DNA from: Candidatus Cohnella colombiensis
GTDB taxonomy: Bacteria; Bacillota; Bacilli; Paenibacillales; Paenibacillaceae
Length of the DNA: 64,000 nucleotides
Reading direction: 5' to 3'
Assembly (NCBI GenBank): GCA_029203125.1
Contig: CP119317.1
Coordinates: 1,704,261-1,768,260 of the forward strand
The notes under the pieces are model-generated. The model made no database searches, had not been told where the DNA came from, and worked only from the letters and a program-made list of their open reading frames with translations. A program made the position numbers and the translations under genes. Shown here piece after piece: positions 1-64,000 of this stretch. Position 1 is the first letter of the stretch. Each line of letters begins with the position of its first letter.

Positions 1-27
1 ATTCCGATCACAGAGAGTATCCATGGA

Positions 28-735
28 ATGCGATTCATTGGCCTCGAGAATATCGAGCGATTTTACCAATTGGCGAAGGAGCACAAGACTACTGAAATCC
101 GTGTTATTCAATATACGATTGAAGGTGATCCGATCTACTATGATATGATTTCAGATGGTTCTAGCGTGAATCTGGTCATCGACAATTCGGAAGATGCATT
201 TGGTTCACCTAACATTCAAAAATTCAATTGCAGCATGCTCGAGAAAGAAGAAACAACAACCTTCACAGACTATCAACTATCCGAGTGTACGGGGCTCAAT
301 GAGCCGCTATCGGTCATGCATATTAGCTATAACTACGCCGAGCAAGACCTATTCGATTTTAATTTGCAATATGGTTATCATGAAATGAACGTAATTGATA
401 CTTTCAATGATCAGTTGATTATTATTGGAAAGGACAGCGAGCTACATACCTTTTCTAACTATCATTTAACCGATGACGAGATGCAGGAGATCTATAGGCA
501 ATTCGTACTCTCCAATTATCTTGCGGAGAAGACTTTGTCAACAGTATGTAATCAAAAGCCCCAAGAAAACTATACGATTAACGTGAAAATAAACGGTGGG
601 ACACGAGACTTCGCTTGGAGCGAATGTGATCAAAGTGATGATGGGATAGCGATGTCAAAACTCGTGAAAAGCATTGTTGCCATATTAAAACAAAATGCAG
701 ACTATCCCGACATAGAAACGCTATTGTATTTGTAG
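28..735 (+). CDS. hypothetical protein; the frame stays open back to base 1, so the true start may lie upstream of the window
   Basis: 235-aa ORF with no recognisable motif. There is no in-frame stop between base 1 and ATG 28. Confidence 0.45.
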   Translation: MRFIGLENIERFYQLAKEHKTTEIRVIQYTIEGDPIYYDMISDGSSVNLVIDNSEDAFGSPNIQKFNCSMLEKEETTTFTDYQLSECTGLNEPLSVMHISYNYAEQDLFDFNLQYGYHEMNVIDTFNDQLIIIGKDSELHTFSNYHLTDDEMQEIYRQFVLSNYLAEKTLSTVCNQKPQENYTINVKINGGTRDFAWSECDQSDDGIAMSKLVKSIVAILKQNADYPDIETLLYL

Positions 736-897
736 TTGCACAATTTATTTGAACCTACCGTCATGATCGGGCTTGTACAGCAACATACAATGTGCAACAA
801 TACAGAATATGGACAGATGATACTACATCATTCATTGCCATTATGGTGTTCTCTGACTGCGTATCATTCTATATGCGAAGGGAGAGTTGAGTGCAAT

Positions 898-1410
898 ATG
901 TTAAGGCCATCGATTGAGGAATATCCAGTTTTCTTTGATAAGTATGTACAGAAGGTGTCTGATGGAGAAATTGAAGAAGTGCTCAATGAGCAATTGAGCG
1001 ATGCACTTGCTTTATTATCAGGAGTAGATGACGCAAGAGGGAATTATCGCTATGGTCCTGATAAATGGACATTGAAAGAAGTCATCGGACATATTAACGA
1101 CTGCGAACGCATCATGAGTTATCGCTTATTGCGAATCGCAAGAGGTGACAAGACACCAATGCAATCTTTTGATGAAAATCAATATGTGAACGCTGCAATC
1201 TTCAATCAATTATCGTTAACTCAACTCATAGAAGAATTTACATTAATTCGCAAAGCAACCATTGCTTTAATCCGCGGAATTACAGATGAAGCTTATTCCC
1301 GAACAGGAACAGTAAGCGATCATCCAATGTCAGCAAGAGCACTCGCATATGTCGTCGCTGGACATGAAAAGCATCATATGCTGATTATTAAAGAAAGATA
1401 TTTAGCATAG
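898..1410 (+). CDS. DinB-family (DinB_2-like) metal-dependent protein
   Basis: The ORF track gives 736..1410, but a GGGAGAG RBS sits about 10 nt before ATG 898 (MLRPSIEEYP..). His-containing helices (GHINDCERIM, GHEKHH) are typical of the DinB fold. Confidence 0.7.
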   Translation: MLRPSIEEYPVFFDKYVQKVSDGEIEEVLNEQLSDALALLSGVDDARGNYRYGPDKWTLKEVIGHINDCERIMSYRLLRIARGDKTPMQSFDENQYVNAAIFNQLSLTQLIEEFTLIRKATIALIRGITDEAYSRTGTVSDHPMSARALAYVVAGHEKHHMLIIKERYLA

Positions 1411-1437
1411 TCCGTTAGTAAAGGATTCGATAATGAT

Positions 1438-2223
1438 ATGACAATTGGATTTTTTGACTCCGGTATCGGTGGTCTCACTGTTCTTGCCGAGGCTCTTCGT
1501 AGATTACCGACTGAAAATTATATCTATATGGCAGATACTTTGCATGTTCCTTATGGTCCTAAACCGATCGTAGATGTGAAGGGCTACATCTTCGATGCAA
1601 TTGAGCAATTGATGCAAGAAGATATTGACGCATTGGTCGTCGCATGCAATACAGCAACGAGCATTGCTGTAGCTGAATTGCGTAATAAATATGCGATCCC
1701 AATCATCGGAATAGAACCTGCTGTAAAGCCTGCGGTTGAGATGAATCGAGAAACAGGACGAAGAGTGCTCGTATTCGCCACCCAGTTAACATTGCAACAG
1801 CCGAAATATTACGCACTTGTTTCAAGAGTGGATGAGGAGGGAATCGTTGATTCTTTACCGCTTCCAGAGCTTGTAACCTATTGTGAAGAGCTTCAATTCG
1901 ACAAAGACATTATTGGCGCATATTTCCGTGAAAAGCTTGCTCCGTTTAATTTAGATGATTATGGCATCGTTGTTCTCGGTTGCACCCACTATCCGTTTTA
2001 TGCGGATCTATTGCGTGAAATATTGCCATCCCACATCGGTATTGTCGATGGGAGTTCAGGCACGATTAAACGTCTTTCAGCGATGCTTTATCGCTATGGT
2101 ATGACGAAGCTTGAGCAAGGAAGTGGACAAGTTAAATTCATGTGTACAAGCCATGAACCTCATTATATTGAGAAGATGCGGATCGCATTAGATTATGTCA
2201 TGAACAAGGATTACACGATTTAA
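1438..2223 (+). CDS. murI: glutamate racemase
   Basis: Carries the FDSGIGGLTV, ACNTAT and GCTHYP motifs with both catalytic Cys contexts; 261 aa. Confidence 0.92.
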   Translation: MTIGFFDSGIGGLTVLAEALRRLPTENYIYMADTLHVPYGPKPIVDVKGYIFDAIEQLMQEDIDALVVACNTATSIAVAELRNKYAIPIIGIEPAVKPAVEMNRETGRRVLVFATQLTLQQPKYYALVSRVDEEGIVDSLPLPELVTYCEELQFDKDIIGAYFREKLAPFNLDDYGIVVLGCTHYPFYADLLREILPSHIGIVDGSSGTIKRLSAMLYRYGMTKLEQGSGQVKFMCTSHEPHYIEKMRIALDYVMNKDYTI

Positions 2224-2310
2224 TATAGGGTATAGAACCAAGCTGCTTACTCCATACTAACGATTCCAGGTACATCTGACATGGACTTCGCTCGGTAAAG
2301 GGGGAGCAGC

Positions 2311-3066
2311 TTGTTTTTACATTCAAGAGTGGTCTTAGTAATTTCGGTTGTAGCTTTATTATTGTTAACCGGATTTACAAATCAACAGCGTCCGAATGAT
2401 CGAAGCTATTATGAGTCTCGTGGCGAAGTTGTATGGGAAGTGCCGATGAATGAAAAGTTAATCGCATTAACCTTCGATGATGGACCCGACCCGAAGACAA
2501 CTCCTCAAATATTAGAGTTGCTTAGTCAATATGATGCTCATGCGACTTTTTTCGTTATCGGGAATCGGATGGCAAAATATCCGGACATTGTAAAGCAAGA
2601 AGCATTTGAAGGACATGAAGTTGCTAATCATACATATAATCATGTCTACTTCACACCACGAGTAACAATGGCAACGATCCAAGAGGAGATTGTAAAGTCA
2701 CAGCAGCAAATCGAACAGATTACGAACCAATCTTGTCATTGGTTCCGACCGCCTGGTGGATACTATAACGAAAAAGTGATTCAAGCTGCACGCAGTCATG
2801 GCTACACAGTTGTACTTTGGTCGTGGCATCAGGATACGAATGACTGGAGGACGCCAGGTGTTAAAGCGATCGCTGATAAAGTGCTTCGCAATGCACGCAA
2901 TGGCGATATTGTATTGCTTCATGATCATGTTAAAGGGTCAAACCAGACCGTGGAAGCATTGAAGCTTATTTTGCCTGAATTAAAAAATAGAGGTTATCGA
3001 CTGGTTACTGTTACAGAGCTGATGGAGCATAAGCGATCGAAAGCGAGTAAAGACGTGAAGGAATAA
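2311..3066 (+). CDS. polysaccharide deacetylase (NodB homology domain), membrane-anchored or secreted
   Basis: FDDGPDP, HTYNH and LLHD motifs, plus an N-terminal hydrophobic segment. TTG start follows an AAGGGGGAG RBS. Confidence 0.85.
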   Translation: MFLHSRVVLVISVVALLLLTGFTNQQRPNDRSYYESRGEVVWEVPMNEKLIALTFDDGPDPKTTPQILELLSQYDAHATFFVIGNRMAKYPDIVKQEAFEGHEVANHTYNHVYFTPRVTMATIQEEIVKSQQQIEQITNQSCHWFRPPGGYYNEKVIQAARSHGYTVVLWSWHQDTNDWRTPGVKAIADKVLRNARNGDIVLLHDHVKGSNQTVEALKLILPELKNRGYRLVTVTELMEHKRSKASKDVKE

Positions 3067-3079
3067 ATTGGAAAAAGGG

Positions 3080-3120
3080 GCTGTCTCATAAGTCAAAAAC
3101 TTATGGACAGCTTCTTTAAT
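3080..3120 (+). terminator. rho-independent terminator after the deacetylase gene
   Basis: Stem GCTGTCTCATAAGT / ACTTATGGACAGC with loop CAAAA, followed by a T-rich tail. Confidence 0.7.
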
Positions 3121-3122
3121 TC

Positions 3123-3277
3123 TATCGATTATGGATTTTTCAGTGATGTATCTTCTTCCGGGTGCTGTTACAGACGTGAAATCTGAATGGGAAACCTCTA
3201 ACGAGGTAATTTCACGTCTGTAAAGGCACACGCTTCGCTCCTCCAGAAGATACATTCACTCTTTTCATTATCGATAA
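3123..3277. repeat. long imperfect palindrome A (about 155 nt hairpin)
   Basis: Perfect 15-bp inner stem TTACAGACGTGAAAT (3168-3182) / ATTTCACGTCTGTAA (3209-3223). Outer arms are AGTGATGTATCTTCT (3142-3156) / AGAAGATACATTCACT (3245-3260), and TATCGATTATGG / TCATTATCGATA. Confidence 0.7.
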
Positions 3278-3479
3278 AAGAAGAGGCTGTCTCAAGCAGT
3301 CAGCTCACTGACAAGATAGCTCGCTTTAATGAAAAATAAGCGTATCACACAAATAGAGTGGCGAAACAGGCCGTTATTCCTGTATCTCCACTCTTCGTCT
3401 TTAATCTATCGTTGCTCCAAAAGCGATCTTTTTTTGTTGTTATATGGGATTATTTTAGCTTAGATCGATAAGGAAAAGA

Positions 3480-3598
3480 GGGCATGTATCTCCTGTAGGA
3501 GTGGTAGCGTTTGCCTTTGAGATCGTGAAATTTCCTTGTTAAGAATTTACTAATTCAGAATTCACGATCTCAATAGCAACCGTAAGGAGATACATCCC
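3480..3598. repeat. long imperfect palindrome B (about 120 nt hairpin), related to palindrome A
   Basis: Perfect 13-bp inner stem TTGAGATCGTGAA (3517-3529) / TTCACGATCTCAA (3561-3573) and outer stem ATGTATCTCCT (3484-3494) / AGGAGATACAT (3585-3595). Shares the ATGTATCT...CGTGAAAT arm signature with element A. Confidence 0.7.
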
Positions 3599-3732
3599 TA
3601 AAAACCATAATCAATATAAATAAGTTAAGGGATGCCCCATTAAGTTACTTATGGAACAGCCCCTTCTTCATTGTATAAAGCCATGTCGGATATCAAACAA
3701 TAACGTAAACGAAATGAAGGGAACGAACGCCA

Positions 3733-3954
3733 ATGATGTACTTTTTAATGATCGTCGGTATTGTCGTCATTATTTACGCAGCCATACTCTCCGTCGTCAT
3801 GGTGCAAAAGCGACAAAATAAAGTAATCGATCAGGGTGTAAGCGAACAAACGGTGAAGAACCCGATTATAGGGAATCCCATTACGTATCTATATATCGGT
3901 ATTCCAATCTTAGCTGTTATCGGCGGCTTGATTTGGTGGTATTACAAACCTTAA
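3733..3954 (+). CDS. small two-TM membrane protein, hypothetical
   Basis: 73-aa ORF with two hydrophobic helices. Sits 17 nt upstream of the next ORF on the same strand. Confidence 0.45.
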   Translation: MMYFLMIVGIVVIIYAAILSVVMVQKRQNKVIDQGVSEQTVKNPIIGNPITYLYIGIPILAVIGGLIWWYYKP

Positions 3955-3970
3955 AGGGGAGAGATCGCGA

Positions 3971-4279
3971 ATGGACAAGCGCAAATATTATGTATCGATA
4001 CAATCCAAAACAATTATGGCAAATCGGGAGGATGCAGCCTATGAGCTGGAGATTGAAGCAACAGACGAGCAGCTCGATCAGCTGCACCAATATTTCGAAT
4101 TCATGGCAGCTTATGATGATAAGTCTCATTTTCGAACGATGATTCCAGGTATTCCTTATCACGAAGATAATGAGAATGATAAATTTGATAGTTATCTCCA
4201 TAAAGCCTATCGATTGATCCATGAAACCGGCACTGATCAAACGAAAAGCTTTATTGAATCTAACCATATTTTACGTTAA
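3971..4279 (+). CDS. hypothetical acidic protein
   Basis: 102-aa ORF preceded by an AAAGGGGAGAG RBS. No motif recognised. Confidence 0.5.
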   Translation: MDKRKYYVSIQSKTIMANREDAAYELEIEATDEQLDQLHQYFEFMAAYDDKSHFRTMIPGIPYHEDNENDKFDSYLHKAYRLIHETGTDQTKSFIESNHILR

Positions 4280-4902
4280 CGGATAACCCTTTTTGTTCGC
4301 AAATAAGCGTACAAGCTCATTAAAGCAAAGCCACTAATTGCTCCGCCAACATGCGCAGATATGCTAATATTCGGGACAATAACTGAGTAGATCAACCCAA
4401 AGATGAGCGTAATATAGATCGTCTTTCGCGTACTTTCATCGATTGCAAATCTACGGAAGATAGCCAAGTATAGGTAAGCACCGAATAAGCCGTAGATTGC
4501 ACCTGATGCTCCGACAGAAGGGTAAACCTCACCTGAATACACAATTACACTAAAGACGTTCGCGAATACTCCCGAAACGAGGTAAAACAGAAGGTAGCGA
4601 GCGTGACCGAACAATCTTTCGAGAGGAGGGGCGAATATGACAATTGCAAAAGTATTGAACAACAAGTGGTCAAAGCTTCCATGTAACGTAATTGAGGTCA
4701 CATAACGCCATGGCTCATCTAGTCCATAGTCGTTATAAAACGATTGTGCATAAAACAAACCCCAATAAGTGATTTGCTTATCTAGAAATAAAAAATCTAC
4801 TGCAAACAGTACAATATTCAGGGCTATGATGCACGACGTAATCGGATAATATTTGAGATAGCCTTTGAACGTTTCATTACGTAAAAACAACATGAAATTC
4901 AC
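4276..4902 (-). CDS. rhomboid-family intramembrane serine protease
   Basis: Multi-TM protein with GASGAIYG (GxSG catalytic Ser) and a downstream SAHVGG (catalytic His). Confidence 0.85.
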   Translation of the reverse strand: MNFMLFLRNETFKGYLKYYPITSCIIALNIVLFAVDFLFLDKQITYWGLFYAQSFYNDYGLDEPWRYVTSITLHGSFDHLLFNTFAIVIFAPPLERLFGHARYLLFYLVSGVFANVFSVIVYSGEVYPSVGASGAIYGLFGAYLYLAIFRRFAIDESTRKTIYITLIFGLIYSVIVPNISISAHVGGAISGFALMSLYAYLRTKRVIR

Positions 4903-5082
4903 TCCATTTCGATATCCGTTGGAACGTTAATTATATCATGCATCGATATAACATTGAAAATAGGATTAGGGGTTAAATTGACTTCTTAATGTACACTCAC
5001 TATACTAATTTAAGTAACGTAAGTTGAGTTGGTAATATTATTCAACTAGAAAATATACAGACGAAATATGGAGGAAATCATC

Positions 5083-5637
5083 ATGAAAATCGCAGCAATT
5101 GTAGGTAGCAATCGTAAGGAATCCTTCAATTTAAAGTTAACAAAATTCATACAACAACGCTATGCAGGAAAATTTGATCTTGAAATCGTGAGCATTACAG
5201 ATTTACCCTTCTACAATCAAGAAATCGAAAATACGCCTCCAGAGGCTGTAACAACCTTTAAGTCAAAAATTAAAGCTGCTGATCTCGTACTGTGGGTAGT
5301 GCCTGAATATAACGCTACGGTTCCAGGTATTATGATCAATGCCATCGACTGGTTATCGCGTGTTGAGAAGGTGATGACCGGTAAGCCTTCTTGGATCATC
5401 GGAGCATCAATGGGTAATCTCGGTACAGTAAAAGCACAAATGCATTTACGTGCAGTTTTGTTCACTATAGGTTCACCATTGCTACCAAGCAATGAAGTGT
5501 ATGTAGGTGCAGTACATGAAAAAATTGACGCTTCAGGAACGCTCATTCACGAACCAACTGTACAATATCTCGACCTTGTGGTGAACAACTTAATCACATG
5601 GTACGATCGCTATCATAAAACAACTGTGACTGCTTAA
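5083..5637 (+). CDS. NADPH-dependent FMN reductase family protein
   Basis: MKIAAIVGSNRKESFN.. flavodoxin-like N-terminus. A GGAGGA RBS (5070-5075) favours ATG 5083 over 5068. Confidence 0.8.
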   Translation: MKIAAIVGSNRKESFNLKLTKFIQQRYAGKFDLEIVSITDLPFYNQEIENTPPEAVTTFKSKIKAADLVLWVVPEYNATVPGIMINAIDWLSRVEKVMTGKPSWIIGASMGNLGTVKAQMHLRAVLFTIGSPLLPSNEVYVGAVHEKIDASGTLIHEPTVQYLDLVVNNLITWYDRYHKTTVTA

Positions 5638-5646
5638 TTCAAACAA

Positions 5647-5694
5647 ACAGACGCCCTGTTATTCACAATATAGTGATTACAGGGCGTCTGTTTT
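5647..5694. terminator. bidirectional terminator between convergent genes
   Basis: 13-bp perfect stem ACAGACGCCCTGT / ACAGGGCGTCTGT, with A-run and T-run flanks. Confidence 0.8.
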
Positions 5695-5703
5695 AGTTAC
5701 AAC

Positions 5704-6144
5704 TCACTTTAATCCTCCAAAGAGAGGCATAATTTGACGAACGACTCCATAACCCATTCTAATCATCGGCCACGATCTTCTGACCATATCGAACATGCCT
5801 CCAAAACCACCTAATCCACCCATGAAGCCTGACGCATTGCCACTAGCAGCTGCTGCAGGATTGCCGGCAAAGGGGGATGCGCTAGACATTGCTGATAAAG
5901 CACCACCATTTCCTAGCATCGAGAAGAGACCTGGAAGTAATCCAGAAACCTTTGCTTTTTTCACCCGTGTCGTCTGTCTGCGCTTCATATTTCCCTTACC
6001 TTTAGTACCAGTAAGCACAAATTCTCGTTTGTCTACTTGAGAGATATAGCCTATATAATAGCTACCATCCATTAATTCCACATATACAGGTTGACCTACC
6101 ATCTGTCGTGCCTTAGTATGAATTGCTTTTTGATTTTGAGACAT
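5704..6144 (-). CDS. hypothetical protein with a small beta-rich N-domain and a Gly/Met/Ala-rich low-complexity tail
   Basis: 146-aa ORF. The N-terminus reads GQPVYVELMDGSYYIGYISQVDKREFVLTG. The C-terminal half is G/A/S/M/F-rich. Confidence 0.5.
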   Translation of the reverse strand: MSQNQKAIHTKARQMVGQPVYVELMDGSYYIGYISQVDKREFVLTGTKGKGNMKRRQTTRVKKAKVSGLLPGLFSMLGNGGALSAMSSASPFAGNPAAAASGNASGFMGGLGGFGGMFDMVRRSWPMIRMGYGVVRQIMPLFGGLK

Positions 6145-6248
6145 AGTAATCTCCTTTCAATATCTCTTTCTTCATCGTATGCTGACGACTAGACCGTGCT
6201 TGTACGTTTAACTATACTTAGAATAGTTGCATTAAAGGAGTGAACTTC

Positions 6249-6677
6249 ATGGATATGGATAAAGTAAAGACAAGAGAGCAATTAGAACAAGCCTTTCAAA
6301 TTCGAAAAACAGTTTTCGTTGTGGAACAAGGTGTGGCAGAGGAAATTGAAATTGATCAATATGAGGATATAGCAAACCACGTTCTTGTTTATGATGGAGA
6401 AAAGCCTGTAGGAACAGGAAGAGTGCGGTTCATTGATCAAAATCAAATAGCCAAACTCGAAAGAATTTGTGTGTTGCCTGAGTACCGTAAGTTACACTTT
6501 GGTGAGAAAATCATGCAAGCTCTGGAGCAGATTGCTAAGGAAAGCGGTGTATTGAAAGCTAAGTTACATGCGCAGACACATGCCGCTCCATTTTATGAAA
6601 AGCAAGGGTATATCACTTCCTCGGAAGTTTTTATGGAAGAGAATATTCCCCATGTATTAATGATCAAGCAGCTATAA
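6249..6677 (+). CDS. GNAT-family N-acetyltransferase
   Basis: Typical size with an acetyl-CoA-pocket-like RICVLPEYRKLHFGEKIM. An AAAGGAG RBS (6234-6240) favours ATG 6249. Confidence 0.8.
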   Translation: MDMDKVKTREQLEQAFQIRKTVFVVEQGVAEEIEIDQYEDIANHVLVYDGEKPVGTGRVRFIDQNQIAKLERICVLPEYRKLHFGEKIMQALEQIAKESGVLKAKLHAQTHAAPFYEKQGYITSSEVFMEENIPHVLMIKQL

Positions 6678-6710
6678 ATTGCAGTAACAATGTCTATTGG
6701 GGGCTAATTT

Positions 6711-7649
6711 TTGCAATTCATCTTTTTAGGTACTGGGGCGGGTCGACCGTCTTCTACGCGTAATGTCACGTCCATTGCATTGATTGTATCGGATCAAAAA
6801 AAACAATTTTGGCTCTTCGATGTAGGAGAGGCGACACAGCATCGGCTATTGGAACAGAAGCTGAAGCTTAACAAGCTCGAGCGGATTTTCATTACTCATT
6901 TACACGGCGATCATCTTTATGGGTTACCTGGTCTACTTAGCAGCCGTTCTTTCTTTGAAGGAGCGGGTCCTTTGCAATTGATCGGACCTCCGGGGTTACG
7001 CGACTATTTGACCTGCATTTTTGAAAAAAGTGGTGTACATCTGAGCTATGCTCTCGACATCGTTGAAATTAATGCAGAGGGTCTGCTGTTCTCTAATGAC
7101 GCTTATACAGTCGAAGTAGCTGAGCTAGAACATCGGGTTCAAAGCTTTGGTTATCGTGTCATTGAGCGCCCCAAGCCTGGGGCATTAAATGTTGCGTTAT
7201 TATCCCAGTATGGTGTTGAACCCGGTCCCCTATTTGGAAAGTTGAAGCGAGGAGCTGATTTGACTCTGCCTAGTGGTCAAGTCATTCCATCGTCAGAGCT
7301 CGTTCTATCCTCCACTCCAGGACGAATTGCTACCATACTTGGAGATACGCGTCCCTGTAACCAATCGATCCAACTAGCGCATCATTCAGATCTACTCATT
7401 CATGAAGCGACATTCGCGACTGGAATGGAGATGAAAGCTGAAACTTATGGGCATTCTACAATTGCGCAAGCTGCTCAAATCGCGGCTAGCGCAGAGGTGA
7501 AGCAACTTGTACTTACCCATTTCAGCGCGCGTTTATCTGATCAACAATTAGATGACTTTATAACAGAAGCAGCCTCCATATTTCCAAACATTGTAGCTGC
7601 TTACGATCGCTTAATGATTCGTGTACCGAACAACTCAAATTATAATTGA
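6711..7649 (+). CDS. rnz: ribonuclease Z (tRNA 3' endonuclease)
   Basis: N-terminus MQFIFLGTGAGRPS and the HLHGDH metallo-beta-lactamase motif; 312 aa, typical for the short form of RNase Z. Confidence 0.88.
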   Translation: MQFIFLGTGAGRPSSTRNVTSIALIVSDQKKQFWLFDVGEATQHRLLEQKLKLNKLERIFITHLHGDHLYGLPGLLSSRSFFEGAGPLQLIGPPGLRDYLTCIFEKSGVHLSYALDIVEINAEGLLFSNDAYTVEVAELEHRVQSFGYRVIERPKPGALNVALLSQYGVEPGPLFGKLKRGADLTLPSGQVIPSSELVLSSTPGRIATILGDTRPCNQSIQLAHHSDLLIHEATFATGMEMKAETYGHSTIAQAAQIAASAEVKQLVLTHFSARLSDQQLDDFITEAASIFPNIVAAYDRLMIRVPNNSNYN

Positions 7650-7658
7650 GTACATGGA

Positions 7659-7701
7659 AGAGGTTGCCCAATAAGTTACTTATGGGTTAGCCTCTTTTTT
7701 A
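7659..7701 (+). terminator. rho-independent terminator after rnz (member of the ATAAGT-T-ACTTAT hairpin family)
   Basis: AGAGGTTGCCCAATAAGT T ACTTATGGGTTAGCCTCT followed by TTTTTT. Confidence 0.8.
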
Positions 7702-7762
7702 TGATAAAGTAAGATAGGACGATGTAGTTTTTTGTCTATTTATATCGGAAAAAGGGGAGAGA

Positions 7763-8686
7763 GTGGAATTGAACAAATACAATCAATTCGTGAAAGCATC
7801 AAGAATGAAGGTTATGCCTGTCATTCTTATTCCAATTTTACTAGGATCTGCGAGTGCTTACGCGTGGAATGATAGATTTGATCTGTTACTACTAATTATC
7901 GCTTTGGTAGGTGGCGGTGCAATTCATTTATTTTCAAATATGATTAATGATCTGTGGGATTATCGTAGCGGGGCTGATGCAACTGCAAAAGCAACAGAAG
8001 GGGCAATTTCGACCCATTCAGGCTATTTAACGAACGGAATATGGTCGCTAAGACGATTTGCAACGATTACCTGGGCTTTGTTTGCTATCGCAGTAGTATG
8101 CGGCTTGTTATTGGCATGGTTAAGTGGGTGGGAAGTGCTCATTTTTGCAGCTGTTGGCGCACTCATTGCTTATTTTTACGTAGCACCTCCGATTAAGTTA
8201 GGTTATCGTGGGAAAGGCTATAGTGAAATTGCGATATTAGTAGCCTTTGGTGTTCTTCCTGTAACAGGAGCCTATTATGTGCAAACCTCGCAGTTCGATG
8301 TTCATGCATTGTTGCTTTCAATACCCATTGGATTGTTAACGACATTAATTTTATATAATCATCACTTCTTGCACTGGAAAGCAGATAAACAAGCAGGCAA
8401 GCGTACACTCGTTGTCGTGCTCGGTGAGCATAAGGCATTGCAATTTTCCAAACTCTTATTACTTTTAGCTGTACTTTCAATAATTGCATGTATCGTCGTT
8501 GAAGTGTTGCCCATTTATGCGTTGATCGCACTTGTTCCAGCTTTTCCGATCACTCGTGTATACCGTACTTTAAAAACAACGAATGAGTCTATTGCTTATT
8601 TACCTTTGATGGGGGCATCCGTGAAAGCATCGATGAATTGCGGTATAATACTAATTGTTTGTTTAATTATACAAGGCTCAATATAA
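7763..8686 (+). CDS. UbiA-family aromatic prenyltransferase (MenA-like)
   Basis: About 9 TM helices and the Asp-rich motif NDLWDYRSGAD. The start could be GTG 7763 or TTG 7769. Confidence 0.75.
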   Translation: MELNKYNQFVKASRMKVMPVILIPILLGSASAYAWNDRFDLLLLIIALVGGGAIHLFSNMINDLWDYRSGADATAKATEGAISTHSGYLTNGIWSLRRFATITWALFAIAVVCGLLLAWLSGWEVLIFAAVGALIAYFYVAPPIKLGYRGKGYSEIAILVAFGVLPVTGAYYVQTSQFDVHALLLSIPIGLLTTLILYNHHFLHWKADKQAGKRTLVVVLGEHKALQFSKLLLLLAVLSIIACIVVEVLPIYALIALVPAFPITRVYRTLKTTNESIAYLPLMGASVKASMNCGIILIVCLIIQGSI

Positions 8687-8717
8687 TACAGTAAATATTC
8701 AGAGAGAAGGCATCAAC

Positions 8718-9455
8718 ATGAGCAATCAAGATCAAAAATTTGTATTAGGAGATTTCCATTCCATCCTAAATGAAGGTAAAGTGTGGAAGGTTGGCGGATT
8801 TCCTCTACCGGACGGTACGTTCTGGGAATATCGCGAGCCAGAGGCCGTTATCATCGTACGCAACGATACGCTATATGTTAGAGCAAAGCTAAGTCGGCAA
8901 AATGATCACATCCAAATATTAGATAACGCTAAGCATATGTACTTCTCTAATGAGCCTATACAAGTGCCCGAGTCCGGTGAAATTAGCTTTGAGCTTCAAA
9001 TGCGCGCAAGAACGGATAATACAGCTCCAGGAGACTTGTATGATGGTTATGTATCGTTAAACTTGCTTGATTTTACAACAGGAGCAGCGCTCGATTTCTT
9101 CGCAGGAAATGATAAATACGCAAGTGTATATGCCATATTGCCATTCCCAGGAGTTTCCGTTCCGGATACAGGAAAGACAAAGTACTTCTGCATCTTTAAA
9201 GAGGAAACAGACTTTAATGCTCGTGAGTTCAATACGTACAAAATAACATATAACCGCGCATTGGATGAGGCTGTATTTTTTGTGAACGGAAGAGAGGTTC
9301 GCAGGGAGACGGGTATTCCAGTTAAGTTCAATGAATTTTACGTATGCCTAGGTATTATGACGGAGAAGGATCTATCCCCACAAGGTAGCGTGTCGGTACA
9401 TGGACAGACGGTCATTGCAGAATATTCACCTGTAACCATTGAAGTAAAAGCTTAA
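8718..9455 (+). CDS. hypothetical beta-rich protein
   Basis: 245-aa ORF with a good RBS (AGAGAAGG). No motif I can name with confidence. Confidence 0.5.
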   Translation: MSNQDQKFVLGDFHSILNEGKVWKVGGFPLPDGTFWEYREPEAVIIVRNDTLYVRAKLSRQNDHIQILDNAKHMYFSNEPIQVPESGEISFELQMRARTDNTAPGDLYDGYVSLNLLDFTTGAALDFFAGNDKYASVYAILPFPGVSVPDTGKTKYFCIFKEETDFNAREFNTYKITYNRALDEAVFFVNGREVRRETGIPVKFNEFYVCLGIMTEKDLSPQGSVSVHGQTVIAEYSPVTIEVKA

Positions 9456-9466
9456 TTGCGAATATG

Positions 9467-9500
9467 ACGTCACATTCCCTAGTGGGATGTGGCGTTTTTG
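9467..9500 (+). terminator. rho-independent terminator
   Basis: ACGTCACATTCCC / GGGATGTGGCGT stem followed by TTTTT. Confidence 0.7.
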
Positions 9501-9681
9501 CTTGGTTATACAGAATTTATAAGAAGCCGTTTTTGCTTGAGTGACATAAAATTCATATAATTGACATCGAAATACGAACAAGGGTAGCCCTAATGAGTCA
9601 TTCGTTCGATGTATAATCGCAGTATAGTTAAATTAATGGTCAGATGAGAATGATATAGATAGAGAGAGGAGGAACAATGCT

Positions 9682-10080
9682 ATGCAACGAACGAAAGTGA
9701 TATCTCTTCTATTGATCGCATTAGCGGTCGTCTTCACGAGCGCTTGTTCTTCATCACCAAAATCAGAGACCCAAGATCCGGCTGCGGTTGTGATCGATTG
9801 GGCCACAGATCCTGTACAGGTGAAGGCTGGTAGCGAGACTAAGTTGACTGCAACTATTTCTGGTTTAATTTATGAGACCGGGACGCGGGTTTCCTTAGAA
9901 ATTCGCCAAGCAGATAACAAAGCGCTTCCTGATCTCATTAATGAGCTTGAGGAAGCTGGTAATGGACAGTATACGACGAAATATATTTTCAAGCACGCTG
10001 TCACTTATCAGGTGTATGTCCACCTATACAATCGAGATTTACATGTCGTGAAGAAAAAGACTGTGGAAGTGAGTGAATGA
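9682..10080 (+). CDS. lipoprotein, YtkA/FixH-like Ig-fold candidate
   Basis: Signal peptide with a lipobox (VFTSAC). The stop overlaps the nosD-like start (ATGA). Confidence 0.5.
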   Translation: MQRTKVISLLLIALAVVFTSACSSSPKSETQDPAAVVIDWATDPVQVKAGSETKLTATISGLIYETGTRVSLEIRQADNKALPDLINELEEAGNGQYTTKYIFKHAVTYQVYVHLYNRDLHVVKKKTVEVSE

Positions 10081-11342
10081 GGCAACTGAAGAAACGACAA
10101 TTGTTCGGGATCGTTACAATCGCATTCGCATTGACGTTGTTAATGAGTGTAGATGCTGTAAGAGCCGCCGATAATAACGAGCTACAACAAATAATCGATG
10201 GCGCTTCACCCGGAGATAAGATCGTACTTGAAGGACGAAGCTATAGCGGACCTGTCCTCATTAATAAGCCTCTTACATTACAAGGTCAATCGGGCTCAGT
10301 TATCGCCTCAGACAGTGGTGAAGCTGCAATTGAAGTAACGGCAGATGAGGTTGTAATCGAACATTTAACGATAATAACCGATGACTATGGTATCAAGTTA
10401 CGGGGTGCGGATCGAGGGACGATCAGTCATAATGTTATTCGATGGTCCGGTGCTAAGCAAGATGAGACTAGCCATAGCATGGAGAGTAACGGGATCGACC
10501 TCTATGACTCACATGACAATCGGATCGAGAATAATGAAATTTCGAATATGAAAGATGCGATATATATTGAAAACAGCCATCGTTCGATCGTTGAAGGAAA
10601 CCGATTGTTCCATTCACGTTATGGCATTCATTGCATGTATACAGATGCTACAAAGGTCATCAACAACTATGGCGAGTTCAATATTACCGGTGCAATGGTT
10701 ATGGGCGTACACGATGTCCTCGTCAGTGGCAATACATTTAGTAAGCAAAGTGAAAATGCCAATTCACAAGGTATACTACTATTCGACGTCTTAACTTCGC
10801 AAATCGAAGACAACGTTGTCGAAGGGAACCGCGTTGGAATCTACATGGAGCTATCGTATGAAAATACACTTCGGAACAATGCGGTTTTGCGGAATTTCAT
10901 TGGAATTCAATTTTTAGAGTCAACGGATAACGATTTCACGAATAATGAATTCATCTCGAACGTGATTGAAGCAGAAGCGCTTAATAGTACCGGCAACCGG
11001 ATGGACAGCAACTACTGGGATGCGGTTCAAGGACTAGATACAAACGATGATGGTCATAGTGATCTCACGTACGCGATTAATCCGTTCTATCAGCAGGTGA
11101 CGAAGAAACAAGCGGCCTTTCAATTGTTTTTCCAATCACCGAGTATGAATTTTTTGAGCAACTTGTATACGGACAATCAAGAACAGTGGTCACACGATGC
11201 ATCACCACTGATGAATTTACCTCAAATCGATCCGCAAAATGAAGAACATGCTCCAAAGTCAGGTTGGAGTGTTGCTCTGCTGAGCTTACTCTTATTAGGC
11301 GCTGCAACGACAACTATATATATGGGGGTTAGAAAATCATGA
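10077..11342 (+). CDS. nosD: NosD-like periplasmic copper-binding / right-handed beta-helix protein
   Basis: Signal peptide, many parallel-beta-helix repeat units (..N.I..N......GI.L..) and a C-terminal TM helix. Translationally coupled to nosL. Confidence 0.75.
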   Translation: MRQLKKRQLFGIVTIAFALTLLMSVDAVRAADNNELQQIIDGASPGDKIVLEGRSYSGPVLINKPLTLQGQSGSVIASDSGEAAIEVTADEVVIEHLTIITDDYGIKLRGADRGTISHNVIRWSGAKQDETSHSMESNGIDLYDSHDNRIENNEISNMKDAIYIENSHRSIVEGNRLFHSRYGIHCMYTDATKVINNYGEFNITGAMVMGVHDVLVSGNTFSKQSENANSQGILLFDVLTSQIEDNVVEGNRVGIYMELSYENTLRNNAVLRNFIGIQFLESTDNDFTNNEFISNVIEAEALNSTGNRMDSNYWDAVQGLDTNDDGHSDLTYAINPFYQQVTKKQAAFQLFFQSPSMNFLSNLYTDNQEQWSHDASPLMNLPQIDPQNEEHAPKSGWSVALLSLLLLGAATTTIYMGVRKS

Positions 11343-11854
11343 AAAAATGGACAGTCGCATTAATGATTATACTCGTGGTATCTGCTTTAACAGCATGTGG
11401 AGCGACCAAATATTCTGCTTTGCCAATCGATGAATCTGTTGATGTATGTGCGAAGTGTAAAATGCTCATTAAAGATGACGCCTTCGCTACACAGCTAACG
11501 ACAAAAGACGGTAAAACGTACAAATTCGACGACCTAGGATGCATGAATAGCTGGAAGCACGCGAATAGCTCAGAAGAAATCGGTATGGATTTTGTTCGAG
11601 ATTACAATTCATTAGAGTGGATTGAATACAGCAAGGCCTCTTATGTGTATGATGCCTCATTCCGTACACCAATGGCGTATGGGATTGTCAGCTTTAAAGA
11701 TAAGCAATCCGCTGAAGCCTATATCAATGAGCAAGGTAAAGGAACGCTGATGAGTGCAACAGATCTGACTTCCCATACGTGGAAGCAAAATGTAGAAGGT
11801 ATGGATATGGATAAGATGAAAGACCACTCTCATTCGGAAGCTGAACATGCATAA
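11339..11854 (+). CDS. nosL: NosL-family copper chaperone lipoprotein
   Basis: Lipobox LTAC and the NosL pattern CAKCKM...YKFDDLGCM, plus a His/Met-rich tail (MDMDKMKDHSHSEAEHA). Confidence 0.8.
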   Translation: MKKWTVALMIILVVSALTACGATKYSALPIDESVDVCAKCKMLIKDDAFATQLTTKDGKTYKFDDLGCMNSWKHANSSEEIGMDFVRDYNSLEWIEYSKASYVYDASFRTPMAYGIVSFKDKQSAEAYINEQGKGTLMSATDLTSHTWKQNVEGMDMDKMKDHSHSEAEHA

Positions 11855-11866
11855 GGATGCGGAATA

Positions 11867-12688
11867 ATGAATGATGTGCTACTCGTCGCTCGCCGAGAAA
11901 TAAAGATCGGCTTCCGAAATCCGTGGGCTTATTCCTTCCTGATCCTGTTCACACTGTTCAGTCTCAGTCTACTACTCATTAATTCGCAAAATATCGTTCA
12001 AGGCTATACAGGGATAACCGGCTCTATGCTAAGCTTGATTCTATATCTGCTCCCCTTAATGACACTATTTCTAGGCTCCTTCTCATTAACAGCAGAGAAG
12101 GAGGAGGGGAGCTGGCAGCTGCTCTCCACGTACCCGCTTGGCACGCTTTCCTTCATCGCGGGCAAATATGCCGGCTTGTCGGTCGTGTTAATTGTAATCG
12201 TTGCTGTCGGCTACGGTTTAATGGGCGTTATTAGTCTCTTGATGGGCGCAAGCTTTGCGTTTCAGACTTATGTTCTATTTCTCGCATTTTCCATCGGGCT
12301 AGTGCTGTTGTTTCTAGCGATTGCGATGCTTGTCGGCTCGCTATCTCGAAATCGTTGGCAAGCGATGACGGTGAGTGTAGCCATCTGGTTTTTCCTCATC
12401 ATCGGATGGGCGACTATCCTCATCTCCTTATTAGGAAAGCTGCCTTATCCATTAATCAAACCGAGTTTAGTCGCTTTAACATTCATCAATCCAGCTGAAC
12501 TTGTTCGCCTGTTCGTAGTCATTAAGCTCGGAGGAGGCTCCGTTCTTGGACCCGAATACTATGAATGGGTACAATGGATTCGTCAGCCATCCGGTACGTT
12601 CTGGTTCGTGGCTGTATGTGTCGCTTGGGTATCCATTCTGATCGCAATTGTGTATGGGATCTGGGAAAGGGGGCGTTCCCGTGGTTAA
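11867..12688 (+). CDS. nosY: NosY-like ABC-2 permease
   Basis: Six-TM ABC-2 type permease positioned between nosL and an ABC ATPase. Confidence 0.7.
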   Translation: MNDVLLVARREIKIGFRNPWAYSFLILFTLFSLSLLLINSQNIVQGYTGITGSMLSLILYLLPLMTLFLGSFSLTAEKEEGSWQLLSTYPLGTLSFIAGKYAGLSVVLIVIVAVGYGLMGVISLLMGASFAFQTYVLFLAFSIGLVLLFLAIAMLVGSLSRNRWQAMTVSVAIWFFLIIGWATILISLLGKLPYPLIKPSLVALTFINPAELVRLFVVIKLGGGSVLGPEYYEWVQWIRQPSGTFWFVAVCVAWVSILIAIVYGIWERGRSRG

Positions 12689-13397
12689 TTCCATCGTCGT
12701 GAAAGCAACAAACTTAAGTAAGTCGATAAAGAAGCAAACTTTAGTCGAACCGATCAATTTCACCGTTGCTGCCGGTCATGTGCTCGCATTGTGCGGAGGA
12801 AACGGCGCAGGAAAGAGTACGATCCTCCGTATGATAACGGGCATAATGCAGCCGAGTACCGGTGAGATTGAAGTGAATGGCTTACAGTGGAAGCGGGATC
12901 GTAAAGGCTTCGCCAAGCTGATCGGATACATGCCTGACGACTATCAATTCAGTCATGGCTTAACGGCATGGGAGGCGTTAGCATTCTGGGGCGCGCTACG
13001 CAGTGTGTCAAAGAAACGGATAGAGGAAGTACTTGAGAGAGTCGGATTAGCAGATAAACGGAACAATCGCGTGCAAACCTTTTCCAAAGGGATGCGCCAA
13101 CGGCTGTTATTTGCACAGGCGATCTTGGACAACCCGCCGCTGTTAATTATGGACGAGCCTACGAATGGACTTGATCCGTTTTGGATGAATGAGTTTGTGC
13201 GATTAATTAACGGGGTTAAAGAAGAAGGGAATTGTGTTATTTTTTCCACACATCAGCTTCAAATCGCAGAAGAAATCGCTGATCACGTTATCTTCCTGAA
13301 CCAAGGTCGTAGCTACGGATATGAAAGTCTAGCGGATTATGAAGCAAAGTATGGTGCTCATCCCCTGCATGCTGCTTTCCAAGCTGTGCTAACTTAA
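12681..13397 (+). CDS. nosF: NosF-like ABC transporter ATP-binding protein
   Basis: Walker A GGNGAGKST, signature FSKGMRQR and Walker B LLIMDEPT. GTG 12681 after GGGAAAGGGGG is preferred over ATG 12648. Confidence 0.8.
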   Translation: MVNSIVVKATNLSKSIKKQTLVEPINFTVAAGHVLALCGGNGAGKSTILRMITGIMQPSTGEIEVNGLQWKRDRKGFAKLIGYMPDDYQFSHGLTAWEALAFWGALRSVSKKRIEEVLERVGLADKRNNRVQTFSKGMRQRLLFAQAILDNPPLLIMDEPTNGLDPFWMNEFVRLINGVKEEGNCVIFSTHQLQIAEEIADHVIFLNQGRSYGYESLADYEAKYGAHPLHAAFQAVLT

Positions 13398-13403
13398 TAC
13401 GAT

Positions 13404-13444
13404 GCCCTAAGTCAATGTTCAAAGTTGTCTTAGGGCTTTTGTTT
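13404..13444 (+). terminator. rho-independent terminator after the nos cluster
   Basis: GCCCTAAG / CTTAGGGC stem followed by a T-run. Confidence 0.7.
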
Positions 13445-13527
13445 TGTAAATGGAATGATTTTCACTCCTTTGAGAAAAGCTACCATTGTAACCATCCCAT
13501 CTCTTGTTATCAAAAGGAGTCCTTGCA

Positions 13528-15063
13528 ATGAGTAGTCAGCTTCCGCAATTTCCACAATCGTATTGGACAACGTCGGTTGACGTCCCTGCATTCCCTATTC
13601 TTACTACAGACCTGGATGCAGATGTCGTTATTGTAGGCGCAGGAATTACCGGCATAACAACTAGCTATTTACTGTCCAAAGAAGGTCTAAAGGTGGTTGT
13701 ACTAGAGGCAGGCCGATTGCTTCACGGAACGACAGGTCACACCACGGCCAAAATCACTGCTCAGCACGATTTGATCTACGATGAACTCATTCAACACTTC
13801 GGCGAAGATAAGGCACGTTTATATTATGACGCAAACAACGAAGCGTTGACTTTTATTCGGAACACTGTTGATACGGAAGGAATCTCCTGTGACTTGACCA
13901 ATGATCATGCTTATATTTACACACAATCAACAAGCTCGATTGGCAAGCTTGAATTAGAATATCGTGCATACGAGAAACTCGGAATCGACGGCCTTCTCAC
14001 CAATCATATCGAATTGCCCATAGATGTTAAATCTGCCTTAGTCATGTATAATCAAGCGCAATTTAATCCCGTTTCATACTTAGTTGCGTTGATCGATCGA
14101 TCTGTTCGTGCAGGTGCACAAGTGTATGAACATACGACAGCGATGAAGGTGGTAGAAGGAGAGAAGCCTGTAGTCATTACCGAATCGGGACATCGGATCA
14201 GCTGCAAGTATGTCATCGCCGCATCGCATTTTCCATTTCTCGATTGGAAAGGTTTTTACTTTGCACGCTTGCATGCAGAACGTTCTTATTTGCTTGGCGT
14301 TCGTGTCAAAGATCGCTATGAAGGTGGGATGTACATTTCGGCGGACGAACCGAAACGATCGATTCGCGTCGTCCATCAAGAAAAAGAGCCTTTATTACTC
14401 ATCGGAGGCGGGGGTCACAAGGCTGGACAGAACAGCTGTACGATGAATGAATATGACGCATTGAAGACGTTCGCTTATTCTGTATTTGATGTAAAAGAAA
14501 TTGCCTATCGGTGGTCAGCTCAAGATCTTGTTACTTTGGACAAAATTCCTTATATCGGACAAATCAACGGACAAAACCACAATATTTTAATTGCAACTGG
14601 ATATCGCAAATGGGGCATGACGAACGGGACTGCTGCGGCCCATCTCCTTAAAAACAGAATACTCGGAATCGAGGACCGGTATCGGGAATTATTTGATCCT
14701 TCACGCTTCCATGCAGACCCGGAGATCAAGAGCTTAGTCACTGAGAACTTGGATGTAGCCAGTCACCTGATCAATGGAAAGCTTGAATCTGTACAACGTC
14801 GTGCGAATAGTGTTGAAAATGACGAAGGTGCAGTCGTTAGTGTGAATGGAAAAAGAGCTGGAGCATACCGTGATGTTGAAGGTGTTCTGCACTTGGTCGA
14901 TACGACTTGTACGCATATGGGTTGCGAGACGAACTGGAATAATGGGGATCGAACATGGGATTGCCCATGTCACGGATCGAGATTTTCCTATACGGGAGAA
15001 GTCATAGAAGGCCCGGCTAAAGAACCTCTGCATAAGTTGGAGCTTTCTTATGAAGATGGATGA
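13528..15063 (+). CDS. FAD-dependent oxidoreductase fused to a C-terminal Rieske [2Fe-2S] domain (B. subtilis YhfW-like)
   Basis: VIVGAGITG dinucleotide fold and a C-terminal CTHMGC-x17-CPCHGS Rieske motif. An AAGGAG RBS lies 8 nt before ATG 13528. Confidence 0.85.
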   Translation: MSSQLPQFPQSYWTTSVDVPAFPILTTDLDADVVIVGAGITGITTSYLLSKEGLKVVVLEAGRLLHGTTGHTTAKITAQHDLIYDELIQHFGEDKARLYYDANNEALTFIRNTVDTEGISCDLTNDHAYIYTQSTSSIGKLELEYRAYEKLGIDGLLTNHIELPIDVKSALVMYNQAQFNPVSYLVALIDRSVRAGAQVYEHTTAMKVVEGEKPVVITESGHRISCKYVIAASHFPFLDWKGFYFARLHAERSYLLGVRVKDRYEGGMYISADEPKRSIRVVHQEKEPLLLIGGGGHKAGQNSCTMNEYDALKTFAYSVFDVKEIAYRWSAQDLVTLDKIPYIGQINGQNHNILIATGYRKWGMTNGTAAAHLLKNRILGIEDRYRELFDPSRFHADPEIKSLVTENLDVASHLINGKLESVQRRANSVENDEGAVVSVNGKRAGAYRDVEGVLHLVDTTCTHMGCETNWNNGDRTWDCPCHGSRFSYTGEVIEGPAKEPLHKLELSYEDG

Positions 15064-15152
15064 TCGTCATGGGATCTATAACATGATATGATTATAAGAT
15101 ATGGTTTAACATTAGTATCTATATAGGTATTTAAGTAAGGGTGAGTGGACAA

Positions 15153-16436
15153 ATGTCGGAACGGTCGTACAACATATCACAAGAGAAACAGCAACAACTT
15201 TATAAAAGGTCGCTTTTGATCGTCGTCATTTCACAAATTTTTGGCGGTACTGGATTTGCCGCAGGGATAACAGTCGGAGCATTGCTTGCGCAAGATATGC
15301 TCGGTACGGATAGCTACGCAGGCGTTCCAACAGCATTATTCACGCTTGGAGCGGCAGCAACAGCTTTTTTTGTTGGTCAACTTACTCAGCGATTTGGTCG
15401 TCGTGCTGGTCTCGCTACCGGCTTTATAACGGGCGGTGTAGGTGCGATTGGCGTCATCTATGCGGCTATATATGATAATCTCTTCCTACTCTTCGCATCG
15501 CTTCTCGTATATGGAGCAGGTTCAGCAACTAATTTACTCGCTCGTTATGCAGGAACAGACTTGGCAAAACCAACCGAGAGAGCAAGGGCAATCAGCATCG
15601 CAATGGTTTCCACGACACTCGGTGCAGTCGCAGGACCGAACCTAGTTCAAGTGATGGGGAGGTTCGCATCATCGATCAACGTTCCAGAACTAGCTGGGCC
15701 GTTCATTCTTGCTGCGGCCGCCTTTATCATGGCAGGACTTGTAATTATTCTATTTCTGCGTCCTGATCCGTTTATCGTCGCAAAAATGATAGCAGTAGGG
15801 CAACAGAATCCGCTTGAGGCTTCTTTAAATAAAGGGAGCGAAGGGAAGACAAATACAAATAAAGGCGTAATCGTTGGTGCTAGCATTATGGTCATCACGC
15901 AAATTGTGATGGTTGCCATTATGACCATGACACCGATCCATATGAAACACCACGGGCATAGCTTAGGCGATGTCGGGCTCGTTATCGGAATCCATATTGG
16001 CGCAATGTTTCTGCCCTCCTTGTTGACAGGTATTCTAGTTGATCGATTCGGACGAAAGAAGATGGTGTATGCTTCAGGGATTACGCTGTTACTATCCGGA
16101 ATTGTCGCTGCGATTGCGCCTCCAGATTCAATGGCCTTATTGATTATCGCATTAGCGTTGCTCGGAATCGGGTGGAACTTCGGATTAATTAGCGGAACTG
16201 CGCTCATTGTAGATGCGACAACCGTTCACACTCGTGCGAAGACACAAGGGACAATTGATGTATTTATTGCCATATTCGGATCTATAATAGGCGCATTATC
16301 GGGTGTCTTTGTGGTCATTTCCAGTTACGCCACGCTCGCACTTGTCGGGGGTTTTCTTTCTTTAGCGCTAATACCAGTCATGGTATGGTCGAAGAAGAAG
16401 GAGAGTGTTAACGAATGGGAAAATATCGGGGCATAA
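15153..16436 (+). CDS. MFS transporter
   Basis: About 12 TM helices with an MFS loop motif (GQLTQRFGRR). The start could be ATG 15153 or GTG 15141. Confidence 0.8.
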   Translation: MSERSYNISQEKQQQLYKRSLLIVVISQIFGGTGFAAGITVGALLAQDMLGTDSYAGVPTALFTLGAAATAFFVGQLTQRFGRRAGLATGFITGGVGAIGVIYAAIYDNLFLLFASLLVYGAGSATNLLARYAGTDLAKPTERARAISIAMVSTTLGAVAGPNLVQVMGRFASSINVPELAGPFILAAAAFIMAGLVIILFLRPDPFIVAKMIAVGQQNPLEASLNKGSEGKTNTNKGVIVGASIMVITQIVMVAIMTMTPIHMKHHGHSLGDVGLVIGIHIGAMFLPSLLTGILVDRFGRKKMVYASGITLLLSGIVAAIAPPDSMALLIIALALLGIGWNFGLISGTALIVDATTVHTRAKTQGTIDVFIAIFGSIIGALSGVFVVISSYATLALVGGFLSLALIPVMVWSKKKESVNEWENIGA

Positions 16437-16527
16437 TCTATACAGCAGCCACTTCGGAGCTCGACATATAACCAAGCTTCATACACATACGGTAGATTAA
16501 GAAGAACATCCTAAGGGAGGTCTGCCG

Positions 16528-17343
16528 GTGTCGAATGAGTTTGTGGCGCGTTCGTTAGAGGAAGTCCGATTTTGGTCAAGAATAATGAAGGAACACTCGT
16601 TATTTCTAAGATTAGGGTTTCGATGCGAGGATACACAATTAATTAATGAGGCTAATCATTTTTACTCGGTTTTTGAATCGATTGAGAACAGAGCTAACGC
16701 CTTCACGGTTGGAACCGATCCTCATGTGATTAAGAGATTTAACGAGGAAGTCCATCAAGCAGTATCATATATATGGGTGTTTAAGAGAAAAATTCTTAGA
16801 TTAATTGTGACGTGCCAGCTTCCTGGAGCGAACAACTTCCCATTACTCGTTGACCATGTGAGTAGGGAGGCCAATTATTTCAGAAATCGATTGGAAGAGC
16901 TTAATCTCGGTAGGCTGGAACCATTGCCAGATGCGATCATTGATGAAAATGTCTTTTTCCTGAAAATAATGGCAGACCATGCGAAATTCATTAGTCATCT
17001 GCTTGATCCTTCCGAGCGAAAGCTGGTCGAACAGGCGAATCATTTCAGTCAAGAGTTCGATCAGCTATTGTTCCAAGCGAAAGACTTGGAATCGATGCGT
17101 CCGCAAGCACAAACTGTACCTTTGCTGGACCAGTTTCTTGATCAAAATAGAGTATCGGTTAAATCACTTCGCGATTTCAAGAAGACGGCTCGAGATTTGA
17201 TCGAAGCCTGTAAAATTAAGAGTATTATTCACCCATTATTAGCGGATCATGTGTTTCGTGAAGCAGAACATTTCTTGTTTATCATCGATATGTTCGATAA
17301 CAGCCTCACTGGAAATGCTGTGCAAAATGTAAATCACCAATAA
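16528..17343 (+). CDS. DUF2935-family (duplicated four-helix, hemerythrin-like) protein
   Basis: Two internal repeats of the pattern ..FW.RIMKEHS.FL / FFLKIMADHAKFI. GTG start follows an AGGGAGG RBS. Confidence 0.6.
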   Translation: MSNEFVARSLEEVRFWSRIMKEHSLFLRLGFRCEDTQLINEANHFYSVFESIENRANAFTVGTDPHVIKRFNEEVHQAVSYIWVFKRKILRLIVTCQLPGANNFPLLVDHVSREANYFRNRLEELNLGRLEPLPDAIIDENVFFLKIMADHAKFISHLLDPSERKLVEQANHFSQEFDQLLFQAKDLESMRPQAQTVPLLDQFLDQNRVSVKSLRDFKKTARDLIEACKIKSIIHPLLADHVFREAEHFLFIIDMFDNSLTGNAVQNVNHQ

Positions 17344-17380
17344 ACACAATAATGGAGCACAAGTTCTAAATTTCTCGATT

Positions 17381-17408
17381 AAAGGCTACCGACTTCGGTA
17401 GCCTTTTT
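17381..17408 (+). terminator. rho-independent terminator
   Basis: AAAGGCTACCG ACTT CGGTAGCCTTT followed by TT. Confidence 0.8.
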
Positions 17409-17465
17409 ACATGCGACAACCGAGTTGTACATATATATAGGAAATGAACAGAGGAGGTACAAACG

Positions 17466-18209
17466 ATGGTTCGTACGAGGGCGATGAAGCTGTTGGGGCT
17501 AATTTCGGGAATTGTGCTCCTCAATATAATCACATGGTCACCAGGTTTATTAGCGGTTGAAATCGGAGGGAAGAGTGCTTTTCAGACGGCATTAGGCGTT
17601 ACCATCGTGTTTAGCAGTTTTTTAGTACTCATGTATGGGAGCTACACGATGCTACTAAAGCCTCCTATCGTTACACCCATTAAAGACATTACCTCATCTA
17701 CTGATTATAGAGCGGCACTTAATCGATACAAAAATGAGAAAGACCTGAATTCCGATATCCTTCTCGCCTTAGATCAGCTTGATCGCATAGAGAAGAAGAA
17801 CGCTATTCTGCTCGATATCCTTAATCAGAGGTTTGATCCATCAGAATTAAGCTACAAGAAGTTTATTGCGGTCATTCACGATGTGGAAAATTTATTTTAC
17901 TTCAACATCAGGAAGATGCTCAATAAGCTGAGTGTGTTCGATGCCTCCGAGTATTCCAATCTCACGAGCTCTTTACGGTTTAAACAAATTTCAAACAATC
18001 TGCTTCAAAAAAAGCAGGAGCTTTATATGGAGTACCTCGCTTTTGTAACTGCCCAAGTTAGTGCGAATGAACAAATTTTACTGAAGCTAGAACAGCTACT
18101 GATGGAGATATCACAATTAGGCAGTGCCAATGATGAAGATGTAGACCATTTACCCTGCATGCAGGAGATCGATGCTTTAATCAAGCAAACAAAATTTTAT
18201 CAGCAATGA
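17466..18209 (+). CDS. XpaC-like (5-bromo-4-chloroindolyl phosphate hydrolysis family) membrane protein, tentative
   Basis: Two N-terminal TM helices plus a coiled-coil tail. Lies in an operon with a TelA-family gene, like the xpaC-yaaN pairing in B. subtilis. Confidence 0.45.
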   Translation: MVRTRAMKLLGLISGIVLLNIITWSPGLLAVEIGGKSAFQTALGVTIVFSSFLVLMYGSYTMLLKPPIVTPIKDITSSTDYRAALNRYKNEKDLNSDILLALDQLDRIEKKNAILLDILNQRFDPSELSYKKFIAVIHDVENLFYFNIRKMLNKLSVFDASEYSNLTSSLRFKQISNNLLQKKQELYMEYLAFVTAQVSANEQILLKLEQLLMEISQLGSANDEDVDHLPCMQEIDALIKQTKFYQQ

Positions 18210-18222
18210 AAGGGAGATGAGT

Positions 18223-19911
18223 ATGGCAAGTAAGGCTAGAGCGACAGTCGTATTAGGGGTAATAGCAATTGTCGTGTTTGTGCTCGTGTATGCCGGGATC
18301 AGTGTGACATCCAATTGGGGGAAAACTGAAACTCAAATAACCTCCGAAGATGCAGCCAAACAACTGGAAAAGCTCTATAAAAATATCAATGTTACGACCG
18401 CGCAGCAAATTAAAGGTCAAATTGACCTAGATCCTGTTGTCGTTGCTGATTCATTGCCTGATATCTCAAAATTTTCGATATCGGTACCGAATACGACGGA
18501 TCATTTTATTGAAATATTATCCTCGACGGAAAAGTCAGGAACGGGCAACGATGGTTGGTTAAACGAAGTTGCCGATGCTTTCAACCAAGCCAACATCGTT
18601 GTGAACGGGAATGCGGTATCCGTCAAAATTCGAAACATTGCATCGGGTACAGCTACTGATTATATCCGATCAGGCAAGTATGTTCCGGATGCCTTCACGC
18701 CTTCTAATGAACTATGGGGAGAGATCGTCAAAGCACAAGGGATCCCGATCGAACTTGTCTCGAAGCGTCTTGTTGGCAATGTCGCTGGTGTTGTGATTAC
18801 GAAGAAAAAATATGATGAGATAGTAGAAAAGTACGGTTCAATCAATGTGAAGACGATTACGGATGCGATTGCTGATAATGAATTAGCTATGGGCTATACA
18901 GATCCATTCGCTAGTTCAACCGGCTTGAACTTTTTAGTGACAGCTCTTGCAACTTTTGATAATACGAATCTTCTAAGCGAGAAGGCGATTACTGGGTTTG
19001 AAAAATTTCAAGCAAACGTTCCATTTCTTGCCTCGACCACTTTGCAAATGCGAGATGCAGCGAAAACAGGAATGCTTGATGCATTTGTTTTAGAATACCA
19101 AACCTACCTCAATGCAGCTGACCTTAAATCAGGTTATGTATTCACTCCTTTTGGAGTTAGACATGACAGCCCATTGTACGCCATCGGCGATATCTCTCAA
19201 GATAAGCGCGATATTGTAAAAGAGTTTGCAAAGTTTGTAACGAAAGCTGAAAATCAACGTCTTGCTGAAGAAAAAGGCTTTAATGGACTTGAAGAATATA
19301 AGTCTGAGCTACCAGCCGCTGATGGAACAGTATTATCAGACGCACAAAAGCTGTGGAAGGAAAAGAAAAATGGAAGCAAAACAATCGCCGCCATATTTCT
19401 CGCAGATGTATCAGGGAGCATGAATGGTGAACCACTCACACGACTGAAGGAATCTCTATTAACCGGGCAAAAGTTTTTGGGGAGAGACAATAGCATCGGA
19501 TTCGTTTCATATTCCAGTGACGTTACGATCAATCTTCCGATTGGGAAGTATGACACGAATCAACAGTCCATGTTCGTCGGAGCTGTCAACAGTCTTCAAG
19601 CGAACGGCGGTACAGCAACCTTTGACGGAATTGTAGTTGCAATTAAGCTGCTTCAAGATGAAATTGCACTTCACCCAGACGTAAAACCACTGATCTTTGT
19701 TTTAAGCGATGGTGATACAAATGAGGGGCATTCGCTTAAGGATATAAAGGGACTCATTGAAACTTACAAAATTCCCATATACACGATTGGTTATAACGCC
19801 AATATTCAAGCGCTTCAAAGTATATCTAGCCTGAATGAAGCTGCGAGTATTAACGCCGATACAGACGATGTCGTATACAAAATCAGCAACTTGCTCAATG
19901 TTCAAATGTAG
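18223..19911 (+). CDS. membrane-anchored vWA-domain protein with a large N-terminal extracytoplasmic domain
   Basis: N-terminal TM helix. The C-terminal vWA domain has the MIDAS motifs DVSGSM, GGTATFDG and SDGDTNEG. Confidence 0.8.
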   Translation: MASKARATVVLGVIAIVVFVLVYAGISVTSNWGKTETQITSEDAAKQLEKLYKNINVTTAQQIKGQIDLDPVVVADSLPDISKFSISVPNTTDHFIEILSSTEKSGTGNDGWLNEVADAFNQANIVVNGNAVSVKIRNIASGTATDYIRSGKYVPDAFTPSNELWGEIVKAQGIPIELVSKRLVGNVAGVVITKKKYDEIVEKYGSINVKTITDAIADNELAMGYTDPFASSTGLNFLVTALATFDNTNLLSEKAITGFEKFQANVPFLASTTLQMRDAAKTGMLDAFVLEYQTYLNAADLKSGYVFTPFGVRHDSPLYAIGDISQDKRDIVKEFAKFVTKAENQRLAEEKGFNGLEEYKSELPAADGTVLSDAQKLWKEKKNGSKTIAAIFLADVSGSMNGEPLTRLKESLLTGQKFLGRDNSIGFVSYSSDVTINLPIGKYDTNQQSMFVGAVNSLQANGGTATFDGIVVAIKLLQDEIALHPDVKPLIFVLSDGDTNEGHSLKDIKGLIETYKIPIYTIGYNANIQALQSISSLNEAASINADTDDVVYKISNLLNVQM

Positions 19912-19938
19912 CTTTGGAACTCATGAGGAGGGGTAATA

Positions 19939-21078
19939 TTGTCATTTTCAATGGATGTCGTCAAACCTGAAGAAATTCGCTCAACGATTGAAGCAGAGGT
20001 AAAGCCTGAGCCTGAAGAAGTACAACAGCTTAAAGCATTAGCCGCAAACAATGTGTCATTGATTCTTGAAATGGACATCGAGTCCGTCGAAAAAAGGCAA
20101 GAGGTATTGCAATCGATTGATCGATTCGGAATGAACTCGATGCGGTCATCTTCAGAAAAAAATTCACTCCTGCAAGTTTCAGTCGGAAATTTATCGAAGA
20201 CAGGCGATGAGGGTGGTCAAGTCGCCAAAGGATTAACCGAGCTACAGCTTCAATTGAAGGATTTGGATCCAAGTGTAGTGGATTTTGCCAAGAGTGGTTT
20301 TCTAGGTAAGTTTTTCAATCCTTTGCGAACTTATTTTGCCAAGTACCAAAAAGCAGATTCTATGATCTCAGATATTATTACATCCTTAGATAAAGGGAAG
20401 ACCGTCTTAAAAAATGACAACACCACATTGGAGTTTGAGCAACAGGCGCTACGGGAGCTTACGAAAAAACTGCAAAAGGAAATTCAACTGGGTGTGCTCA
20501 TGGATGAAGAAATTGAGTCTCAGATTGAAGCTGCAAAATCGCGGAATGAAACTGAGGATAAGATCCGATTCATCACAGAGGAAGTATTGTTTCCGCTGCG
20601 CCAACGTGTCATGGACCTGCAACAAATGATGGTCGTCAATCAACAGGGGATTATGGCAATAGAAGTCGTTATTCGAAATAACAAAGAACTCATCAGAGGT
20701 GTAGATCGAGCTAGGAATGTGACCTTTTCGGCACTAAAAATTTCTGTAACCGTCGCAAGTGCGCTTTACAATCAAAGAATTGTTTTAAAGAAGATCGAAC
20801 TGCTCAATCATACGACTGACACTCTTATTAGCGGCACTTCAAAAATGCTAAAGGATCAAGGCGCTGCCATACACAAGCAATCGCTTGAAACGAGTATTTC
20901 TGTTGATACGCTAAAGCAGGCTTTCACAGATGTGTTATCCGCTCTCGATTCTATCAGCACCTATAAACAGGAGGCACTGCCGAAGATGCGAGAGACAATT
21001 AATCAGTTCAGGGAACTGGCAGATTCGGGAGAACAACAAATACAGCGCTTGGAAAAGGGCCACAAGCTGGGGTTATAA
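19939..21078 (+). CDS. TelA / toxic-anion-resistance family protein (YaaN-like)
   Basis: 379-aa all-helical protein. Length and sequence pattern resemble TelA/YaaN. TTG start follows an AGGAGGGG RBS. Confidence 0.7.
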   Translation: MSFSMDVVKPEEIRSTIEAEVKPEPEEVQQLKALAANNVSLILEMDIESVEKRQEVLQSIDRFGMNSMRSSSEKNSLLQVSVGNLSKTGDEGGQVAKGLTELQLQLKDLDPSVVDFAKSGFLGKFFNPLRTYFAKYQKADSMISDIITSLDKGKTVLKNDNTTLEFEQQALRELTKKLQKEIQLGVLMDEEIESQIEAAKSRNETEDKIRFITEEVLFPLRQRVMDLQQMMVVNQQGIMAIEVVIRNNKELIRGVDRARNVTFSALKISVTVASALYNQRIVLKKIELLNHTTDTLISGTSKMLKDQGAAIHKQSLETSISVDTLKQAFTDVLSALDSISTYKQEALPKMRETINQFRELADSGEQQIQRLEKGHKLGL

Positions 21079-21191
21079 TGCTATAATAAGTACGCCAAAC
21101 TCATATTTTACGTACTTTCGGTTTTAAACGGTTTAATAAACCATTAACATCTACTAACTAGATAACATCGAGTAGAAATTACATAATAAGA

Positions 21192-22121
21192 ATGGATGAA
21201 ATGGAAATGTATAGAAATCACATCGTAGAAGAGGTTTATTCGTTACAACTTGAAGCATTCACAATTTGGATGAAGCAATCAGGTTATTCACTAACAACAG
21301 AAAAAGAGTATTTGAGAGAAGTTCGAGACTATTTAAGCACATTAAATGAAATACCCATACAACAATCGAAGAAGATGAACGTTGTCGCGTTTTTAGTATC
21401 TAAACAGAGAACGTCGGGAGACAAAACGAGAAATCGCACTTTGTCAGCGATCAGATCCTTCTATACTGCACTAATCGATTTTGAGCTCACAACGACAAAC
21501 CCGGCATTAGAAGTGAAAAAATCTAAAACAGAGAAGCATAGAAATCCAGTATATTTGGATCAATCAGAGCTTGAGAAAGTACTCACTTATGTTGAAGGAC
21601 GTTATCGTGATCGCAATTTAGCGTTATTTCTTCTTATGGCATATTGCGGTTTGCGAGTAGGTGAAGTTCATCGGATTAATCTATCACACTTTAAGAAGGG
21701 TAAAGGGACTTTAGAGGTGCTTGGAAAGGGGAGAAAGTGGAATGAAATTCCACTGCCACCTCTATTAATCCAATATCTCACGAAAGTTGAAGAGGAGCGA
21801 ATTCAGCCGTACCGTGAAAAGGAAGAAGCGATGTTCGTCTCTCAGAAGGGAAGAAGGCTCTCGATCCGACAAATTCAAAAAATCATTACACAAGTATTCG
21901 AAGGATATAAGAAGAAGCATCCATATAATGCTGATTTGAAGCTGTCTTGTCACAAGCTTCGTCACTCCTTCGCGACGATGCTACTGAATCATAATGTGGA
22001 CATCCGTGTCGTAAAAGAGCTTCTTGGTCACGCTTCAATCGAAACGACGATGATCTATACTCATATTAATGATGAACAAAAGCGTAGTGCCATGACGATG
22101 ATTAATATTCCGCAAACATGA
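21192..22121 (+). CDS. tyrosine recombinase / phage-integrase family (XerC/D-like)
   Basis: N-terminal SAM-like core-binding domain. Catalytic residues lie in [15 protein letters not shown] and [14 protein letters not shown]. The gene is visibly more AT-rich than its neighbours. Confidence 0.88.
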
Positions 22122-22146
22122 ATGCCACTCGCGATGTACAACTGAA

Positions 22147-22187
22147 CCGAGAGAAGGACACTTTTAGAGTGTCTCTCTCGGTTTTTT
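22147..22187 (+). terminator. rho-independent terminator after the recombinase gene
   Basis: CCGAGAGAAGGACAC / GTGTCTCTCTCGG stem followed by TTTTTT. Confidence 0.85.
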
Positions 22188-22289
22188 GCATGGATTACAC
22201 TAGCCGTTCATATATTGGAATTACAACTTCTTGTCCTAGTCATCGTATACTTGGCCGAATTCGAATTTCGATTAGGAGGCTTCTATCTC

Positions 22290-23387
22290 TTGGAACATCT
22301 ATCCATTATGGGCATAGGCACAGCCGTACCGGCTTATTGTCTGGATCAAGAAGACGCTGTGCGCCGAATGAAGCAAGCTTTGAAGGATCGTCCTGAAGAT
22401 GCGAAATGGATGCATCGAATTTTTACTCATTGCGGTGTGAATACACGATATACATGTGAACCCAACCTTCTTGAACGTGCGGATCTTTGCCGTTATGTTC
22501 CCACGACACAGGATACCAATATCCCAACGACTGATGAACGTATGTCCATCTATCAGAAAGAATCTGTTGGATTGGCGCTAGAAGCAGCTCAAAAGGCACT
22601 TGAAGACAGCGGGAATCACCCAAGCGATATTACACATCTGATTACAGTAAGTTGCACGGGTTTATTTCTTCCAGGGCTCGATGCAGAGCTGAGCTGGCAC
22701 CTTGATCTTCGTAGTGATGTACAACGAATTCCGTTAACTTTTATGGGCTGCGCTGCTGGCTTGACTGCACTACGGGTTTCAGAACAGATCGTTCGAAGTA
22801 ATCCGAACGCGACAGTGCTCGTAGTTACAGTGGAATTGTGCAGTCTACATATCCAACCTTCTTTTGAAAAAGAACAACTCTTTACCGCTGCATTTTTCGG
22901 TGACGGTGCTTCAGCATGTGTAGTCGGGACGGCGGATCTTGCAAACAAGGGTATGTTAACGATCCACAAAGCCCAAGAGGTCATCATTCCGAATACTTCA
23001 ACAAAAATGAAATGGACAGTCGGAAATTACGGCTTTCAACTGCAGCTTTCTCCAGAGATACCGCGTATCATCGCTAAAGAAGTGCCGGATGTATTTCGTT
23101 TGTTCTGGGAAGATGAGTCATTGCCAGATTTATGGGCGATTCATCCAGGAGGTAGAGGGATTATCGATTCTCTTCAAGCAAGTTTCGATCTTACTGATGC
23201 ACAAACGGAATCTAGTAGATCGATCCTACACCGATATGGCAATATGTCCTCAGCCACCATTTTGTTTGTGCTGGCTGACATAAGACAACGCTTGCTCGAC
23301 AATGCGGAAGGCGATAAAGATGGCATCGCGCTAGCATTCGGACCCGGTATCACAGCTGAATTGATCCGCTTTTCGTATCATCCATGA
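22290..23387 (+). CDS. type III polyketide synthase (chalcone/stilbene synthase superfamily)
   Basis: Cys-His-Asn triad contexts FMGCAAGLTALR, WAIHPGGRGIID and YGNMSSATILFVL, plus GFGPG-like AFGPGITAE. An AGGAGG RBS (22274-22279) favours TTG 22290 over the ORF-track start at 22215. Confidence 0.9.
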   Translation: MEHLSIMGIGTAVPAYCLDQEDAVRRMKQALKDRPEDAKWMHRIFTHCGVNTRYTCEPNLLERADLCRYVPTTQDTNIPTTDERMSIYQKESVGLALEAAQKALEDSGNHPSDITHLITVSCTGLFLPGLDAELSWHLDLRSDVQRIPLTFMGCAAGLTALRVSEQIVRSNPNATVLVVTVELCSLHIQPSFEKEQLFTAAFFGDGASACVVGTADLANKGMLTIHKAQEVIIPNTSTKMKWTVGNYGFQLQLSPEIPRIIAKEVPDVFRLFWEDESLPDLWAIHPGGRGIIDSLQASFDLTDAQTESSRSILHRYGNMSSATILFVLADIRQRLLDNAEGDKDGIALAFGPGITAELIRFSYHP

Positions 23388-24124
23388 AGTGGGGAAGTCG
23401 ATTTCAACAGCGCTCATCAAAACTCGAGCTTATGGATGATTTTGTAGTAGGTGGAGAACCGCTTCGACATGCTTTACGCCAGTTGCGGACATTAAACCGA
23501 ATTTTCGGAGCTTCAGGTCCAGTATTATACGGAGTCAAGCGCCTTTGGAAGCAATCGGGAACACCTGGCAGCTTAAGCATTCTTGATGTTGGTTCGGGTT
23601 CTGGGGATATTAATCGACATCTACTGAAATGGGCTGACAAACAAGGTGTTCAACTCAAAGTGACTTTAGTGGATGTAACTGACGAAGCTCGAGCCGAGGC
23701 TGAGAGTCTCTTCCGAGATGATCCACGGGTCGAGTTTGTTAAACAAGATCTATTTTTCTTGGGTAACCTTCAAGTGGATGTCGTAACTGCCTCCCAATTC
23801 ATTCATCATTTTCCGCCCGAGCGTTTGCCGTCCATCATTATGCAGATGCTGACTCATTCCCGAATTGGCGTAGTAATTAATGACATTAATCGTCATTGGA
23901 TAGCGTGGATAGCCGTTTGGATGACAACCAGACTTATGTCCCGTAATCGTTATATTCGGCATGACGGTCCATTATCCGTAGCTAAAGGTTTTCGTCGTGC
24001 GGATTTCCACAAAATTTCCAACAAACTGGGAATAACGAATATGATCTGCAGCTGGAGACCGCTTTTTCGTTATGCCGTGATGTTTCCTAAACAAGAAACG
24101 GGAGGCCAGTTTGATGAGAACTGA
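23384..24124 (+). CDS. class I SAM-dependent methyltransferase
   Basis: Motif I ILDVGSGSGD. The ATGA start overlaps the PKS stop. Confidence 0.8.
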   Translation: MKWGSRFQQRSSKLELMDDFVVGGEPLRHALRQLRTLNRIFGASGPVLYGVKRLWKQSGTPGSLSILDVGSGSGDINRHLLKWADKQGVQLKVTLVDVTDEARAEAESLFRDDPRVEFVKQDLFFLGNLQVDVVTASQFIHHFPPERLPSIIMQMLTHSRIGVVINDINRHWIAWIAVWMTTRLMSRNRYIRHDGPLSVAKGFRRADFHKISNKLGITNMICSWRPLFRYAVMFPKQETGGQFDEN

Positions 24125-25250
24125 CTTTGACGCCATCGTGATCGGAGCAGGCGTTGCCGGAAGTTCGATGGCCATTTCATTGGCCAGGCAGGGCTGGCAG
24201 GTCGCACTTATCGATAAAGACTCGTTTCCTCGCCACAAAGCTTGTGGTGAGTTTCTGTCGCCTGAATCTATAGTGTCGTTAAAAGCACTTGAATTGGACA
24301 GTGTTATAGATGAGTTTAGACCACCCGTAATCACAACGGCATGCTTACATACGGAAAGCGTATCACTCAGTATTGCTTTACCTGGTACAGCTATCGGGTT
24401 GAGCCGTTACTCATTAGATTCCTGGCTACAGCAAAAAGCTTTTGAAATTGGGGTTCAAGTGTATACGGGGAGCACGGTGTCAGCGATCGTTGAGACTATT
24501 ATTGGCTATGTTGTTGAAATCTCGTCCAAGGAGGGAAGAGTGCAGCTCTCTTCACGTACTGTGATTGCGGCGTGGGGTCGGCGCCCTTTGAACCGATTAC
24601 AAGCTGCCAGTCAGAAATCTAGCAGCAGAACTTATATCGGTATTAAATCACACTTTACATGCTCTGATTGTGAGCCTATCGTCGATCTTTACTTTTTTCA
24701 AGGTGGCTATTTCGGCATTTCTCCCATAGAAGGAGGACGCTTGAATGTTGCAGCACTCCTGACACATGACACTTTTCATACACTCGGAAGCCCTAATTCC
24801 GTTCAAAGAATTATGGAATATGCTGCAAAGCAAATTCCCGCTCTTCATAGTAGGTTAGAGAGCATCGATCTTGTACCTGGAACACAAGCGGCTACGTCCC
24901 CAGTTATCATTCGTCCTCAGCCTATCGCATGGAATGAGATCGCATGTATTGGCGATGCGGTTGCGGTGATTCCACCTTTTTGCGGAGATGGAATGTCAAT
25001 GGCGCTTCGTTCAGTTGAGCTATGTTCCCCCCTTGCTAACGCCTACCTCAGGGGAGATTGCACGAAAACAGAGTGGAGAAATACTTATACAGAGCAGATC
25101 AAGCATCAGTTTTCTAATCCCCTCAGATGGGGTCGCATCCTTGATCGCCTACTAACAAATCGTAAACTTTCTCCTATATTGCTCCGATTAGGAACATTTG
25201 CACCCGGGATAGCAGAAAAAATGGTTCGAGCGACTAGAGTACGCGGCTGA
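24111..25250 (+). CDS. FAD-dependent oxidoreductase / hydroxylase (geranylgeranyl-reductase-like family)
   Basis: DAIVIGAGVAGS dinucleotide fold, CGEFLSP motif and GDAV..PPFCGDGM. Overlaps the methyltransferase stop. Confidence 0.8.
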   Translation: MMRTDFDAIVIGAGVAGSSMAISLARQGWQVALIDKDSFPRHKACGEFLSPESIVSLKALELDSVIDEFRPPVITTACLHTESVSLSIALPGTAIGLSRYSLDSWLQQKAFEIGVQVYTGSTVSAIVETIIGYVVEISSKEGRVQLSSRTVIAAWGRRPLNRLQAASQKSSSRTYIGIKSHFTCSDCEPIVDLYFFQGGYFGISPIEGGRLNVAALLTHDTFHTLGSPNSVQRIMEYAAKQIPALHSRLESIDLVPGTQAATSPVIIRPQPIAWNEIACIGDAVAVIPPFCGDGMSMALRSVELCSPLANAYLRGDCTKTEWRNTYTEQIKHQFSNPLRWGRILDRLLTNRKLSPILLRLGTFAPGIAEKMVRATRVRG

Positions 25251-25268
25251 ATAGGACGGAGATAGGGG

Positions 25269-26513
25269 ATGCATATGAAACAAAGAGTGGTAGTTACAGG
25301 GATGGGTTGCGTTACACCAATTGGTTTAGACAAGACATCCACCTGGATTAATGCGATGGACGGCGTTTCGGGTATCCAGACGATTTCGAATGATCGCACA
25401 GATGAATTGCCAGTTAAGCTTGTCGCAGAAATTAAGGATTTTCAACCTTTATTGTATATGGACGTTAAAGAAGCGAGAAGAACCGACCGTTTTGTACAGC
25501 TTGCAATTGCTGCAGCCGATGAAGCTGTACAGGATAGTGGCCTAGTTATCGGACATAATGCAGACCCTCTCCGTACAGGAGTGTGGTTAGGCAGTGGAGT
25601 TGGCGGCATAATGACCTTCGAGAAGGGGATGCGAGATGTATTGCAGCATGGCTATGGACGCGTGTCTCCATTTGCACTGACGATGTTCCTTCCTAACATG
25701 GCATCAAGCCGTATTGCCATTCGAACAGGTGCTAGAGGAATTACGGGCTGTACAGTATCGGCATGTGCATCGGGATCTCAGTCCATAGGTGAAGCATTCA
25801 GAGCAATCCAAAGGGGTGATGCAGAGGTCATGATTACGGGTGGTGCAGAAGCTCCAATCTGCTCTATCGGATTAGCCTCGTTTTCCGCGATGCGAGCTTT
25901 GTCCTTACAGACAGAGCCCTCGCAAGGGAGTCGCCCATTTGACAAAAGACGCGACGGATTCGTAATGGGAGAAGGTGCTGGCGTTCTCATATTGGAATCA
26001 TGGGAGCACGCTAAAGCCCGCGGAGCACGAATTTATGCTGAGCTAAGTGGTTATGGATCCTGCGGAGAAGGTTATCATATCGCTGCTCCGCGTCCTGACG
26101 GAAGTGATTGGGCAAGAGCGATAACGTTAGCGATGGAAGATGCTTCGTTAACCTCAGATGAGATTCAGTATATCAATGCTCATGGCACAAGTACGCATCT
26201 CAATGATTTGATCGAAACGAATGCCATTAAAACCGCATTTGGGCAATATGCTTACGATGTAAGTATCAGCTCTACGAAATCGATGACCGGTCATCTCCTT
26301 GGGGCATCGGGTGCAGTGGAAGCGATCTTGTCCATTCTCTCACTAAGAGATAACATTATACCACCAACAATCAATTATAAGGAGCAGGATGATGATCTGG
26401 ATTTGAATTACACGCCTGTTGTGTCTAGACAGAGGCAAGTGGATACGGTTATGTCGAATACGTTTGCCTTCGGTGGACATAACGCCGTACTGATTTTTAG
26501 CAAAATCGGATGA
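25269..26513 (+). CDS. beta-ketoacyl-ACP synthase II (FabF-like)
   Basis: Cys-His-His contexts VSACASGSQ, NAHGTSTHLND and KSMTGHLLGASG; 414 aa. An alternative start is ATG 25275. Confidence 0.9.
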   Translation: MHMKQRVVVTGMGCVTPIGLDKTSTWINAMDGVSGIQTISNDRTDELPVKLVAEIKDFQPLLYMDVKEARRTDRFVQLAIAAADEAVQDSGLVIGHNADPLRTGVWLGSGVGGIMTFEKGMRDVLQHGYGRVSPFALTMFLPNMASSRIAIRTGARGITGCTVSACASGSQSIGEAFRAIQRGDAEVMITGGAEAPICSIGLASFSAMRALSLQTEPSQGSRPFDKRRDGFVMGEGAGVLILESWEHAKARGARIYAELSGYGSCGEGYHIAAPRPDGSDWARAITLAMEDASLTSDEIQYINAHGTSTHLNDLIETNAIKTAFGQYAYDVSISSTKSMTGHLLGASGAVEAILSILSLRDNIIPPTINYKEQDDDLDLNYTPVVSRQRQVDTVMSNTFAFGGHNAVLIFSKIG

Positions 26514-28552
26514 TATACCGCAGACTAGCCTCTATTTCGATCAAGTTTTCCACTTGGGTCATAGGCTTTTGGGTCGTTCTGACGTGTTTCTTTGTTCCAT
26601 TTGCAGCACAGCTACCCTACGTTCTAGGCGATCATGGGTTAGTGACTGACGGGTCATATTCACAAGTTCAACAGATTCTATCCCAACAGTTTCATATGCC
26701 AGAAGAACCTATTATTCTTCTATTCGAGAATGATAAAGAAATGCCTAGACGTACATTTCATTCCTTGATCAAGCGAACTTTAACGCAGATAGAACGAATT
26801 GGAGGCGTTCATGTTTCATCCTCACCGCTTGAACAGAAGGAGATGGAGAAGGGCAATATTGCTTATGCTCTCCTTTCTGTACCTAACTCCATTCAGGAGA
26901 AGAGACAAGCCATAAAGCAAATACGTGAAGCGATTTCAGTAGATCGTAAAATCAGTATCAAACTTACTGGAAAGCCAGTCATACAAGAAGATGTGAACCG
27001 CTTAAGCAAGTACGACTTGAAGAGGGCAGAAAGAATCGGTATTCCCATTGCATTTATCATATTAGTAATGACTTTAGGAGGACTTTTATCTGCGATCATT
27101 CCCATTGTTGCTGGAGCAATGACTGTGGTCATCGCGATGGGAATCATGGATGTGATCGGGGATTACGGTGGCGTGTCTTTGTCCGTCTTTGTTTACAGTG
27201 TAATTCCAATGGTAGGGATGGCCGTATGCATCGATTTTGCTCTGCTAATGATCAGTAGGTTCAAGGAAGAAAATAGGCATTTACCCGCTAACGAAGCTCT
27301 ACTAATAACGATGGCTACTTCAGGTAGAGCGATTGTCATTTCTGTAGGTTGCGTCATTATGGCATTACTTGGAACGCTATATATACGTATGCCCATCTTC
27401 AATACGGTTACACTTGGTACACTTGTTGTTCTTACCGTTTCACTGATGATCAATCTGATATTTGTTCCAGCTCTGCTCTATAGGCTTCGAAAACAGCTTT
27501 ATTCCAGTCGAAAAGATAAATTTAAACAGAAGGGCAGAAGTCTATGGATGGCCTTCATTTACTTCATCATGAGATGGCCCCAAGCTTCTGCAATATTGGC
27601 GATAATAATTTTGTCGGTTAGCTTATATCCTGTTCTCACGATGCAAATTGGAATCCCTGGTCCAGAGTCGCTGCCCAAAAATAACGAAGCTCGTATTGCA
27701 TCAGAAAAGCTAGCGAAGTGGTTTGAATCTCCGTTTGTTTCTAACGTATGGATAATCGCAAAGGATAAAAATCAAGAAATTCAACAAGACATCCTGCGCA
27801 CTCTTGAGCAGGACTCCAGAGTTATTCATGTCGATGCAGTCAGGTCATATGTAAACAAGGAAACAACCTTCATTAATGTGTGGCTACAAGGAAATGAATC
27901 ATCTAGAGAAGTGAGAGAATGGATTCTTGAACGATCAAACCAATTCGCCATGCTAGGCGTTCAAATAGGTGGGGAGCCGAAGTATAAACAGGAAATAGTT
28001 GATGAGGTTTTTTATCGATTGAAATATGTTCTATTTATCGTAATCTGCTCTAACTGGATCATATTGACTATCGCTTTTCGTTCATTGCTCATTCCATTGA
28101 AAGCGATCGTAATGAATCTAGTTAGCATATTCGCATCGTTTGGCATCCTTACGTGGATATTTCAAGAAGGCAAGTTAGGAATGGAGACTTCAAATATTGC
28201 GATTATGATTCCTATATTTATATTTGGTTTGACCTTCGGAATCAGTATGGATTATGGCATCTTTCTGCTATCTCGAATCTATGAGGGATATAAAAATTCA
28301 TTAGATAACGAGCATTCGATTAGGGAAGGGCTCGCGGTTTCGGGGAAAATTATCACTTCAGCGGCAGCCATCATGATCGCAGTAACAGCCCCGTTTGCTC
28401 TAGCCGAAGTCTCAGGAGTAAGACAGCTTGGAATTGGCATCGCAATCGCAATATTTTTGGATGCTACAATCGTCCGTATGGTGTTAGTGCCTGCTTTAAT
28501 GAAATGGTTTGGAAAGTGGAACTGGTGGTCGCCATTTAACAAAAAACTGTAA
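26510..28552 (+). CDS. MMPL-family (RND superfamily) lipid exporter
   Basis: 680 aa arranged as two blocks of 6 TM helices, each with an extracytoplasmic loop. The ATGA start overlaps the KAS stop. Confidence 0.8.
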   Translation: MIYRRLASISIKFSTWVIGFWVVLTCFFVPFAAQLPYVLGDHGLVTDGSYSQVQQILSQQFHMPEEPIILLFENDKEMPRRTFHSLIKRTLTQIERIGGVHVSSSPLEQKEMEKGNIAYALLSVPNSIQEKRQAIKQIREAISVDRKISIKLTGKPVIQEDVNRLSKYDLKRAERIGIPIAFIILVMTLGGLLSAIIPIVAGAMTVVIAMGIMDVIGDYGGVSLSVFVYSVIPMVGMAVCIDFALLMISRFKEENRHLPANEALLITMATSGRAIVISVGCVIMALLGTLYIRMPIFNTVTLGTLVVLTVSLMINLIFVPALLYRLRKQLYSSRKDKFKQKGRSLWMAFIYFIMRWPQASAILAIIILSVSLYPVLTMQIGIPGPESLPKNNEARIASEKLAKWFESPFVSNVWIIAKDKNQEIQQDILRTLEQDSRVIHVDAVRSYVNKETTFINVWLQGNESSREVREWILERSNQFAMLGVQIGGEPKYKQEIVDEVFYRLKYVLFIVICSNWIILTIAFRSLLIPLKAIVMNLVSIFASFGILTWIFQEGKLGMETSNIAIMIPIFIFGLTFGISMDYGIFLLSRIYEGYKNSLDNEHSIREGLAVSGKIITSAAAIMIAVTAPFALAEVSGVRQLGIGIAIAIFLDATIVRMVLVPALMKWFGKWNWWSPFNKKL

Positions 28553-28737
28553 TAGCATTTATTCGGTTTTGCGGAAGGGCTTCGAGTTTTATTAGGAAGA
28601 GGGAGTTATATCTTTCAGATTCAAGTGCCCATTGCATTGCAGAACTAACATTATTAAGAATGCGGGATAACAATGCAATGGCTTTGATTTAAGGTTTAAT
28701 GGCTTTCCATGGAAGTTGTCCTCCGACCTTGAAGATC

Positions 28738-29157
28738 TTAAGGCTGTTGCCCCTGATACACCATCTGCTGGCCAGGCTGCATAGTCGTTGTCATCTCTGA
28801 ATAGGTCTTTTGACAAGCCATGTTAGAAATACGAGGTATAGTTACGATTTCACTTGGATTCAATTGGTTCGGATTTGTAAGGTGGGGATTAGCCTCCTCC
28901 AAAATGGAAAATGGGATGTTATATTTGTGACTAATAGCAGCCAACGACTCGCCAGGTTGGGCTTGGTGCTGCACGAATATCATGTCATCCGATTTACCAT
29001 CTCTGAAAAATGAAAAAAAGAAAGGAGAGAAGGAGAAAAACGGAAATAAGAAACGGTTAGGGAAAAAAGGATGGGGAAAAGGACGAAAAAAGGGGCGACC
29101 GAATCCTCCACCAAAACCTCCGCCAAAGCCACCACCGGGAAAAAAACCACGATCCAT
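28738..29157 (-). CDS. LysM-domain protein with a Gly/Phe/Pro low-complexity N-terminus (spore-coat-like candidate)
   Basis: N-terminus MDRGFFPGGGFGGGFGGGFGRPFFRPFPHPFFP.., followed by a LysM-like segment (VQHQAQPGESLAAISHKYNIPFSILEEANPHL...IVTIP). GGTGGAGG RBS. Confidence 0.65.
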   Translation of the reverse strand: MDRGFFPGGGFGGGFGGGFGRPFFRPFPHPFFPNRFLFPFFSFSPFFFSFFRDGKSDDMIFVQHQAQPGESLAAISHKYNIPFSILEEANPHLTNPNQLNPSEIVTIPRISNMACQKTYSEMTTTMQPGQQMVYQGQQP

Positions 29158-29232
29158 AAGATAACCTCCACCTATATAGTTATTAGTCTATATAGCTTAT
29201 TGCCTTGAGATCATATGGTTACAAAAATATTC

Positions 29233-30111
29233 TCATCTAATCCGTTCGATAAAACTTCTTGCCGCACTGGTAAGCGGCATATTTCGCATGATCATAATCC
29301 CCACATGAGAGGGCGGCAACGGTACATCTAATTGGATCTCGAAGAGAGAGCCCTCATCCAGCTCCTTCGAAACGAATTCCCTGGTTACGTAAGAGATCCC
29401 GAGACCTCTCTTCGCAAACTCAATGAGAAGATCTACGCTTCCTACCTCGATTTCAGGTTTGAGCGTAAGACCGTAGCTTTGAAAGATTTCAGTAATCGCC
29501 ATTCGAGCACGGCTATTCCGTGAGAACAGGATGACAGGATGCTGGAGCAGCATATTCAGCGATAGAACTTTGTCCTTAAGCTCCGCGTACCTTGCTCCCG
29601 CCACAAAACAATCCTGTAGTTGAAAGCTCTCCCGCACTTCAAGCTGAGAATCAATGATCGGCATGCGAACGACACCAAGGTCGATCCTGCCTTCTTTTAA
29701 GAAAGTGATGACTTCAGGCGTCGTTCCGTGATTCAGGTGTAGCTTGATACCTGGATGTTGCTGATGAAAGTCTTCCAGATAAGGAAGCAAATAATGCTTA
29801 AACAACGAATCGCTTCCGCCGACCCGCAGCTCGCCGCTGTCCAAATTTTTAAGTGCAGCCATTTTTTCTTCCGCCATCGTGATTAAGATTTGAGACTGCT
29901 CGATATAGGAATACAGAATTATACCTTCTTGAGTTAGCTCCACACCTTTGGCATTCCGATAAAACAACGTGTTACCGAAGCTGTATTCCAGCTGTTTGAT
30001 TGCATGGCTAACACTCGGTTGAGTGATGAATAGCGCCTTGGCAGCCTGGGTCAAGCTTCCCGTTTTCGCCGCCCAATAAAATACTTTGTACAACTCATAA
30101 TTATTAATCAT
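29233..30111 (-). CDS. LysR-family transcriptional regulator
   Basis: HTH LTQAAKALFITQPSVSHAIKQLE; 292 aa. Divergent from zwf. Confidence 0.88.
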   Translation of the reverse strand: MINNYELYKVFYWAAKTGSLTQAAKALFITQPSVSHAIKQLEYSFGNTLFYRNAKGVELTQEGIILYSYIEQSQILITMAEEKMAALKNLDSGELRVGGSDSLFKHYLLPYLEDFHQQHPGIKLHLNHGTTPEVITFLKEGRIDLGVVRMPIIDSQLEVRESFQLQDCFVAGARYAELKDKVLSLNMLLQHPVILFSRNSRARMAITEIFQSYGLTLKPEIEVGSVDLLIEFAKRGLGISYVTREFVSKELDEGSLFEIQLDVPLPPSHVGIMIMRNMPLTSAARSFIERIR

Positions 30112-30232
30112 AGATGTAGTCTATAGCTCCTCTAAAATATATTAATTACATGTATGACCTCTATTCGTATTATAGTTAAACTACAACAAAGATACCAGAG
30201 CTTGCACGAGCTCTAATCGAGGGAGAATAAAG

Positions 30233-31759
30233 ATGGAACCGACTACTTTTATCTTGTTCGGGGCAACGGGGGATTTAGCTAAAAGGAAAATATACCCTGC
30301 CCTATATAATTTATTCATTGACGGAAAGCTGCCACAAGCATTTTCTTTAGTGGGACTTGGAAGAAGAGAATGGACGGATGAAACGTTTCAAGCTAACGTT
30401 GAGCATTCACTTCACCAATTTTCCAGACGAAACGCGAAAGATGCCGGATTAGTCAATCGATTTTTGAGTGCATTCCGTTACAGCGTATTGGATATTGGAC
30501 ATAAAGACGATTACCGAAAGCTGTCTGAGCTGATTAAACAGCGGGAAGATGAGCTTCAAATGCCACCGAATCGCTTGTATTATTTATCCGTTGGACCTGA
30601 ATATTTCGAAACGATCGCTGCCAACATCCAGGATAGCGAACTTGGGTCTGCGAACGGTTCGAAGCGTCTCGTCATCGAGAAACCTTTCGGCTATGATTTG
30701 CAATCGGCTCGGAATTTAAATGAAAAATTGAGCAAAGCATTCGCAGAAGACGAAATTTACCGTATCGATCATTATCTTGGAAAACCAATTGTTCAGAAGC
30801 TTGAATCACTGCAACAAGCAAATCCAGTCATTCAAGCGATTTGGACTAATAAATACATTGCCAATGTGCAGATTACTGCAAATGAATCGGTCGGGGTCGA
30901 AGAGAGAGCAGGTTATTACGATCATGTTGGCGCCTTGAGAGACATGTTCCAAAACCATATGTTGCAATTGCTGATGATGACGGCGATTCACGTTCCTCAC
31001 GGCAGTACCTCTGAGCAGGTGCGCTTCAAGAAGAAAAAAGTGATGGAAGCTGTTGAACTGTTGCAAAGAGAAGATGTCAGTGCCCACATCATTCGCGGGC
31101 AATACAAGGAAGGTAGCATTCAAGGGAAGCCGGTGATCGGCTATACTTCCGAACCGGGAATCTCGCCAACTTCGATGAACGATACATTTATTGCCGCCAA
31201 ACTTATGATCGACAATAGTTATTGGCGGGGAGTTCCGTTTTATATTCGAACGGGCAAACGTATGAAACAAAAATCGACGAGAATCGTGGTTGAGTTTAGA
31301 GAACCCTTAGAGCAAAATTTATCGACGAACGGTGAGCGAATCGAACCCAATCTACTCGTCATCGAGATTAGCCCTAACGAAAGCATGACACTGCAGCTCA
31401 ATACAAAAAATCCTGGTCATAACGTGGCGTTCAAGCCCATCCATCTCGACCTGCACTCTAAACAAGAAAACTCTCCTGAGGCGTATGAAAATTTGATTCA
31501 CGATGCGTTGCAGGGAGATGGGACATTTTTTGCGCATTGGGATGAGGTCGAGTTGTCATGGCAATGGGTACAGCCTATTCTGGACGCGTTTGCAGAGAAC
31601 AGCGTTCCGCTTCATCCCTATGCTGCGGGAACATATGGTCCTGCAGCGTCCGATGAATTACTTGCGAAGGACGGCTATCATTGGTGGTTTGATGAGCAGC
31701 CTACACAAAATAATGAAATCAAAGAAGGGGTACAATATGCCTACAGTACAAACAATTGA
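30233..31759 (+). CDS. zwf: glucose-6-phosphate 1-dehydrogenase
   Basis: [15 protein letters not shown] motif, RIDHYLGK active-site motif and EKPFG; 508 aa. Confidence 0.93.
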
Positions 31760-33731
31760 TCAATTAGCCATCGACACGATTCGCACATTATCTATCGACG
31801 CCATCAACAGCGCCAATTCAGGCCATCCGGGACTACCTATGGGCGCTGCGCCAATGGCTTACGCGCTATGGTCCGCACATTTGAATCATAATCCCGGCAA
31901 CGCCAAATGGTTTAACCGCGACCGTTTCGTTCTTTCGGCGGGTCACGGGTCAGCATTGCTTTACAGCTTGTTGCATTTGTCCGGTTATCGTGTGTCGATC
32001 GACGATTTGAAACAATTTCGCAAGCTGAATAGCCTAACCCCGGGACATCCCGAATTCGGTCACACGGATGGTGTAGATGCAACTACGGGTCCATTGGGTC
32101 AAGGGATTGCTATGGCCGTCGGAATGGCAATGGCCGAAGCTCATCTCGCTTCAAAATACAATCAAGACGGGTATCCGGTCGTAGATCATCATACGTATGC
32201 TCTTGTCGGTGACGGTTGTATGATGGAGGGGATTTCTTACGAAGCCATGTCCATGGCTGGACATATGAAGCTTGGCAAATTGATCGTGCTGTATGATTCC
32301 AATGACATCTCACTGGATGGCCATCTTAACCTTTCCTTCGGAGAAAATATTCAGAAGAGAGCCGAGTCAGCGAATTGGCAGTATTTACGGGTCGAGGACG
32401 GCAATAACATCACGCATATCGCTGAAGCGATCGCTGCTGCCAAACAAGACGATTCCAAACCAACACTTATCGAGATTCGTACGACGATCGGTTATGGTAG
32501 TAAAGTAGCTGGAACGAACAAAGCGCACGGTAATCCACTTGGCAAAGATGAGGCTAAGGCAACTAAGGAAGCGTATGGCTGGAAATATGAGGAAGAGTTC
32601 ACTGTTCCGGCATCCGTCAAAGCGCATTTCGAGCTACTAAAACAAAATGGTGCTGCAAAAGAAGCAGAGTGGAATAAACTGATCTCTTCCTATTCGGAGC
32701 AATATCCATCGCAAGGCAAGGAGCTTGCGCAAGTCATCGACGGTTCTGTGTCGATAGATACCACAGACATCCTAACGTTCGATACTTCCAAAACCGTATC
32801 AACCCGCGTAGCTAGCGGGGAAGCTATCAATCATTTTGTGAAAACCGTTCCTTCTATATTCGGCGGTAGCGCGGATTTATCAGGGTCGACAATGACAGAC
32901 ATCAAAGGCGAACAAAAGTTTGCTGTCGATTCTTATTCGGGCCGTAACATCTACTTTGGTGTTCGTGAGCATGCCATGGGCGCTGCTGGCAACGGCATGG
33001 CGCTACATGGAGGTGTCAAATCGTTCGTCAGCACCTTCTTCGTCTTTAGTGATTATTTGCGCCCGGCAATCCGATTGGCGGCGTTACAGAAGTTGCCTGT
33101 CATCTATGTATTTACCCATGATTCCATTGCGGTCGGGGAAGATGGACCTACACATGAACCTGTGGAGCAATTGGCCGCGCTGCGTACGATACCTGGACTT
33201 ACGGTGATCAGACCGACCGATGCCAATGAAACGGCTAGTGCTTGGGCATATGCATTAGAGCAAAAGGAAGGTCCGGTTGCACTGATATTAAGTAGACAGA
33301 ATCTGCCGATCTACGAAGCGACCAAAGGGAATAAGGAAGCAGTAGCCAAAGGAGCATACATCCTAACAGAAACGAATGCTCAACCGGACGTCATTCTGAT
33401 CGGTACTGGATCTGAGGTTTCAATAGCGGTAAGCGCCAAAGAGGAGCTCGAGCGCGATAACATTTCCGTTCGCGTTGTAGCTATGCCGAGCAGAGAGCTG
33501 TTCTCTCGTCAACCCGAAGCCTATCAATCGAGTGTTCTTCCCGAATCCGTCACGAAACGAATTGCGATCGAAGCGGGTATCTCCTTAGGCTGGGAACGTT
33601 ACACGGGACCACAAGGGAAAATATTGTCGATCGATACGTTTGGTGCTTCGGGGCCGGGTAACGAGGTGTTGGCTCATTTCGGATTTACTTCGGAGAACGT
33701 CGTTCATATGACGAAGGAATTGCTGAAATAA
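31737..33731 (+). CDS. tkt: transketolase
   Basis: [32 protein letters not shown].. N-terminus, GDGCMMEG ThDP motif and [16 protein letters not shown]; 664 aa. ATG 31737 follows AAGAAGGGG and overlaps the zwf 3' end. Confidence 0.93.
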
Positions 33732-33765
33732 CACTGTATTAAAAAATTAATAGGAGGTTACTCAA

Positions 33766-34431
33766 ATGAAATTTTTTATCGATACAGCAAATTTGGTAGA
33801 TATAAAAAAGGCGTATCAAATCGGCGTCTTATCTGGTGTCACGACGAATCCGTCTTTAGTAGCAAAAGAAGGCGTAAAATTCGAAGATCGAATCGCCGAA
33901 ATATTGCGTGAAGTTCCTGAGGTGGAATCGGTTTCCGCAGAAGTTACTCCTGATGCGCTTACGGCGCAAGAGATGATCGCACAAGCGAACGAATTAATCA
34001 AAATTAACGATGGCGACAAAAACATCACGATCAAGCTTCCGATGACGTTAGCAGGCTTAGAGGCTTGCCGTTACTTGACGAAAAAGGGTGTTAAAACAAA
34101 CGTGACATTGATCTTCACGGTGAACCAAGCGCTCCTAGCCGCTCGCGCAGGTGCTACCTATGTATCTCCGTTTCTTGGTCGCCTTGATGACATTTCGGAA
34201 GATGGTGTCCTATTGGTCTCAAAAATCGCTGAGTTGTTCCGGATTCACAATCTAGATGCGCAAATTATTGCCGCATCTGTCCGGCATCCCGATCACGTCA
34301 CTCGCGTAGCGATGGCAGGCGCGCACATCGCGACGATCCCATTCTCGGTTATCGAACAAATTTCCAAACATCCGCTTACGGATCAAGGGATGGACAAATT
34401 CGCTGCCGATTGGAAAAAAGCAGTTCAATAA
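33766..34431 (+). CDS. tal: transaldolase (short Fsa/Tal type)
   Basis: Closely matches my memory of B. subtilis Tal ([38 protein letters not shown]). Confidence 0.92.
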
Positions 34432-34435
34432 AAGA

Positions 34436-34472
34436 AGAAACCTACATCTCATGGATGTGGGTTTCTTTTTTA
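34436..34472 (+). terminator. rho-independent terminator after tal
   Basis: AGAAACCTACATC / GATGTGGGTTTCT stem followed by TTTTTT. Confidence 0.85.
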
Positions 34473-34524
34473 TTAGGACATCAAACAGATTATCCAGCAG
34501 ATTAAGTTTATCCAAACGATAGTG

Positions 34525-34576
34525 TTGACACGACACCAAATGGTGACCTATAATAAAAGCGTCACTAAATGGTGTC
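34525..34576 (+). promoter_or_regulatory. sigmaA-type promoter with two copies of a 16-bp ArsR-type operator
   Basis: TTGACA (34525-34530), an 18-bp spacer, then TATAAT (34549-34554). GACACCAAATGGTGAC (34532-34547) lies in the spacer and GTCACTAAATGGTGTC (34561-34576) lies just downstream of the -10. Confidence 0.6.
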
Positions 34577-34628
34577 CTATTTCAATTAATGGCTATCCCT
34601 ATGGCAATAATATCTAGGAGAGAGTGAT

Positions 34629-34958
34629 GTGACCGAGAATAAGCAGTTTCGCGATACGTTTGACGCGATTGCAGATCCGACGAGGCGCCGACTGATTCGT
34701 CTGTTAGCAGAAGCTGAGGAGATACCGCTTCATGAGCTAACGGCACAGTTTCAAATGGGACGGACAGCGGTATCCAAACATTTGGCAATTCTTAAAGAAG
34801 CCGGATTAGTTGCTGACCGAAAAGTCGGTAGAGAAACACGATTTCGGCTGAACGCTTCACCACTTAGAGAAATTCATGATTGGATAGCGTTCTACAGCAA
34901 GTTCTGGAGTACGAATATGTTACGTTTGAACCAACTATTAGAGGAGGAAGAACAATGA
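34629..34958 (+). CDS. ArsR/SmtB-family transcriptional regulator (no metal-sensing cysteines)
   Basis: wHTH pattern DPTRRRLIRLL...LTAQFQMGRTAVSKHLAILKEAGLV with no Cys residues. GTG start follows an AGGAGAG RBS. Confidence 0.85.
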   Translation: MTENKQFRDTFDAIADPTRRRLIRLLAEAEEIPLHELTAQFQMGRTAVSKHLAILKEAGLVADRKVGRETRFRLNASPLREIHDWIAFYSKFWSTNMLRLNQLLEEEEQ

Positions 34959-35353
34959 GTTTATCATTATCTTTGGATTATCAGTACACAACAACAATTG
35001 AAAAGGCTTGGTCCGCCTTAACCGATTCAAACAAGCTTGCAAAGTGGATTTTGGAAAATGACTTTAAACCAGTCGTAGGACACCGTTTTCAATTTCGCAC
35101 TCAACCGAACGAATGGTGGAATGGAATAATTGAAGGTGAAGTGCTTGTCGTGGACGAACCAAATCTCTTGTCCTATACTTGGGGGGTCACAGGAGAGGTA
35201 CACACGGTAACCTGGACGCTGCAGGATTTAGGGGAAGGGAAGGTTAACCTTCATCTCGAGCAAACCGGATTCTCAAATGCTCAAGGGCTTGAAGGCGCTA
35301 GGTATGGTTGGGGTAATTGGTTCGGTGGTTTTGAAAAGGTGTTGGAACTTTAA
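34955..35353 (+). CDS. SRPBCC / AHSA1-family protein
   Basis: About 132 aa. The ATGA start overlaps the ArsR stop. Has the typical ..W.ALTD...L.KW... N-terminus and a GW..GW C-terminus. The ORF-track start at 34880 is rejected. Confidence 0.75.
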   Translation: MSLSLSLDYQYTTTIEKAWSALTDSNKLAKWILENDFKPVVGHRFQFRTQPNEWWNGIIEGEVLVVDEPNLLSYTWGVTGEVHTVTWTLQDLGEGKVNLHLEQTGFSNAQGLEGARYGWGNWFGGFEKVLEL

Positions 35354-35355
35354 CC

Positions 35356-37611
35356 ATGAGTGAAATAAATCAAGAGTATATCGTAATCACGGGTGCGAGA
35401 GAAAACAATCTCAAGAACGTATCCTTGCGCATTCCTAAGCGAAAAATCACGATCTTCACCGGGGTTTCCGGATCCGGCAAATCATCGATCGTCTTCGATA
35501 CGATCGCCGCAGAATCAACGCGGCTGTTGAATGAGAACTTTAGCATGTTCGTGCGCAATTTCTTGCCCAAAGTTCCGCAGCCGGATACGGACGCGATCGA
35601 GAACTTGAGCATGGCTGTTATTGTGGATCAGAAGCGGCTGGGCGGTGGTTCCCATTCCACAATGGGTACGATAACCGATATTTCACCCATTCTGCGTCTT
35701 CTCTTCTCTCGGGTCGGTCAGCCCTATGTCGGGCCAGTTAACTTATTCTCGTTCAACGATCCGCAAGGTATGTGTCCCGAGTGTAACGGGATCGGTCGCA
35801 GGCTAGGTGTCGACATGAGTAAGGCTGTGGACATGTCAAAGTCGCTCAATGAAGGGGCTATCTTGCTTCCAGGCTATACGGTAGACGGCTGGGAGTGGAA
35901 TATGATACTACAGTCGGGGTCCTACGATCTTGATAAGAAGCTAAGCGATTATCCCGAGGAAGAACTGGAACAGTTGCTATATGGCAAAGCCAGGAAAGTG
36001 GAGATGGATTTCGCTGGCAAGGCGATGAACATAACGGTGGAAGGCATCATCGAGAAGTTTACCAACAAGTACATCAAGCAGGATTTGAAGACGAAATCCG
36101 AGCGCACGCAACAATCGGTTGCGCCGTACATCACCGAGGGTCCCTGCTCCAGTTGCCGCGGTGCAAGACTCAGTCAGGCTGCGCTTGGCTCCAAGATCAA
36201 TGGACTCAACATTGCGCAGATGTCGGCAATGGAGGTCGGACAGCTCATCCGAGTCATTCGGGAAATTGACATTGCTGCAGCAGCGCCGATCATCAAGTCG
36301 CTAACGGAGCGCTTGCAGCATCTGGTGGATATCGGACTGGACTACTTGACGCTGGATCGTGAGACGGATACGTTGTCCGGCGGTGAGTCTCAGCGCGTCA
36401 AGCTAGTGAAGCACTTAAGCGGCAGTCTGGTGGATGTCACTTACATCTTCGATGAGCCTAGTATTGGATTGCATCCCCGCGACGTACATCGGTTAACTGA
36501 ATTGCTTCGGAAGCTACGCGACAAGGGCAATACGGTTATTGTTGTGGAGCATGATCCTGACGTGATCAAGGTGGCGGATCATATCGTCGACGTCGGACCT
36601 CATGCCGGCAGCCGAGGTGGTTCCATCGTGTATGAAGGAAGCTTCCAAGGCCTCCTGGAATCAGGCACGCTGACAGGAAATTTTATGAAGCGATCGCTTC
36701 ACCTGAAGCAAGATTACAGGCAACCGTCCGGCAAATTGTCGATCAAGAATGCGACGCTGCATAACGTGCAGAACGTGAGTTTAGATATTCCAACCGGTGT
36801 GCTGAACGTCGTTACAGGTGTCGCCGGATCGGGCAAGAGTACGTTGATTAACGACGTTTTCCTTAGCCAGCAGCCGGATGCGATCGTCATCGACCAATCG
36901 GCTGTAGGCGTGTCAACACGCTCGAATCCCGCGACCTATACGGGCATTATGGATGATATACGCAAAGCGTTTGCTTCCGCGAACAAGGTAGGACAAGGCT
37001 TGTTCAGTTTCAACTCTAAGGGTGCATGTGAGAACTGCCAAGGGCTAGGCGTTGTGTATATAGACCTTTCATTCTTCGACAGTGTGAAACTTCCGTGTGA
37101 AGTATGCGGAGGTAGAAGGTTCAAAGAAGAGGTACTTGCGTACAAACTGAACGGCAAGTCTATAGCAGAAGTGCTAGAGATGACTGTGGAACAGGCATTG
37201 GATTTTTTCCAGCTAAAAGAGGTTGTGCGCAAGCTCCAGGCAATGAGCGATGTAGGTTTGAACTATATTACACTCGGTCAGCCGCTTAGCACGCTCTCAG
37301 GCGGGGAATGCCAGCGCATCAAGTTGGCAAGTGAGCTTCATAAGAAGGGTAGCATCTACGTGATGGACGAACCAACGACCGGGCTACATATGTCAGATAT
37401 CGGTCACCTTCTGGAGATCATGAACCGCCTTGTGGATGCCGGCAATACGGTGATTGTCATTGAGCACAACCTTAATGTAATCAGCCAAGCGGATTGGATT
37501 ATTGATATGGGACCAGACGGAGGCAGCAAGGGCGGACAGGTGGTTTTCGAGGGCACACCTCTGCAGATCATCCATGCGGAGCATTCGATTACGGGAAAAT
37601 ACTTAAGATAG
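35356..37611 (+). CDS. UvrA paralog (class II, short form lacking the UvrB-binding domain)
   Basis: 751 aa versus about 940 for canonical UvrA. Two Walker A motifs (GVSGSGKSS, GVAGSGKST), two signatures (LSGGESQRV, LSGGECQRI) and Zn modules (CPECNGIGR, CSSCRGARL, CENCQGLG..CEVCGGRRF). Confidence 0.88.
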   Translation: MSEINQEYIVITGARENNLKNVSLRIPKRKITIFTGVSGSGKSSIVFDTIAAESTRLLNENFSMFVRNFLPKVPQPDTDAIENLSMAVIVDQKRLGGGSHSTMGTITDISPILRLLFSRVGQPYVGPVNLFSFNDPQGMCPECNGIGRRLGVDMSKAVDMSKSLNEGAILLPGYTVDGWEWNMILQSGSYDLDKKLSDYPEEELEQLLYGKARKVEMDFAGKAMNITVEGIIEKFTNKYIKQDLKTKSERTQQSVAPYITEGPCSSCRGARLSQAALGSKINGLNIAQMSAMEVGQLIRVIREIDIAAAAPIIKSLTERLQHLVDIGLDYLTLDRETDTLSGGESQRVKLVKHLSGSLVDVTYIFDEPSIGLHPRDVHRLTELLRKLRDKGNTVIVVEHDPDVIKVADHIVDVGPHAGSRGGSIVYEGSFQGLLESGTLTGNFMKRSLHLKQDYRQPSGKLSIKNATLHNVQNVSLDIPTGVLNVVTGVAGSGKSTLINDVFLSQQPDAIVIDQSAVGVSTRSNPATYTGIMDDIRKAFASANKVGQGLFSFNSKGACENCQGLGVVYIDLSFFDSVKLPCEVCGGRRFKEEVLAYKLNGKSIAEVLEMTVEQALDFFQLKEVVRKLQAMSDVGLNYITLGQPLSTLSGGECQRIKLASELHKKGSIYVMDEPTTGLHMSDIGHLLEIMNRLVDAGNTVIVIEHNLNVISQADWIIDMGPDGGSKGGQVVFEGTPLQIIHAEHSITGKYLR

Positions 37612-37630
37612 TGTACTACGTGGGATGACC

Positions 37631-37660
37631 AACCGCCAACTCAGAGTTGGCGGTTATTTG
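37631..37660 (+). terminator. rho-independent terminator
   Basis: AACCGCCAAC / GTTGGCGGTT stem followed by a T-rich tail. Confidence 0.75.
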
Positions 37661-37732
37661 TGTTGAAATTTTGATTTCATAGACATAACGTGTGATAATG
37701 GTTCGACATGATTCCTGGAGGCATATGCAATA

Positions 37733-39691
37733 TTGAAACGTTACCCTTTTGAATACGACCATTCCCGTCCATTTCTACAACAGGTAGGGGAGTGGGTCGC
37801 CGATGTGTTTTACGATATATTACCGGAAGCCGGTTTCGAAGTTCGCGATGAGCAAATCTATATGGCTTACCAACTGGAGAGAGCATTTGCCCAGAAGCAG
37901 ACGATCTTCGCAGAGGCCGGTGTTGGAACGGGCAAAACGCTAGTGTATCTGTTGTATGCAATCTGTTATGCACGGTATACTCGTAAACCGGCGATTATTG
38001 CCTGCGCCGACGAATCCTTGATCGAACAGTTGGCGAAGCCTGAAGGTGATCTTGCTAAGCTGGCTCGACATTTGAACCTTGCAATCGACACCAGACTGGC
38101 AAAGTCCGCGGATCGTTACCTATGCTTGGTCAAGATGGATCAAGTAAATAGCGATGATGAGGACTCGGAAGCGCTTGGAGCGGTGCGCGATGAATTGCCC
38201 AAGTTTGTCCGTCAAATTGAAGCGATGCAGTCGTTTCATGCATACGGAGATCGTAAACAATACCCGTACTTGAACGATCGACAGTGGAACAAAATTAGTT
38301 GGGATTCATTTCAAGATTGCTTTTCTTGCGAACAAAGACACCGCTGTGGACAGACGTTATCCCGCGAACACTATCGGAAATCCGACGATTTGATCATTTG
38401 CTCGCATGACTTCTACATGGAACACGTATGGACTTATGAAGGACGGAAACGGGAGGGGCAGCTTCCACTGTTGCCGGATCACTGTGCCGTCGTATTTGAC
38501 GAAGGGCATCTACTAGAATCTGCTGCACAGAAAGCTTTAACCTATAAGCTCAAACACTCGGTGTTCGAAGAATTGATTACTAGATTGTTAAGAGGCGAAA
38601 TTCGGGAATCATTGGCCGTACTCATTGACGAAGCAATTGACCGCAGTGAGTCCTTGTTCGTGACACTTTCGGGACATTGCGAGGATATCCCAGGCTCCGA
38701 CCGGAAACGGATTATACTGGACCAACCTCTTCTGGAAGAAGTCCGTCTATTCCGTCAGGTGATTGAAGCGATCGAAGAAGAGCTTGTTTTCGAGAGCGAG
38801 CTTTATACCTTGAACGAGTACCAACTGCGAATTGTCGAAGAGCATCTGGAGACGATCCAAAAAGCTTTAAGCTTATTTCAGAATTCTGGCGCGTTGATAA
38901 GTTGGGCAACGGAAGCAGAGGACGGACTTACCTTGGTCATCATGCCCAGAGCCGTTAAAGAAGTGTTACGCGAAAGGGTATTTGCACTAAATATGCCAGT
39001 TGTATTTTCATCCGCCACATTGTCCGTAAACGGATCGTTTGATTATTTTGCGAGCAACTTGGGAATTGACCGCTATGAGTCTTTCAGCACGAAATCCCCC
39101 TATGATTATAAGGAACAAATGGAAGTCTTGGCGCCTAAATTTCCTCACGGGGCTTCGTTCGAGGAGAAAATGAAGGCTGCCTTGAGCCTGCTTAAACGTA
39201 CAGAAGGCAGGGCGTTGATTTTGTTCAATGACAATGAGGAATTACGAATGTTCAAGGAGTTACTCTCTTCTTATCCGGAATGTGCTGATCTGCGATTCTG
39301 GTTTGAAAGTGACGCTGAAATCAGCCAACTTATTAGCAATTTTCAACGAGATGAGGCAAGTATTTTGTGTGCGGTAAGTCTATGGGAGGGCCTCGACATC
39401 CCCGGGCCTTCACTTTCGAACGTTATCGTCTGGTCGCTGCCTTTTCCTCCTCAAGATCCGGTATTTATGGCGAAGCGTGAAGCGGCGGCATCTTCGTACG
39501 ACGAGGTAGATTTGCCCTATATGCTTCTTCGTTTGCAGCAAGGGATGGGGAGATTGATTCGCACTCGTGAAGATCGTGGCATCGTCGCCATCTTAAGCGA
39601 GGAAATACAACAAGTCCCGCAACTTCGACAGGCTATTGAGGCATTATTACCGGAAGGGGTTCCATTGCAAGATTGGGAGCTTCATGATTGA
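37733..39691 (+). CDS. DinG/XPD(Rad3)-family ATP-dependent DNA helicase with an Fe-S cluster Cys set
   Basis: Walker A AGVGTGKT and a DEGH box (VVFDEGHLLE). Four Cys lie between motifs I and II (RYLCLV, QDCFSCEQRHRC). C-terminal helicase motifs (LWEGLDIPG, QGMGRLIRT). TTG start. Confidence 0.85.
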   Translation: MKRYPFEYDHSRPFLQQVGEWVADVFYDILPEAGFEVRDEQIYMAYQLERAFAQKQTIFAEAGVGTGKTLVYLLYAICYARYTRKPAIIACADESLIEQLAKPEGDLAKLARHLNLAIDTRLAKSADRYLCLVKMDQVNSDDEDSEALGAVRDELPKFVRQIEAMQSFHAYGDRKQYPYLNDRQWNKISWDSFQDCFSCEQRHRCGQTLSREHYRKSDDLIICSHDFYMEHVWTYEGRKREGQLPLLPDHCAVVFDEGHLLESAAQKALTYKLKHSVFEELITRLLRGEIRESLAVLIDEAIDRSESLFVTLSGHCEDIPGSDRKRIILDQPLLEEVRLFRQVIEAIEEELVFESELYTLNEYQLRIVEEHLETIQKALSLFQNSGALISWATEAEDGLTLVIMPRAVKEVLRERVFALNMPVVFSSATLSVNGSFDYFASNLGIDRYESFSTKSPYDYKEQMEVLAPKFPHGASFEEKMKAALSLLKRTEGRALILFNDNEELRMFKELLSSYPECADLRFWFESDAEISQLISNFQRDEASILCAVSLWEGLDIPGPSLSNVIVWSLPFPPQDPVFMAKREAAASSYDEVDLPYMLLRLQQGMGRLIRTREDRGIVAILSEEIQQVPQLRQAIEALLPEGVPLQDWELHD

Positions 39692-39707
39692 TCACAAAAG
39701 GGGTTTC

Positions 39708-39731
39708 AAGCCCGCCATTTCAGGCGGGCTT
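39708..39731. terminator. bidirectional terminator between convergent genes
   Basis: AAGCCCGCC / GGCGGGCTT stem. Confidence 0.7.
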
Positions 39732-39752
39732 TGTCTTGCCCTCTTTAACCCA

Positions 39753-40373
39753 TTACTTTTTCAATCCAGCTGCAAAGAGAGGGCCATTCACTGTTATGGT
39801 GGATAGGATCTGAGCCATCTCTAAAGGCGATTCTTTCCTGCCGCTATTCAACCATTGCTGAATCACTCCGATATGAGCAGATGCAATATAAGAAGCTAAA
39901 TAAGGTGCTGGAACAAGCAATTGATCTTTCTTAATATGTGAAGTAATTTTGTCCTCAAATAATGATTTCCACATAAATTCTTTTAGTTTTGTTTGGAAAG
40001 ATAAATCCCCTTTTGAACTTAACACAACCTTCATAAACCTACTATTCTTATTCATATATTCGAAGATAGAAACAGCGATGGTCAAAGGTGTTGTCGGATC
40101 AAAGCGTTTATCAAGTTCCGAAATAACATTTGGAAAGTTCTGTTTTACAATGTGGGACATTTCTTGCATGATTTCTTCCATACACTTAGTCATTAAATCA
40201 AACTTGTCCTGATAATGAGAATAGAAAGTGCCTCTATTTATTTTTGCTATAGTTGTTATATCTTTCACAGTGATTGGTTCAAAGCCTTTTTCTTCAATTA
40301 ACTCCACTAACGCATTTCGGATTGCCTCTTTTGTACGAATGACGCGCAAATCCATTTGATTATGCAAGTTCAT
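39753..40373 (-). CDS. TetR-family transcriptional regulator
   Basis: HTH ..GFEPITVKDITTIAKINRGTFYSHY... The start is ambiguous: ATG 40373, TTG 40367 or ATG 40355, all after GGGGGA. The ORF-track start at 40433 is unlikely. Confidence 0.82.
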   Translation of the reverse strand: MNLHNQMDLRVIRTKEAIRNALVELIEEKGFEPITVKDITTIAKINRGTFYSHYQDKFDLMTKCMEEIMQEMSHIVKQNFPNVISELDKRFDPTTPLTIAVSIFEYMNKNSRFMKVVLSSKGDLSFQTKLKEFMWKSLFEDKITSHIKKDQLLVPAPYLASYIASAHIGVIQQWLNSGRKESPLEMAQILSTITVNGPLFAAGLKK

Positions 40374-40533
40374 TCCCCCTTTTTTTATCCAACACATCTC
40401 TATGAAGTGTGTTCTAACCAACATATTGGCCATTTGTGATTATTGTATAATGTTAATTTTCGTCATACAATTCTTATAAATAATCAACACGTTGTTTGTT
40501 ATTATAATTTGATTTATGAAGGAGCACAATCCT

Positions 40534-41664
40534 ATGTTTAAAAACAAACTTTTGTTAGCATCACCCATCATTGCATTGTTGATCGTATTTATTTTTTCAC
40601 TTACGTTATTCCCATCAGTCCAGCCCCAACCGAAAAATTTGCCTATTGCGATCGTAAACGAGGATCAAGGTGAACTGGGACAAACTATCGTTGATAGAGT
40701 TCAAGCTTCGGCAAACGGAGTAGAAGATTCTCCAGTTAAATGGATGGTCGTACAGAATAATGAGCAAGTCCAAGAGGGTTTGGATAATCAAGAGTATTAT
40801 GCGGCATTAGTGATTCCAAAGGATTTTAGCTCCAAGCAAGCATCACTACAAACAGCAGAACCTTCATTACCTGAATTAGAAATATATATTAATCAGGGAA
40901 TGAATATGGCGGCATCAACTATGGCGAGTCAAATGTTGAATGGAGTAGTTGACAACTTGAACAATAATGTTCGTACTCAATTACTACAAGGATTTGAAGC
41001 ACAAGGTACAATGTTGACCGTACAACAGGCTACTAATCTAGTAACTCCTATTACAAAGAAGATCACAATTGTAAATGAGATTGGCACAAATAGTGCAAAT
41101 GGTAACTCTCCAGTTTCATTATTCCAACCATTATGGATGGCAAGTTTAGCGGCTGCTGCAATCCTATATCTTGTTATTAGCAAACTATCTTTCACTACTA
41201 GAAAAGAGACCCTTGCAACAAAGATCAAACAAATATTTCTGGGTGCTGTTATTTCATTAATAATTGGGTTTAGTCTTTCCTGGATCGCTGACGGAATGGT
41301 CGGATTGAATATCCCTGATTACATGGATACAGCCTTATTTTTATCAATCACTTCATTTAGTTTCTTCTTAATGATTACTGCTGTACTTTCGTTAATTGGG
41401 ATAAAGGGTATTCCTATTTTTGTCTTAATCCTTTTCTTCGGTGCACCTTTATTAGCATTGGCACCTGAAATGATGTCTCCATTTTACCGTGATTGGATTT
41501 ACTCTTGGCTACCGATGCGATTTATGACACAAGGACTTCGAGAACTGTTCTTCTTTGGCAAAGGGTTGACCTGGAATACTCCTGTTACTGTACTTGTTTC
41601 AATTGGATTGGTCAGCATATTGATCATACTTGCAACTGCTTTGAAGCGTAATACACGAAAGTAA
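40534..41664 (+). CDS. YhgE/Pip-domain membrane protein
   Basis: N-terminal TM helix, an extracytoplasmic domain of about 170 aa, and a C-terminal 5-TM ABC-2-like bundle. A GAAGGAG RBS lies 9 nt before ATG 40534. Confidence 0.7.
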   Translation: MFKNKLLLASPIIALLIVFIFSLTLFPSVQPQPKNLPIAIVNEDQGELGQTIVDRVQASANGVEDSPVKWMVVQNNEQVQEGLDNQEYYAALVIPKDFSSKQASLQTAEPSLPELEIYINQGMNMAASTMASQMLNGVVDNLNNNVRTQLLQGFEAQGTMLTVQQATNLVTPITKKITIVNEIGTNSANGNSPVSLFQPLWMASLAAAAILYLVISKLSFTTRKETLATKIKQIFLGAVISLIIGFSLSWIADGMVGLNIPDYMDTALFLSITSFSFFLMITAVLSLIGIKGIPIFVLILFFGAPLLALAPEMMSPFYRDWIYSWLPMRFMTQGLRELFFFGKGLTWNTPVTVLVSIGLVSILIILATALKRNTRK

Positions 41665-41685
41665 TTGAGGGAAGGGGCACTTAGC

Positions 41686-42648
41686 ATGGCAATCATTGAG
41701 ATTGATCATCTGACCAAGGATTACGGACAAAATCGAGGGGTATTCGATGTCTCTTTCAACGTAGAGCAAGGTGAGGTTTATGGATTTCTAGGACCGAATG
41801 GAGCAGGTAAAACATCAACTATCCGTCACATTATGGGTTTCTCACGTCCACAAAAAGGGCGAACATTGGTATTCCGAATGAACAGTTGGGAACGTGCAAG
41901 TGATATTCAAAGGGAATTGGGATATTTGCCTGGCGAAATCGCGTTTCCAGAGTCTCTGACCGGTACCGAATTCATCAGAATGATGGCGGATCTGCGTGGT
42001 ATCACCAATATGAAGTATACGGAAAGCTTAATAAACAAGTTTGAGCTTGATCCCTCTGGAAGTCTAAAACGAATGTCACTCGGCATGAAGCGTAAGCTCG
42101 CGATCGTTACGGCATTCATGCATGACCCCGCCGTACTAGTTCTTGACGAACCGACAAGCGGATTGGATCCAATTATGCAGAACTTCTTTATCGAGTTCAT
42201 TAAGGAAGAGAAGAAGAGGGGCAAAACGATCCTCTTATCGAGTCATATATTCTCTGAAATTGATGCGACATGCGATAAAATTTCAATTATTAAGGACGGT
42301 CGCTTGATTTCCTCATTCGTTGCAGATGAATTGCGCCATAACGAACTTAAAACGTTTGAACTTGAATTCAAAACCGAAGTGGCATATATGCAGTTTGAGG
42401 AAAAGGCAAAATCGGTGCCTCAATTGAAGATTGTTTCGTTAACGCCGAACAAGCTGCAGACAACTTTGCAAATCAACGATTCGGATATTAATACTTTTAT
42501 ATCTTTCATTTCCAACTTTGACGTTAAGTTTTTCTCAGAGATCAAATTCACATTAGAAGATTACTTCATGAAATATTACGACCGAAGAGACACCAACTCT
42601 AACGAGACAGGAGGTGCCGGTGCCAATGTCATACATTCAAATCAATAA
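41686..42648 (+). CDS. ABC transporter ATP-binding protein (ABC-2 subfamily), tandem paralog 1
   Basis: Walker A GPNGAGKTS, signature MSLGMKRKL and Walker B VLVLDEPTSGLD, plus a C-terminal extension of about 90 aa. Confidence 0.88.
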   Translation: MAIIEIDHLTKDYGQNRGVFDVSFNVEQGEVYGFLGPNGAGKTSTIRHIMGFSRPQKGRTLVFRMNSWERASDIQRELGYLPGEIAFPESLTGTEFIRMMADLRGITNMKYTESLINKFELDPSGSLKRMSLGMKRKLAIVTAFMHDPAVLVLDEPTSGLDPIMQNFFIEFIKEEKKRGKTILLSSHIFSEIDATCDKISIIKDGRLISSFVADELRHNELKTFELEFKTEVAYMQFEEKAKSVPQLKIVSLTPNKLQTTLQINDSDINTFISFISNFDVKFFSEIKFTLEDYFMKYYDRRDTNSNETGGAGANVIHSNQ

Positions 42649-43528
42649 CCTGACAAAGGACTATGGGGATGGTCGGGGTATCTTTGACCTCAACCTAGAG
42701 ATCGAGAAGGGCGAGGTATTTGGTTTCGTTGGTACGAATGGTGCTGGAAAAACCACAACAATTCGTCATATGATGGGCTTCTTGAAGCCACAAAACGGCA
42801 CCGTAACCATCAATGGGATGAACGGCTGGACGGACGCCGCCGAGATTAAGAAATTGATCGGGTATATCCCTGGAGAGATTGCCTTCCCTGATGCACCAAC
42901 AGGTACGGAGTTTCTTAAGAGGCAAGCAGAACTATTGGGGTTAACAGACATGTCTTACGCGGAATCCATTATCAAGATGCTGCAGCTTGATCCCACAGCT
43001 AATTTGAAAAGAATGTCCAAAGGGATGAAGCAGAAAACCGCAATCGTAGCAGCCTTGATGGCTGATCCAGACATTCTAATATTGGATGAGCCGACAACGG
43101 GGTTAGACCCACTGATGCGAGCTGAGTTCGTCAAACTTCTGAACGAAGAGAAGAGGAAGGGAAAGACGATCTTTATGTCAAGTCACATGTTCGAGGAAGT
43201 CGAACACACTTGCGATAAAGTTGCCTTAATCAAAGGCGGTAAGTTGATTGCGGTCAAACGGACCTCTGAGGTAAGAAGAAGTGAAAACAAACAATATAAG
43301 ATTGAGTTTATAACACATGCAGATTATGTGCGCTTCTTGTCCGAACCGTTCAAGATCACAACTAAACGAGATAACCAAAATCAAGTGTTTATCCAAATTA
43401 ACGATGCAGATATCAATCTGTTATTCCGAACGCTTACGGGGTATCCGATCAAGTTCATTAAAGAAATCAAGTATACGCTGGAGAGTTACTTCAAGGGTAT
43501 TTATGAGGAGGACAAAGTCCATGCTTAG
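42626..43528 (+). CDS. ABC transporter ATP-binding protein (ABC-2 subfamily), tandem paralog 2
   Basis: Walker A GTNGAGKTT, signature MSKGMKQKT and Walker B ILILDEPTTGLD. Colinear with paralog 1. Confidence 0.88.
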   Translation: MSYIQINNLTKDYGDGRGIFDLNLEIEKGEVFGFVGTNGAGKTTTIRHMMGFLKPQNGTVTINGMNGWTDAAEIKKLIGYIPGEIAFPDAPTGTEFLKRQAELLGLTDMSYAESIIKMLQLDPTANLKRMSKGMKQKTAIVAALMADPDILILDEPTTGLDPLMRAEFVKLLNEEKRKGKTIFMSSHMFEEVEHTCDKVALIKGGKLIAVKRTSEVRRSENKQYKIEFITHADYVRFLSEPFKITTKRDNQNQVFIQINDADINLLFRTLTGYPIKFIKEIKYTLESYFKGIYEEDKVHA

Positions 43529-44306
43529 CAAACCCATACTCAAACAAACGATAAAAGCCAATCTAAGGCTATGGCTCATCTTCACGATGATCATGACTGT
43601 GTTTCATGTCGTTTTTATCGCCGTGTTCAATGCAAGCACCATATCAGACCTGTCGAGCTTGGTAAAGGACTCACCTCTTGCCAGTCTACTTGGAGAAACT
43701 TCGTTTCTAGGCATGCTTTCCAATACGTTCTATGGGATTCATGGTGCGCTTCTTCCTATTATATTCATCATTATGACAGCGAACGGTCTAATCGCTTCGC
43801 AAGTAGATCGAGGATCGATGGCTTATTTGCTATCTACACCGACGAAGAGAAGCACGGTTGTCCGTACGCAAGCAACCTTTCTGATTGCTTCGCTTATCCT
43901 TATGATGTTGATCATTACATTGGCGGGGTATATCGCCATTCAAGCGTTCCAAGGTGAAACCGACATCCGTATTTTCGACTATTTTATGCTTAACCTAGGG
44001 TTGTTCCTGCTATGGTTTGCGACTAGTAGCATTTCTTTCTTTTTCTCCTGTGTATTCAATCTAAGTAAAAACTCATTGGCGTGGGGAGCAGGCATACCGT
44101 TGGCATTCTTCCTCTTTAAATTGATGGGGGACGTTGACAGTAGCTTGGAGAAGTTAAAGTATTTCACCTTGAACACTCTGTTTGATACGAGTGCTGTGTT
44201 GAACGGTAGCGGCTATGCGATCCAATATGTTGTTCTTGCTGTCGTTGGAGTCATCCTAAATATTTTGGCTGTACGTGTATTCCAGCGAAAGGATTTGCCT
44301 TTGTAA
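43521..44306 (+). CDS. ABC-2 type permease
   Basis: MLSKPILKQTIKANLRLW.. N-terminus and six TM helices. ATG 43521 follows GAGGAGGA and overlaps the upstream stop. The ORF-track start at 43317 is rejected. Confidence 0.8.
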   Translation: MLSKPILKQTIKANLRLWLIFTMIMTVFHVVFIAVFNASTISDLSSLVKDSPLASLLGETSFLGMLSNTFYGIHGALLPIIFIIMTANGLIASQVDRGSMAYLLSTPTKRSTVVRTQATFLIASLILMMLIITLAGYIAIQAFQGETDIRIFDYFMLNLGLFLLWFATSSISFFFSCVFNLSKNSLAWGAGIPLAFFLFKLMGDVDSSLEKLKYFTLNTLFDTSAVLNGSGYAIQYVVLAVVGVILNILAVRVFQRKDLPL

Positions 44307-44374
44307 ACGAAGCAAAGTAACATATCCGCCTCACCTACAATATGATGAGTCTAGAAATCTAAAGAGGTGAGTCT

Positions 44375-44818
44375 ATGGCAGTTGTAAAAGCCAGAAAACA
44401 GGATATTGATATGTTGGCAAGGTTGCTTCGAGCTGAAGCTGAGACTGAAGGCGAACAGGGCATGCTCCTAGTTGGCAATGTTGGCATTAACCGAGTAAGA
44501 GCGAATTGCTCCGATTTTAAAGGACTGCGGACAATTCCCCAAATGATCAACCAGCCGCATGCGTTCGAAGCATTGCAACATGGTATGTTCTATCAAAACG
44601 CAAGAGACAGGGAACGCCGTCTGGCGCAACGGACTGTGAATGGGGAGCGGAGTTGGCCAGCTAAATTTTCACTATGGTATTTCCGTCCAGGAACGTTCGA
44701 AAATCCCGGACCCTGTCCGCCAACTTGGTATAATCAGCCGATCGCAGGACGTTGGAAGAAGCACTGTTTTTATGAACCGACCGCACAAGAATGTGAAAAT
44801 GTTTATAATACGTTTTAA
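44375..44818 (+). CDS. cwlJ: spore cortex-lytic cell wall hydrolase CwlJ
   Basis: Near colinear with B. subtilis CwlJ as I remember it (MAVV.A...D...MARLLRAEAE.EG.QGMLLVGNVGINR.RANCSDFKGLRTI.QMI.QPHAFEA...WPAKFSLWYFRP...CENVYNTF). Confidence 0.9.
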   Translation: MAVVKARKQDIDMLARLLRAEAETEGEQGMLLVGNVGINRVRANCSDFKGLRTIPQMINQPHAFEALQHGMFYQNARDRERRLAQRTVNGERSWPAKFSLWYFRPGTFENPGPCPPTWYNQPIAGRWKKHCFYEPTAQECENVYNTF

Positions 44819-44869
44819 TTTATTAAACTTAGGCTGTGTTAAATCCTGATGTAGATCTTTACGATAAGA

Positions 44870-44896
44870 AAACCGCCTCGTTGTAGAGGCGGTTTA
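44870..44896. terminator. bidirectional terminator
   Basis: AAACCGCCTC / GAGGCGGTTT stem. Confidence 0.75.
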
Positions 44897-44936
44897 TTGA
44901 GGTATCGTACTCCTGAATTTCACTCTAGCATCGCGG

Positions 44937-45497
44937 TCAGACGATCACGCGGTAGTGAAGATGAACAACGCCGCCTTGGAAGCGGCGCTCACCAAGCAGC
45001 TCGAGACGCATGCTGAGGTTGTCCGGCAATGCTCGCTTCCCTCTACCCAAGACAATCGGATTAAGAAGCAGATGACACTCGTCGATTAGTCCCGCGCTCA
45101 TCGCCTGCCCGGCAAGCTCGGGTCCGCCAATCGTAATGTCGGCTACAGAAGTCTCCTTAAGCATTCGGATCGCATTAGCATCGAATTCTCGCTCTATCCT
45201 GGTGCTGGCGCTTGACACTTCCTGAAGCGTCCGGGAATATACAATCTTCTCAGCCGCTCGCCAGGTCTGCGCGAATTCCTGCTTTATCTCCGGTTGATCA
45301 CCGCCGGCGTCAGCCGTCTCCCAGTACACCATGTTCTCGTAGAGCCGACGTCCGTATAGGTATGTGCCGATCGGTCGCAGGAAGCCAGTCCAGAACGCAT
45401 ACGTCTCGTCATTGGATATCCCCCAATCGAAATTGCCGCGCTCGTCCTCAATGTACCCGTCCAAAGATATGTTATTAGCGTAGATCAGTTTTGCCAT
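44937..45497 (-). CDS. dihydrofolate-reductase-like (RibD C-terminal domain) family protein
   Basis: MAKLIYANNISLDGYIED.. N-terminus with the ..GGPELAGQ.. and ..LLLNPIVLG.GK.. patterns. A GGAGGGAG RBS favours ATG 45497. Much more GC-rich than its surroundings. Confidence 0.75.
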   Translation of the reverse strand: MAKLIYANNISLDGYIEDERGNFDWGISNDETYAFWTGFLRPIGTYLYGRRLYENMVYWETADAGGDQPEIKQEFAQTWRAAEKIVYSRTLQEVSSASTRIEREFDANAIRMLKETSVADITIGGPELAGQAMSAGLIDECHLLLNPIVLGRGKRALPDNLSMRLELLGERRFQGGVVHLHYRVIV

Positions 45498-45566
45498 TTC
45501 AATAACTCCCTCCAATTATTAGTTCGTGTCGTTCACAGAAAACAGGCATGATTTCACCAGCATATT

Positions 45567-45749
45567 TTACTTATTCGATGCTGTATTCTCATATCCTTTG
45601 CTGTCTAAATAAAGAAACCAATCCAAATAATGTTGCAAATATTTAGTTGCGACGCCGTTAAAGCGATCCATCCACTTTTTTAAGCGGCTGTGGTAGAGCT
45701 GCTCACAGCCATAGGGACAATTGTGTCGTGAGAAAATGTACAATTGTCC
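45567..45749 (-). pseudogene. C-terminal remnant of an IS1595-family (ISXO2-like) transposase
   Basis: The minus-strand frame reads ..LYHSRLKKWMDRFNGVATKYLQHYLDWFLYLDSKGYENTASNK-stop. This resembles the conserved C-terminal tail of IS1595-type transposases (..LK.W...F.GV..KYLQ.YL.WF..). Only about 60 codons are open. Confidence 0.55.
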
Positions 45750-45756
45750 CTATGGC
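45708..45756. repeat. 17-bp perfect inverted repeat
   Basis: GCCATAGGGACAATTGT (45708-45724) and ACAATTGTCCCTATGGC (45740-45756), with a 15-nt loop. Sits at the point where the transposase remnant frame closes. Confidence 0.8.
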
Positions 45757-45835
45757 TATAGCCCATTTTACAAACCTTTAAATAGGCTAGTGCATAGAAT
45801 AATAAAACAAACAATTCTTGAGAGGAGAATGAATA

Positions 45836-46369
45836 TTGTACCGAAATTCATACCATTCATACCAATGGCATAATCCAATACATGACTATTGGTATAACAT
45901 CAATTGGAGGAATAATTGGAATCATAATTATTACAATGCGAACAACACCAATTGGTATCCTTATAATTTATCGGATTTTGGACAAAGACCTTTTGTGGTG
46001 AATATTGACCAAGCCACTAAGCAAAATAATACTTACCGCACTGCTATATGGACAGGGAAACACCTACAAGTGACCCTAATGAGTATTAATGTGGGAGAAG
46101 ACATTGGTTTAGAAGTTCATCCCACAACTGATCAATTCCTACGTATTGAAGAAGGACAGGGACTTGTACAGATGGGTGAAAGTAAAGATAATTTGAATTT
46201 TCAAGAAATGGCATGTGATGGCTATGCTATTATGGTACCCGCTGGAACATGGCACAATGTTACCAATATGGGGAATACCCCTCTAAAAATATACAGTATA
46301 TATGCGCCACCTCAGCATCCATATGGTACGGTACATGTAACAAAAGCGGATGCCATGTCCGCTGAATAA
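45836..46369 (+). CDS. cupin-domain protein with an Asn/Trp/Tyr/His-rich N-terminal low-complexity region
   Basis: The first 50 or so aa read MYRNSYHSYQWHNPIHDYWYNINWRNNWNHNYYNANNTNWYPYN. The cupin core has G.E.H and VPAGTWHNV. TTG start follows a GAGAGGAG RBS. Confidence 0.7.
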   Translation: MYRNSYHSYQWHNPIHDYWYNINWRNNWNHNYYNANNTNWYPYNLSDFGQRPFVVNIDQATKQNNTYRTAIWTGKHLQVTLMSINVGEDIGLEVHPTTDQFLRIEEGQGLVQMGESKDNLNFQEMACDGYAIMVPAGTWHNVTNMGNTPLKIYSIYAPPQHPYGTVHVTKADAMSAE

Positions 46370-46407
46370 GGTAAGGTCACCATGTAAATATAGTGGGAAA
46401 TCAAAAG

Positions 46408-46440
46408 AGAACCTGGATGAATTCCACCAGGTTCTTTAAT
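46408..46440 (+). terminator. rho-independent terminator
   Basis: AGAACCTGG / CCAGGTTCT stem followed by a T-rich tail. Confidence 0.7.
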
Positions 46441-46616
46441 ATGAGTGCTACTACAACATAATAATCCCCTTAAAACAAAGTATATTGTTGAAATTTCTGA
46501 GTATATTTGCTATATTTCGACAAGGGTATATGGAAAAACTGTGCAATAATACTGAATCTATTATTTCATTCAGTTGGTCCGTATGAATGCATCATCATTT
46601 GATTAGGGGGATTACA

Positions 46617-47357
46617 TTGGAAACAGTAGTTAACGAAGTTGAAGTAGGCAAGCCTAAGAAAAGGATCGACGAGTGGCTTGAATTGATCATTGTTATTATG
46701 CTCGGTGTTACTGCACTTTTCACGGCGTGGGCTACCTGGATTGGCGGTTTGCATGGAGGCAATCAAGCTGCTAATTTTGCGAAAGCGAACAACATGTCGG
46801 CAGATGGGAATTCGCGCTGGAATGAAGCCTCTCAGTCGTTGATGAAAGACTACATCACCTACAATGAAATGAACAGCATGGAGATCGACATGGCTTATGC
46901 AAATAAGCGTGGCGATAATGAAGAAGTGGATCGTCTCGAATGGAAGATCGAAGAGATGAGAGCGGCGAACATGAGCGAAGAATTCCAGGAAGCGTATGCA
47001 TGGGCAATTGCACAGTCAAATGAAACAGGAGTACTCGTAACGCCATTCGACAAGGAAGGCTACACCGATTCCTACTATACGGATGCGCAATCCGTATTAA
47101 ATGATGCAGAGGTTGCTATGGATCAAGGCGAGAAAGACATGGCGAACGGCGATAAATACGGTCTCGTAACAGTCATCTATACGGTCGTCTTATTCGTACT
47201 CGGTATCGTAAGTACGTTTAAAGGTAGAAGCAATCGAGTGGCACTCACCGTTGTTGCACTTTTTGCATTCGTCATTTCGACGATCTACATGCTGACGGTG
47301 CCAATGCCCTCAGGTTTTGACCTGATTTCCTACATTACAGGCAGCAGTGGCGACTGA
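46617..47357 (+). CDS. hypothetical membrane protein (one N-terminal and two C-terminal TM helices)
   Basis: ORF 46587..47357. TTG 46617 after AGGGGG is preferred as the start. No motif recognised. Confidence 0.5.
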   Translation: METVVNEVEVGKPKKRIDEWLELIIVIMLGVTALFTAWATWIGGLHGGNQAANFAKANNMSADGNSRWNEASQSLMKDYITYNEMNSMEIDMAYANKRGDNEEVDRLEWKIEEMRAANMSEEFQEAYAWAIAQSNETGVLVTPFDKEGYTDSYYTDAQSVLNDAEVAMDQGEKDMANGDKYGLVTVIYTVVLFVLGIVSTFKGRSNRVALTVVALFAFVISTIYMLTVPMPSGFDLISYITGSSGD

Positions 47358-47370
47358 TTTAATTATGATG

Positions 47371-47411
47371 AAAAGGTAGATGTTCGATTAACTCGAACAT
47401 CTACCTTTTTT
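47371..47411. terminator. bidirectional terminator
   Basis: AAAAGGTAGATGTTCGA / TCGAACATCTACCTTTT stem, flanked by an A-run and a T-run. Confidence 0.85.
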
Positions 47412-47420
47412 AATACATTA

Positions 47421-47843
47421 TTATTTACCTTCTTGAACGAACTTCTCTATACGTTCTTTGATGGCATCACGAACCGCGCGGAATTGTTCCATAATTTCTT
47501 CTTCAGTACCTGTTGCTTTAGCAGGATCGTCGAATCCCCAGTGCCATTTAATGACGTTAGGGTTAGAGATCACTGGACAGTGCTCATCGGCGTGCCCACA
47601 CAACGTGATCACGTATGTTGCCCGATTCAGGATCTCCGGATCGATGACGTTCGATGTGTTATTAGAGATATCTACACCGGCTTCGGACATGACTTTAACC
47701 GCGCGAGGATTCAACCCATGGGCTTCTAATCCAGCGCTTTGCACTTCATAGAGGTGACCGCCTATCTCATTCATAAATCCATCCGCCATCTGACTCCGAC
47801 AAGAATTGCCTGTACATAAGAAATACACGAGTTTTTTATCCAC
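47421..47843 (-). CDS. arsC: arsenate reductase, thioredoxin-coupled LMW-PTP type
   Basis: CTGNSCRS P-loop and a downstream Cys pair ([10 protein letters not shown]); 140 aa. Last gene of the ars operon. Confidence 0.92.
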
Positions 47844-47873
47844 GATTGAAAGTCTCCTTTAAATTTAGCGTAA

Positions 47874-49166
47874 CTAGCCGATGAATTTTAACCAGAAGTA
47901 GAGGCCCGTGAGCGTAAGGAACAGCACAGGAATAGTTAGAACAATTCCTATTTTGAAGTAGTAACCCCAAGTGATTTTGACACCCTTAGAAGATAACACA
48001 TGAAGCCAGAGCAATGTGGCTAATGATCCAATCGGTGTGAGCTTTGGTCCCAAATCAGATCCAATGACATTGGCATAAATAAATGCTTCTCGGACTATGC
48101 CGGTTGCATCTGTTCCTTGAATGGCCAGCGCATCAATCATAACTGTAGGCATATTGTTCATGATAGAAGAGAGGATAGCTGCAATAAAACCAGAACCAAC
48201 CGTAGCAACGAAGAGTCCTTGATCTCCTACCCATTCGAACACTTTACCGAGTTGATCGGTAAGCCCGACATTGCGTAAGCCGTAAACGACAACATACATA
48301 CCGATAGAAAATACAACAACTGCCCAAGGTGCTCCTTTTACAAGCTTCCAAGTGTGAATTTCCTTGCTTTGTCTAGCGAGAAAAAGAAATGCAATCGCTA
48401 CAACACCCGCAATAATGGACACTGGAACATTGGTAATTTCGCTTGAAAGGTAAGCAATCAGAAGTACCGCTAAGATGACCCAAGAAATCCGAAATAGTCG
48501 AACATCTTTAATGGCTTCACTTGGCTTTTTCAACTGAGTCAGGTCATAGTTCTTTGGAATACTTTTACGGAACATGAGATATAAGACCAATAAGCTTGAA
48601 GCAATAGCAAAGAGTGTAGGCACAATCATCCGACTGGCGTATTCCACAAATCCGATATCGAAAAAGTCGGAGGATACAATGTTAACTAGATTACTCACCA
48701 CGAGTGGAAGGGAAGCCGTATCTGAAATGAATCCACTCGCCATGATGAATGGCAAAATCATTCTTTGGTCAAACTTTAAAGCTCTTACCATGGCGAGGAC
48801 AATGGGGGTTAAAATCAATGCTGCTCCGTCATTGGCGAAGAAAGCCACTACAGCTGCTCCAAGTAAAATGACATAAACAAACATCAAATTTCCGTTACCT
48901 CTCGCAAATCGGGCCATATGAAGAGCTGCCCATTCAAAGAATCCTATCTCATCTAGAATAAGAGATATTAATATGATGGCAACAAAGGCCAACGTAGCGT
49001 TCCAAACAATCTGAGTGACATCCCAAACATCGTCAAAGTTAACGACCCCGACAAGGAGAGCAAGGATTGCGCCACCGCATGCTGACCAACCAATGTTAAG
49101 TCCTTTAGGCTGCCAGATAACAAATACGAGAGTTACTAAAAAAATGAGTGAAGCGATCGTTAACAT
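47874..49166 (-). CDS. arsB: arsenite/antimonite efflux pump ArsB
   Basis: 430 aa, 12 TM helices. Colinear with E. coli ArsB as I remember it ([45 protein letters not shown]). Confidence 0.92.
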
Positions 49167-49179
49167 AAATCCTCCAGGT

Positions 49180-49494
49180 TCAGTCGCAGCTTTGTGAGCT
49201 TAATGCGTTTATTCTATCTTTCATTGAAGGGAGATGCGCAAGGATTTCATTTAAATAGGGCTTGTCATCAAAATTCAATGAATAATAAACCCACTGCCGA
49301 CGCTTGGTTTCGTTAATAAGGCCACCCGTTTTAAGTTTCTTTAAGTGCTGACTGACGTTAGGCTGTGTAGTATCCAAGATCTGGACAATGTCACAAACAC
49401 ACATTTCTTGTTCTTTAAGTAGGGCAAGGATGGTCAATCTACTCTTGTCGGAGAGGAGTTTAAGGGATTCCAGCATTTCGTCGACATTGGTCAT
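49180..49494 (-). CDS. arsR: arsenic-responsive repressor ArsR
   Basis: wHTH with an EMCVCDI As(III)-binding motif. First gene of arsRBC. Confidence 0.9.
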
Positions 49495-49680
49495 GATAAC
49501 TTAACTCCTTTCATCGTATCTAATTAAACTAATGCCTATTATACACTTTCAATTATATAAGTCATTTGTTATATCAGTGTTAACTTATATCGATAAATCA
49601 AAAAACACGACTCAAATTTTTATTGATAATAGAAATAACCGTACGATATGTATCGCGTGTGGAAATCTGTATGTTATTGT

Positions 49681-49719
49681 CAGCAATTATTGTGTACACT
49701 TGAATCAGGAGGCGATTTA
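49681..49719 (+). repeat. copy 1 of a 39-bp direct repeat (the ydeI-like gene leader)
   Basis: CAGCAATTATTGTGTACACTTGAATCAGGAGGCGATTTA recurs at 57168-57206 with one mismatch. Confidence 0.9.
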
Positions 49720-49720
49720 A

Positions 49721-50305
49721 GTGGTAAATAAATCAAGTGACTTGCCAGTTATGTCCTTTGCCGATCAACTGTCTTTTGAGAGTTGGCTCTATAGTAATTG
49801 TGATACTTCACCCGGCATCCGATTACAGATTGCGAAAAAAAATTCTGGTGTGGTTACCGTATCTTACGATGAAGCGCTTGAAAGTGCATTGTGTTACGGA
49901 TGGGTTGACAGCCAGAAGGAAAAGTTTGATGAAAAAATGTGGGTTCAACGATTTACACCGCGTAGGGCCAATAGCATCTGGTCGAAAGTAAATAAAGACA
50001 AAGCAGAGCTTCTCATTACAAATGGAAGAATGAAGCCCTCTGGGTTCAATGCGATTGAAGTTGCCAAAAAGAATGGTCAATGGGATAAAGCCTACGAATC
50101 GCAAAGTATCGCTTCTATACCTGAGGATTTCGCAATTGAACTTGAGCGTAATGTCAAAGCTAAGGCATTTTATGATACGTTGAATAGCCAAAATAAATAT
50201 GCAATCCTGTTCAGAATCCATAATGTCAAGAAGCAAGAAACCCGGGCGAAACGAATTCAACAGTTTGTAGCGATGCTTGAAAAAGGTGAAAAAATATATC
50301 CCTAA
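49721..50305 (+). CDS. YdeI/OmpD-associated family protein
   Basis: Pattern ..ALCYGWVDSQKE...QRFTPRRANSIWSKVN... typical of the YdeI family. GTG start follows AGGAGG. Confidence 0.7.
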   Translation: MVNKSSDLPVMSFADQLSFESWLYSNCDTSPGIRLQIAKKNSGVVTVSYDEALESALCYGWVDSQKEKFDEKMWVQRFTPRRANSIWSKVNKDKAELLITNGRMKPSGFNAIEVAKKNGQWDKAYESQSIASIPEDFAIELERNVKAKAFYDTLNSQNKYAILFRIHNVKKQETRAKRIQQFVAMLEKGEKIYP

Positions 50306-50508
50306 TCAGTCCCGCGCAAATGACGATCGCATTGGCCTTCGAGAGCCGAGAAAAGGTGGATGAAATCGTGAATACTGCGGTGTCCTTGGGCGGGAAATCG
50401 TACGAAGAACCAGAGGATTATGGATTCATGTATCATTGGGCTTTCGAGGACTTGGACGGCCATATGTGGGCAATCAACTACATAAACACGGATGCAACTC
50501 AAGGTTAA
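50306..50508 (+). pseudogene. truncated VOC (glyoxalase/bleomycin-resistance fold) gene; only the C-terminal half remains
   Basis: ..IALAFESREKVDEIVNTAVSLGGKSYEEPEDYGFMYHWAFEDLDGHMWAINY.. is a single beta-alpha-beta-beta-beta module. The frame opens only at 50290, directly after the ydeI-like stop. There is no RBS and no N-terminal module. Confidence 0.6.
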
Positions 50509-50604
50509 GGATAACGGAGAGCGCACTCATACATATCCCTAATAAGCGATGAATCAGAGATTAGGAAACTAATTTATTAAGTCATTCTTGATAGGAGAAG
50601 TCCT

Positions 50605-51048
50605 ATGAAAGGAATAATCGGAGCCATACTTATTTATGTTACCTATATTTTCGCAGGATTAATTATGGATACATATCCATTTAAGAATTATCAAGATATG
50701 AGTACTGACGGATCATTAAATTATTTTTTCATTATTAATTCCATTCTATTTGGGCTTCTATATTTATCTGCAAAAATAATCAATAAATATAAAGGGGTTT
50801 CTGGAATCCTTATGTTTATTGCATGGTATCTATTATCTACTGTATACGGTATTTTACATATGAAAAAAGAGTTTGACTTATACCATTCAGATGATTGGAG
50901 GGGTTTTTTTGGTTGGGAATTTGCATTGTGGGAAGTGAAAGTGCCAGTTTATATAGGTGTCGCGCAATTAATTTTTATAGTTGGTCATTTCATAATTAAA
51001 ATTTTCTTGGAATCATGGAATTCTAGAAACAAGTCTAGCAACAGATAG
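50605..51048 (+). CDS. hypothetical four-TM membrane protein
   Basis: 147-aa ORF, very AT-rich. AGGAGAAG RBS. Confidence 0.5.
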   Translation: MKGIIGAILIYVTYIFAGLIMDTYPFKNYQDMSTDGSLNYFFIINSILFGLLYLSAKIINKYKGVSGILMFIAWYLLSTVYGILHMKKEFDLYHSDDWRGFFGWEFALWEVKVPVYIGVAQLIFIVGHFIIKIFLESWNSRNKSSNR

Positions 51049-51051
51049 AAA

Positions 51052-51378
51052 TTAACTTCTAGGTGCCCAAAGCATGATTGAAACACCGACAACGCAAACA
51101 GCGGCACCAATCCAGTCGTATAGATCAGGAGTTCTTTTATCGACCAGCCATCCCCATAAAACGGCCAGAACTACGAATACACCGCCATATGCAGCATAGA
51201 CCCTACCGAAAGAGGGGAAGCTCTGCCAAGTTGGGATAATTCCATACAGGATCAGAGTAGCACCACCTACAATTCCATACCAGAAGGGCTTTGATTCTCT
51301 CAGCCAAAGCCAAACTAGATAACCCCCACCAATTTCAGCTATTCCTGCGATTATGAAAATTATAATCGATAATAACAA
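51052..51378 (-). CDS. ynfA: YnfA family (UPF0060) small membrane protein
   Basis: 108 aa, four TM helices. Shares GRVYAAYGGV and LYDW.GA with E. coli YnfA. TTG start lies 8 nt after AAGGAG. Confidence 0.88.
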   Translation of the reverse strand: MLLSIIIFIIAGIAEIGGGYLVWLWLRESKPFWYGIVGGATLILYGIIPTWQSFPSFGRVYAAYGGVFVVLAVLWGWLVDKRTPDLYDWIGAAVCVVGVSIMLWAPRS

Positions 51379-51394
51379 TTGTATTTCTCCTTTT

Positions 51395-51790
51395 CTAAGT
51401 ACAAGTACCCGTATTCTTTATTTTTGTCGCGCATTCTGACCAAGTAAGACACTTACAGCTTAAGCCATCATCTAGTATTTGAATCATAGAATTGATCTGC
51501 TTTTTTCTCTCCTCAAGCTCAGTGCGTTTATTTCGGGCCATTTGTTCCCAATTCACTGATGTAGGCATCGTTTCGAATCCTTCGAGAAGTACCAAGATTT
51601 CTTGTATCGTAAAGCCAGTTTGCTGTGCAATCTTAATGAAATTGATTCGTTCTACCTGGCTTTCGGCATAACGACGTTGACCTTTTTTTCTCTCAGGAGA
51701 GGGAAGTAATCCTGCAGTTTCGTAAAATCGAATCGCGGATGCATTAATTCCAACTAGAGCTGCTAGTTGCCCAATACTAAGACTTGTCAA
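51395..51790 (-). CDS. MerR-family regulator, SoxR-like (partial Fe-S Cys motif)
   Basis: HTH ..IGQLAALVGINASAIRFYETAGLLPSPERKKGQRRY..FIKIAQQTGF.. resembles SoxR. The C-terminus has C-K-C-LTWSE-C (CxCx5C) plus one distal Cys. TTG start follows GAGGTG. Confidence 0.75.
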   Translation of the reverse strand: MTSLSIGQLAALVGINASAIRFYETAGLLPSPERKKGQRRYAESQVERINFIKIAQQTGFTIQEILVLLEGFETMPTSVNWEQMARNKRTELEERKKQINSMIQILDDGLSCKCLTWSECATKIKNTGTCT

Positions 51791-51805
51791 AGTTAATCAC
51801 CTCTG

Positions 51806-51836
51806 TTGACTTAAAGTTAACTTGAAGTATTATAAT
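51806..51836 (+). promoter_or_regulatory. MerR-type promoter with a 19-bp spacer containing a soxbox-like palindrome
   Basis: TTGACT (51806-51811), a 19-bp spacer, then TATAAT (51831-51836). The palindrome CTTAAAGTT|AACTTGAAG (51810-51827) has one mismatch. Confidence 0.8.
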
Positions 51837-51860
51837 CAAAATTATACGAGGGAGGAGGTA

Positions 51861-52109
51861 ATGAAGCAAATGAAAAGAGGAATTGCTGTTCTTGGAATTC
51901 TAGGAGCGTGTGCGCTCTGTTGTGCTATACCCTTGATTGGAGGGGCAGCCGTATTAGGTATTTCTTCTTTCTTTTTGAATCCGTTGGTCATCGCAATATT
52001 GGTTCTTTCCTTTATTATTGCAGGAATCGTAATTTATAAGCCACGTAAAGTAACTGGTTCTTCTTGCATGAAATCAGGATGCAACTGTAACTCCTGCTCG
52101 AAAGGGTAA
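51861..52109 (+). CDS. 82-aa two-TM cysteine-rich membrane protein (MerF/MerT-like CC-xx-P motif)
   Basis: MKQMKRGIAVLGILGACALCCAIPLIGG.. with a tail SSCMKSGCNCNSCSKG. A GGGAGGAGG RBS (51849-51857) favours ATG 51861 over the ORF-track start at 51822. Confidence 0.6.
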   Translation: MKQMKRGIAVLGILGACALCCAIPLIGGAAVLGISSFFLNPLVIAILVLSFIIAGIVIYKPRKVTGSSCMKSGCNCNSCSKG

Positions 52110-52124
52110 CTGATTGTTATACAC

Positions 52125-52880
52125 ATGATGTCAAAAATCGCACCTATAAACGACTACTTTTTGATAACTGCTCATGAACATTTTTCTCGGCTTCATCGGC
52201 TATTTAATTCACAGAATGAAAAGGGGAAAGAAAGGGTTGGGTTGGCACTATTGAAGAAAATATGGCTTTTCACGGTCTATGCGATTGCTGCATGGTTATT
52301 GATTATAAATCGGAAACCCCTTATCGGTTGGATGGAGTCAGAATCGTATTGGCAACAGAATATTCTAATCGTGCTGATCGGCCTGATTATTGCCATTGTT
52401 CCGGCTATACCCTATGGCCTGATGGCAGCTGTATTGGGGGCTAAATTCGGGCCGGTAACCGGAACAATTCTGAATGTTTTCATCTCAGCCGGGGCAGCTA
52501 TGATTCTATTTTTGCTCATTCGTCATACTTTTTCAGCAGAAGGAAGGGCACGGGCGGCCAAGATGAAAGGAATTCGTTATTTGACGGATTACACAGAACG
52601 AAATGCTTTTTTTTCTATCTTTTTTGCTCGAACAATTCCAATTGTGCCTGCCCAAGCGGTCAACATCTTTGCCGCAGTAACCCAGATTTCATGGGTTCCG
52701 TATTTACTCGCAACCGTTCTGGGCAAAATCCCATTTATCGTCATGGTGACATTGTTGGGAGATCGCTTTTTTCAGAATGCGGATCTTGGACAAATGATGA
52801 TAATAACAGGACCCTATGGAATTTTCATTATGCTTGTATTTGCTGGATATCGATTTTTTCAAAAATACCAATCGCGTTGA
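52125..52880 (+). CDS. TVP38/TMEM64 (VTT domain, DedA-related) membrane protein
   Basis: Multi-TM protein with the ..FFARTIPIVPAQAVNIFAAVT.. VTT-domain pattern. The start is uncertain, since the N-terminal 40 aa are hydrophilic. Confidence 0.7.
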   Translation: MMSKIAPINDYFLITAHEHFSRLHRLFNSQNEKGKERVGLALLKKIWLFTVYAIAAWLLIINRKPLIGWMESESYWQQNILIVLIGLIIAIVPAIPYGLMAAVLGAKFGPVTGTILNVFISAGAAMILFLLIRHTFSAEGRARAAKMKGIRYLTDYTERNAFFSIFFARTIPIVPAQAVNIFAAVTQISWVPYLLATVLGKIPFIVMVTLLGDRFFQNADLGQMMIITGPYGIFIMLVFAGYRFFQKYQSR

Positions 52881-53001
52881 CGTTACAATGGACGAAACAT
52901 ATATTTCTACTCTAAAGTCTATATATGGAGCTGGAACCATAGCGATTTTGGCAGTATCCTAAATGGAGATAAAACGAAAAAGTCTGAAAGGGATGTTTTA
53001 A

Positions 53002-53538
53002 ATGAAGAAGAAAACCTGGTTAACCATCATAATGATCGTTGCATTGATTGCGTCGGGTTTAATTATTATAAACTTCGATAAAACTAAACCGAACTATGCC
53101 AACATTAAACAAATCGTTAATGATTATAGTACTGGTAAAATAACAAATGAGTCTGCGTCTATCACATCTCAACAACTCATTGTTACCAAGAATAATGGTA
53201 AGAAAACAACGTTTGAATTACCTGAGAATGAGTTTTTTGTTTCTATCGCGCCGTATATTGAAACAACGCATCCATGCGCGATTCACAGCTTAACGGGTTG
53301 TCGAGGTGAATTGATAGATAATGAGTTTGATATACAGATTAAGGATGACAACGGGCAAGTAATCAAGAATGAGAAAATTAAATCTCAATCAAATGGATTT
53401 ATTGATTTGTGGTTGCCACGCGATCAAACATATCACATCACAATTAAATATGATGGGAAAAAAGTTGAATCTCAGATTTCAACATTCAAGGAAGATAATA
53501 CTTGTATTACGACGATGCAGTTGGAAGAAACTATTTGA
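53002..53538 (+). CDS. CueP-family metal-binding protein (membrane-anchored or secreted)
   Basis: Signal-anchor, then FFVSIAPYIETTHPCAIHSLTGCRGEL.....GFIDLWLPR....DNTCITTMQL. This matches the three-Cys pattern I recall for CueP. Confidence 0.65.
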   Translation: MKKKTWLTIIMIVALIASGLIIINFDKTKPNYANIKQIVNDYSTGKITNESASITSQQLIVTKNNGKKTTFELPENEFFVSIAPYIETTHPCAIHSLTGCRGELIDNEFDIQIKDDNGQVIKNEKIKSQSNGFIDLWLPRDQTYHITIKYDGKKVESQISTFKEDNTCITTMQLEETI

Positions 53539-53895
53539 TATTGATATGGACGTTAGCTGGATGATTCTTTGTTGAATGTGAATCGTCAACTGCTATCTTC
53601 TTTGACTAGGCAACCTTAACGAATAATCAATCATCTATTCGATGTCCGCCAACAACAAGTGTTCAGAACAGCGATTATTATCAATAAATAGAAAGAAACA
53701 GCCACCTAATCTCATTGGTGGCTGTTTCAATTTCTCACAAAACTCTTCAAGAAGTATACTGACTTTTCTAAAGTCATTCACATTAAAGGAAAGAAGTTGG
53801 CTCATCAAAGTACGGATGAGGTCTGACTTTTCACTTCTTTAATAACTTCATCTTAAATCTCATTTGTTATATTGCATAATCTATTTTAAGTTTTC

Positions 53896-53969
53896 ATCAA
53901 TATTTTTTGATTAATGGATTGCAATGGAAACAAACGCATGGTAATATAAGTTAATCAAAATAAATTGAT
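53896..53969 (+). promoter_or_regulatory. two ATCAA-N6-TTGAT inverted repeats upstream of the second ArsR gene
   Basis: ATCAATATTTTTTGAT (53896-53911) and ATCAAAATAAATTGAT (53954-53969). The latter lies 24 nt before the ArsR start. Confidence 0.6.
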
Positions 53970-53992
53970 TTAAAAGAACGGAGGGAGTCGCT

Positions 53993-54340
53993 ATGATTCC
54001 AGAACAACCAGTAATAACGCAAGCCTCATCGCCAGTTGACTTCTCAAAATTTGAAGTGAAGTTTAAAGCTCTCTCTGACCAAAAACGACTTCAAATCATG
54101 TACTTACTTACACAACGAGGGAACACATGCGTATGCGATCTTTCCGAACTTATTGAAATGCCGCAATCAAAGCTTTCGTACCATTTAAAAATTTTACTCG
54201 ATGCAGAGCTCATCAAACGCGAAATTAGAGGCACATGGAGTTATTACGAACTGAATCAATTCGAAGTAAATAATCTGCTATCTCCTGAGCTTTGTTGCAT
54301 TTTTCGTAAAGATTCATATTCTTCAGGCGATTGCTGCTGA
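53993..54340 (+). CDS. ArsR/SmtB-family metalloregulator with CVCD and two C-terminal CC pairs
   Basis: ..GNTCVCDLSELIEMPQSKLSYHLKIL.. wHTH. The tail reads ..PELCCIFRKDSYSSGDCC-stop. GGAGGGAG RBS. Confidence 0.85.
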   Translation: MIPEQPVITQASSPVDFSKFEVKFKALSDQKRLQIMYLLTQRGNTCVCDLSELIEMPQSKLSYHLKILLDAELIKREIRGTWSYYELNQFEVNNLLSPELCCIFRKDSYSSGDCC

Positions 54341-54365
54341 AATGCAGCCTTCGTTAGTTTAATAA

Positions 54366-54381
54366 ATCAAAATATTTTGAT
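54366..54381 (+). promoter_or_regulatory. perfect 16-bp palindrome, third copy of the ATCAA-N6-TTGAT operator
   Basis: ATCAAAATATTTTGAT lies between the ArsR stop and the flavoprotein RBS. Confidence 0.6.
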
Positions 54382-54398
54382 ATATGGAGGATACAGTT

Positions 54399-55805
54399 AT
54401 GAGTGAATGTTGTAAGTCTTCGGTAAATATGCAAACTACCATACAGAACGCGTGCGGATGCGAAGTTCAGGTTTCATCTCCGTTAGATGAGAACAGAAGG
54501 TTACCTGTCGCCATTATCGGTGGTGGTCCAGTAGGACTAGCTGCTGCTGCCCACCTGGTAGCTAAGGGAGAATCATTTGTGCTCTTCGAGGCGGCAAGTC
54601 AAGTGGCGGGGAATATCCAACAATGGAGTCACGTTCGTCTCTTTTCTCCATGGCAGTATAACATTGATAAGGTAGCTAAGAAACTGCTTGAGATACATGG
54701 CTGGAAAGCACCCAAAGATACGGATCTCCCAACGGGGGATGAACTGGTGAAACAGTATCTTGATCCACTTTCTAAATTACCTCAAATTAAACCTTATGTG
54801 CACTATGACGCCAGGGTAGTCGACGTAGGACGTAAAGTTATAAACAAACTGAAAACAGCAGGTCGCGATAAGATGCCATTCGTATTGTATGTTGATAAGG
54901 CTGGTAAGCGACTCTCTTTCGAAGCAAAAGCCGTAATAGATGCTTCTGGAACTTGGTCCAGCCCAAATCCGGCCAATTCCGATGGGATTTGGACAGAAGA
55001 TGAACTTGCATTGAACAACAAAATCACTTATAGCATACCTGATGTTTTGGGAAATCAAAGAGAGCGATACGCCAATAAGAAAGTTCTTGTCGTCGGGAGT
55101 GGTCACTCCGCCATCAATGCCTTGCTTGATCTTGAACGTCTACAAGAGCAGGAACCGTCAACGAGCATATTTTGGATAATCCGGAAACCTCAAGTAGAAG
55201 ATGTATACGGCGGCAAAGAGAATGATAGTCTTCAGGAACGCGGGGCGCTTGGCATACGTCTTCAAAGGCTCGTGGAATCGGGTAAAGTAGAAGTACAGAC
55301 CTCTTTCAACATTCAGAGCTTCAAGAATAGTGGGGGACGGATCACAGTTATCGGCAGCAAGAATGGGGAAACTCTTCAAATCGAAGGCGTAGATGAAATA
55401 ATCAGTAATACAGGATCAAGACCAGATCTGAGTTTTCTAAGAGAAATCAGGATGGACATTGACCCAGCCTTAGAAAGTGTGAACGAACTCGGCCCACTTA
55501 TCGACCCCAATATCCACAGCTGTGGAACCGTACGGCCGCATGGAGAAAAGGAGTTGCGGCAGCCTGAAGCCAACTTTTATATCGTCGGATCTAAAAGCTA
55601 CGGCCGAGCGCCGACGTTCCTAATGGCTACGGGATACGAGCAAGTGCGTTCAATCGTTGCAGCGTTAACAGGTGACTGGGAAGCAGCAACGAATATCGAA
55701 TTGGATTTGCCGGAAACTGGAGTCTGCAGTGTCGATTTGCAAGATTGTTGCACAAGCGGAACACCTAACAATAACGTTGCCACGAAATCACAATGCTGCG
55801 GTTAG
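54399..55805 (+). CDS. NAD(P)/FAD-dependent two-dinucleotide-fold oxidoreductase (FMO/CzcO-like) with Cys-rich N- and C-terminal tails
   Basis: IIGGGPVG and VVGSGHSA Rossmann motifs, plus DASGTW and NTGSRPD. The N-terminus reads MSECCKSS..NACGCE and the C-terminus reads ..GVCSVDLQDCCTSG..KSQCCG-stop. A GGAGGA RBS lies 7 nt before ATG 54399. Confidence 0.75.
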   Translation: MSECCKSSVNMQTTIQNACGCEVQVSSPLDENRRLPVAIIGGGPVGLAAAAHLVAKGESFVLFEAASQVAGNIQQWSHVRLFSPWQYNIDKVAKKLLEIHGWKAPKDTDLPTGDELVKQYLDPLSKLPQIKPYVHYDARVVDVGRKVINKLKTAGRDKMPFVLYVDKAGKRLSFEAKAVIDASGTWSSPNPANSDGIWTEDELALNNKITYSIPDVLGNQRERYANKKVLVVGSGHSAINALLDLERLQEQEPSTSIFWIIRKPQVEDVYGGKENDSLQERGALGIRLQRLVESGKVEVQTSFNIQSFKNSGGRITVIGSKNGETLQIEGVDEIISNTGSRPDLSFLREIRMDIDPALESVNELGPLIDPNIHSCGTVRPHGEKELRQPEANFYIVGSKSYGRAPTFLMATGYEQVRSIVAALTGDWEAATNIELDLPETGVCSVDLQDCCTSGTPNNNVATKSQCCG

Positions 55806-57046
55806 GCCCACATCGTAATAGACAGAATGACAGCCGTCTTAAGCCAGTAATACTGATGGCACTAATAACGGCTGTCTCTTTATTTGGGGATTCTATGTTG
55901 TACATTGTATTGCCGATACATTGGAAAGAAGTCGGGTTGGTATCACTGGTTGAGGTAGGCATCCTTTTGTCTGCTAATCGATTCATCAGATTACCGCTGA
56001 ATCCCTTAATTTCAAAGTTGTACACCATTATGAATGTCCGTAAAGGCTTAACCCTTGCTATCCTAATTGCTGGGTCTACAACATTTTTATATGGATATGC
56101 TAAAGGCTTTACCTTTTGGCTAATCCTACGTTGTGTTTGGGGTTTGGCTTGGTCAATTATTCGACTGGGTTCTAATTATTTGATTCTTGATTTATCAGAT
56201 AATAATAATAATCGGGGATATTTGATGGGGACTTACAATGGGCTCTCAAAAATCGGCACCCTAGTCGGGATGTTTGCTGGTGGAATATTCGTTGAATGGT
56301 ATGGTATTAAGGTCGTAGCTTCTGTTTTTGGAATTGCAACATTTATGATATTACCTGTTATTGCACTTATTCCACGATCTAATAATCAAGCTGCAATTGT
56401 GCGGACTTCACTATTTACCTTACCTTTATTAAAGTTGCCAAAACTTCCAATGATGCTGTTAACCGTATTTCTCGTCATGTTTTATTTAGATAGTATGGTA
56501 ACGGCAACATTAAGCCATTTGATTGATATTCGACACCCCAACACTATTCTTTTTGGCATTGCAATAGGTGCAACTACTGTTGCCGGAATTCTTCAAGCGT
56601 TTCGTATATTATGTTCAACTTTCTTATCTCCTTGGATCGGGAAAAAATCGGATGGAAGAGGACAGAGAATAATTTACTTAATATTGGCTCTATTTCTTTC
56701 ATCTACATTCTTATCCATCGTACAATTTGATCTTCCCATATATATTTGGCTTACTTTTTTGCTTGCACTTTTACTTACATCTTCTGTTCTCATAGTTATT
56801 ATGGATGCATATATTACGGACGTCATTGAAGGTAAGATGAGAACAGCCGCCGTGACGACATTTGTAATTGTATCTGATATCGGAGTAGCTTTCGGTCCAG
56901 TGTTGGGTTTTATATCTGAACGATCATATGGGATTTCAACCACCTACACAATCTCAACAACAGTTTTACTTCTATTATCTATTTTATGGGGAATTGAATG
57001 GCTGAGAATGAGATCTAAATCGTTAGCATATTCGAAATCGATATAA
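55793..57046 (+). CDS. MFS transporter
   Basis: About 12 TM helices. ATG 55793 overlaps the flavoprotein stop by 13 nt. An alternative start is ATG 55856. Markedly AT-rich. Confidence 0.75.
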   Translation: MLRLGPHRNRQNDSRLKPVILMALITAVSLFGDSMLYIVLPIHWKEVGLVSLVEVGILLSANRFIRLPLNPLISKLYTIMNVRKGLTLAILIAGSTTFLYGYAKGFTFWLILRCVWGLAWSIIRLGSNYLILDLSDNNNNRGYLMGTYNGLSKIGTLVGMFAGGIFVEWYGIKVVASVFGIATFMILPVIALIPRSNNQAAIVRTSLFTLPLLKLPKLPMMLLTVFLVMFYLDSMVTATLSHLIDIRHPNTILFGIAIGATTVAGILQAFRILCSTFLSPWIGKKSDGRGQRIIYLILALFLSSTFLSIVQFDLPIYIWLTFLLALLLTSSVLIVIMDAYITDVIEGKMRTAAVTTFVIVSDIGVAFGPVLGFISERSYGISTTYTISTTVLLLLSILWGIEWLRMRSKSLAYSKSI

Positions 57047-57167
57047 ACAAAACGCTATCTTGGTGGGTCCAGGAATGTAGTCGGAAAAGGAGGGATCGCA
57101 CACGCATACTTATGAATATGGGGCTCTCGTTCCAATATCTCCGTCAAATATCACTGACTGTAATAGT

Positions 57168-57238
57168 CAGCAATTATTGTGTACACTTGAATCAGGAAGC
57201 GATTTAGCTTGAAAAAGGCGAACAAATTTATCCTTCAT
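57168..57238 (+). pseudogene. internally deleted second copy of the ydeI-like gene (leader fused to the last ~10 codons)
   Basis: 57168-57206 matches 49681-49719 at 38 of 39 positions. It is followed immediately by GCTTGAAAAAGGCGAACAAATTTATCC, which is similar to 50274-50300 (GCTTGAAAAAGGTGAAAAAATATATCC). Confidence 0.8.
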
Positions 57239-57281
57239 CTCCTTAACATACCCAGCTCATCTCAGGAAGGTAAGGCAAACG

Positions 57282-57389
57282 ATGTCCAAGGTAGACCATA
57301 TCCTGTCCATTCTATGGCTACTCCGGTCGGGTAGACGAATGACCGTATAGCAGCTCTTGAACGAATTTGAGATTTACAAGATGAGGTGA
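57282..57389 (+). pseudogene. N-terminal fragment of a YafY/DeoR-type wHTH regulator, interrupted by a stop
   Basis: MSKVDHILSILWLLRSGRRMTV-stop-QLLNEFEIYKMR-stop resembles the HTH_11 N-terminus (..IL.LL......T..EL...FE.S). Nothing follows it. Confidence 0.4.
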
Positions 57390-57394
57390 AGTAA

Positions 57395-57901
57395 ATGGTG
57401 TTTAATATTGGGGGAGTGAGGAGAATAGTAATCACTATTATTTTATTTGTCTTAGCAATTACAATTCTTTTGAACTTTATTCCTATAAAATTTGCAATTA
57501 AACTCGAGGATGCACAACAAAAGTTAGAAGCTGGAAGATATATTTGTGTAGCAGATTATAAGTCTAAAGTTGCTTATCAATCAGAATGGTTTGCAAGCAC
57601 ACGATTTAATTCACATTTAGAAGGATGGCTAGTTCTGAGATTGACTGGAAATAGTCCAAACAGATATTTATCTGAGAAGGATTTCGAGAGCTTTGAAGTG
57701 GACAATAAATTCTTATTAAATGGCAATGTTGAACGTATTGAAAAAATTACTCCTGAAGTTCTAGATACCCATCTAAATGTAGATGATTGGGAAATCGTAT
57801 ATCCGATAGAAAGAGCATCCTTTAGAAAACACTTTACGCCCAGAAGCTATCTCAACATCTATGACTATGACATGATAAAGTTAATTAGATCTTTATGGTA
57901 A
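57395..57901 (+). CDS. hypothetical membrane-anchored protein
   Basis: 168-aa ORF with one N-terminal TM helix, AT-rich. GAGGTGA RBS. Confidence 0.5.
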   Translation: MVFNIGGVRRIVITIILFVLAITILLNFIPIKFAIKLEDAQQKLEAGRYICVADYKSKVAYQSEWFASTRFNSHLEGWLVLRLTGNSPNRYLSEKDFESFEVDNKFLLNGNVERIEKITPEVLDTHLNVDDWEIVYPIERASFRKHFTPRSYLNIYDYDMIKLIRSLW

Positions 57902-58116
57902 ATGGTTTAATCTTTATGACCACATGAGAGAGTAACACAATTGCTTCACAGGTAAAAAAATCATCATCGTAAAGGGCAAAAAATCAAACTATATACATAT
58001 GTATAAAATACGGGTTTTGTGAAGAAGTTATGGTTAAAATATCAAATCACTGGTTTAGATCATCAATTGTAACTTAATTCTTTTATCTTCATTTAAGTGA
58101 CATATGATTTGTTTAT

Positions 58117-58160
58117 CAAAGCAAACGACAGATTAGGAAGTATCTTTCCCTAATCTGTCG
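58117..58160 (-). terminator. rho-independent terminator of the minus-strand sugar operon
   Basis: CGACAGATTAGG / CCTAATCTGTCG stem, with a T-rich tail on the minus strand. Confidence 0.7.
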
Positions 58161-58193
58161 CTCTCCTACTTGCTAAAAACATTGATCGATTGA

Positions 58194-59141
58194 TTAATTA
58201 GGCATAAAGTATAATCCGGCAGCACCTAGAACGCCAATTTCTTTGCCCAATGTAGTCTTACATAATTTCACATCTTTCCTCAAACTCGGCATGCACCGTT
58301 CATGGATCGTTTTTTCCATCTCATCGTAAAGCAAATTTCCGTTTGCCATGACTCCGCCACCCAGAACGATCCGTTTCGGATTAAAAAGATGAATAAGAGT
58401 AATCAAACCATTACCTAAATAAAAACCTGCATTTCTAACGATATCTAACGCGGATTTCTCACCTGAATTTGCAGCATCAATCACATCTTTTGTTGTCATC
58501 ATTCTTCCTGGAGATCCTTTTTTAAAATTAGCCAAATATGCAATTGCTGTTCCGGAACTAAAATTTTCTAAGCAACCATAATTGCCACAACCGCATCTTG
58601 ATCCTTTAGGATCTAAGGAAATATGTCCAAATTCCCCAGCGCCTTCCGAGTTCCCGCTAACTAACTGTCCACCCGAAACGATGCCGGCGCCGACTCCGGT
58701 ACTGACGGTCACATAGATGATATCTTCAACCTTCTCCTCGTCACCCCACATATATTCGGCAACTGCAGCAAGATTTGCGTCATTTCCGATTCGCACAGGT
58801 AGTCTCAAAATCTCAAAAATATATTGACCTACCGGCACATTTCGCCAACCTAAATTTTTGGCGTAGACGATGCTGTTCGTATACGAATCAACTACTCCCG
58901 TACATGCAATCCCTACTCCTCTAACATTTCCACCTCTGAATATTGCCTCTTGTTTCAAAGAAATCAGCGCATCTACAATTTTGCTAAGCATGGTTTCAAC
59001 GCCACTCTCGGGCATCGTGGCAAAATGGATTTGACTTATCATTTTGCCTTCTCCGTTAACTAGACCAGCGAGTATTTTTGTCCCCCCGATATCAAGCCCG
59101 ATGGCAAACTCTTTGTTCAACTGGGGCATAACTAATGACAT
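58194..59141 (-). CDS. ROK-family sugar kinase
   Basis: LDIGGTKI ATP motif and the ROK Zn motif GHISLDPKGSRCGCGNYGCLE. A GGGAGGGGGAG RBS favours ATG 59141. Confidence 0.85.
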   Translation of the reverse strand: MSLVMPQLNKEFAIGLDIGGTKILAGLVNGEGKMISQIHFATMPESGVETMLSKIVDALISLKQEAIFRGGNVRGVGIACTGVVDSYTNSIVYAKNLGWRNVPVGQYIFEILRLPVRIGNDANLAAVAEYMWGDEEKVEDIIYVTVSTGVGAGIVSGGQLVSGNSEGAGEFGHISLDPKGSRCGCGNYGCLENFSSGTAIAYLANFKKGSPGRMMTTKDVIDAANSGEKSALDIVRNAGFYLGNGLITLIHLFNPKRIVLGGGVMANGNLLYDEMEKTIHERCMPSLRKDVKLCKTTLGKEIGVLGAAGLYFMPN

Positions 59142-59167
59142 GTCAACTCCCCCTCCCATAATTCAAG

Positions 59168-60145
59168 CTAATTCAAATAAATGACCGACTTTTTTTTGGA
59201 TGATTCATACGCTGCGAAAGCGACTTCAATTGCACGAAGACCATCTTCTCCGGTGATAGGCGCTTCCTTTTTCCCTGATCGTATACAGTTTACAAAATCT
59301 CTTATTAACTCTTCATCCATGTCATCGCCCCAGAAGGAATGGTTATATCCTAAATAGTTCGAATAGACGTTGAGCTTTTGATTGAATGCATCGACCGATA
59401 AAGTGCCTTTCGTTCCGATTATCTCAAGCGTAATGTCTCCCCAAATCGGATAAGTCGCATTTCTGGACCAGCTGCAATCGAGCGAAGCAAATACTCCGTT
59501 CTCAAACTCCATCGACAATATTCCTGAATCGTCGATCAAATGATTCGTGAACGTATTTCCGATTTCCGCATAAACGGTACGGACTTCGGACCCAAGAAAC
59601 CAACGTAATATATCCGTTACATGCACAGTATGATCCAATACCGCGCCACCACCTGACAATTCAACATCAACGAACCAACCGCCTGGACATTGCCCACGGT
59701 TTGTTCCTTTTACGGCTATAATATCGCCTAGCACTCCGTTACCGATCATTTCTTTAGCCCGTAAGATGGAAGAGTTGTACCTGACAGGGAATGCTGTTTG
59801 CAGAACGACATGATTCGCCTTGCATACATCGATCATCTCTTGCGCATCTGTAATGCTGATCGATATGGGCTTCTCGCACAAAACATGCTTGCCGGCCTTA
59901 GCACTTGCAAGGACATGTTCTTTGTGGTGAACGTTTTCGGAGGTTACGATAACCGCATCCATATCTTGCTTAAGAAACTCATCCATATTCGAGAAGTGCA
60001 ACGTACCGAATAATTCTGAATATTTGCGACCTCTTACGCTGTCTTCATCCATGATGCCAACAAATTCGACGCCTTCAATCCGCCTCAAGGCTTTCGCATA
60101 ACTTTCGGCATGTATGTGCGCAAAGCTAATCATCCCGATCTTCAT
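59168..60145 (-). CDS. Gfo/Idh/MocA-family oxidoreductase
   Basis: MKIGMISFAHIHA.. Rossmann N-terminus and the EKP motif (VLCEKPIS). AAGGAG lies 8 nt before ATG 60145. Confidence 0.85.
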   Translation of the reverse strand: MKIGMISFAHIHAESYAKALRRIEGVEFVGIMDEDSVRGRKYSELFGTLHFSNMDEFLKQDMDAVIVTSENVHHKEHVLASAKAGKHVLCEKPISISITDAQEMIDVCKANHVVLQTAFPVRYNSSILRAKEMIGNGVLGDIIAVKGTNRGQCPGGWFVDVELSGGGAVLDHTVHVTDILRWFLGSEVRTVYAEIGNTFTNHLIDDSGILSMEFENGVFASLDCSWSRNATYPIWGDITLEIIGTKGTLSVDAFNQKLNVYSNYLGYNHSFWGDDMDEELIRDFVNCIRSGKKEAPITGEDGLRAIEVAFAAYESSKKKSVIYLN

Positions 60146-60178
60146 ACCGATTACTCCTTTATTATGATTTGGTTGCAC

Positions 60179-61153
60179 TTATTGAATTGTAATGGGTTTG
60201 TTAGTACGAATGGATTCGATAGCCGACAGAGATATTTTGATTGCTTCCAATGCATCATCGGCGGTTACTTTAGGCGTCTCTCCGGTTTTCAAGCAATCCA
60301 TAAAATGTCTCAACTCGCGGTAATAAGGAGTTGTTTTCAATGGACTTTCTGGCACGGGAACGCCACCAACTGAAGCTTCTTGGATTCTAATACGAGCTTC
60401 GATTGATTTATCTTTTAAGCTGTCATAATCGATAACGCCATTCGTGCCAGCTAGTTCGAATTTCATCGAAAAGCTATCGTGAGCCCATGAACCTTCCACA
60501 TGAGCAATAACTCCATTTTTAAATCTCAACGTGATTAAAGCATATTCTAATTTCTCGAACCCTTTTCCAAACGTACCTTTGGCATAAACGCGTTCGACAT
60601 CGCCGAAGCACCAACGTAAAAAATCAATATCGTGGATAACCATATCCAATATTAATCCGCCACTGCTTTCATAGTTGGAATACCAATCGTTCCATCCTCT
60701 CGGATAACTACCCGCGCGTGTTGTTCTTGCGACACCGACCTTTCCGATCGCATTGTTGTCCAGCAATTCTTTTGCTCTTTCATATTCTGGAAAAAACCTT
60801 AAAACATGAGCGACAAATAACTTCACGTTTTTTTGTTGGCAATATCGAATGCTTTCCAGCCCTTCTTCTAAACTTCTTGCGATTGGTTTTTCGCATATGA
60901 TATTCAATTTCGCATCTGCGGCTTTCTTTATGAATTCCAAATGTAGCGGAGTCGGAACGCATATATCGACGATATCGATGCGTTCGATTGACATTAGAGC
61001 TTCTTCAAACGAAGAGAACACCGGACATTCCAACTCGACATCTTGGCCCTTCTTATCGATAACTCCGATGATTTTAACGTCTTCCATATGACTAAAAGCT
61101 TGAATGTGTGTTTTCCCCATCGTTCCTGCTCCGATAATCAGCACATGAAACAT
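60179..61153 (-). CDS. Gfo/Idh/MocA-family oxidoreductase
   Basis: VLIIGAGTMGKTH Rossmann motif and the ICEKPIA motif. Confidence 0.85.
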   Translation of the reverse strand: MFHVLIIGAGTMGKTHIQAFSHMEDVKIIGVIDKKGQDVELECPVFSSFEEALMSIERIDIVDICVPTPLHLEFIKKAADAKLNIICEKPIARSLEEGLESIRYCQQKNVKLFVAHVLRFFPEYERAKELLDNNAIGKVGVARTTRAGSYPRGWNDWYSNYESSGGLILDMVIHDIDFLRWCFGDVERVYAKGTFGKGFEKLEYALITLRFKNGVIAHVEGSWAHDSFSMKFELAGTNGVIDYDSLKDKSIEARIRIQEASVGGVPVPESPLKTTPYYRELRHFMDCLKTGETPKVTADDALEAIKISLSAIESIRTNKPITIQ

Positions 61154-61177
61154 TTTGATTCCCCCTTTAACAGAGTG

Positions 61178-62401
61178 TCATCTGTATATCCCGGCATCGC
61201 TCGATAAAGAAAATAAGAACAAATCTTGAAGCAGAATCGAACCGGCGCCAACAAGTTCCGTATCTTCACCGAGAGTTGTCGGATAAATCTTTAGATTTTC
61301 AATAAAAACAGTAAGCGCGTGTTTTCTGACATAAGAATCAATTTTTTGAATAAGTACTTCATTGTCTTGACCGATACTTCCACCGATAATGATTAACTCT
61401 GGGTTAAATAGATGAATTAAATTGACTATACCCACTGATAAATAGTCTGCGACCTCTGTCATAATGTCAGTTGCTAATGAATCGCCTTTCATTACTGCAT
61501 TTCGAAATACTGCAGGTGTGATTAAAGCAATATTATTTTGAACTGCATCTGCCATTTCGGTTGAACGGCCTTTCGAAATCAAAGACACAATTCGAGAGTG
61601 GACCGCCGACCAACTTACATAATTTTCGAGGCAACCAATATTGCCGCAATCACATCTTATACCATCTCGATCAATGCTCGTATGACCAAATTCGCCGGCA
61701 TCACCTCGACCGCCCCGAAAAATGGACTCATTCATAATAATACCTGCACCAACGCCCTCGCCAATCGTTACAAAAAGCAGATTGTTGTACATGTTGTATT
61801 TACCGAACTTCTTTTCAGCTAGTACAATTGCATTCGTATCATTTTCAACCCAGGTCGTTATCTTAAATCTTTCTTCAATCATTTCCTTAAGTCGTACATC
61901 TTTTAGATTAATATTTGTGTTTAGATGAATGATACCTTTCGATGTATCAACGATACCCGGAACAATTACTGAAATACCTTTACACTCTTTGTCTGTAGGA
62001 CACTTACAAATAAATTTTTCGAGTAAATTCAATAGGTGCGGAATAACCATTTGATTATCCAAATGATCAATATTGGAAATACTTTTCCTTCGAATAATGG
62101 CTTCCATATTCATTTCAGCAAAAGTGACGTTAGAGTTTGTGATGGATACTCCCAAAATATAGTGATTATCAGGAGAAAAGCGAAGCATGATTGGCTTACG
62201 CCCGCCTTTCGAATTGCCTGTACCAGCCTCGTATACAAATCTTTCTTTCATTAAGTCCGTTACTGCAGCCGCAACTGTCGATGGACTTATTCCATTACGT
62301 TCAGCAATTTCGCTTCGAGAAATCGGTCCATATTCACGGATCATATTGAGAATAATGGACCGATTCAATTCCTGAATTAACTTCAAGTCACCCGTTCTCA
62401 T
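61178..62401 (-). CDS. ROK-family transcriptional regulator (NagC/XylR-like)
   Basis: N-terminal wHTH (..NRSIILNMIREYGPISRSEIAERNGISPSTV..) plus a ROK domain with GHTSIDRDGIRCDCGNIGCLE. ATG 62401 is the assumed start. Confidence 0.85.
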   Translation of the reverse strand: MRTGDLKLIQELNRSIILNMIREYGPISRSEIAERNGISPSTVAAAVTDLMKERFVYEAGTGNSKGGRKPIMLRFSPDNHYILGVSITNSNVTFAEMNMEAIIRRKSISNIDHLDNQMVIPHLLNLLEKFICKCPTDKECKGISVIVPGIVDTSKGIIHLNTNINLKDVRLKEMIEERFKITTWVENDTNAIVLAEKKFGKYNMYNNLLFVTIGEGVGAGIIMNESIFRGGRGDAGEFGHTSIDRDGIRCDCGNIGCLENYVSWSAVHSRIVSLISKGRSTEMADAVQNNIALITPAVFRNAVMKGDSLATDIMTEVADYLSVGIVNLIHLFNPELIIIGGSIGQDNEVLIQKIDSYVRKHALTVFIENLKIYPTTLGEDTELVGAGSILLQDLFLFSLSSDAGIYR

Positions 62402-62438
62402 TTTAGAAATGATGTATCCAACCTCCCATCTATTTCTA

Positions 62439-63572
62439 TTATTTACCTTTAACTCTTCCGCGCATATCAAACCATACCGCTATAAGCAAGACAAGACCTT
62501 TAAGTATAAACTGTGCTGCAGATGGAATATTTAGAATGCTCATGCCGTTATTAAGACTGGCCATAATTAACGCGCCGATTACCGCTCCAAATACAGTGCC
62601 TTGTCCTCCACTAAAGCTTGCTCCACCGATAATTGCTGCAGATATAGCATCAAATTCAAACTGATTTCCTGCAGCTGGAGTCGCAGCATCCAATCGCGCA
62701 GTAAGTATAAGTCCAGATACTGCACTTAAAAGACCCAATAGCGCAAATACTTTCAATCCTTCTTTATTTATGTTGATCCCCGATAATCGCGCAGCCTCTG
62801 AATTGCCACCCATTGCATATAAACGTCTGCCGAATCTTGTATTTCTTGAGATGAAACTTACGACAATCATTATGGCTGCCATGATAATGACGGGAATCGG
62901 AATTCCTTCATAGTTGTTCATCGTGGACACTAGTAGAGCGCAAATTGCACAAACTGCGACTAATTTCAATCCAAACCAATTCGCTGATGTTACTTTCATA
63001 CCTTTAGAGGTTTTACCTCTTCTCTTCACAATTTCAAAAACCAAGTAAACTATGATACCGCCAGTAGCGATAATTGTGCTTGATTGCTGAGGTATATATC
63101 CATCTCCAATAAACTTAAAACTAGGATTCATTCCTGAAATCGTAGACCCACCAGTTATTAACAATGTCGCCCCTCTAAAGATGAGCATTGTTGCCAACGT
63201 AACGATGAAAGGTGGGATTTTTTGGAATGTCGAAAAATATCCGTTTACAACACCGACAATGATACCTGTTATTAGTAGAGCAATAATAGTTGGGACCGTC
63301 CCCATTTGCATCTGTGTTTGCATGACAGCCGCAATAGCACCAGAGACGGCCACAATTGACCCAACCGATAAGTCAATATGCCCTGCAACAATGACCAATA
63401 CCATGCCTATCGAGATAATTCCGATTGGAGTCATTTGCCTGAAGAGTAACGATATATTTCTTGATGTAAGAAAAGTGCCATCTGTTGCAATCTGCAAAGC
63501 TATCCAAATAGCAATTAAAGCGAAAACGATAATAAACGATCTCAAATTGATATTCTTTATTAGACTTCTCAT
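62439..63572 (-). CDS. sugar ABC transporter permease (XylH/MglC/RbsC type)
   Basis: About 10 TM helices with the typical ..FGRRLYAMGGN.EAARLSGI.. motif. ATG 63572 follows GGAGGGAG. Confidence 0.85.
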   Translation of the reverse strand: MRSLIKNINLRSFIIVFALIAIWIALQIATDGTFLTSRNISLLFRQMTPIGIISIGMVLVIVAGHIDLSVGSIVAVSGAIAAVMQTQMQMGTVPTIIALLITGIIVGVVNGYFSTFQKIPPFIVTLATMLIFRGATLLITGGSTISGMNPSFKFIGDGYIPQQSSTIIATGGIIVYLVFEIVKRRGKTSKGMKVTSANWFGLKLVAVCAICALLVSTMNNYEGIPIPVIIMAAIMIVVSFISRNTRFGRRLYAMGGNSEAARLSGININKEGLKVFALLGLLSAVSGLILTARLDAATPAAGNQFEFDAISAAIIGGASFSGGQGTVFGAVIGALIMASLNNGMSILNIPSAAQFILKGLVLLIAVWFDMRGRVKGK

Positions 63573-63573
63573 G

Positions 63574-64000
63574 TTAGTCACTCCCTCCGATTGCATAACT
63601 CATAATTTTTTCTTGGGTAGCTTCCTCATGCATAACTTCACCTGTAATTGTCCCATCACGCATGACCAATATTCGATCGCATATTCCCATCACTTCAGGA
63701 AGCTCAGAAGAAACGACGATTACGGCTACCCCATGTTCAACCAATCTGTTAATAATGTTATATATTTCGAATTTGGCACCTACATCGATTCCTCTTGTAG
63801 GTTCGTCTAAAATCAATATCTTTGGCTTGCGCATTAACCAACGCCCTATAATTACCTTCTGTTGATTTCCACCGCTCAAGCTCGTAATTTTGTGTTCTAT
63901 CGAACCGATTTTTATTTTGAGAGTATCTACAAACATATCACAGAGCAAATTCTCTTCTGACTCCTGAACCATGACCTTTCCAGGGATGTTGTCCAAATTT
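63574..64000 (-). CDS. sugar ABC transporter ATP-binding protein, C-terminal part only (the gene continues beyond the window)
   Basis: Second-NBD signature LSGGNQQKV and Walker B ILILDEPTRGIDVGA. The frame is open to the window edge. Confidence 0.85.
   Translation of the reverse strand, partial: NLDNIPGKVMVQESEENLLCDMFVDTLKIKIGSIEHKITSLSGGNQQKVIIGRWLMRKPKILILDEPTRGIDVGAKFEIYNIINRLVEHGVAVIVVSSELPEVMGICDRILVMRDGTITGEVMHEEATQEKIMSYAIGGSD

What the first reader, a model, noticed from the sequence alone, without database searches (positions are those of the whole stretch)
22290..28552. Five-gene translationally coupled type III PKS operon (PKS, methyltransferase, FAD hydroxylase, KAS II, MMPL exporter): predicted phenolic-lipid/alkylquinone pathway with its own primer supply and exporter
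Seen in the sequence:
- The type III PKS has an intact Cys-His-Asn triad.
- Start/stop overlaps link PKS to methyltransferase (ATGA at 23384) and methyltransferase to FAD oxidoreductase (24111-24124).
- A FabF-type KAS II with its Cys-His-His triad begins 18 nt downstream.
- The KAS II gene is coupled by another ATGA (26510) to a 680-aa MMPL transporter.

Established knowledge: the trio of type III PKS, methyltransferase and flavoprotein hydroxylase is the architecture of the Streptomyces griseus srsABC operon, which makes alkylresorcinols and alkylquinones. The same architecture underlies the mycobacterial polyketide-quinone loci. MMPL proteins export complex lipids.

Inference: the dedicated KAS II may supply or extend an unusual acyl starter, and the MMPL protein may place the phenolic lipid in the envelope. 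In an endospore former the product could be a membrane or spore-associated quinone-like lipid. I do not know of a characterised Bacillales example with this five-gene layout; B. subtilis bpsAB has only two genes.
Basis: partly seen in the sequence, partly recalled or inferred. Interest (0 to 1): 0.68.

Follow-up and report, generated by a model that had tools for sequence, protein, structure and literature searches.

The report
Sporulation-linked phenolic-lipid operon with exporter
This is an intact five-gene operon, conserved in Paenibacillus-family spore formers, that most likely makes a long-chain phenolic lipid, tailors it and exports it, and its conserved promoter suggests it is switched on in the mother cell during spore formation.

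Summary
Five tightly packed, same-strand genes at 22290-28552 encode a type III PKS, a soluble SAM methyltransferase, an FAD oxidoreductase, a FabF-type KAS II and a 12-TM MMPL transporter, all with intact catalytic residues.

In 80 related genomes the conserved core is four genes: PKS-MT-FAD in 77 loci and MMPL directly downstream in 66. The KAS II occurs only in one Cohnella clade plus P. eucommiae, and is a diverged paralogue lineage rather than housekeeping FabF.

The MT and flavoprotein are distant collinear homologues of the hidABC-type alkylresorcinol operons of cyanobacteria and planctomycetes. They do not match srsABC or bpsAB, whose methyltransferase is a membrane ICMT enzyme.

Two things are new. 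A conserved sigma-E-type promoter followed by a SpoIIID-type box precedes the operon across the family. A YhfW-like FAD+Rieske gene flanks the operon in 22 loci; in this window it lies 7 kb away.

Best reading: a mother-cell-expressed alkylresorcinol-derived methoxyphenol or quinone lipid, exported by the MMPL. The product and the regulation are inferred, not shown. I found no characterised example. This is a new variant of a known kind, of moderate interest.

The parts
22144..22187 (+). Intrinsic terminator ending the upstream tyrosine-recombinase gene. It marks the 5' boundary of the operon.
   Evidence: A G+C-rich hairpin followed by a T run. MFE -29.3 kcal/mol against -15.5 for shuffles, z = -4.83.
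22188..22216 (+). Sigma-E-like promoter: -35 GCATGGA (22188-22194), a 14-nt spacer, -10 CATATATT (22209-22216).
   Evidence: It is positionally equivalent to the TCATAWW-N14-[AC]ATA[CG]A element upstream of the orthologous operons. Against GC-matched intergenic controls, a score of 12 or more is reached in 51% vs 9% of regions, and 13 or more in 27% vs 1.1%. No other sigma consensus tested is clearly enriched. The window copy scores only 11/15, so it is weak on its own.
22229..22238 (-). SpoIIID-like box. The reverse complement, TAGGACAAGA, matches the B. subtilis consensus TAGGACAAGC at 9 of 10 positions. It lies 13 nt downstream of the -10 element.
   Evidence: C[AT]TGTCC is found upstream of the PKS in 48 of 81 loci, against 58 of 1169 control windows. 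It sits at a fixed 11-18 nt after the -10 element. The 29-nt element at 22208-22236 is unique in the window and conserved in 8 Cohnella loci.
22290..23387 (+). Type III polyketide synthase, 365 aa, with a TTG start.
   Evidence: Chal_sti_synt_N and Chal_sti_synt_C. Cys154, His285 and Asn318 are invariant. Trp242 occupies the CHS Gly256 / PKS18 Leu266 cavity position, as in verified planctomycete alkylresorcinol synthases. The closest relative is 74% identical and comes from Cohnella.
23384..24124 (+). Soluble class I SAM-dependent methyltransferase, 246 aa, HidA-like.
   Evidence: Methyltransf_25. NF004851 scores 151 bits, below its cut-off. There is no transmembrane segment. It is collinear with the Gimesia maris mtr of a hid-type operon. 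It gives no ICMT match.
24114..25250 (+). FAD-dependent oxidoreductase, 378 aa, HidB-like. Its role as a ring hydroxylase is inferred.
   Evidence: It has GxGxxG, an invariant HKxCGE motif and a GD motif. TIGR02032 (108 bits) and QhpG (98 bits) both score below their cut-offs. The AF2 model has pLDDT 86.5, and its best fold matches are phenolic halogenases, GGR and PqsL. The halogenase WxWxIP motif is replaced by YFGISP. It is collinear with G. maris fdo.
25269..26513 (+). FabF-type KAS II paralogue, 414 aa (412 aa if it starts at ATG 25275).
   Evidence: TIGR03150 scores 573 bits. It has Cys166, His305, His342 and Lys337. It belongs to a discrete clade at 63-80% identity, in which every member whose context I examined is operon-linked. 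After that there is a gap to 57% or less for Bacillaceae FabF. It carries 21 clade-specific substitutions at positions conserved in housekeeping FabF.
26510..28552 (+). MMPL-family RND transporter, 680 aa.
   Evidence: PF03176 matches twice. A hydropathy profile suggests a 1+5 / 1+5 transmembrane layout with two loops of about 130-145 aa. An MMPL gene lies directly downstream of the FAD or KAS gene in 66 of 80 loci.
13504..15063 (+). YhfW-like FAD (DAO) + Rieske [2Fe-2S] oxidoreductase. It is a probable detached accessory gene of the pathway.
   Evidence: Its orthologue lies directly after the MMPL gene in 11 of the 13 KAS-carrying loci fetched in the genome scan (all Cohnella), and directly before the PKS gene in 11 other loci. 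B. subtilis YhfW, which has the same architecture, is SigF-regulated, spore-associated and affects germination. Orthology to YhfW was not tested.

Best explanation
This is a self-contained biosynthesis-and-export operon for a long-chain phenolic lipid, probably expressed in the mother cell during sporulation.

Steps shown by sequence: five intact, tightly coupled genes encode a type III PKS, a soluble SAM methyltransferase, an FAD oxidoreductase, a FabF-type condensing enzyme and an MMPL transporter.

Inferred mechanism:
1. RNA polymerase carrying sigma-E starts transcription at about 22220. A SpoIIID-type box just downstream of the -10 element modulates expression, probably shutting it off later.
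2. The FabF paralogue elongates fatty acyl-ACP from the housekeeping FAS II, setting the chain length or supply of the starter.
3. The PKS loads that acyl chain from ACP or CoA and adds three malonyl-CoA units. It then cyclises by aldol condensation to a 5-alkylresorcinol or alkylresorcylic acid.
4. The HidA-like methyltransferase methylates the ring, and the HidB-like flavoprotein oxygenates it. The result is a methoxy-alkylphenol, or a hydroquinone that can oxidise to a benzoquinone.
5. The MMPL pump moves the lipid out of the cytoplasmic leaflet into the envelope, or into the space around the forespore.

The four-gene core without the KAS is the ancestral, family-wide form. The KAS is a Cohnella-clade elaboration.
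For: Gene content, catalytic residues and coupling.

Conservation:
- PKS-MT-FAD recurs in 77 of 80 loci and MMPL directly downstream in 66 of 80, while the flanks are unrelated.

Link to alkylresorcinol operons:
- The MT and FAD proteins are collinear homologues of G. maris mtr and fdo. The unrelated class I methyltransferase mtr1Sf, included in the same search, gave no hit.
- The PKSs of those operons were shown experimentally to make alkylresorcinols.
- HidA methylates pentadecylresorcinol in vitro.
- The gene order hidC>hidA>hidB also exists in cyanobacteria.
- Trp242 sits at the same aligned position as the Trp of the verified planctomycete enzymes, in the shared motif M-x-W-x-[IV]-G-[ND]-x-G-F. 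Per, ArsB Trp281 favours resorcinol formation.

KAS:
- It forms a separate operon-linked lineage with active-site-proximal changes. These include I to V at the position I take (from memory, not checked here) to equal E. coli FabF Ile108, HITAP to HIAAP, and FGFGG to FAFGG.

Promoter:
- Enrichment and fixed geometry across divergent species are shown.
- SpoIIID down-regulates many sigma-E genes (abstract).

Context:
- Homologous or analogous type III PKS lipids are tied to dormancy in Streptomyces spores, Azotobacter cysts and sporulating Negativicutes.
- A YhfW-like gene is a recurrent neighbour of the operon.
Against: - No product, transcript or phenotype data exist for any member.
- The window's own promoter matches the sigma-E consensus at only 11 of 15 positions, a level reached by about 39% of control intergenic windows. 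The case rests on family-wide conservation and on a B. subtilis consensus applied to another family.
- The 81 loci are related, so the enrichment statistics overstate independence.
- The Trp marker is unreliable: DquA has it yet makes only pyrones.
- The PKS is only about 30-34% identical to any characterised enzyme I could compare, and is roughly equidistant from plant CHS, PKS18 and the planctomycete enzymes.
- HidB's hydroxylase role is only proposed, and G. maris fdo showed no activity in co-expression.
- The flavoprotein carries a GGR-like Cys-Gly-Glu motif and could be a reductase.
- I did not directly show a second, housekeeping fabF in this genome.
- The MT and FAD homology to the hid type was tested only through machine-read gene sequences containing frameshifts.
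Confidence: 0.6

Rival explanations
1. The pathway makes alkylpyrones rather than resorcinols or quinones. The PKS lactonises tri- or tetraketides, as BpsA, DquA and PKS18 do. The MT methylates the pyrone. The GGR-like flavoprotein acts on the alkyl chain, for example by reducing a double bond, or has another redox role. The MMPL exports the pyrone lipid.
For: - The characterised Firmicute type III PKSs, BpsA and DquA, give pyrones, and DquA does so despite carrying the 'resorcinol' Trp.
- The flavoprotein's best curated match is the geranylgeranyl-reductase superfamily. It has an invariant xKxCGE motif, which as I recall from memory (not tested here) is typical of those reductases. Sources name distant relatives 'menaquinone reductase'.
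- G. maris fdo gave no detectable ring oxidation.
Against: - BpsA-type and DquA-type synthases are always paired with an ICMT methyltransferase. That pairing is absent here.
- The MT-plus-flavoprotein pair is the one found with verified alkylresorcinol synthases.
- The TIGR02032 score of 108.7 is below its cut-off of 158.8.
Confidence: 0.2
2. The product is a membrane-resident respiratory polyketide quinone, as in mycobacterial and Streptomyces PkQ. It would serve as an alternative electron carrier in low oxygen or dormancy, not as an exported structural or antibiotic lipid. The MMPL protein would only flip or distribute it within the membrane.
For: - The PKS-MT-oxidoreductase order mirrors pkqABC and srsABC.
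- PkQ replaces menaquinone in Streptomyces spores.
- The recurrent neighbour carries a Rieske domain whose best matches are the quinol-oxidising b6f/bc1 Rieske subunits.
Against: - In the Srs-type operon the MT is an ICMT-family enzyme, a different family from the one here. I did not test the family of the PkQ methyltransferase.
- A dedicated RND/MMPL exporter is conserved in 66 of 80 loci. It is not among the three genes described for the PkQ operon.
- No respiratory genes are linked to the operon.
Confidence: 0.12
3. The extra FabF is a self-resistance (target-replacement) copy rather than a biosynthetic enzyme. The product, or an intermediate, would inhibit housekeeping FabF, and the diverged copy would keep fatty-acid synthesis running during production.
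For: - The KAS clade differs from housekeeping FabF at positions around the active site and the gating loop, namely HITAP to HIAAP and FGFGG to FAFGG.
- From general knowledge (not tested here), duplicated FabB/FabF genes in platensimycin and thiotetronate clusters act as resistance genes.
Against: - Most orthologous operons, 66 of 80 loci, lack the KAS, yet carry the same PKS, MT and FAD genes, mostly with the MMPL too. Self-poisoning is therefore not a general property of the pathway.
- To my knowledge, phenolic lipids are not known FabF inhibitors.
- The Cys-His-His-Lys set is intact, which is consistent with normal condensing activity.
Confidence: 0.08

Closest known systems
hidABC hierridin cluster (Cyanobium sp. 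LEGE 06113) and the planctomycete MT-oxidoreductase-type III PKS operons (e.g. Gimesia maris)
   Same: - The same three enzyme families are present: a type III PKS, a soluble SAM methyltransferase and an FAD oxidoreductase of about 380 aa.
- The MT and FAD proteins are collinear with G. maris mtr and fdo.
- The PKS shares the M-x-W-x-[IV]-G-[ND]-x-G-F motif.
- A hidC>hidA>hidB gene order exists in some cyanobacteria.
- Those PKSs make C15-C17 alkylresorcinols, and HidA O-methylates them.
   Different: - Sequence identity is low, with about 27-34% in the alignable pieces.
- No MMPL transporter or KAS is mentioned for those operons in the passages I read (term searches).
- Nothing in those passages links them to sporulation.
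- The hosts are Gram-negative.
- The comparison used a planctomycete proxy recovered from a machine-read supplement, not HidA or HidB themselves.
srsABC of Streptomyces griseus and pkqABC of Mycobacterium smegmatis / Streptomyces sp. MNU77 (alkylresorcinol to methoxy-alkyl-benzoquinone)
   Same: - The gene order is PKS, then methyltransferase, then flavoprotein.
- The predicted chemistry has the same logic: resorcinol, then methylation, hydroxylation and a quinone.
- The pkq cluster is induced 100- to 1000-fold in Streptomyces spores.
   Different: - SrsB-type methyltransferases are annotated as membrane isoprenylcysteine carboxyl methyltransferase family enzymes. The MT here is soluble, class I and of a different family.
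- Orthology of the flavoprotein to SrsC or PkqC was not tested.
- Those operons are described as three-gene units, with no KAS II or MMPL among them.
bpsA-bpsB of Bacillus subtilis and dquA-dquB of sporulating Negativicutes
   Same: - They are Firmicute type III PKS lipid loci, restricted to spore formers and proposed to have a sporulation-related membrane role.
   Different: - They have two genes only.
- The methyltransferase is ICMT-like.
- The products shown are alkylpyrones.
- There is no flavoprotein, KAS or transporter.
arsABCD of Azotobacter vinelandii (cyst alkylresorcinols and alkylpyrones)
   Same: - A type III PKS is coupled to a dedicated fatty-acyl supply enzyme that hands long acyl chains to the PKS.
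- The product is a structural lipid of a dormant cell form.
   Different: - The supply enzymes there are type I fatty acid synthases (ArsA/ArsD) with their own ACP. Here there is a single discrete FabF paralogue and no ACP.
- I did not see an MT, flavoprotein or MMPL described as part of it.
Mycobacterial MmpL lipid exporters
   Same: - The MMPL-family RND architecture is the same. NCBIfam MmpL3 and actII models match in part.
- As general knowledge, they share the genomic logic of placing the exporter beside the lipid-synthesis genes.
   Different: - This protein is much shorter (680 aa), and scores are far below the MmpL3 equivalog cut-off (212 vs 1400 bits).
- The substrate here is unknown.

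Membership tests
Type III polyketide synthase (chalcone/stilbene synthase superfamily) | Chal_sti_synt N- and C-terminal domains scoring above the curated cut-offs | tested here: met
   PF00195 scores 129.6 bits and PF02797 scores 94 bits, each against a cut-off of 27.
Type III polyketide synthase (chalcone/stilbene synthase superfamily) | Cys-His-Asn catalytic triad | tested here: met
   Cys154, His285 and Asn318 align with the CHS triad and are invariant in the family alignment.
srsABC / bpsAB-type phenolic-lipid operon | The methyltransferase is a membrane isoprenylcysteine carboxyl methyltransferase (ICMT) family enzyme (SrsB, BpsB, DquB) | tested here: not met
   The Pfam hits are class I Methyltransf_25/12/11, with none to ICMT. 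Maximum 19-residue hydropathy is 1.03, so there is no transmembrane segment.
srsABC / pkqABC-type operon | Gene order PKS, then methyltransferase, then flavoprotein, in one operon | tested here: met
   The order is described for srs and pkq.
srsABC / pkqABC-type operon | The flavoprotein is orthologous to the SrsC/PkqC ring hydroxylase | not tested
Only membership of the broad FAD_binding_3/DAO superfamily is shown.
hidABC-type (hierridin-like) alkylresorcinol operon | HidA-type soluble SAM methyltransferase and HidB-type FAD oxidoreductase encoded next to the PKS | tested here: met
   Profiles built from the Paenibacillaceae MT and FAD families match G. maris mtr and fdo. Per, those are 48-55% identical to HidA and HidB. 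The matches are collinear along the whole length: MT positions 2-89, 110-186 and 188-211; FAD positions 4-36, 37-131, 196-236 and 330-371. The unrelated class I methyltransferase mtr1Sf gave no hit. Caveats: this is a proxy sequence, recovered from a machine-read supplement that contains frameshifts, and the scores are modest.
hidABC-type (hierridin-like) alkylresorcinol operon | The PKS is an alkylresorcinol synthase (aldol cyclisation) | not testable with these tools
   Only a marker residue is available. Trp242 lies at the position of the Trp in the verified planctomycete enzymes. The marker fails for DquA.
Beta-ketoacyl-ACP synthase II (FabF) | Equivalog model above its cut-off, plus the Cys-His-His triad and Lys | tested here: met
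   TIGR03150 scores 573.1 bits against a cut-off of 493.75. Cys166, His305, His342 and Lys337 are present.
Housekeeping FabF of the host | Orthologous to the FabF found in all relatives, independent of the PKS operon | tested here: not met
   The protein belongs to a discrete clade at 63-80% identity. All 15 members whose context I read lie inside the operon. Cohnella species whose operon lacks the KAS contribute no FabF above 57% identity, where only Bacillaceae FabFs appear. There are 21 clade-specific substitutions. The presence of a second fabF in this genome was not checked directly.
MMPL / RND transporter | Two MMPL repeats and a 12-TM topology | tested here: met
   PF03176 matches in two stretches, 242.6 bits. 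A crude hydropathy profile is consistent with a 1+5 / 1+5 transmembrane layout.
Flavin-dependent halogenase | WxWxIP motif in addition to GxGxxG | tested here: not met
   These enzymes are the best sequence and fold matches in the PDB. However, the aligned motif is Y-F-G-I-S-P, and Tyr199 and Gly201 are invariant in the family. The catalytic Lys was not mapped.
Geranylgeranyl reductase family (TIGR02032) | Score above the curated cut-off | tested here: not met
   The score is 108.7 bits against a cut-off of 158.8. A GGR-like HKxCGE motif is nevertheless invariant.
Sigma-E / SpoIIID mother-cell regulon | Promoter matching (T/G)(A/C)ATA(A/T)(A/T)-N14-CATACA(A/C)T, together with a SpoIIID box | tested here: inconclusive
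   At family level the match is strongly enriched and positionally fixed. The window copy scores only 11 of 15, but its SpoIIID-like box matches at 9 of 10. Dependence on sigma-E cannot be tested with these tools.

The most novel reading that the evidence does not exclude
Across Paenibacillaceae, the mother cell makes a methoxylated alkylphenol or alkylquinone lipid under sigma-E/SpoIIID control, and an MMPL pump deposits it in the outer layers of the developing endospore. This would be an endospore counterpart of the alkylresorcinol coat of Azotobacter cysts. In the Cohnella clade, a neofunctionalised FabF would set an unusual chain length. A YhfW-like FAD-Rieske enzyme would complete or redox-cycle the head group.
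Probability: 0.3. Interest if true: 0.7.

Novelty: new variant of a known kind. Interest (0 to 1): 0.5.

Why it matters
Type III PKS phenolic lipids have been tied to dormancy in three unrelated settings: Azotobacter cysts, Streptomyces spores, and the restriction of bpsAB/dquAB to spore formers. Their role in endospores has never been pinned down.

This operon offers a well-defined and widespread genetic handle:
- At least 80 species-level genomes carry it, and the genome scan found 278 matching stretches.
- It pairs the biosynthetic genes with a dedicated exporter.
- It has a recognisable mother-cell promoter, so the question can be tested directly with deletions, reporter fusions and spore lipidomics.

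It would also give the first substrate assignment for a Firmicute MMPL transporter in this context.

It would provide a natural experiment on how a FabF paralogue reprogrammes the starter unit of a type III PKS, because clades with and without the KAS can be compared.

If none of this holds, it is still an uncharacterised but ordinary 'T3PKS, unknown' cluster of the kind antiSMASH reports in most Paenibacillus genomes.

Tried and rejected
1. Flavin-dependent halogenase. This was attractive because hierridin C chlorination is unexplained and halogenases are the top PDB and fold hits. I rejected it because the WxWxIP motif is absent, both here and in G. maris fdo.

2. Mobile island bounded by repeats next to the tyrosine recombinase. 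No convincing flanking direct repeats were found. The composition shift is only mild.

3. Riboswitch or other known RNA in the leader or the gene junctions. Rfam gave no match at E up to 0.1.

4. Promoter and terminators.
- The generic sigma-70 scan was at the level of shuffled sequence, and sigma-A consensus scores are not enriched upstream of the orthologues.
- Sigma-K, F and G are not enriched; sigma-H only marginally (10% vs 5%).
- There is no clear terminator after the MMPL gene (z = -0.9).

5. Additional conserved pathway genes in the flanks, such as an ACP, acyl-CoA/AMP ligase, thioesterase or regulator. None is conserved apart from the FAD+Rieske gene.

6. Direct check of the ArsB Trp281 / ArsC Gly284 position. 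The Satou et al. paper is not held, and ArsC did not appear among the PDB alignments shown. The equivalence to CHS Gly256 / PKS18 Leu266 therefore rests on spacing (Met293 at +9) and remains an inference.

7. Phylogeny against SrsA, ArsB/C, BpsA, HidC and PkqA. This was not possible because those sequences could not be obtained. Only PDB chains and planctomycete genes were compared.

8. Literature search for a characterised Paenibacillaceae example or for expression data. Only genome reports listing 'T3PKS' clusters turned up.

Full report
**1. Observation**

The region 22290-28552 carries five co-directional ORFs, exactly as described.

- The PKS starts at TTG 22290, 10 nt after AGGAGG.
- The PKS stop overlaps the methyltransferase start in ATGA at 23384-23387.
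- The methyltransferase overlaps the flavoprotein gene by 11-14 nt. That gene starts at ATG 24114 or TTG 24111, and the MT stops at 24124.
- The KAS gene starts 18 nt after the flavoprotein stop, at ATG 25269. A second ATG at 25275 is the start used in the public gene call.
- The KAS stop overlaps the MMPL start in ATGA at 26510.

Pfam and NCBIfam assign the products as follows:
- Chal_sti_synt_N and Chal_sti_synt_C for the PKS.
- A class I SAM methyltransferase: Methyltransf_25, plus NF004851 'PRK06202' at 151 bits, below its cut-off.
- An FAD oxidoreductase: DAO and FAD_binding_3. The best curated models are the geranylgeranyl-reductase superfamily and QhpG, both below cut-off.
- FabF: TIGR03150 at 573 bits, above its cut-off.
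- An MMPL transporter with two MMPL repeats.

The catalytic residues are intact. The PKS has Cys154, His285 and Asn318, and the KAS has Cys166, His305, His342 and Lys337.

A strong intrinsic terminator at 22144-22187 (z = -4.8) closes the upstream tyrosine-recombinase gene. The next downstream gene is convergent. The five genes therefore form their own transcription unit.

**2. Conservation**

The closest PKS relatives are from Cohnella (74% identity). The family fills Cohnella and Paenibacillus.

A scan of one genome per species found 278 matching stretches. I examined the 80 best loci:
- PKS-MT-FAD is present in 77 of 80 loci. Two of the exceptions are cut by contig ends. The third, L077, has the PKS followed directly by the MMPL gene.
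- An MMPL gene follows directly in 66 of 80.
- The KAS lies between the FAD and MMPL genes in only 13 of 80. C. candidum adds one more example.

The flanking genes are not conserved between species, so the operon behaves as a self-contained unit.

On a PKS tree the KAS-carrying loci form one Cohnella clade that includes the window. P. eucommiae is a second, separate case.

The ancestral, family-wide unit is therefore four genes.

**3. The KAS**

Its relatives split sharply.
- About 33 proteins are 63-80% identical. They come from Cohnella, plus P. eucommiae and P. koleovorans. Every one whose context I read lies inside the operon.
- After that comes a gap, and the next proteins are Bacillaceae housekeeping FabFs at 57% or less.
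- Cohnella species whose operon lacks the KAS contribute nothing to the upper group. The housekeeping FabF of the genus must therefore be more distant.

The operon-linked clade carries 21 substitutions at positions that are at least 90% conserved in housekeeping FabFs. Examples:
- Ile to Val at the position I take, from memory, to equal Ile108 of E. coli FabF, an acyl-pocket residue.
- HITAP to HIAAP.
- FGFGG to FAFGG in the gating loop.

This is a neofunctionalised paralogue, not a relocated housekeeping gene. I did not, however, directly show a second fabF in this genome.

The operon encodes no ACP, ligase or thioesterase. The starter must therefore come from the cell's own acyl-ACP or acyl-CoA pool. 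Tuning of chain length or supply is the simplest role for the KAS.

**4. Which known system it resembles**

The gene order is indeed the same as in srsABC and pkqABC. The methyltransferase family is not. SrsB homologues are annotated as isoprenylcysteine carboxyl methyltransferases, and BpsB and DquB are ICMT-like membrane proteins. The enzyme here is a soluble class I methyltransferase with no hydrophobic segment.

A different trio fits better. This is the methyltransferase / FAD oxidoreductase / type III PKS operon known as hidABC in cyanobacteria, which is also found in 58 planctomycete genomes.
- Its PKSs were shown to make pentadecyl- and heptadecyl-resorcinols.
- HidA O-methylates pentadecylresorcinol in vitro, while HidB is only proposed to hydroxylate the ring.

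I recovered the Gimesia maris mtr, fdo and PKS genes from that paper's supplement. Profiles of the Paenibacillaceae MT and FAD families match them collinearly over their full length. An unrelated class I methyltransferase, mtr1Sf, gave no hit in the same search. Scores are modest, and the machine-read sequences contain frameshifts, so this shows distant homology rather than orthology.

The order hidC>hidA>hidB also occurs in cyanobacteria.

**5. The flavoprotein**

Its nearest solved relatives, by sequence and by fold, are phenolic and pyrrole flavin halogenases (Bmp2, Mpy16, CndH, PltA, RadH), geranylgeranyl reductases, PqsL and squalene monooxygenase. The AF2 model has pLDDT 86.5.

The halogenase WxWxIP motif is replaced by an invariant Y-x-G-x-x-P, so I reject a halogenase.

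An invariant HKxCGE motif resembles the reductases. The family is large, with 449 representative clusters at E below 1e-30, and is generically annotated.

'Ring hydroxylase' therefore remains an inference from pathway logic.

**6. Product**

Trp242 of the PKS is invariant in the family. It aligns with CHS Gly256 and PKS18 Leu266. It also aligns with the Trp of the verified planctomycete alkylresorcinol synthases, within a shared M-x-W-x-[IV]-G-[ND]-x-G-F motif.

ArsB Trp281 and ArsC Gly284, which switch the product between resorcinol and pyrone, very probably occupy this position. I could not confirm that. In any case the marker fails for DquA.

The PKS is about 30-34% identical to every characterised enzyme I could compare.

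The prediction of an alkylresorcinol that is then methylated and oxygenated therefore rests mainly on the company the PKS keeps. I give it moderate confidence and keep an alkylpyrone pathway as the main rival.

**7. Regulation (new)**

The sequences upstream of the orthologous operons share a three-part element that survives where the rest of the intergenic region is unalignable:
- TCATAWW.
- Exactly 14 nt later, [AC]ATA[CG]A[CT]W.
- A further 11-18 nt later, C[AT]TGTCC.

The first two blocks match the B. subtilis sigma-E consensus (T/G)(A/C)ATA(A/T)(A/T) and CATACA(A/C)T.

Against GC-matched intergenic controls from the same loci:
- A match of 12/15 or better occurs in 51% vs 9% of regions.
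- A match of 13/15 or better occurs in 27% vs 1.1%.
- Mann-Whitney p is about 1e-21.

Sigma-A, K, F and G consensus sequences show no enrichment, and sigma-H only a marginal one.

The third block is the reverse complement of GGACA(A/T)G. In the window it reads TAGGACAAGA against the SpoIIID consensus TAGGACAAGC. It occurs in 48 of 81 upstream regions against 58 of 1169 controls. SpoIIID down-regulates many sigma-E genes.

Caveats:
- The loci are related.
- The consensus comes from another family.
- The window's own -35 and -10 elements score only 11/15, which is unremarkable by itself.

I rate mother-cell expression as plausible, about even odds, and not shown.

**8. A sixth gene**

A 519-aa FAD (DAO) + Rieske protein is encoded at 13504-15063. 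Its orthologue sits directly after the MMPL gene in 11 of the 13 KAS-carrying loci fetched in the genome scan (all Cohnella). It sits directly before the PKS gene in 11 other loci.

In Cohnella sp. WQ 127256 the order is: operon, FAD-Rieske, unknown, vWA, TelA. In the window the order is: FAD-Rieske, MFS, DUF2935, unknown, vWA, TelA, recombinase, operon. The operon has therefore been moved relative to its partner, and it now lies beside a tyrosine-recombinase gene.

B. subtilis YhfW has the same architecture. It is SigF-regulated, has been found in spores, and affects germination. I did not test orthology.

**9. Verdict**

I correct it on four points:
- the closest known relatives;
- the conserved unit (four genes, plus or minus the KAS, plus or minus the FAD-Rieske gene);
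- the certainty of the 'hydroxylase' label;
- the certainty of the 'quinone' label.

It is a new variant of a known kind: a hid-like alkylresorcinol cassette fused to an MMPL exporter. In one clade it also carries a FabF paralogue, and it appears to be wired into the sporulation programme.

I found no characterised example. Interest is moderate.

Noticed in passing
window 13504-15063 (+); L001 16369-17886; L013 8307-9806: A YhfW-like FAD (DAO) + Rieske [2Fe-2S] gene is a recurrent immediate neighbour of the operon. It lies after the MMPL gene in 11 Cohnella loci and before the PKS gene in 11 other loci. In this window it is about 7 kb upstream. Its Rieske domain best matches the b6f/bc1-type quinol-oxidising Rieske subunits.
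   Followed up: partly
window 16528-22121 compared with L001 18039-21094: The block 'unknown 247-aa protein, vWA/solute-binding protein, TelA' lies downstream of the operon in Cohnella sp. WQ 127256 but upstream of it here, with a tyrosine-recombinase gene (21192-22121) at the junction. This suggests a local rearrangement that moved the operon. No flanking repeats were found.
   Followed up: partly
window 28738-29157 (-): A small protein has a Gly/Phe/Pro-rich N-terminal half and a SafA/ExsA-type LysM domain, so it looks like a spore coat assembly protein. It is convergent with the MMPL gene. Weak homologues lie 4-6 kb upstream of the PKS in three Cohnella loci (L005, L010, L052).
   Followed up: no
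window 24114-25250; literature on hierridin C: The HidB-like flavoprotein family has phenolic flavin halogenases as its closest solved structures. Separately, the chlorination of hierridin C in Cyanobium is reported as unexplained, with no halogenase found in that genome. The family lacks the WxWxIP motif, so I do not propose it as the halogenase, but the coincidence may merit a biochemical test.
   Followed up: partly
L077 (Paenibacillus vandeheii) 10001-13402: In this species the PKS is followed directly by the MMPL gene, with no methyltransferase or flavoprotein. This natural minimal variant could show what the untailored product is.
   Followed up: no
window 29233-34431: Downstream of the operon lie a divergent LysR regulator and then zwf, tkt and tal (pentose-phosphate genes). 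The listed tkt ORF (31503-33731) overlaps the end of zwf by about 250 nt, so its true start is probably further downstream.
   Followed up: no
window about 58000-64000: GC skew flips sign at about 58 kb (from +0.06 to -0.2), coinciding with a switch of coding strand from + to -.
   Followed up: no

Follow-up and report, generated by a model that had tools for sequence, protein, structure and literature searches.

A MerR-type regulator with a three-Cys loop and a soxS-like promoter as a candidate divergent switch for a MerF-like membrane protein in Candidatus Cohnella colombiensis

Genes and features of the locus

The stretch of DNA analysed here (the window, 64,000 nucleotides of Candidatus Cohnella colombiensis) contains a gene for a MerR-family regulator (REG) that is followed on the same strand by ynfA. 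A divergent promoter region lies between REG and the gene for a small membrane protein (SMALL), which is itself followed by a gene of the VTT type (Table 1). The surroundings include arsRBC (47421-49494) and CueP (53002-53538), and searches with Rfam gave no matches within the window. All features that a first-pass annotation had described were found at the positions given there, and far from chance.

Table 1. Features of the regulator locus, with positions in the window
Feature	Position	Strand	Description and basis
ynfA	51052-51378	minus	UPF0060, small 4-TM SMR-like membrane protein; PF02694 150.6 bits (cut-off 24.9), NF002586 141.7 bits (cut-off 114)
REG	51395-51790	minus	MerR-family regulator, 131 aa, TTG start; Pfam MerR_1, MerR, MerR-DNA-bind
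Promoter of SMALL gene	51806-51836	plus	-35 TTGACT 51806-51811, 19-nt spacer 51812-51830, -10 TATAAT 51831-51836
Operator	51809-51828	no strand	Inverted repeat ACTTAAAG-TTAA-CTTGAAGT within promoter spacer; dyad conservation and soxbox match
Putative REG-ynfA promoter	51841-51869	minus	Back-to-back; -35 TTGCTT 51864-51869, 17-bp spacer, -10 TATAAT 51841-51846
SMALL	51861-52109	plus	82 aa, two predicted TM helices, RBS GGAGGAGG upstream
VTT gene	52125-52880	plus	VTT/TVP38-TMEM64-type (DedA-type) membrane protein; PF09335 66.5 bits (cut-off 33.9)

The start of ynfA lies 16 nt downstream of the REG stop with no terminator-like site in the gap, and ynfA was found downstream of REG in about half of the related loci (~25 of 50) and on a Paenibacillus plasmid. 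The co-transcription of REG and ynfA that had been proposed earlier is probable on these grounds. The VTT gene, for which NCBI places the start at about 52242 (212 aa, named VTT domain-containing protein), is separated from SMALL by a gap of 132 nt with no terminator and no RNA structure (z = +1.0), and transcription of SMALL may continue into it. The first-pass annotation had noted that a TVP38/TMEM64 protein follows SMALL. No such gene was found beside SMALL in any of the 50 related loci, nor in the closest relative (L057). We therefore rejected it as a member of the conserved regulon and consider this neighbour to be specific to the window.

A soxS-like promoter with an operator in its spacer

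The 31-bp promoter of the SMALL gene has the same register as the E. coli soxS promoter, which reads TTTACC-TCAAGTTAACTTGAGGAAT-TATACT in NC_000913.3, and 25 of the 31 positions are identical. Within the spacer lies the 18-bp dyad CTTAAAGTTAACTTGAAG (51810-51827), which matches the E. coli soxbox at 15 of 18 positions; judged by the same soxS promoter, the soxbox given in the first pass was correct. The window holds one match to the dyad at ≤1 mismatch, while only 0.39 would be expected even at ≤3 mismatches. A second dyad-like match at 47845-47864, with 3 mismatches, is at chance level and was rejected. Taken alone, the window promoter also permits a second reading, TTGACT-16-TATTAT.

Of the 50 related genome loci, 46 carry this promoter in the corresponding position. 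All 47 orthologous promoters have TTGACT, and all 47 have a TAnnnT hexamer exactly 19 bp away. The dyad is conserved as ACTTAAAG-N4-CTTTAAGT, with arms that are nearly invariant and four central bases that vary (13 variants among the 47 promoters). The central AAGTTAACTT, which the first pass had emphasised, is conserved only by half: the arms ACTTAAAG and CTTTAAGT are fixed, but the four bases between them are not, and GTTAAC was rejected as a conserved recognition core because it varies among the orthologous promoters. On the regulator strand, TATAAT or TATACT is conserved ~4-5 bp beyond the other -10 in orthologous loci. A transcript from this putative back-to-back promoter would cross the operator, and its likeness to mer PR/PT suggests how it may function.

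A MerF-like membrane protein

SMALL carries C17 and C20-C21-x2-P24 in helix 1 (ALCCAIPL) and a tail of the form C69-x4-C74-x-C76-x2-C79. Both elements are conserved in the family, CCxxP being present in 65 of 65 clusters and the full Cys tail in 56 of 65. Pfam gave no match for SMALL at E ≤ 0.1, including the MerF, MerT and MerE models, and the sole NCBIfam match was MerTP (E = 0.055, 13 bits against a cut-off of 180). When a profile of the family was used, MerF was the top PDB match, with LCCAIP aligned on the (mutated) CC of MerF 2m67. This profile scored 27 bits against MerF with the Cys restored, compared to a maximum of 13 over 2000 shuffles, and 16-20 bits against MerE, which is also above that maximum. 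The distant relatives in Actinobacteria carry the name 'mercuric ion transport protein'. The AF2 model has helices at 6-34 and 41-58, at a low confidence (pLDDT 60) that is too low for a fold search. A relation of SMALL to the mercury carriers is visible at profile level only. The Cys-rich CC-xx-P membrane partner of the first-pass annotation is borne out as a conserved, uncharacterised protein with a MerF-like helix, and its gene is divergent from REG in 37 of 50 loci.

The regulator belongs to a large three-Cys group

REG was read as carrying ASAIRFYETAGLL, GQRRY and FIKIAQ, and as ending in LDDGLSCKCLTWSECATKIKNTGTCT. Matches to PF13411, PF00376 and PF09278 indicate that the winged HTH and the long dimerisation helix of MerR activators are present, and the AF2 model (pLDDT 79.8) has a MerR fold with a helix at 78-111. 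Foldseek matched this model with probability 1.0 to NmlR, SoxR, CadR, MerR and CueR; the whole MerR family was returned at similar scores, so that SoxR, MerR and CadR were not told apart. The top NCBIfam model is SoxR TIGR01950 with 91.3 bits, which is below the cut-off of 116.9, and lower scores were obtained with MerR (77.3, cut-off 150.9), CueR (60, cut-off 147), ZntR (56, cut-off 143) and CadR (53, cut-off 151). In pairwise comparison, REG scores almost the same with SoxR as with Tn501 MerR. Judged by these models, the closest named family of REG is SoxR.

SoxR is defined by a four-Cys motif, C-x2-C-x-C-x5-C, that ligates a [2Fe-2S] cluster (PMC11672702, PMC6300522). The REG tail LDDGLSCKCLTWSECATKIKNTGTCT aligns without gaps to the E. 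coli SoxR tail LDGCIGCGCLSRSDC, such that Gly109 of REG falls on SoxR C119, and C112, C114 and C120 fall on C122, C124 and C130. The sensor loop of REG is G109-x2-C112-x-C114-x5-C120, plus a further C130. Relatives were taken as the 150 nearest representatives of 50%-identity clusters among 1.84 billion proteins. The first SoxR Cys was absent in all 150 of these, and CxCx5C was kept in 134. CxCx5C is kept in 117 of the 120 nearest clusters, Gly at -3 occurs in 116 of these 117, and an additional Cys 9 residues further along occurs in 108. Nine of the 117 close relatives have no equivalent of C130, and nearly all distant members lack it as well. In a set of 60 distant family members, the only invariant residues are C112, C114 and C120, plus R39 and K88. 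The position of SoxR C119 is taken by G, A, L, V or S throughout the three-Cys family, with no conserved fourth ligand in its stead. Ser78 of REG, at the N-terminus of the dimerisation helix where divalent-metal MerRs have Cys, is nearly invariant in the clade and aligns with CueR S77.

The distant three-Cys members score 67-86 bits against the SoxR model, all below the cut-off. In a rough neighbour-joining (NJ) tree, E. coli SoxR is sister to the whole three-Cys group and does not enclose it. Scores and tree together place REG in a three-Cys group that is large and old, branches as the sister of SoxR and stays under the cut-off of the SoxR model. The first-pass annotation was right to call REG SoxR-like, in view of the best-matching model, the homologous C-terminal loop and the soxbox-like operator in the same register. 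Its description of the motif as 'degenerate' and 'SoxR-derived' was overstated: the score falls short of the cut-off, the x-xx-CxCx5C arrangement is common property of the group, none of the 150 representatives has four Cys, and the rough tree puts SoxR beside the whole group.

A search of the literature on SoxR/MerR variants, UPF0060/ynfA, MerR with ars, and Rv2639c found no description of the REG family, which is also not listed in a 2006 comparative study of MerR regulons or in a 2024 metallostasis review. As far as we could find, no member of the three-Cys group has been studied, and the switch is uncharacterised.

Conservation and neighbours of the module

REG, the 19-bp-spacer promoter with its dyad and the divergent SMALL gene recur together in about 40 Paenibacillaceae species and, outside this family, in one Bacillus genome and one Chloroflexia genome. 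L057, a minimal relative, also keeps the divergent, adjacent arrangement seen in most of the 50 loci. A third partner is usual but does not occur in this window: an unannotated soluble protein with exactly three invariant Cys and no relative in Pfam, NCBIfam or PDB sequences. We refer to it as CCPF, a name coined in this analysis. In Actinobacteria, the same cassette (CCPF-regulator-SMALL-YnfA) is under another regulator, for which the best models are MerR (96 bits) and ZntR, and a mer-like GTAC dyad lies in a 19-bp spacer.

Module loci sit in ars/cad/mer islands, as does this window. In 7 loci an Acr3-like SBF gene takes the position of ynfA after REG, and in 2 it lies behind CCPF; its product is named 'arsenic resistance protein' by NCBI and 'ACR3 family arsenite transporter' by JGI, and it scores 50 bits against the acr3 model (cut-off 283). 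In Cohnella lupini and C. yongneupensis, arsB is located directly behind the operator and is followed by arsC, the C. lupini operon additionally containing arsI/cadI and a phosphatase gene, while arsR-arsB-arsC lies behind CCPF in L013.

A possible sensor of thiophilic metal(loid)s

The interpretation that we tentatively favour, at slightly less than even confidence, is that the locus is a MerR-type divergent promoter switch with an S3-thiol sensor of a thiophilic metal(loid), As(III)/Sb(III) being the leading candidate. The conserved architecture suggests that a REG dimer would bind the ACTTAAAG-N4-CTTTAAGT dyad in the over-long 19-bp spacer. The C-terminal loop, with the three conserved thiols C112, C114 and C120 and usually C130, would be the sensor, and its S3 site would capture the metal(loid), with Hg(II), Cd(II) and Pb(II) as alternatives to As(III)/Sb(III). 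MerR-family activation proceeds by spacer remodelling (PMC11672702). By the same mechanism, the liganded REG dimer would untwist the spacer and align the -35 and -10 elements, upon which the SMALL gene would be transcribed. The main output, SMALL, would present its helix-1 CC pair and its cytoplasmic CxCxxC tail to a ligand of the same type, and the VTT protein may be expressed along with it in this genome. REG and ynfA would be expressed from the back-to-back promoter through the operator, which makes autoregulation of REG probable, and YnfA is the proposed efflux partner. In other species, the fuller system has CCPF and DoxX or an arsenite carrier in addition.

The first-pass annotation had left the signal open. 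By the comparative context, a soft metal(loid) is a more likely signal than Fe-S redox chemistry, though not a proven one: arsB, arsC, arsI and Acr3-like genes are operon partners, the loci lie in ars/cad/mer islands, the partner proteins are rich in Cys, and the actinobacterial cassette is under a MerR/ZntR-like regulator. A three-thiolate sensor is suggested by the invariance, among Cys, of C112, C114 and C120 alone, by the lack of a fourth-ligand substitute and by the Ser at the Cys position of divalent-metal MerRs. Several observations argue against this interpretation. Operon-level ars genes are limited to 3 + 9 of the 50 loci, and the score of the Acr3-like protein falls well short of the acr3 cut-off. 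The arsB genes of this window and of L013 have their own ArsR, and an ArsR-ArsM unit lies just downstream in L041. The 16-bp promoter reading is possible in the window, and it is hard to see what purpose a MerF-like importer would serve in the absence of MerA.

The neighbours of distant relatives fit thiol stress at least as well. According to this alternative, which we regard as rather unlikely, disulfide stress, electrophiles or reactive sulfur species would act on the CxCx5C thiols by oxidation to a disulfide, by alkylation or by persulfidation. This would reshape the loop and turn the promoter on, and the Cys-rich SMALL, CCPF and DoxX would buffer or repair thiol damage. MerR-family thiol sensors do exist, for example NmlR, as reviewed. 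Among 80 metagenomic loci of distant three-Cys relatives, sought with an alignment subset of 6 sequences, 7 have an adjoining thioredoxin gene, a glutathione-reductase-like flavoprotein also occurs, and no ars genes were found at these loci. In L058/L064, a three-Cys regulator is divergent from CCPF, behind which lie the genes of thioredoxin and of a class-I disulfide reductase. The last gene of the operon is of the DoxX family in 8 loci as well as on the Paenibacillus plasmid, and Rrf2 with a TrxR-like gene is located behind CCPF in 3 loci. However, the additions to the Paenibacillaceae operons are arsenite carriers, ArsC and ArsI rather than thioredoxin systems, the actinobacterial cassette is under a heavy-metal-type MerR, and a disulfide requires one Cys fewer than the three that are invariant.

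It is improbable, in our judgement, that REG is an Fe-S sensor of redox-cycling compounds, as the title of the first-pass annotation implied. The three Cys and a fourth ligand would bind the [2Fe-2S] cluster; this ligand could be C130, E119/D107, some residue from the partner subunit, or a thiol of low molecular weight. Consistent with this idea are the gap-free loop alignment to SoxR, including L-D..C-x-C-L...[DE]-C, and the fact that most family members match SoxR better than any other NCBIfam model (67-91 bits). The operator and its register are soxS-like, SoxR is among the top structural matches of the REG model and has the highest identity of them, the extra C130 is kept in most close relatives, and YnfA is an SMR-like pump, a target class known from non-enteric SoxR regulons. 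Yet, mutagenesis of SoxR is reported to show that each of its four Cys is required for the cluster, and in the REG family C119 is replaced without a conserved substitute, C130 is dispensed with by some close relatives and almost all distant ones, and every member is under the SoxR cut-off. Moreover, the regulon lacks the oxidoreductase, monooxygenase or MFS/RND targets that are typical of SoxR. Least probable of all is a mercury accessory module, with REG as a MerR-like trigonal S3 sensor of Hg(II) and SMALL as a MerF-type carrier that feeds a MerA encoded elsewhere or passes Hg to CCPF for sequestration: although SMALL has the CC-xx-P helix, the cytoplasmic Cys cluster, MerF as top PDB match and relatives that some sources name as mercuric ion transporters, although three Cys equal the coordination number of Hg-MerR, and although the module directly adjoins merE-merT-merP-merA operons in L001, L011 and L015, those are separate, convergent operons with a MerR of their own, merA is absent from the flanks of 47 of 50 loci (present in only 3) and from this window, SMALL is under every Pfam MerF/MerT/MerE model, and REG has Ser where the partner-subunit Cys of Hg-MerR sits.

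Significance

MerR-family sensors are the textbook case of allosteric promoter remodelling and are used as metal biosensor parts. To our knowledge, the known sensor parts for As/Sb are ArsR-type repressors only, and a REG-type activator could possibly provide an activator-type part for As/Sb or another soft metal. More broadly, the three-Cys group (134 of the 150 nearest 50%-identity representatives) is a large sensor class, sister to SoxR, for which no studied member was found, and the ligand of REG would reveal how one loop can switch between an Fe-S cluster and a thiolate site. The 2024 metallostasis review lists no As-sensing MerR (PMC11672702). It is possible, if doubtful, that REG represents the first MerR-family arsenite/antimonite sensor, with a three-thiolate site on the SoxR Fe-S loop, and that together with SMALL, CCPF and YnfA it forms a new metalloid-handling cassette of Bacillota, Actinobacteria and Chloroflexota. 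A function would then follow for three families that are unannotated or have a name only, namely the MerF-like 80-aa protein, CCPF and YnfA/UPF0060, and for the last of these the metalloid cassette, if true, would be the first physiological role.

Comparison with known systems

REG shares with CueR and GolS the Ser at the position of CueR S77 and ligands that come from the C-terminal loop only; it differs in having three Cys in CxCx5C rather than two in Cx7C, and no copA or copZ adjoins. The ArsR-type As(III) sensors resemble REG as functional analogues only, since both would form a three-thiolate site from a short Cys-rich stretch. Known ArsR sites of this kind are CxCxxC in R773 and CCx5C in A. 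ferrooxidans. As ArsR does, the REG system appears to control arsB/arsC in some species (L041, L042), but ArsR has an unrelated fold and acts by derepression, whereas promoter remodelling is proposed for REG.

Like MerF and MerE, SMALL has ~80 aa and two TM helices, with a vicinal Cys pair and xxP in helix 1 and a basic stretch followed by a Cys cluster after helix 2. It is unlike them in its C-x4-C-x-C-xx-C tail, which replaces a CC pair, in the extra Cys three residues before CC, and in its setting outside mer operons, where it is constantly accompanied by the three-Cys regulator, CCPF and YnfA. The mer operon with MerR (Tn501, Bacillus RC607/MB1) resembles the window in its divergent back-to-back promoters, the operator in a 19-bp spacer, the three-thiol sensor and a first regulated gene whose small membrane product has CC-xx-P in helix 1. 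Unlike in MerR, all three Cys of REG come from one C-terminal loop and none is at the start of the dimerisation helix, and the unit has no GTAC-type operator and no merA, merP or merB.

SoxR (E. coli b4063; TIGR01950) shares the MerR fold with REG and is the best-scoring named model; the loop has the same length, and SoxR C122, C124 and C130 are kept along with the acidic residue that precedes the last of them. The soxS promoter likewise has an 18-bp dyad with an AAG-N4-CTT core in a 19-bp spacer. In contrast to SoxR, REG has Gly for C119, a score under the cut-off and a place in the separate sister group of the tree, and the central TTAA of the window promoter is not conserved in orthologous promoters. 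The REG-type module also differs in being found in Bacillota and Chloroflexota, and its targets are YnfA, arsenite carriers and Cys-rich proteins, both membrane-bound and soluble, in place of soxS or redox enzymes.

Conservation of the regulator and its divergent partner

The layout described in the first-pass annotation, in which a MerR-family regulator and ynfA lie divergent to a promoter, an 82-aa ORF and a VTT-domain gene, is borne out by the sequence and by family models. A scan limited to one genome per species yielded 50 loci, almost all of them from Paenibacillus or Cohnella, with one from Bacillus and one from a Chloroflexia metagenome-assembled genome (MAG). The small gene lies upstream of and divergent from the regulator in 37 of these loci, and its family comprises 65 clusters. 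Diverged forms are found in the Bacillus and Chloroflexia loci, and ynfA follows the regulator in about half of the loci (~25/50). In the closest relative, whose regulator is 82% identical, the unit consists of the regulator and the small gene alone, and we therefore regard the regulator, the small protein and the operator as the core of the unit. On a Paenibacillus rhizovicinus plasmid, the full module forms tight operons (ynfA-regulator and small gene-CCPF-DoxX, in which RefSeq names the small protein and CCPF hypothetical); an adjoining IS110 transposase suggests that the parts of the module move together.

Positions of the features in the window and in related loci
Feature	Locus	Position	Strand	Remarks
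arsR-arsB-arsC	window	47421-49494	-	complete operon
Multi-TM ORF	window	50605-51048	+	147 aa; convergent to ynfA; without family match
ynfA	window	51052-51378	-	16 nt past regulator
Regulator	window	51395-51790	-	131 aa; TTG start preceded by GAGGTG
Small-gene promoter	window	51806-51811 (TTGACT), 51831-51836 (TATAAT)	opposite regulator	19-nt spacer
Second -10	window	51806-51833	+	GAAGTATTATAAT
Candidate regulator-strand promoter	window	51841-51869		TTGCTT-17-TATAAT, read from sequence
Small ORF	window	51861-52109	+	82 aa; ribosome-binding site GGAGGAGG
VTT-domain ORF	window	directly after small ORF	+	
CueP-family gene	window	53002-53538	+	just past VTT gene
ArsR-type regulator, flavoprotein, MFS transporter	window	53993-57046	+	
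Plasmid module	L138 (NZ_CP048287.1)	3677-4771		Paenibacillus rhizovicinus
ORFs downstream of regulator	L041	4434-5909		Cohnella lupini
CCPF examples	L026; L048; L052; L138	3529-3879; 3511-3864; 4169-4570; 6258-6611		~50 further loci
Operators	L048	3951-3980, 4603-4633		Chloroflexia MAG
Co-directional cassette	L051; L052 and L053	4615-5623; 4169-5620		actinobacterial
Distant regulator divergent from CCPF, thioredoxin, flavoprotein	L058; L064	51-2647; 1318-3914		flavoprotein of 454 aa

A three-Cys relative of SoxR

Judging from its sequence, the regulator is not a SoxR but belongs to a large group of MerR-family proteins that have the CxCx5C part of the SoxR motif without its first Cys (the three-Cys group). 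Whereas SoxR has a four-Cys loop, the homologous loop of the regulator lacks the first Cys: its tail (LDDGLSCKCLTWSEC) aligns without gaps to that of E. coli SoxR (LDGCIGCGCLSRSDC), and Gly109 stands at the position of SoxR C119, as had been claimed. The wider reading of the protein as SoxR-like held in part. Among NCBIfam models SoxR (TIGR01950) scores highest (91.3 bits, followed by MerR with 77.3 bits) and the loop is SoxR-like, but the cut-off of 116.9 bits is not reached. When 1.84 billion cluster representatives were searched exhaustively with HMMER, none of the 150 nearest proteins had the four-Cys motif. Instead, 134 of these show x-xx-CxCx5C, the first position being G, A, L, V or S. 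Across 60 distant members, only R39, K88, C112, C114 and C120 are invariant. Within the Paenibacillaceae clade (120 clusters), CxCx5C is kept in 117 clusters, Gly at -3 in 116 and W117 in all, and 108 have the extra Cys nine residues on. One sensor Cys is replaced (C114S or C120F) in three of the 120 close relatives (P0055, P0056 and P0102), which could reflect decay or sequencing error.

In a rough neighbour-joining (NJ) tree, E. coli SoxR is sister to the entire three-Cys group rather than enclosing it, and MerR, ZntR and CueR fall outside. Since this tree holds a single SoxR and no support values, and since the pairwise scores are close (median of 58.6 bits for SoxR, 53 bits for Tn501 MerR), we take the group to be a likely, not an established, sister of SoxR. 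The AF2 model of the regulator has a normal MerR fold, and SoxR is among its best structural matches, as are NmlR, CadR and MerR.

The operator promoter

The region between the divergent genes carries a promoter with a 19-bp spacer and a conserved dyad, which is present in 46 loci besides the window. Among these 47 sequences, TTGACT is invariant, the dyad arms (ACTTAAAG/CTTTAAGT) are nearly so, and the four bases at the centre differ freely (13 variants). TAnnnT follows at exactly 19 bp in every case (TATGAT 26, TATACT 10, TATAAT 6, TATGCT 4, TACACT 1). The dyad occurs once in the 64 kb at up to one mismatch. Its likeness to the soxbox, as given in the first-pass annotation, withstood comparison with the E. 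coli K-12 genome: because the soxS promoter reads TTTACC-TCAAGTTAACTTGAGGAAT-TATACT, the window dyad agrees with the core at 15 of 18 positions and stands in the same register. The TATAAT on the regulator strand, a few bases further on, is also conserved in orthologous loci and would, by analogy with mer PR/PT, form a back-to-back promoter pair. We propose that the regulator binds the dyad, activates the promoter through spacer remodelling and autoregulates. In this genome only, a second -10 (TATTAT) lies at 16-bp spacing from TTGACT and might allow activator-independent basal expression.

The small protein and its operon partners

The small protein, to judge from its family profile, is real and MerF-like. 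It reaches no Pfam model; C-x2-CC-xx-P of helix 1 is kept in the 65 clusters, and the tail C-x4-C-x-C-xx-C in most. Among PDB entries the profile matches MerF best, along its full length, and the CC falls on Ser-Ser of the NMR construct. With Cys restored, and with a tail sequence that is partly provisional, MerF scores 27 bits against a shuffle maximum of 13 (n=2000); MerE scores 16-20 bits. In a database of 5.8 billion sequences, the profile reaches actinobacterial and betaproteobacterial proteins of 85-90 aa (E 1e-5 to 5e-3), some of which are named "mercuric ion transport protein". Because positive residues precede helix 1 and follow helix 2, the pattern suggests that both termini are cytoplasmic.

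Clustering of all ORFs from the 50 loci revealed that the divergent operon usually goes on to a gene for a soluble protein of ~116 aa (34/50 loci), which we name CCPF. C9, E64, C67 and C68 are invariant (motif ER-x-CCPF). This protein is annotated as hypothetical, has no relative in Pfam, NCBIfam or PDB, and across phyla lies divergent from three-Cys regulators more often than any other partner. The window copy, with the VTT gene in place of CCPF, is an ordinary, slightly reduced member. A DoxX_2 protein continues the operon in 8 of the 50 loci. In L027 and L029, CCPF is followed by an SBF protein that fits the acr3 model best (50 bits, far short of the cut-off) and is labelled "arsenic resistance protein" by NCBI and "ACR3 family arsenite transporter" by JGI; the same gene takes the place of ynfA behind the regulator in seven loci. 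Two species, Cohnella lupini and C. yongneupensis, have arsB and then arsC directly behind the operator promoter, with different junctions; only in C. lupini do arsI/cadI and a phosphatase gene also follow arsC. In L013, arsR-arsB-arsC comes after CCPF. Downstream of the C. lupini regulator lie an 80-aa ORF ending in ATACCAVCC, an ArsR-type gene, and a gene whose 271-aa product has a CC-rich N-terminus and by eye resembles an ArsM-type methyltransferase.

In the window, the arsR-arsB-arsC operon (ArsR with a CVCD motif, ArsB with 682 bits on PF02040, ArsC of the LMWP type) is 1.9 kb from ynfA, and the module thus sits in a metal(loid) island. On the other side are a CueP-family protein (NF038094, 192 bits), which is metal-binding and has a signal-anchor-like N-terminus, and a 473-aa, weakly ArsO-like flavoprotein with Cys-rich ends; the ArsR-flavoprotein pair also adjoins a three-Cys regulator in L014, L021 and L027. 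Elsewhere the flanks hold cadC-cadA (5 loci), mer operons that have a MerR of their own (3 loci) and additional ars genes; a mercury-specific accessory role for the module is very improbable.

Relatives in other phyla

In Actinobacteria (Catellatospora, metagenomes) the order is CCPF-like protein, MerR-family regulator, small-protein homologue and UPF0060/YnfA. This regulator has a Cys tail (GC-x6-C-x5-CC) unlike that of the three-Cys group, and the models that fit it best are MerR (96 bits) and ZntR; upstream of the cassette is a mer-like GTAC-type dyad (CCTGTACC-TGG-GTACAGG) inside a 19-bp spacer. The Chloroflexia MAG (L048) has a three-Cys regulator 41% identical to that of the window and two Paenibacillus-type operators, one ahead of CCPF and the other ahead of a 131-aa protein that is related to the small protein and has C-x3-C in place of the CC pair. 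The same effector set is thus predicted to be driven by two different MerR lineages, which argues that it answers a MerR-type toxicant signal.

Signal and comparison with known systems

The regulator has a MerR fold, three invariant thiols and Cys-rich partners. Our leading, still tentative, reading is that its ligand is a thiophilic metal(loid) in an S3 site, with As(III)/Sb(III) more likely than Hg/Cd/Pb. The strongest pointers to a metalloid are that an Acr3-like carrier can stand in for YnfA and that, in two species, the operator promoter has captured arsB; the small protein and YnfA would have roles in the response. The arsenic link is limited to the Paenibacillaceae clade and is partly one of island neighbourhood.

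A switch through thiol oxidation or adduct formation appears unlikely for the regulator, although the distant relatives speak for it. In a metagenome scan seeded with distant three-Cys regulators, CCPF was again the commonest divergent neighbour (17 loci), and thioredoxin (7 loci), YnfA (4 loci) and a glutathione-reductase-like flavoprotein (L058 and L064) recurred, with no ars, mer or small-protein genes among the neighbours. Across the family at large, thiol stress is therefore no less plausible a signal than a metal. We consider a three-Cys Fe-S cluster decidedly improbable: the regulator has Ser at the position of CueR S77 and no conserved fourth ligand, which speaks against a divalent site of the MerR type as well as against a cluster of the SoxR type.

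The signals that a 2024 review on how bacteria sense metals gives for MerR proteins are Hg, Cd, Pb, Co, Zn, Fe, Ni, Au and Cu, besides redox, carbonyl and drug signals, arsenic not being among them (PMC11672702). Our literature search found no paper on the three-Cys group, on CCPF or on any connection of YnfA with a MerR regulator. The small protein aligns its CC with that of MerF, but reaches MerF at the profile level only. A MerR activator acting on a long-spacer promoter is already known, whereas the sensor variant and its effector set appear to be new.

Follow-up and report, generated by a model that had tools for sequence, protein, structure and literature searches.

A probable ArsV-type arsenic and antimony resistance operon, arsR-arsV-mfs, in Candidatus Cohnella colombiensis

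A three-gene operon with genes for an ArsR repressor, a flavin enzyme of probable ArsV type and a putative export pump is present in the window, the 64,000-nucleotide stretch of Candidatus Cohnella colombiensis DNA (CP119317.1:1704261-1768260) analysed here, with positions counted from its first letter. Judged from its sequence, it is likely an inducible accessory arsenic/antimony-resistance operon, arsR-arsV-mfs, whose enzyme would be an ArsV-type monooxygenase for trivalent arsenicals and antimonite. The module belongs to a type already described and does not represent a hitherto unknown system for metals or sulfur. The first-pass annotation had proposed an undescribed thiophilic metal(loid) or reactive-sulfur system; its metalloid, non-MerA enzyme, oxygenase and exporter roles, cysteine tails and operators stand. 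The label "undescribed" falls, the flavoprotein family sitting in ars clusters across phyla and the MarR_ars-controlled gene being the published arsV, and a Hg, Cd or reactive-sulfur system is unlikely, as mer, cad and sulfur-oxidation genes are not recurrent beside the flavoprotein. Gene content, operator conservation, cysteine-tail conservation and ars linkage come from this analysis; ArsV chemistry and MarR_ars control are taken from the literature.

A canonical arsR-arsB-arsC operon, recognised with NCBIfam models, lies 4.5 kb upstream on the minus strand (47421-49494), its ArsC scoring 197.8 bits against TIGR02691 (cut-off 174) and its ArsB 729 bits against TIGR00935 (cut-off 415). Between the two operons extends a mixed metal island comprising a MerR/SoxR-like regulator, YnfA, a CC-motif membrane protein, DedA and CueP. 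The operon may end at a putative terminator-like hairpin (57154-57170, plus strand) found by consensus scan about 108 nt past the MFS stop codon, which carries little weight because such sites in this region are not above the chance count.

The flavoprotein (54399-55805, plus strand, 468 aa) is assigned to the ArsV type from its motifs, Pfam matches, fold and ars linkage. ATG 54399 is its likely start because GGAGG lies 8 nt upstream and MSECC also opens the homologues. The two-Rossmann motifs reported at first pass are present, with IIGGGPVG (core GGGPVG) in the FAD fold, VVGSGHSA (core GSGHSA) in the NAD(P)H fold, and DASGTW and NTGSRPD alongside. Pyr_redox_3 is the best Pfam match at 58 bits (cut-off 30), Pyr_redox_2 reaches 39.7 bits (cut-off 26.1), and Pfam, motifs and fold together give the two-dinucleotide-binding FAD/NAD(P)H architecture of ArsV. 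Cysteines occur only at positions 4, 5, 19, 21, 375, 443, 450, 451, 466 and 467, so neither CxxxxC nor CxxC can be formed, in agreement with the earlier remark that the enzyme lacks the CxxxxC redox disulfide and is not of the MerA/Lpd type. CC and CGC occur in the N-terminal tail and two CC pairs in the C-terminal tail, while Cys375 (IHSCGT) and Cys443 (LPETGVC) are invariant in the family.

The cysteine tails are a hallmark of the flavoprotein family. Among sequences with the PETGVC motif, the C-terminal CC is found in 115 of 119 from Bacillota and in all 108 from Proteobacteria. An N-terminal CC tail is peculiar to Bacillota (82/120 versus 1/120). Loss of the tails among homologues had been named as grounds for abandoning the original proposal; that objection fails because homologues keep them. 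No published account of tail function in this family was found, and this function may be novel. One homologue, P0197, is an ArsR-flavoprotein fusion with an HTH_20 domain. The predicted fold is nearest to YpdA/Bdr and class B N-hydroxylases; the model is of low confidence over the conserved loop 346-388 as well as over the two cysteine tails, which counts against the ArsV reading.

The survey of ars linkage, within 5 kb of the flavoprotein gene, covered 80 genomes representing eight or more phyla. In 49 of the 80, arsC, arsB, acr3, arsA, arsK or arsN1 lies within this distance, arsC being the most frequent neighbour and an aquaglyceroporin another recurring one; in 23, a point against the ArsV-operon reading, neither an ars gene nor an ArsR or MarR_ars regulator was detected there. 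Nearby ArsR was found in 39 genomes, MarR_ars in 20, ArsK in 19 and an MFS of the window type in 11, and members of the family are preceded by ArsR or by MarR_ars, a repressor that senses As(III)/Sb(III). The family thereby shows the ars or aio cluster setting and As/Sb-responsive repressor that characterise ArsV, and this embedding in ars clusters upholds the earlier suggestion of a soft thiophilic metalloid as target. No mer, cad, ter or sulfur-oxidation gene recurs in the surveyed neighbourhoods. Individual arrangements include ArsR-flavoprotein-small ORF-ArsO-like-ArsN1 on a B. cereus plasmid, MFS-ArsO-like-MarR-flavoprotein adjoining ArsN1, trxB and arsRBC on a P. urinalis plasmid, GNAT-ArsR-flavoprotein-ArsK in an Ensifer adhaerens aio/ars island, and ArsR-flavoprotein-MFS adjoining arsJ on a Paracoccaceae plasmid. 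In the nearest relatives (loci L085 and L086), arsRBC and the ArsR-flavoprotein pair diverge directly from each other, with nothing between.

The arsR gene (53993-54340, plus strand) encodes a 115-aa ArsR/SmtB repressor identified by Pfam, NCBIfam and its cysteine motifs. It scores 61.5 bits against HTH_5 (cut-off 22) and 88.7 against NF033788 (cut-off 55), and the HTH_5 match together with the thiolate motifs places it among the ArsR/SmtB metalloregulators. The cysteines described previously resolve into an alpha-3 CVCD (Cys47/49), the LSPELCCIFR pair (Cys100/101) and a terminal DCC pair (Cys114/115). CVCDL and LSPELCCIFR are common to the Cohnella, Paenibacillus and B. cereus orthologues, and the terminal DCC is confined, among the orthologues compared, to Paenibacillaceae. 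The protein shares the alpha-3 CVCD with R773 ArsR, which has CVC in alpha-3, but lacks the third cysteine of R773; its pair at 100/101 recalls Cys101/102 of the MAs(III)-selective ArsR of S. putrefaciens, cited in PMC6514093 as an MAs(III)-binding signature, and the A. ferrooxidans ArsR senses through C-terminal Cys95/96/102. In contrast to these types, the window ArsR has the two motifs together, with a third pair at its C-terminus. Its nearest solved relatives are CadC-like Cd/Pb sensors, which counts against the ArsV-operon reading.

The MFS transporter (55793-57046, plus strand, 417 aa) scores 87.8 bits against the Pfam model MFS_1. As first noted, the two genes overlap at the flavoprotein stop (55805), here by 13 nt, and the MFS start is supported because homologues conserve residues upstream of the next ATG; the gene is predicted from the overlap to be translationally coupled to the flavoprotein gene. 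Of six homologues sharing 50% identity or more, five are encoded directly 3' of a flavoprotein gene, and C. luojiensis carries the same ArsR-flavoprotein-MFS trio. Remoter relatives mostly lack ars linkage, a point against the ArsV-operon reading. An ArsK identity was rejected: the protein gives no match at E <= 0.1 to the ArsK model NF033733 (cut-off 400 bits), which the Ensifer ArsK matches at 515 bits, BLASTP against ArsK gives E = 1.3, and the window MFS falls in a separate clade of Paenibacillaceae, Bacillaceae and Bacteroidota sequences. Its lack of relationship to ArsK likewise counts against the ArsV-operon reading.

The inverted repeat ATCAA-N6-TTGAT occurs exactly three times in the 64-kb window, as initially described, against a chance expectation of 0.27; three copies were reached in 1 of 100 shuffles, and a one-mismatch search of the window revealed no further site, with 6.65 expected. 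O1 (ATCAATATTTTTTGAT, 53896-53911), an exact match to the pattern, lies 8 nt 5' of the -35 element, O2 (ATCAAAATAAATTGAT, 53954-53969) lies 7 nt 3' of the -10 element and overlaps the expected transcription start, and O3 (ATCAAAATATTTTGAT, 54366-54381), a perfect palindrome, lies 4 nt 5' of the flavoprotein ribosome-binding site, all three falling inside 486 bp of one operon. The sigma-A promoter read here (53919-53947, plus strand) consists of a -35 TTGCAA (53919-53924), a 17-nt spacer and an extended -10 TGgTAATAT (53939-53947); it stays putative because its 8 of 12 matches fall under the consensus-scan threshold. In a five-genome promoter alignment the -35 TTG and -10 TG-n-TA..AT columns are invariant.

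In Cohnella yongneupensis, C. luojiensis, Paenibacillus elgii and a metagenome contig the palindromes keep their sequence and position amid diverging flanking DNA, so the three copies are not due to chance, and their equivalent positions in these four other Paenibacillaceae genomes point to genuine, if predicted, operators, as the first-pass annotation had proposed. O1 is invariant in the five aligned promoters and O2 is matched in the same alignment; the position of O1, a match to O2 and a copy of O3 directly 5' of the flavoprotein ribosome-binding site are all shared by loci L085, L086, L088 and L002, with the 58-nt start-to-start spacing of O1 and O2 identical in the window, L085 and L086. 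It is very improbable that the palindromes are instead AT-rich sequence conserved by descent, or sites of another factor. They are predicted as operators from sequence alone, they are AT-rich within AT-rich intergenic DNA, and the shuffled window did yield three matches once; yet they are confined to a single operon even with one mismatch included, and their half-sites stay constant across five genomes while spacers and flanks change. Furthermore, each extra small ORF that L085 and L088 carry between arsR and the flavoprotein gene has its own palindrome copy 5', the sites bracketing the -35 and -10 elements adopt classical repressor geometry, and the AT-rich dyad form TCAA-N-TTGA is one that we take to resemble the cad/czr operators of ArsR/SmtB proteins.

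For the enzyme, the rival with the larger share of probability, though still unlikely, sees in it a thiol/disulfide-type NAD(P)H reductase using Cys375/Cys443 and/or the tail pairs as redox dithiol, with the MFS exporting As(III). Its substrates would be arsenate, As-thiol adducts or a low-molecular-weight thiol disulfide, in an "ArsT-like" role supporting ArsC. The best fold matches are indeed YpdA/Bdr (7a76, E = 1e-19, TM-score 0.79 on the target), with TrxR-like FNRs and thioredoxin reductases next, and the fact that the top structural match is a disulfide reductase and no monooxygenase counts against the ArsV reading; YpdA is also the second-best NCBIfam match. In MerA and high-molecular-weight TrxR, a C-terminal vicinal cysteine pair on a flexible tail shuttles substrate or electrons, and the flavoprotein tail pair would suit such a role, as would the invariance of Cys375 and Cys443 and the prevalence of arsC as neighbour. 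However, class B monooxygenases (DfoA, SidA, PvdA, FMO) fit the fold almost equally well, the models that Pfam ranks for the family include Pyr_redox_3 and Lys_Orn_oxgnase types, CxxC and CxxxxC are lacking, and a separate canonical trxB is already present in several flavoprotein clusters. The literature, moreover, gives the MarR_ars-controlled "FAD-dependent oxidoreductase" of ars islands an MAs(III)/Rox(III)/Sb(III) oxidase function.

Another soft ligand, namely Hg(II), Cd(II), tellurite, selenite or persulfides, with the ars link reflecting only clustering in metal islands, has a very slim chance of being the target. The window is such a mixed island, the nearest solved structures to its ArsR are of CadC type, BigR and TsoR are weak matches of that ArsR, and vicinal cysteine pairs bind Hg and Cd too. 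Against this, it is ars genes and the As/Sb-responsive MarR_ars in particular that recur as neighbours across phyla, and in the nearest relatives the ArsR-flavoprotein pair directly adjoins arsRBC. The NCBIfam scores of the window ArsR for BigR, TsoR and CmtR are far under their cut-offs (26.3 bits versus 155 for the BigR equivalog), no blh, sqr or other sulfur gene was found in the flavoprotein neighbourhoods surveyed, and the flavoprotein has no HMA/NmerA domain besides lacking CxxxxC.

In the mechanism that we infer for the preferred ArsV-type operon, ArsR dimers would occupy the three palindromic operators when metalloid is absent, O1 and O2 flanking the promoter and O3, before the flavoprotein gene, probably serving as a roadblock or looping partner. 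Trivalent arsenic or antimony, most likely As(III), Sb(III) and methylarsenite, would bind ArsR thiols, those of the CVC site, of the C-terminal vicinal pairs or of both, releasing the repressor. The flavoprotein would then act as an NAD(P)H/FAD-dependent ArsV-type monooxygenase that turns highly toxic trivalent organoarsenicals and antimonite into pentavalent forms of far lower toxicity, its flexible cysteine-rich tails and Cys375/Cys443 probably capturing the thiophilic substrate for the flavin, and the co-translated MFS pump would export the product or leftover substrate.

Comparison with known systems places the module closest to ArsV. ArsO, a putative flavin-binding monooxygenase (Streptomyces pHZ227, NF040505), is likewise a two-Rossmann NAD(P)H flavoprotein of ars clusters and often co-occurs with the window family, but is about 346 aa long compared with 468 aa; this identity was rejected at 55.3 bits against a cut-off of 425, the match covering model positions 3-183 of 346 in the N-terminal half, whereas the ArsO-like cluster neighbours reach 262-270 bits. 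MerA shares the FAD/NAD(P)H flavoprotein character, the flexible C-terminal tail with a vicinal cysteine pair and an extra N-terminal cysteine-bearing segment. A MerA/class I disulfide oxidoreductase was nevertheless rejected for lack of CxxxxC, of the C-terminal dimerisation domain Pyr_redox_dim and of HMA/NmerA, the C-terminal CC being the sole MerA-like feature present; MerA is not among the fold neighbours, and mer genes are absent from the neighbourhoods. YpdA/Bdr (PDB 7a76, 7a7b), the best structural neighbour of the flavoprotein core, differs in its length of about 325 aa, some 140 residues shorter, with about 20% identity and without the 346-388 loop and cysteine tails; the window flavoprotein scores 42.8 bits against the NCBIfam YpdA model (cut-off 340). 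To our knowledge, YpdA/Bdr is a housekeeping enzyme without ars linkage.

Among transporters, the MFS efflux permeases ArsK (As(III)/Sb(III)/MAs(III)/Rox(III)) and ArsW (MAs(V)), which export methylarsenicals, resemble the window MFS in gene position directly 3' of the flavoprotein gene and in probable co-translation, ArsK filling this place in 19 of the 80 genomes. By analogy, the oxygenase and MFS-exporter roles first suggested would fit published ArsV with ArsK/ArsW. The Paracoccaceae MFS in the ArsW-like position is ArsK-related (30% identity) and unrelated to the window MFS.

The name arsV is given to the MarR_ars-controlled gene in bioRxiv 10.1101/2021.08.12.456183 and the supplement of PMC11719878. 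ArsV is an NADPH-dependent flavin monooxygenase oxidising MAs(III) (methylarsenite), Rox(III) (roxarsone(III)) as well as Sb(III), known from Ensifer adhaerens ST2, Paracoccus sp. SY and Achromobacter sp. As-55, with E. adhaerens the species of the original description. The Achromobacter As-55 arsV, HLG70_07515, has marR and aioR as neighbours, bears the annotation "FAD-dependent oxidoreductase" and responds to As(III) and Sb(III) by induction (supplement of PMC11719878), and members of the flavoprotein family bear the same PGAP name. The MarRs 5' of the family have an N-terminal CC and a C-terminal cysteine matching the published AdMarR_ars signature Cys36/37/157, and those of L046 and L073 read FRDRDxICCHD, like the RDRDRI(C->S)CYD encoded by the published C36S mutagenic oligo. 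An E. adhaerens plasmid homologue beside arsK is 48% identical to the window flavoprotein over 440 residues. No database entry searched for the family carries the name ArsV, which counts against this identity; nonetheless, context and the proxy homologue strongly suggest that published ArsV and the window flavoprotein are the same enzyme. Both are flavoproteins of ars or aio/ars islands, placed under ArsR or MarR_ars and followed by an MFS gene, which for published ArsV encodes the exporter ArsK or ArsW. The window module differs in its CVC-plus-CC ArsR, which is neither MarR_ars nor the Ensifer CC..C-type ArsR, in the Bacillota-specific N-terminal CC tail, and in an MFS partner from another lineage, and this partnership with an MFS other than ArsK may be novel.

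The operon formed by arsR, a flavoprotein gene and an MFS transporter gene, all on the + strand, very probably belongs to the described ArsV-type systems of organoarsenical and antimonite oxidation and efflux found in ars islands. The first-pass annotation had placed an ArsR regulator, a flavoprotein, an MFS protein and three ATCAA-N6-TTGAT repeats here, and these features and their coordinates are all confirmed in the sequence. Its functional proposal, a metal(loid) or reactive-sulfur system, pointed in the right direction, but the system that it took to be undescribed is very probably the known ArsV type.

The 468-aa flavoprotein (54399-55805) contains two Rossmann motifs, has Pyr_redox_3 as its top Pfam model, and carries ten cysteines, at positions 4, 5, 19, 21, 375, 443, 450, 451, 466 and 467. 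Several known identities are rejected: ArsO scores 55 bits against a cut-off of 425, and MerA or another class I reductase is discarded for lack of CxxxxC, an HMA domain and a dimerisation domain. No curated NCBIfam equivalog fits, including those for ArsO, YpdA and TrxR. The family is large and tightly conserved: word-sharing matches number more than 8000, and at E <= 1e-30 it comprises 723 representative clusters (50% identity). Members sharing 47-64% identity are spread over Bacillota, Bacteroidota, Chloroflexota, Proteobacteria, Actinomycetota, Acidobacteriota, Gemmatimonadota and Cyanobacteriota, among others. Cys375 (IHSCGT) and Cys443 (LPETGVC) are invariant among 121 sequences, and also in a 51-sequence alignment. 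The Cys-rich tails that had been noticed in this single protein recur in its homologues: a CC-bearing C-terminal tail follows PETGVC in 115/119 Bacillota and 108/108 Proteobacteria sequences, and this conservation makes the tails a family hallmark. The N-terminal CC is a Bacillota feature (82/120 versus 1/120). Combined with the CC tail, the invariant HSCGT and PETGVC motifs provide a clear diagnostic signature. With a mean pLDDT of 73.7, the AlphaFold model is confident in its core and drops below 50 at residues 1-29, 346-388 and 439-468. Some members (P0197, P0242, P0244, P0245, P0252 and P0268) bear N-terminal extensions of 90-250 residues; in P0197 (598 aa) the flavoprotein is fused to an ArsR-type HTH_20 domain, a regulator-enzyme fusion that supports a functional link between the two.

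The flavoprotein family is very probably ArsV itself, the published enzyme being matched by description and context; the name 'ArsV' is absent from database entries met in the homologue searches and in the cluster look-up of Ensifer proteins. In Yu et al. (bioRxiv 10.1101/2021.08.12.456183), the repressor MarR_ars, which responds to As(III)/Sb(III) and has Cys36, Cys37 and Cys157, controls the adjacent arsV of Achromobacter sp. As-55; in Paenibacillus and other genera, too, its gene is found upstream of arsV. The MarR proteins encoded directly upstream of the present family follow the MarR_ars pattern, with CC in the N-terminal and Cys or CC in the C-terminal part, and the oligo published for C36S mutagenesis encodes RDRDRI(C->S)CYD, which matches FRDRDxICCHD of two loci carrying a flavoprotein homologue (L046, L073). 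In the As-55 transcriptome supplement (PMC11719878), arsV is HLG70_07515, an 'FAD-dependent oxidoreductase' with marR on one side and the aio cluster on the other; As(III) and Sb(III) both induce it. The PGAP product name of family members is likewise 'FAD-dependent oxidoreductase', that of ArsO-like proteins being 'NAD(P)/FAD-dependent oxidoreductase'. Published work places the first description of ArsV in the arsenic island of Ensifer adhaerens ST2, and the sole flavoprotein in the ~19 kb stretch examined of the E. adhaerens plasmid ars/aio island belongs to this family, with 48% identity to the window protein (E = 9e-144). According to secondary sources, ArsV oxidises methylarsenite and ArsW extrudes methylarsenate.

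Genomic context decides the biology of the flavoprotein. Neighbours were clustered and annotated in 80 genomes, with counts taken from a tblastn panel over 5 kb around the flavoprotein gene. Recurrent partners include LMWP-type ArsC, ArsB, Acr3, ArsA, ArsD, GNAT/ArsN1, an aquaglyceroporin, ArsR, MarR and two MFS families. The linkage to ars genes is observed directly: at least one ars structural gene lies within 5 kb in 49/80 loci, and an ars gene or an ArsR/MarR_ars regulator is nearby in 57/80. A Bacillus cereus plasmid carries ArsR-flavoprotein-67-aa ORF-ArsO-like-ArsN1, and a P. urinalis plasmid carries MFS-ArsO-like-MarR-flavoprotein adjoining ArsN1, trxB and arsRBC. Two Ensifer adhaerens plasmids hold aioSR-aioBA-cytC-moeA followed by GNAT-ArsR-flavoprotein-ArsK; a Paracoccaceae plasmid has ArsR-flavoprotein-MFS adjoining arsJ-gapdh, and a Rhodococcus plasmid a divergently transcribed ArsR followed by flavoprotein-MFS-ArsO-like.

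The closest relatives of the window have arsRBC back-to-back with the ArsR-flavoprotein pair; in the window, ~4.5 kb of other metal genes separates the operon from the canonical arsRBC operon on the - strand (49494-47421), which comprises arsR (49180-49494), arsB (47874-49166) and a thioredoxin-type arsC (47421-47843). Within this interval, a MerR/SoxR-like regulator (51395-51790) and YnfA (51052-51378), both on the - strand, run divergently to the genes of a Cys-rich 95-aa membrane protein (51822-52109) and, after it, a VTT/DedA protein (52125-52880). The 95-aa protein matches no Pfam or NCBIfam family; it carries CALCCAIP in its transmembrane helix and CMKSGCNCNSC in its tail. The stretch 51052-52880 looks like a candidate separate small soft-metal module. 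Immediately 5' of the operon stands a CueP-family periplasmic copper-binding protein (53002-53538; NF038094, 192 bits), and together with the 51052-52880 genes it makes the stretch between arsRBC and arsR-arsV an inserted island of mixed metal resistance.

Other arrangements of the family deserve mention. Five Chloroflexota loci (L033, L036, L041, L044 and L048) share a conserved neighbourhood without ars genes, consisting of a PLP-dependent decarboxylase, an Na/H exchanger with TrkA domains, a DinB/MST-like protein and a class-I glutamine amidotransferase. Either synteny within the lineage or another functional setting of the family may lie behind this; no alternative functional theme was found in this neighbourhood, and it is read here as lineage synteny. 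In six Bacteroidota loci (L006, L016, L025, L031, L035 and L069), an ECF-type sigma-70 factor follows the flavoprotein-MFS pair and no ArsR or MarR is adjacent, suggesting a different regulatory solution. Several Bacillaceae and Planococcaceae carry a conserved 64-79-aa ORF (cluster 'u71') directly 3' of the flavoprotein gene (L081:7457-7660, L008, L009, L011, L012 and L017; directly 5' in L027), with the motif ..L(S/K)K(E/D)YF(I/V)(S/A)Y(L/I)(K/R)L.. and no Pfam or NCBIfam match. In arsR-acr3-arsC-arsD-arsA clusters (L023 and L027, Lysinibacillus, 4288-4825; L008, 2539-2820), arsA is separated from the flavoprotein gene by the gene of a 93-aa protein that contains GCCG and ends in ..TSC. This arrangement resembles the arsRYCDAT-orf7-orf8 operon of Bacillus sp. 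CDB3 (PMC4562236), whose 'arsT' may be a member of the flavoprotein family.

The regulator (53993-54340) is a 115-aa ArsR/SmtB protein (HTH_5 61.5 bits, NF033788 88.7 bits) that has CVCD, the ELCC pair (residues 100/101) and DCC at its C-terminus, and among solved structures it is closest to CadC-like repressors. Flavoprotein-paired ArsRs vary by clade: CVCDL and LSPELCCIFR are kept in the Cohnella/Paenibacillus/B. cereus clade, the terminal DCC is confined to Paenibacillaceae, and the Ensifer and Roseibium proteins have no CVC and instead bear DECCAD-x-C, which we take to be the A. ferrooxidans-type C-terminal As(III) site. The published signature of methylarsenite (MAs(III)) binding is a vicinal Cys101-102 pair (PMC6514093), and the window pair occupies 100/101. 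Trivalent arsenic and antimony species would be the parsimonious ligands.

The ATCAA-N6-TTGAT dyad occurs three times in the 64 kb window, at 53896 (O1), 53954 (O2) and 54366 (O3), against an expectation of 0.27. Allowing one mismatch yields no extra site in the 64 kb, arsRBC included, and a wider regulon within the window is dropped. The arsRBC operon, being without the dyad, is presumably under its own ArsR. At protein level the window matches a MAG of Candidatus Cohnella colombiensis with 100% identity. Comparison with the orthologues of this locus in Cohnella yongneupensis, C. luojiensis, Paenibacillus elgii and a pair of metagenome contigs reveals the dyad at matching positions in each. 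Among the loci from Cohnella and metagenomes, a conserved promoter stands between two exact copies, and three of the loci show a start-to-start distance of 58 nt; P. elgii has an exact promoter-distal copy and a proximal one with a single changed base (ATTAA for ATCAA). Apart from that base, the half-sites are invariant across the five-genome alignment and the spacers and flanks variable, and the -35 TTG and the extended -10 (TG-n-TA..AT) are invariant as well. The promoter read in the window has -35 TTGCAA (53919-53924), a 17-nt spacer and TGgTAATAT (53939-53947), with 8 nt from the end of O1 to the -35 and 7 nt from the -10 to O2. On sequence grounds, the three repeats are very probably operators, and the placement of O1 and O2 is that of a classical repressor.

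A further dyad copy lies directly 5' of the flavoprotein ribosome-binding site in 4/4 loci. A TTGAAT-like -35 stands upstream of O3 in three relatives, and an internal promoter there is disfavoured, as the implied -10 would have transcription begin within or downstream of the ribosome-binding site. This proximity leaves little room for a useful promoter, and we infer that O3 may be a roadblock or looping site. In two Cohnella relatives (L085:3738-3938 and L088, ~3866-3925), the interval between arsR and the flavoprotein gene holds small ORFs with CCxCC ends, one of 66 aa ending in ..QPCCNCC and another of 19 aa (MGLLNPFVSEIAETCCSCC), each inserted ORF having its own ArsR operator copy and ribosome-binding site upstream. 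They may be metalloid-binding micropeptides; the window contains no such ORF between arsR and the flavoprotein gene.

The MFS_1 gene (55793-57046) overlaps the flavoprotein stop by 13 nt. Its product is not ArsK: it gives no NF033733 match (515 bits for Ensifer ArsK) and a BLASTP E of 1.3. It groups with the flavoprotein-following MFS proteins of C. luojiensis (63% identity), Peribacillus, Ureibacillus, P. urinalis and many Bacteroidota. When metagenomes are scanned reciprocally, the flavoprotein lies directly upstream of 5/6 homologues at >= 50% identity; at 35-45% identity ars linkage appears only sometimes, and more distant homologues are mostly unlinked, so the broad MFS family is not itself an arsenic marker. 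A 102-aa ORF after the flavoprotein gene of one locus (L086:5398-5706) is a truncated window-type MFS whose first ~65 residues align, which shows recent transporter decay in a close relative. The gene is absent in L085, and remnant and loss together mark the trio as ancestral in the clade and decaying in some lines. The flavoprotein-following MFS proteins of Ensifer, Neotabrizicola and Rhodococcus are ArsK-related (29-36% identity) and unrelated to the window type. The flavoprotein is thus coupled to at least two independent MFS lineages, which argues for functional coupling of oxidation and efflux.

Together with the monooxygenase chemistry, ArsK/ArsW export roles and As/Sb-responsive repression set out in the literature, the operon structure and the conservation of operators and tails observed here suggest the following scheme. 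ArsR would occupy O1, O2 and O3 and be freed by As(III), Sb(III) or MAs(III); the flavoprotein would oxidise trivalent organoarsenicals and Sb(III) with NAD(P)H, FAD and O2, and the MFS would export product or substrate. Vicinal thiols in the disordered tails would catch the substrate and pass it to Cys375 and Cys443. Tentatively, and with less than even probability, the tails may act as built-in ArsD-like swinging-arm chaperones, which deliver captured trivalent arsenic or antimony to the Cys375/Cys443 site beside the flavin.

The main competing explanation makes the flavoprotein a thiol/disulfide-type reductase, drawing on its YpdA-like fold and two invariant cysteines. Its top PDB neighbours are indeed the bacillithiol disulfide reductase YpdA/Bdr, followed by TrxR-like FNRs, class B N-hydroxylating monooxygenases and FMOs, and this modelled fold alone would not tell a reductase from a monooxygenase; the ten cysteines of the window protein include no CxxxxC or CxxC, and a reductase is considered improbable. 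A role in handling reactive sulfur or a soft metal other than arsenic is less plausible still; no mer, cad, ter or sulfur-oxidation genes recur among the flavoprotein neighbours in the 80 genomes.

Methylarsenite and aromatic trivalent arsenicals are natural and man-made antibiotics, and enzymes oxidising such compounds shape arsenic toxicity in soils and rice paddies. Pfam and NCBIfam hold no model specific to the flavoprotein family, and its members are labelled 'FAD-dependent oxidoreductase', 'thioredoxin reductase' or 'glutamate synthase', so that surveys undercount it; one recent study reports arsV in just one MAG. Mildly new are the non-ArsK MFS partner, the well-defined triple ArsR operator, the family-wide Cys-rich tails and the lack of a curated model for so common a family. 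The palindromic operator could serve biosensor design.

Relative to proteobacterial ArsV, the Bacillota version adds a CC tail at the N-terminus and comes with an ArsR bearing matching CC pairs, a non-ArsK MFS and, in relatives, operator-controlled CCxCC micropeptides. If the tails do act as chaperones, Bacillota substrates may differ from those of proteobacterial ArsV and include Sb(III) or, because arsN1 is often a neighbour, perhaps arsenic-containing antibiotics. Such a mechanism would amount to MerA-like substrate delivery, independently evolved in a class-B-type monooxygenase.
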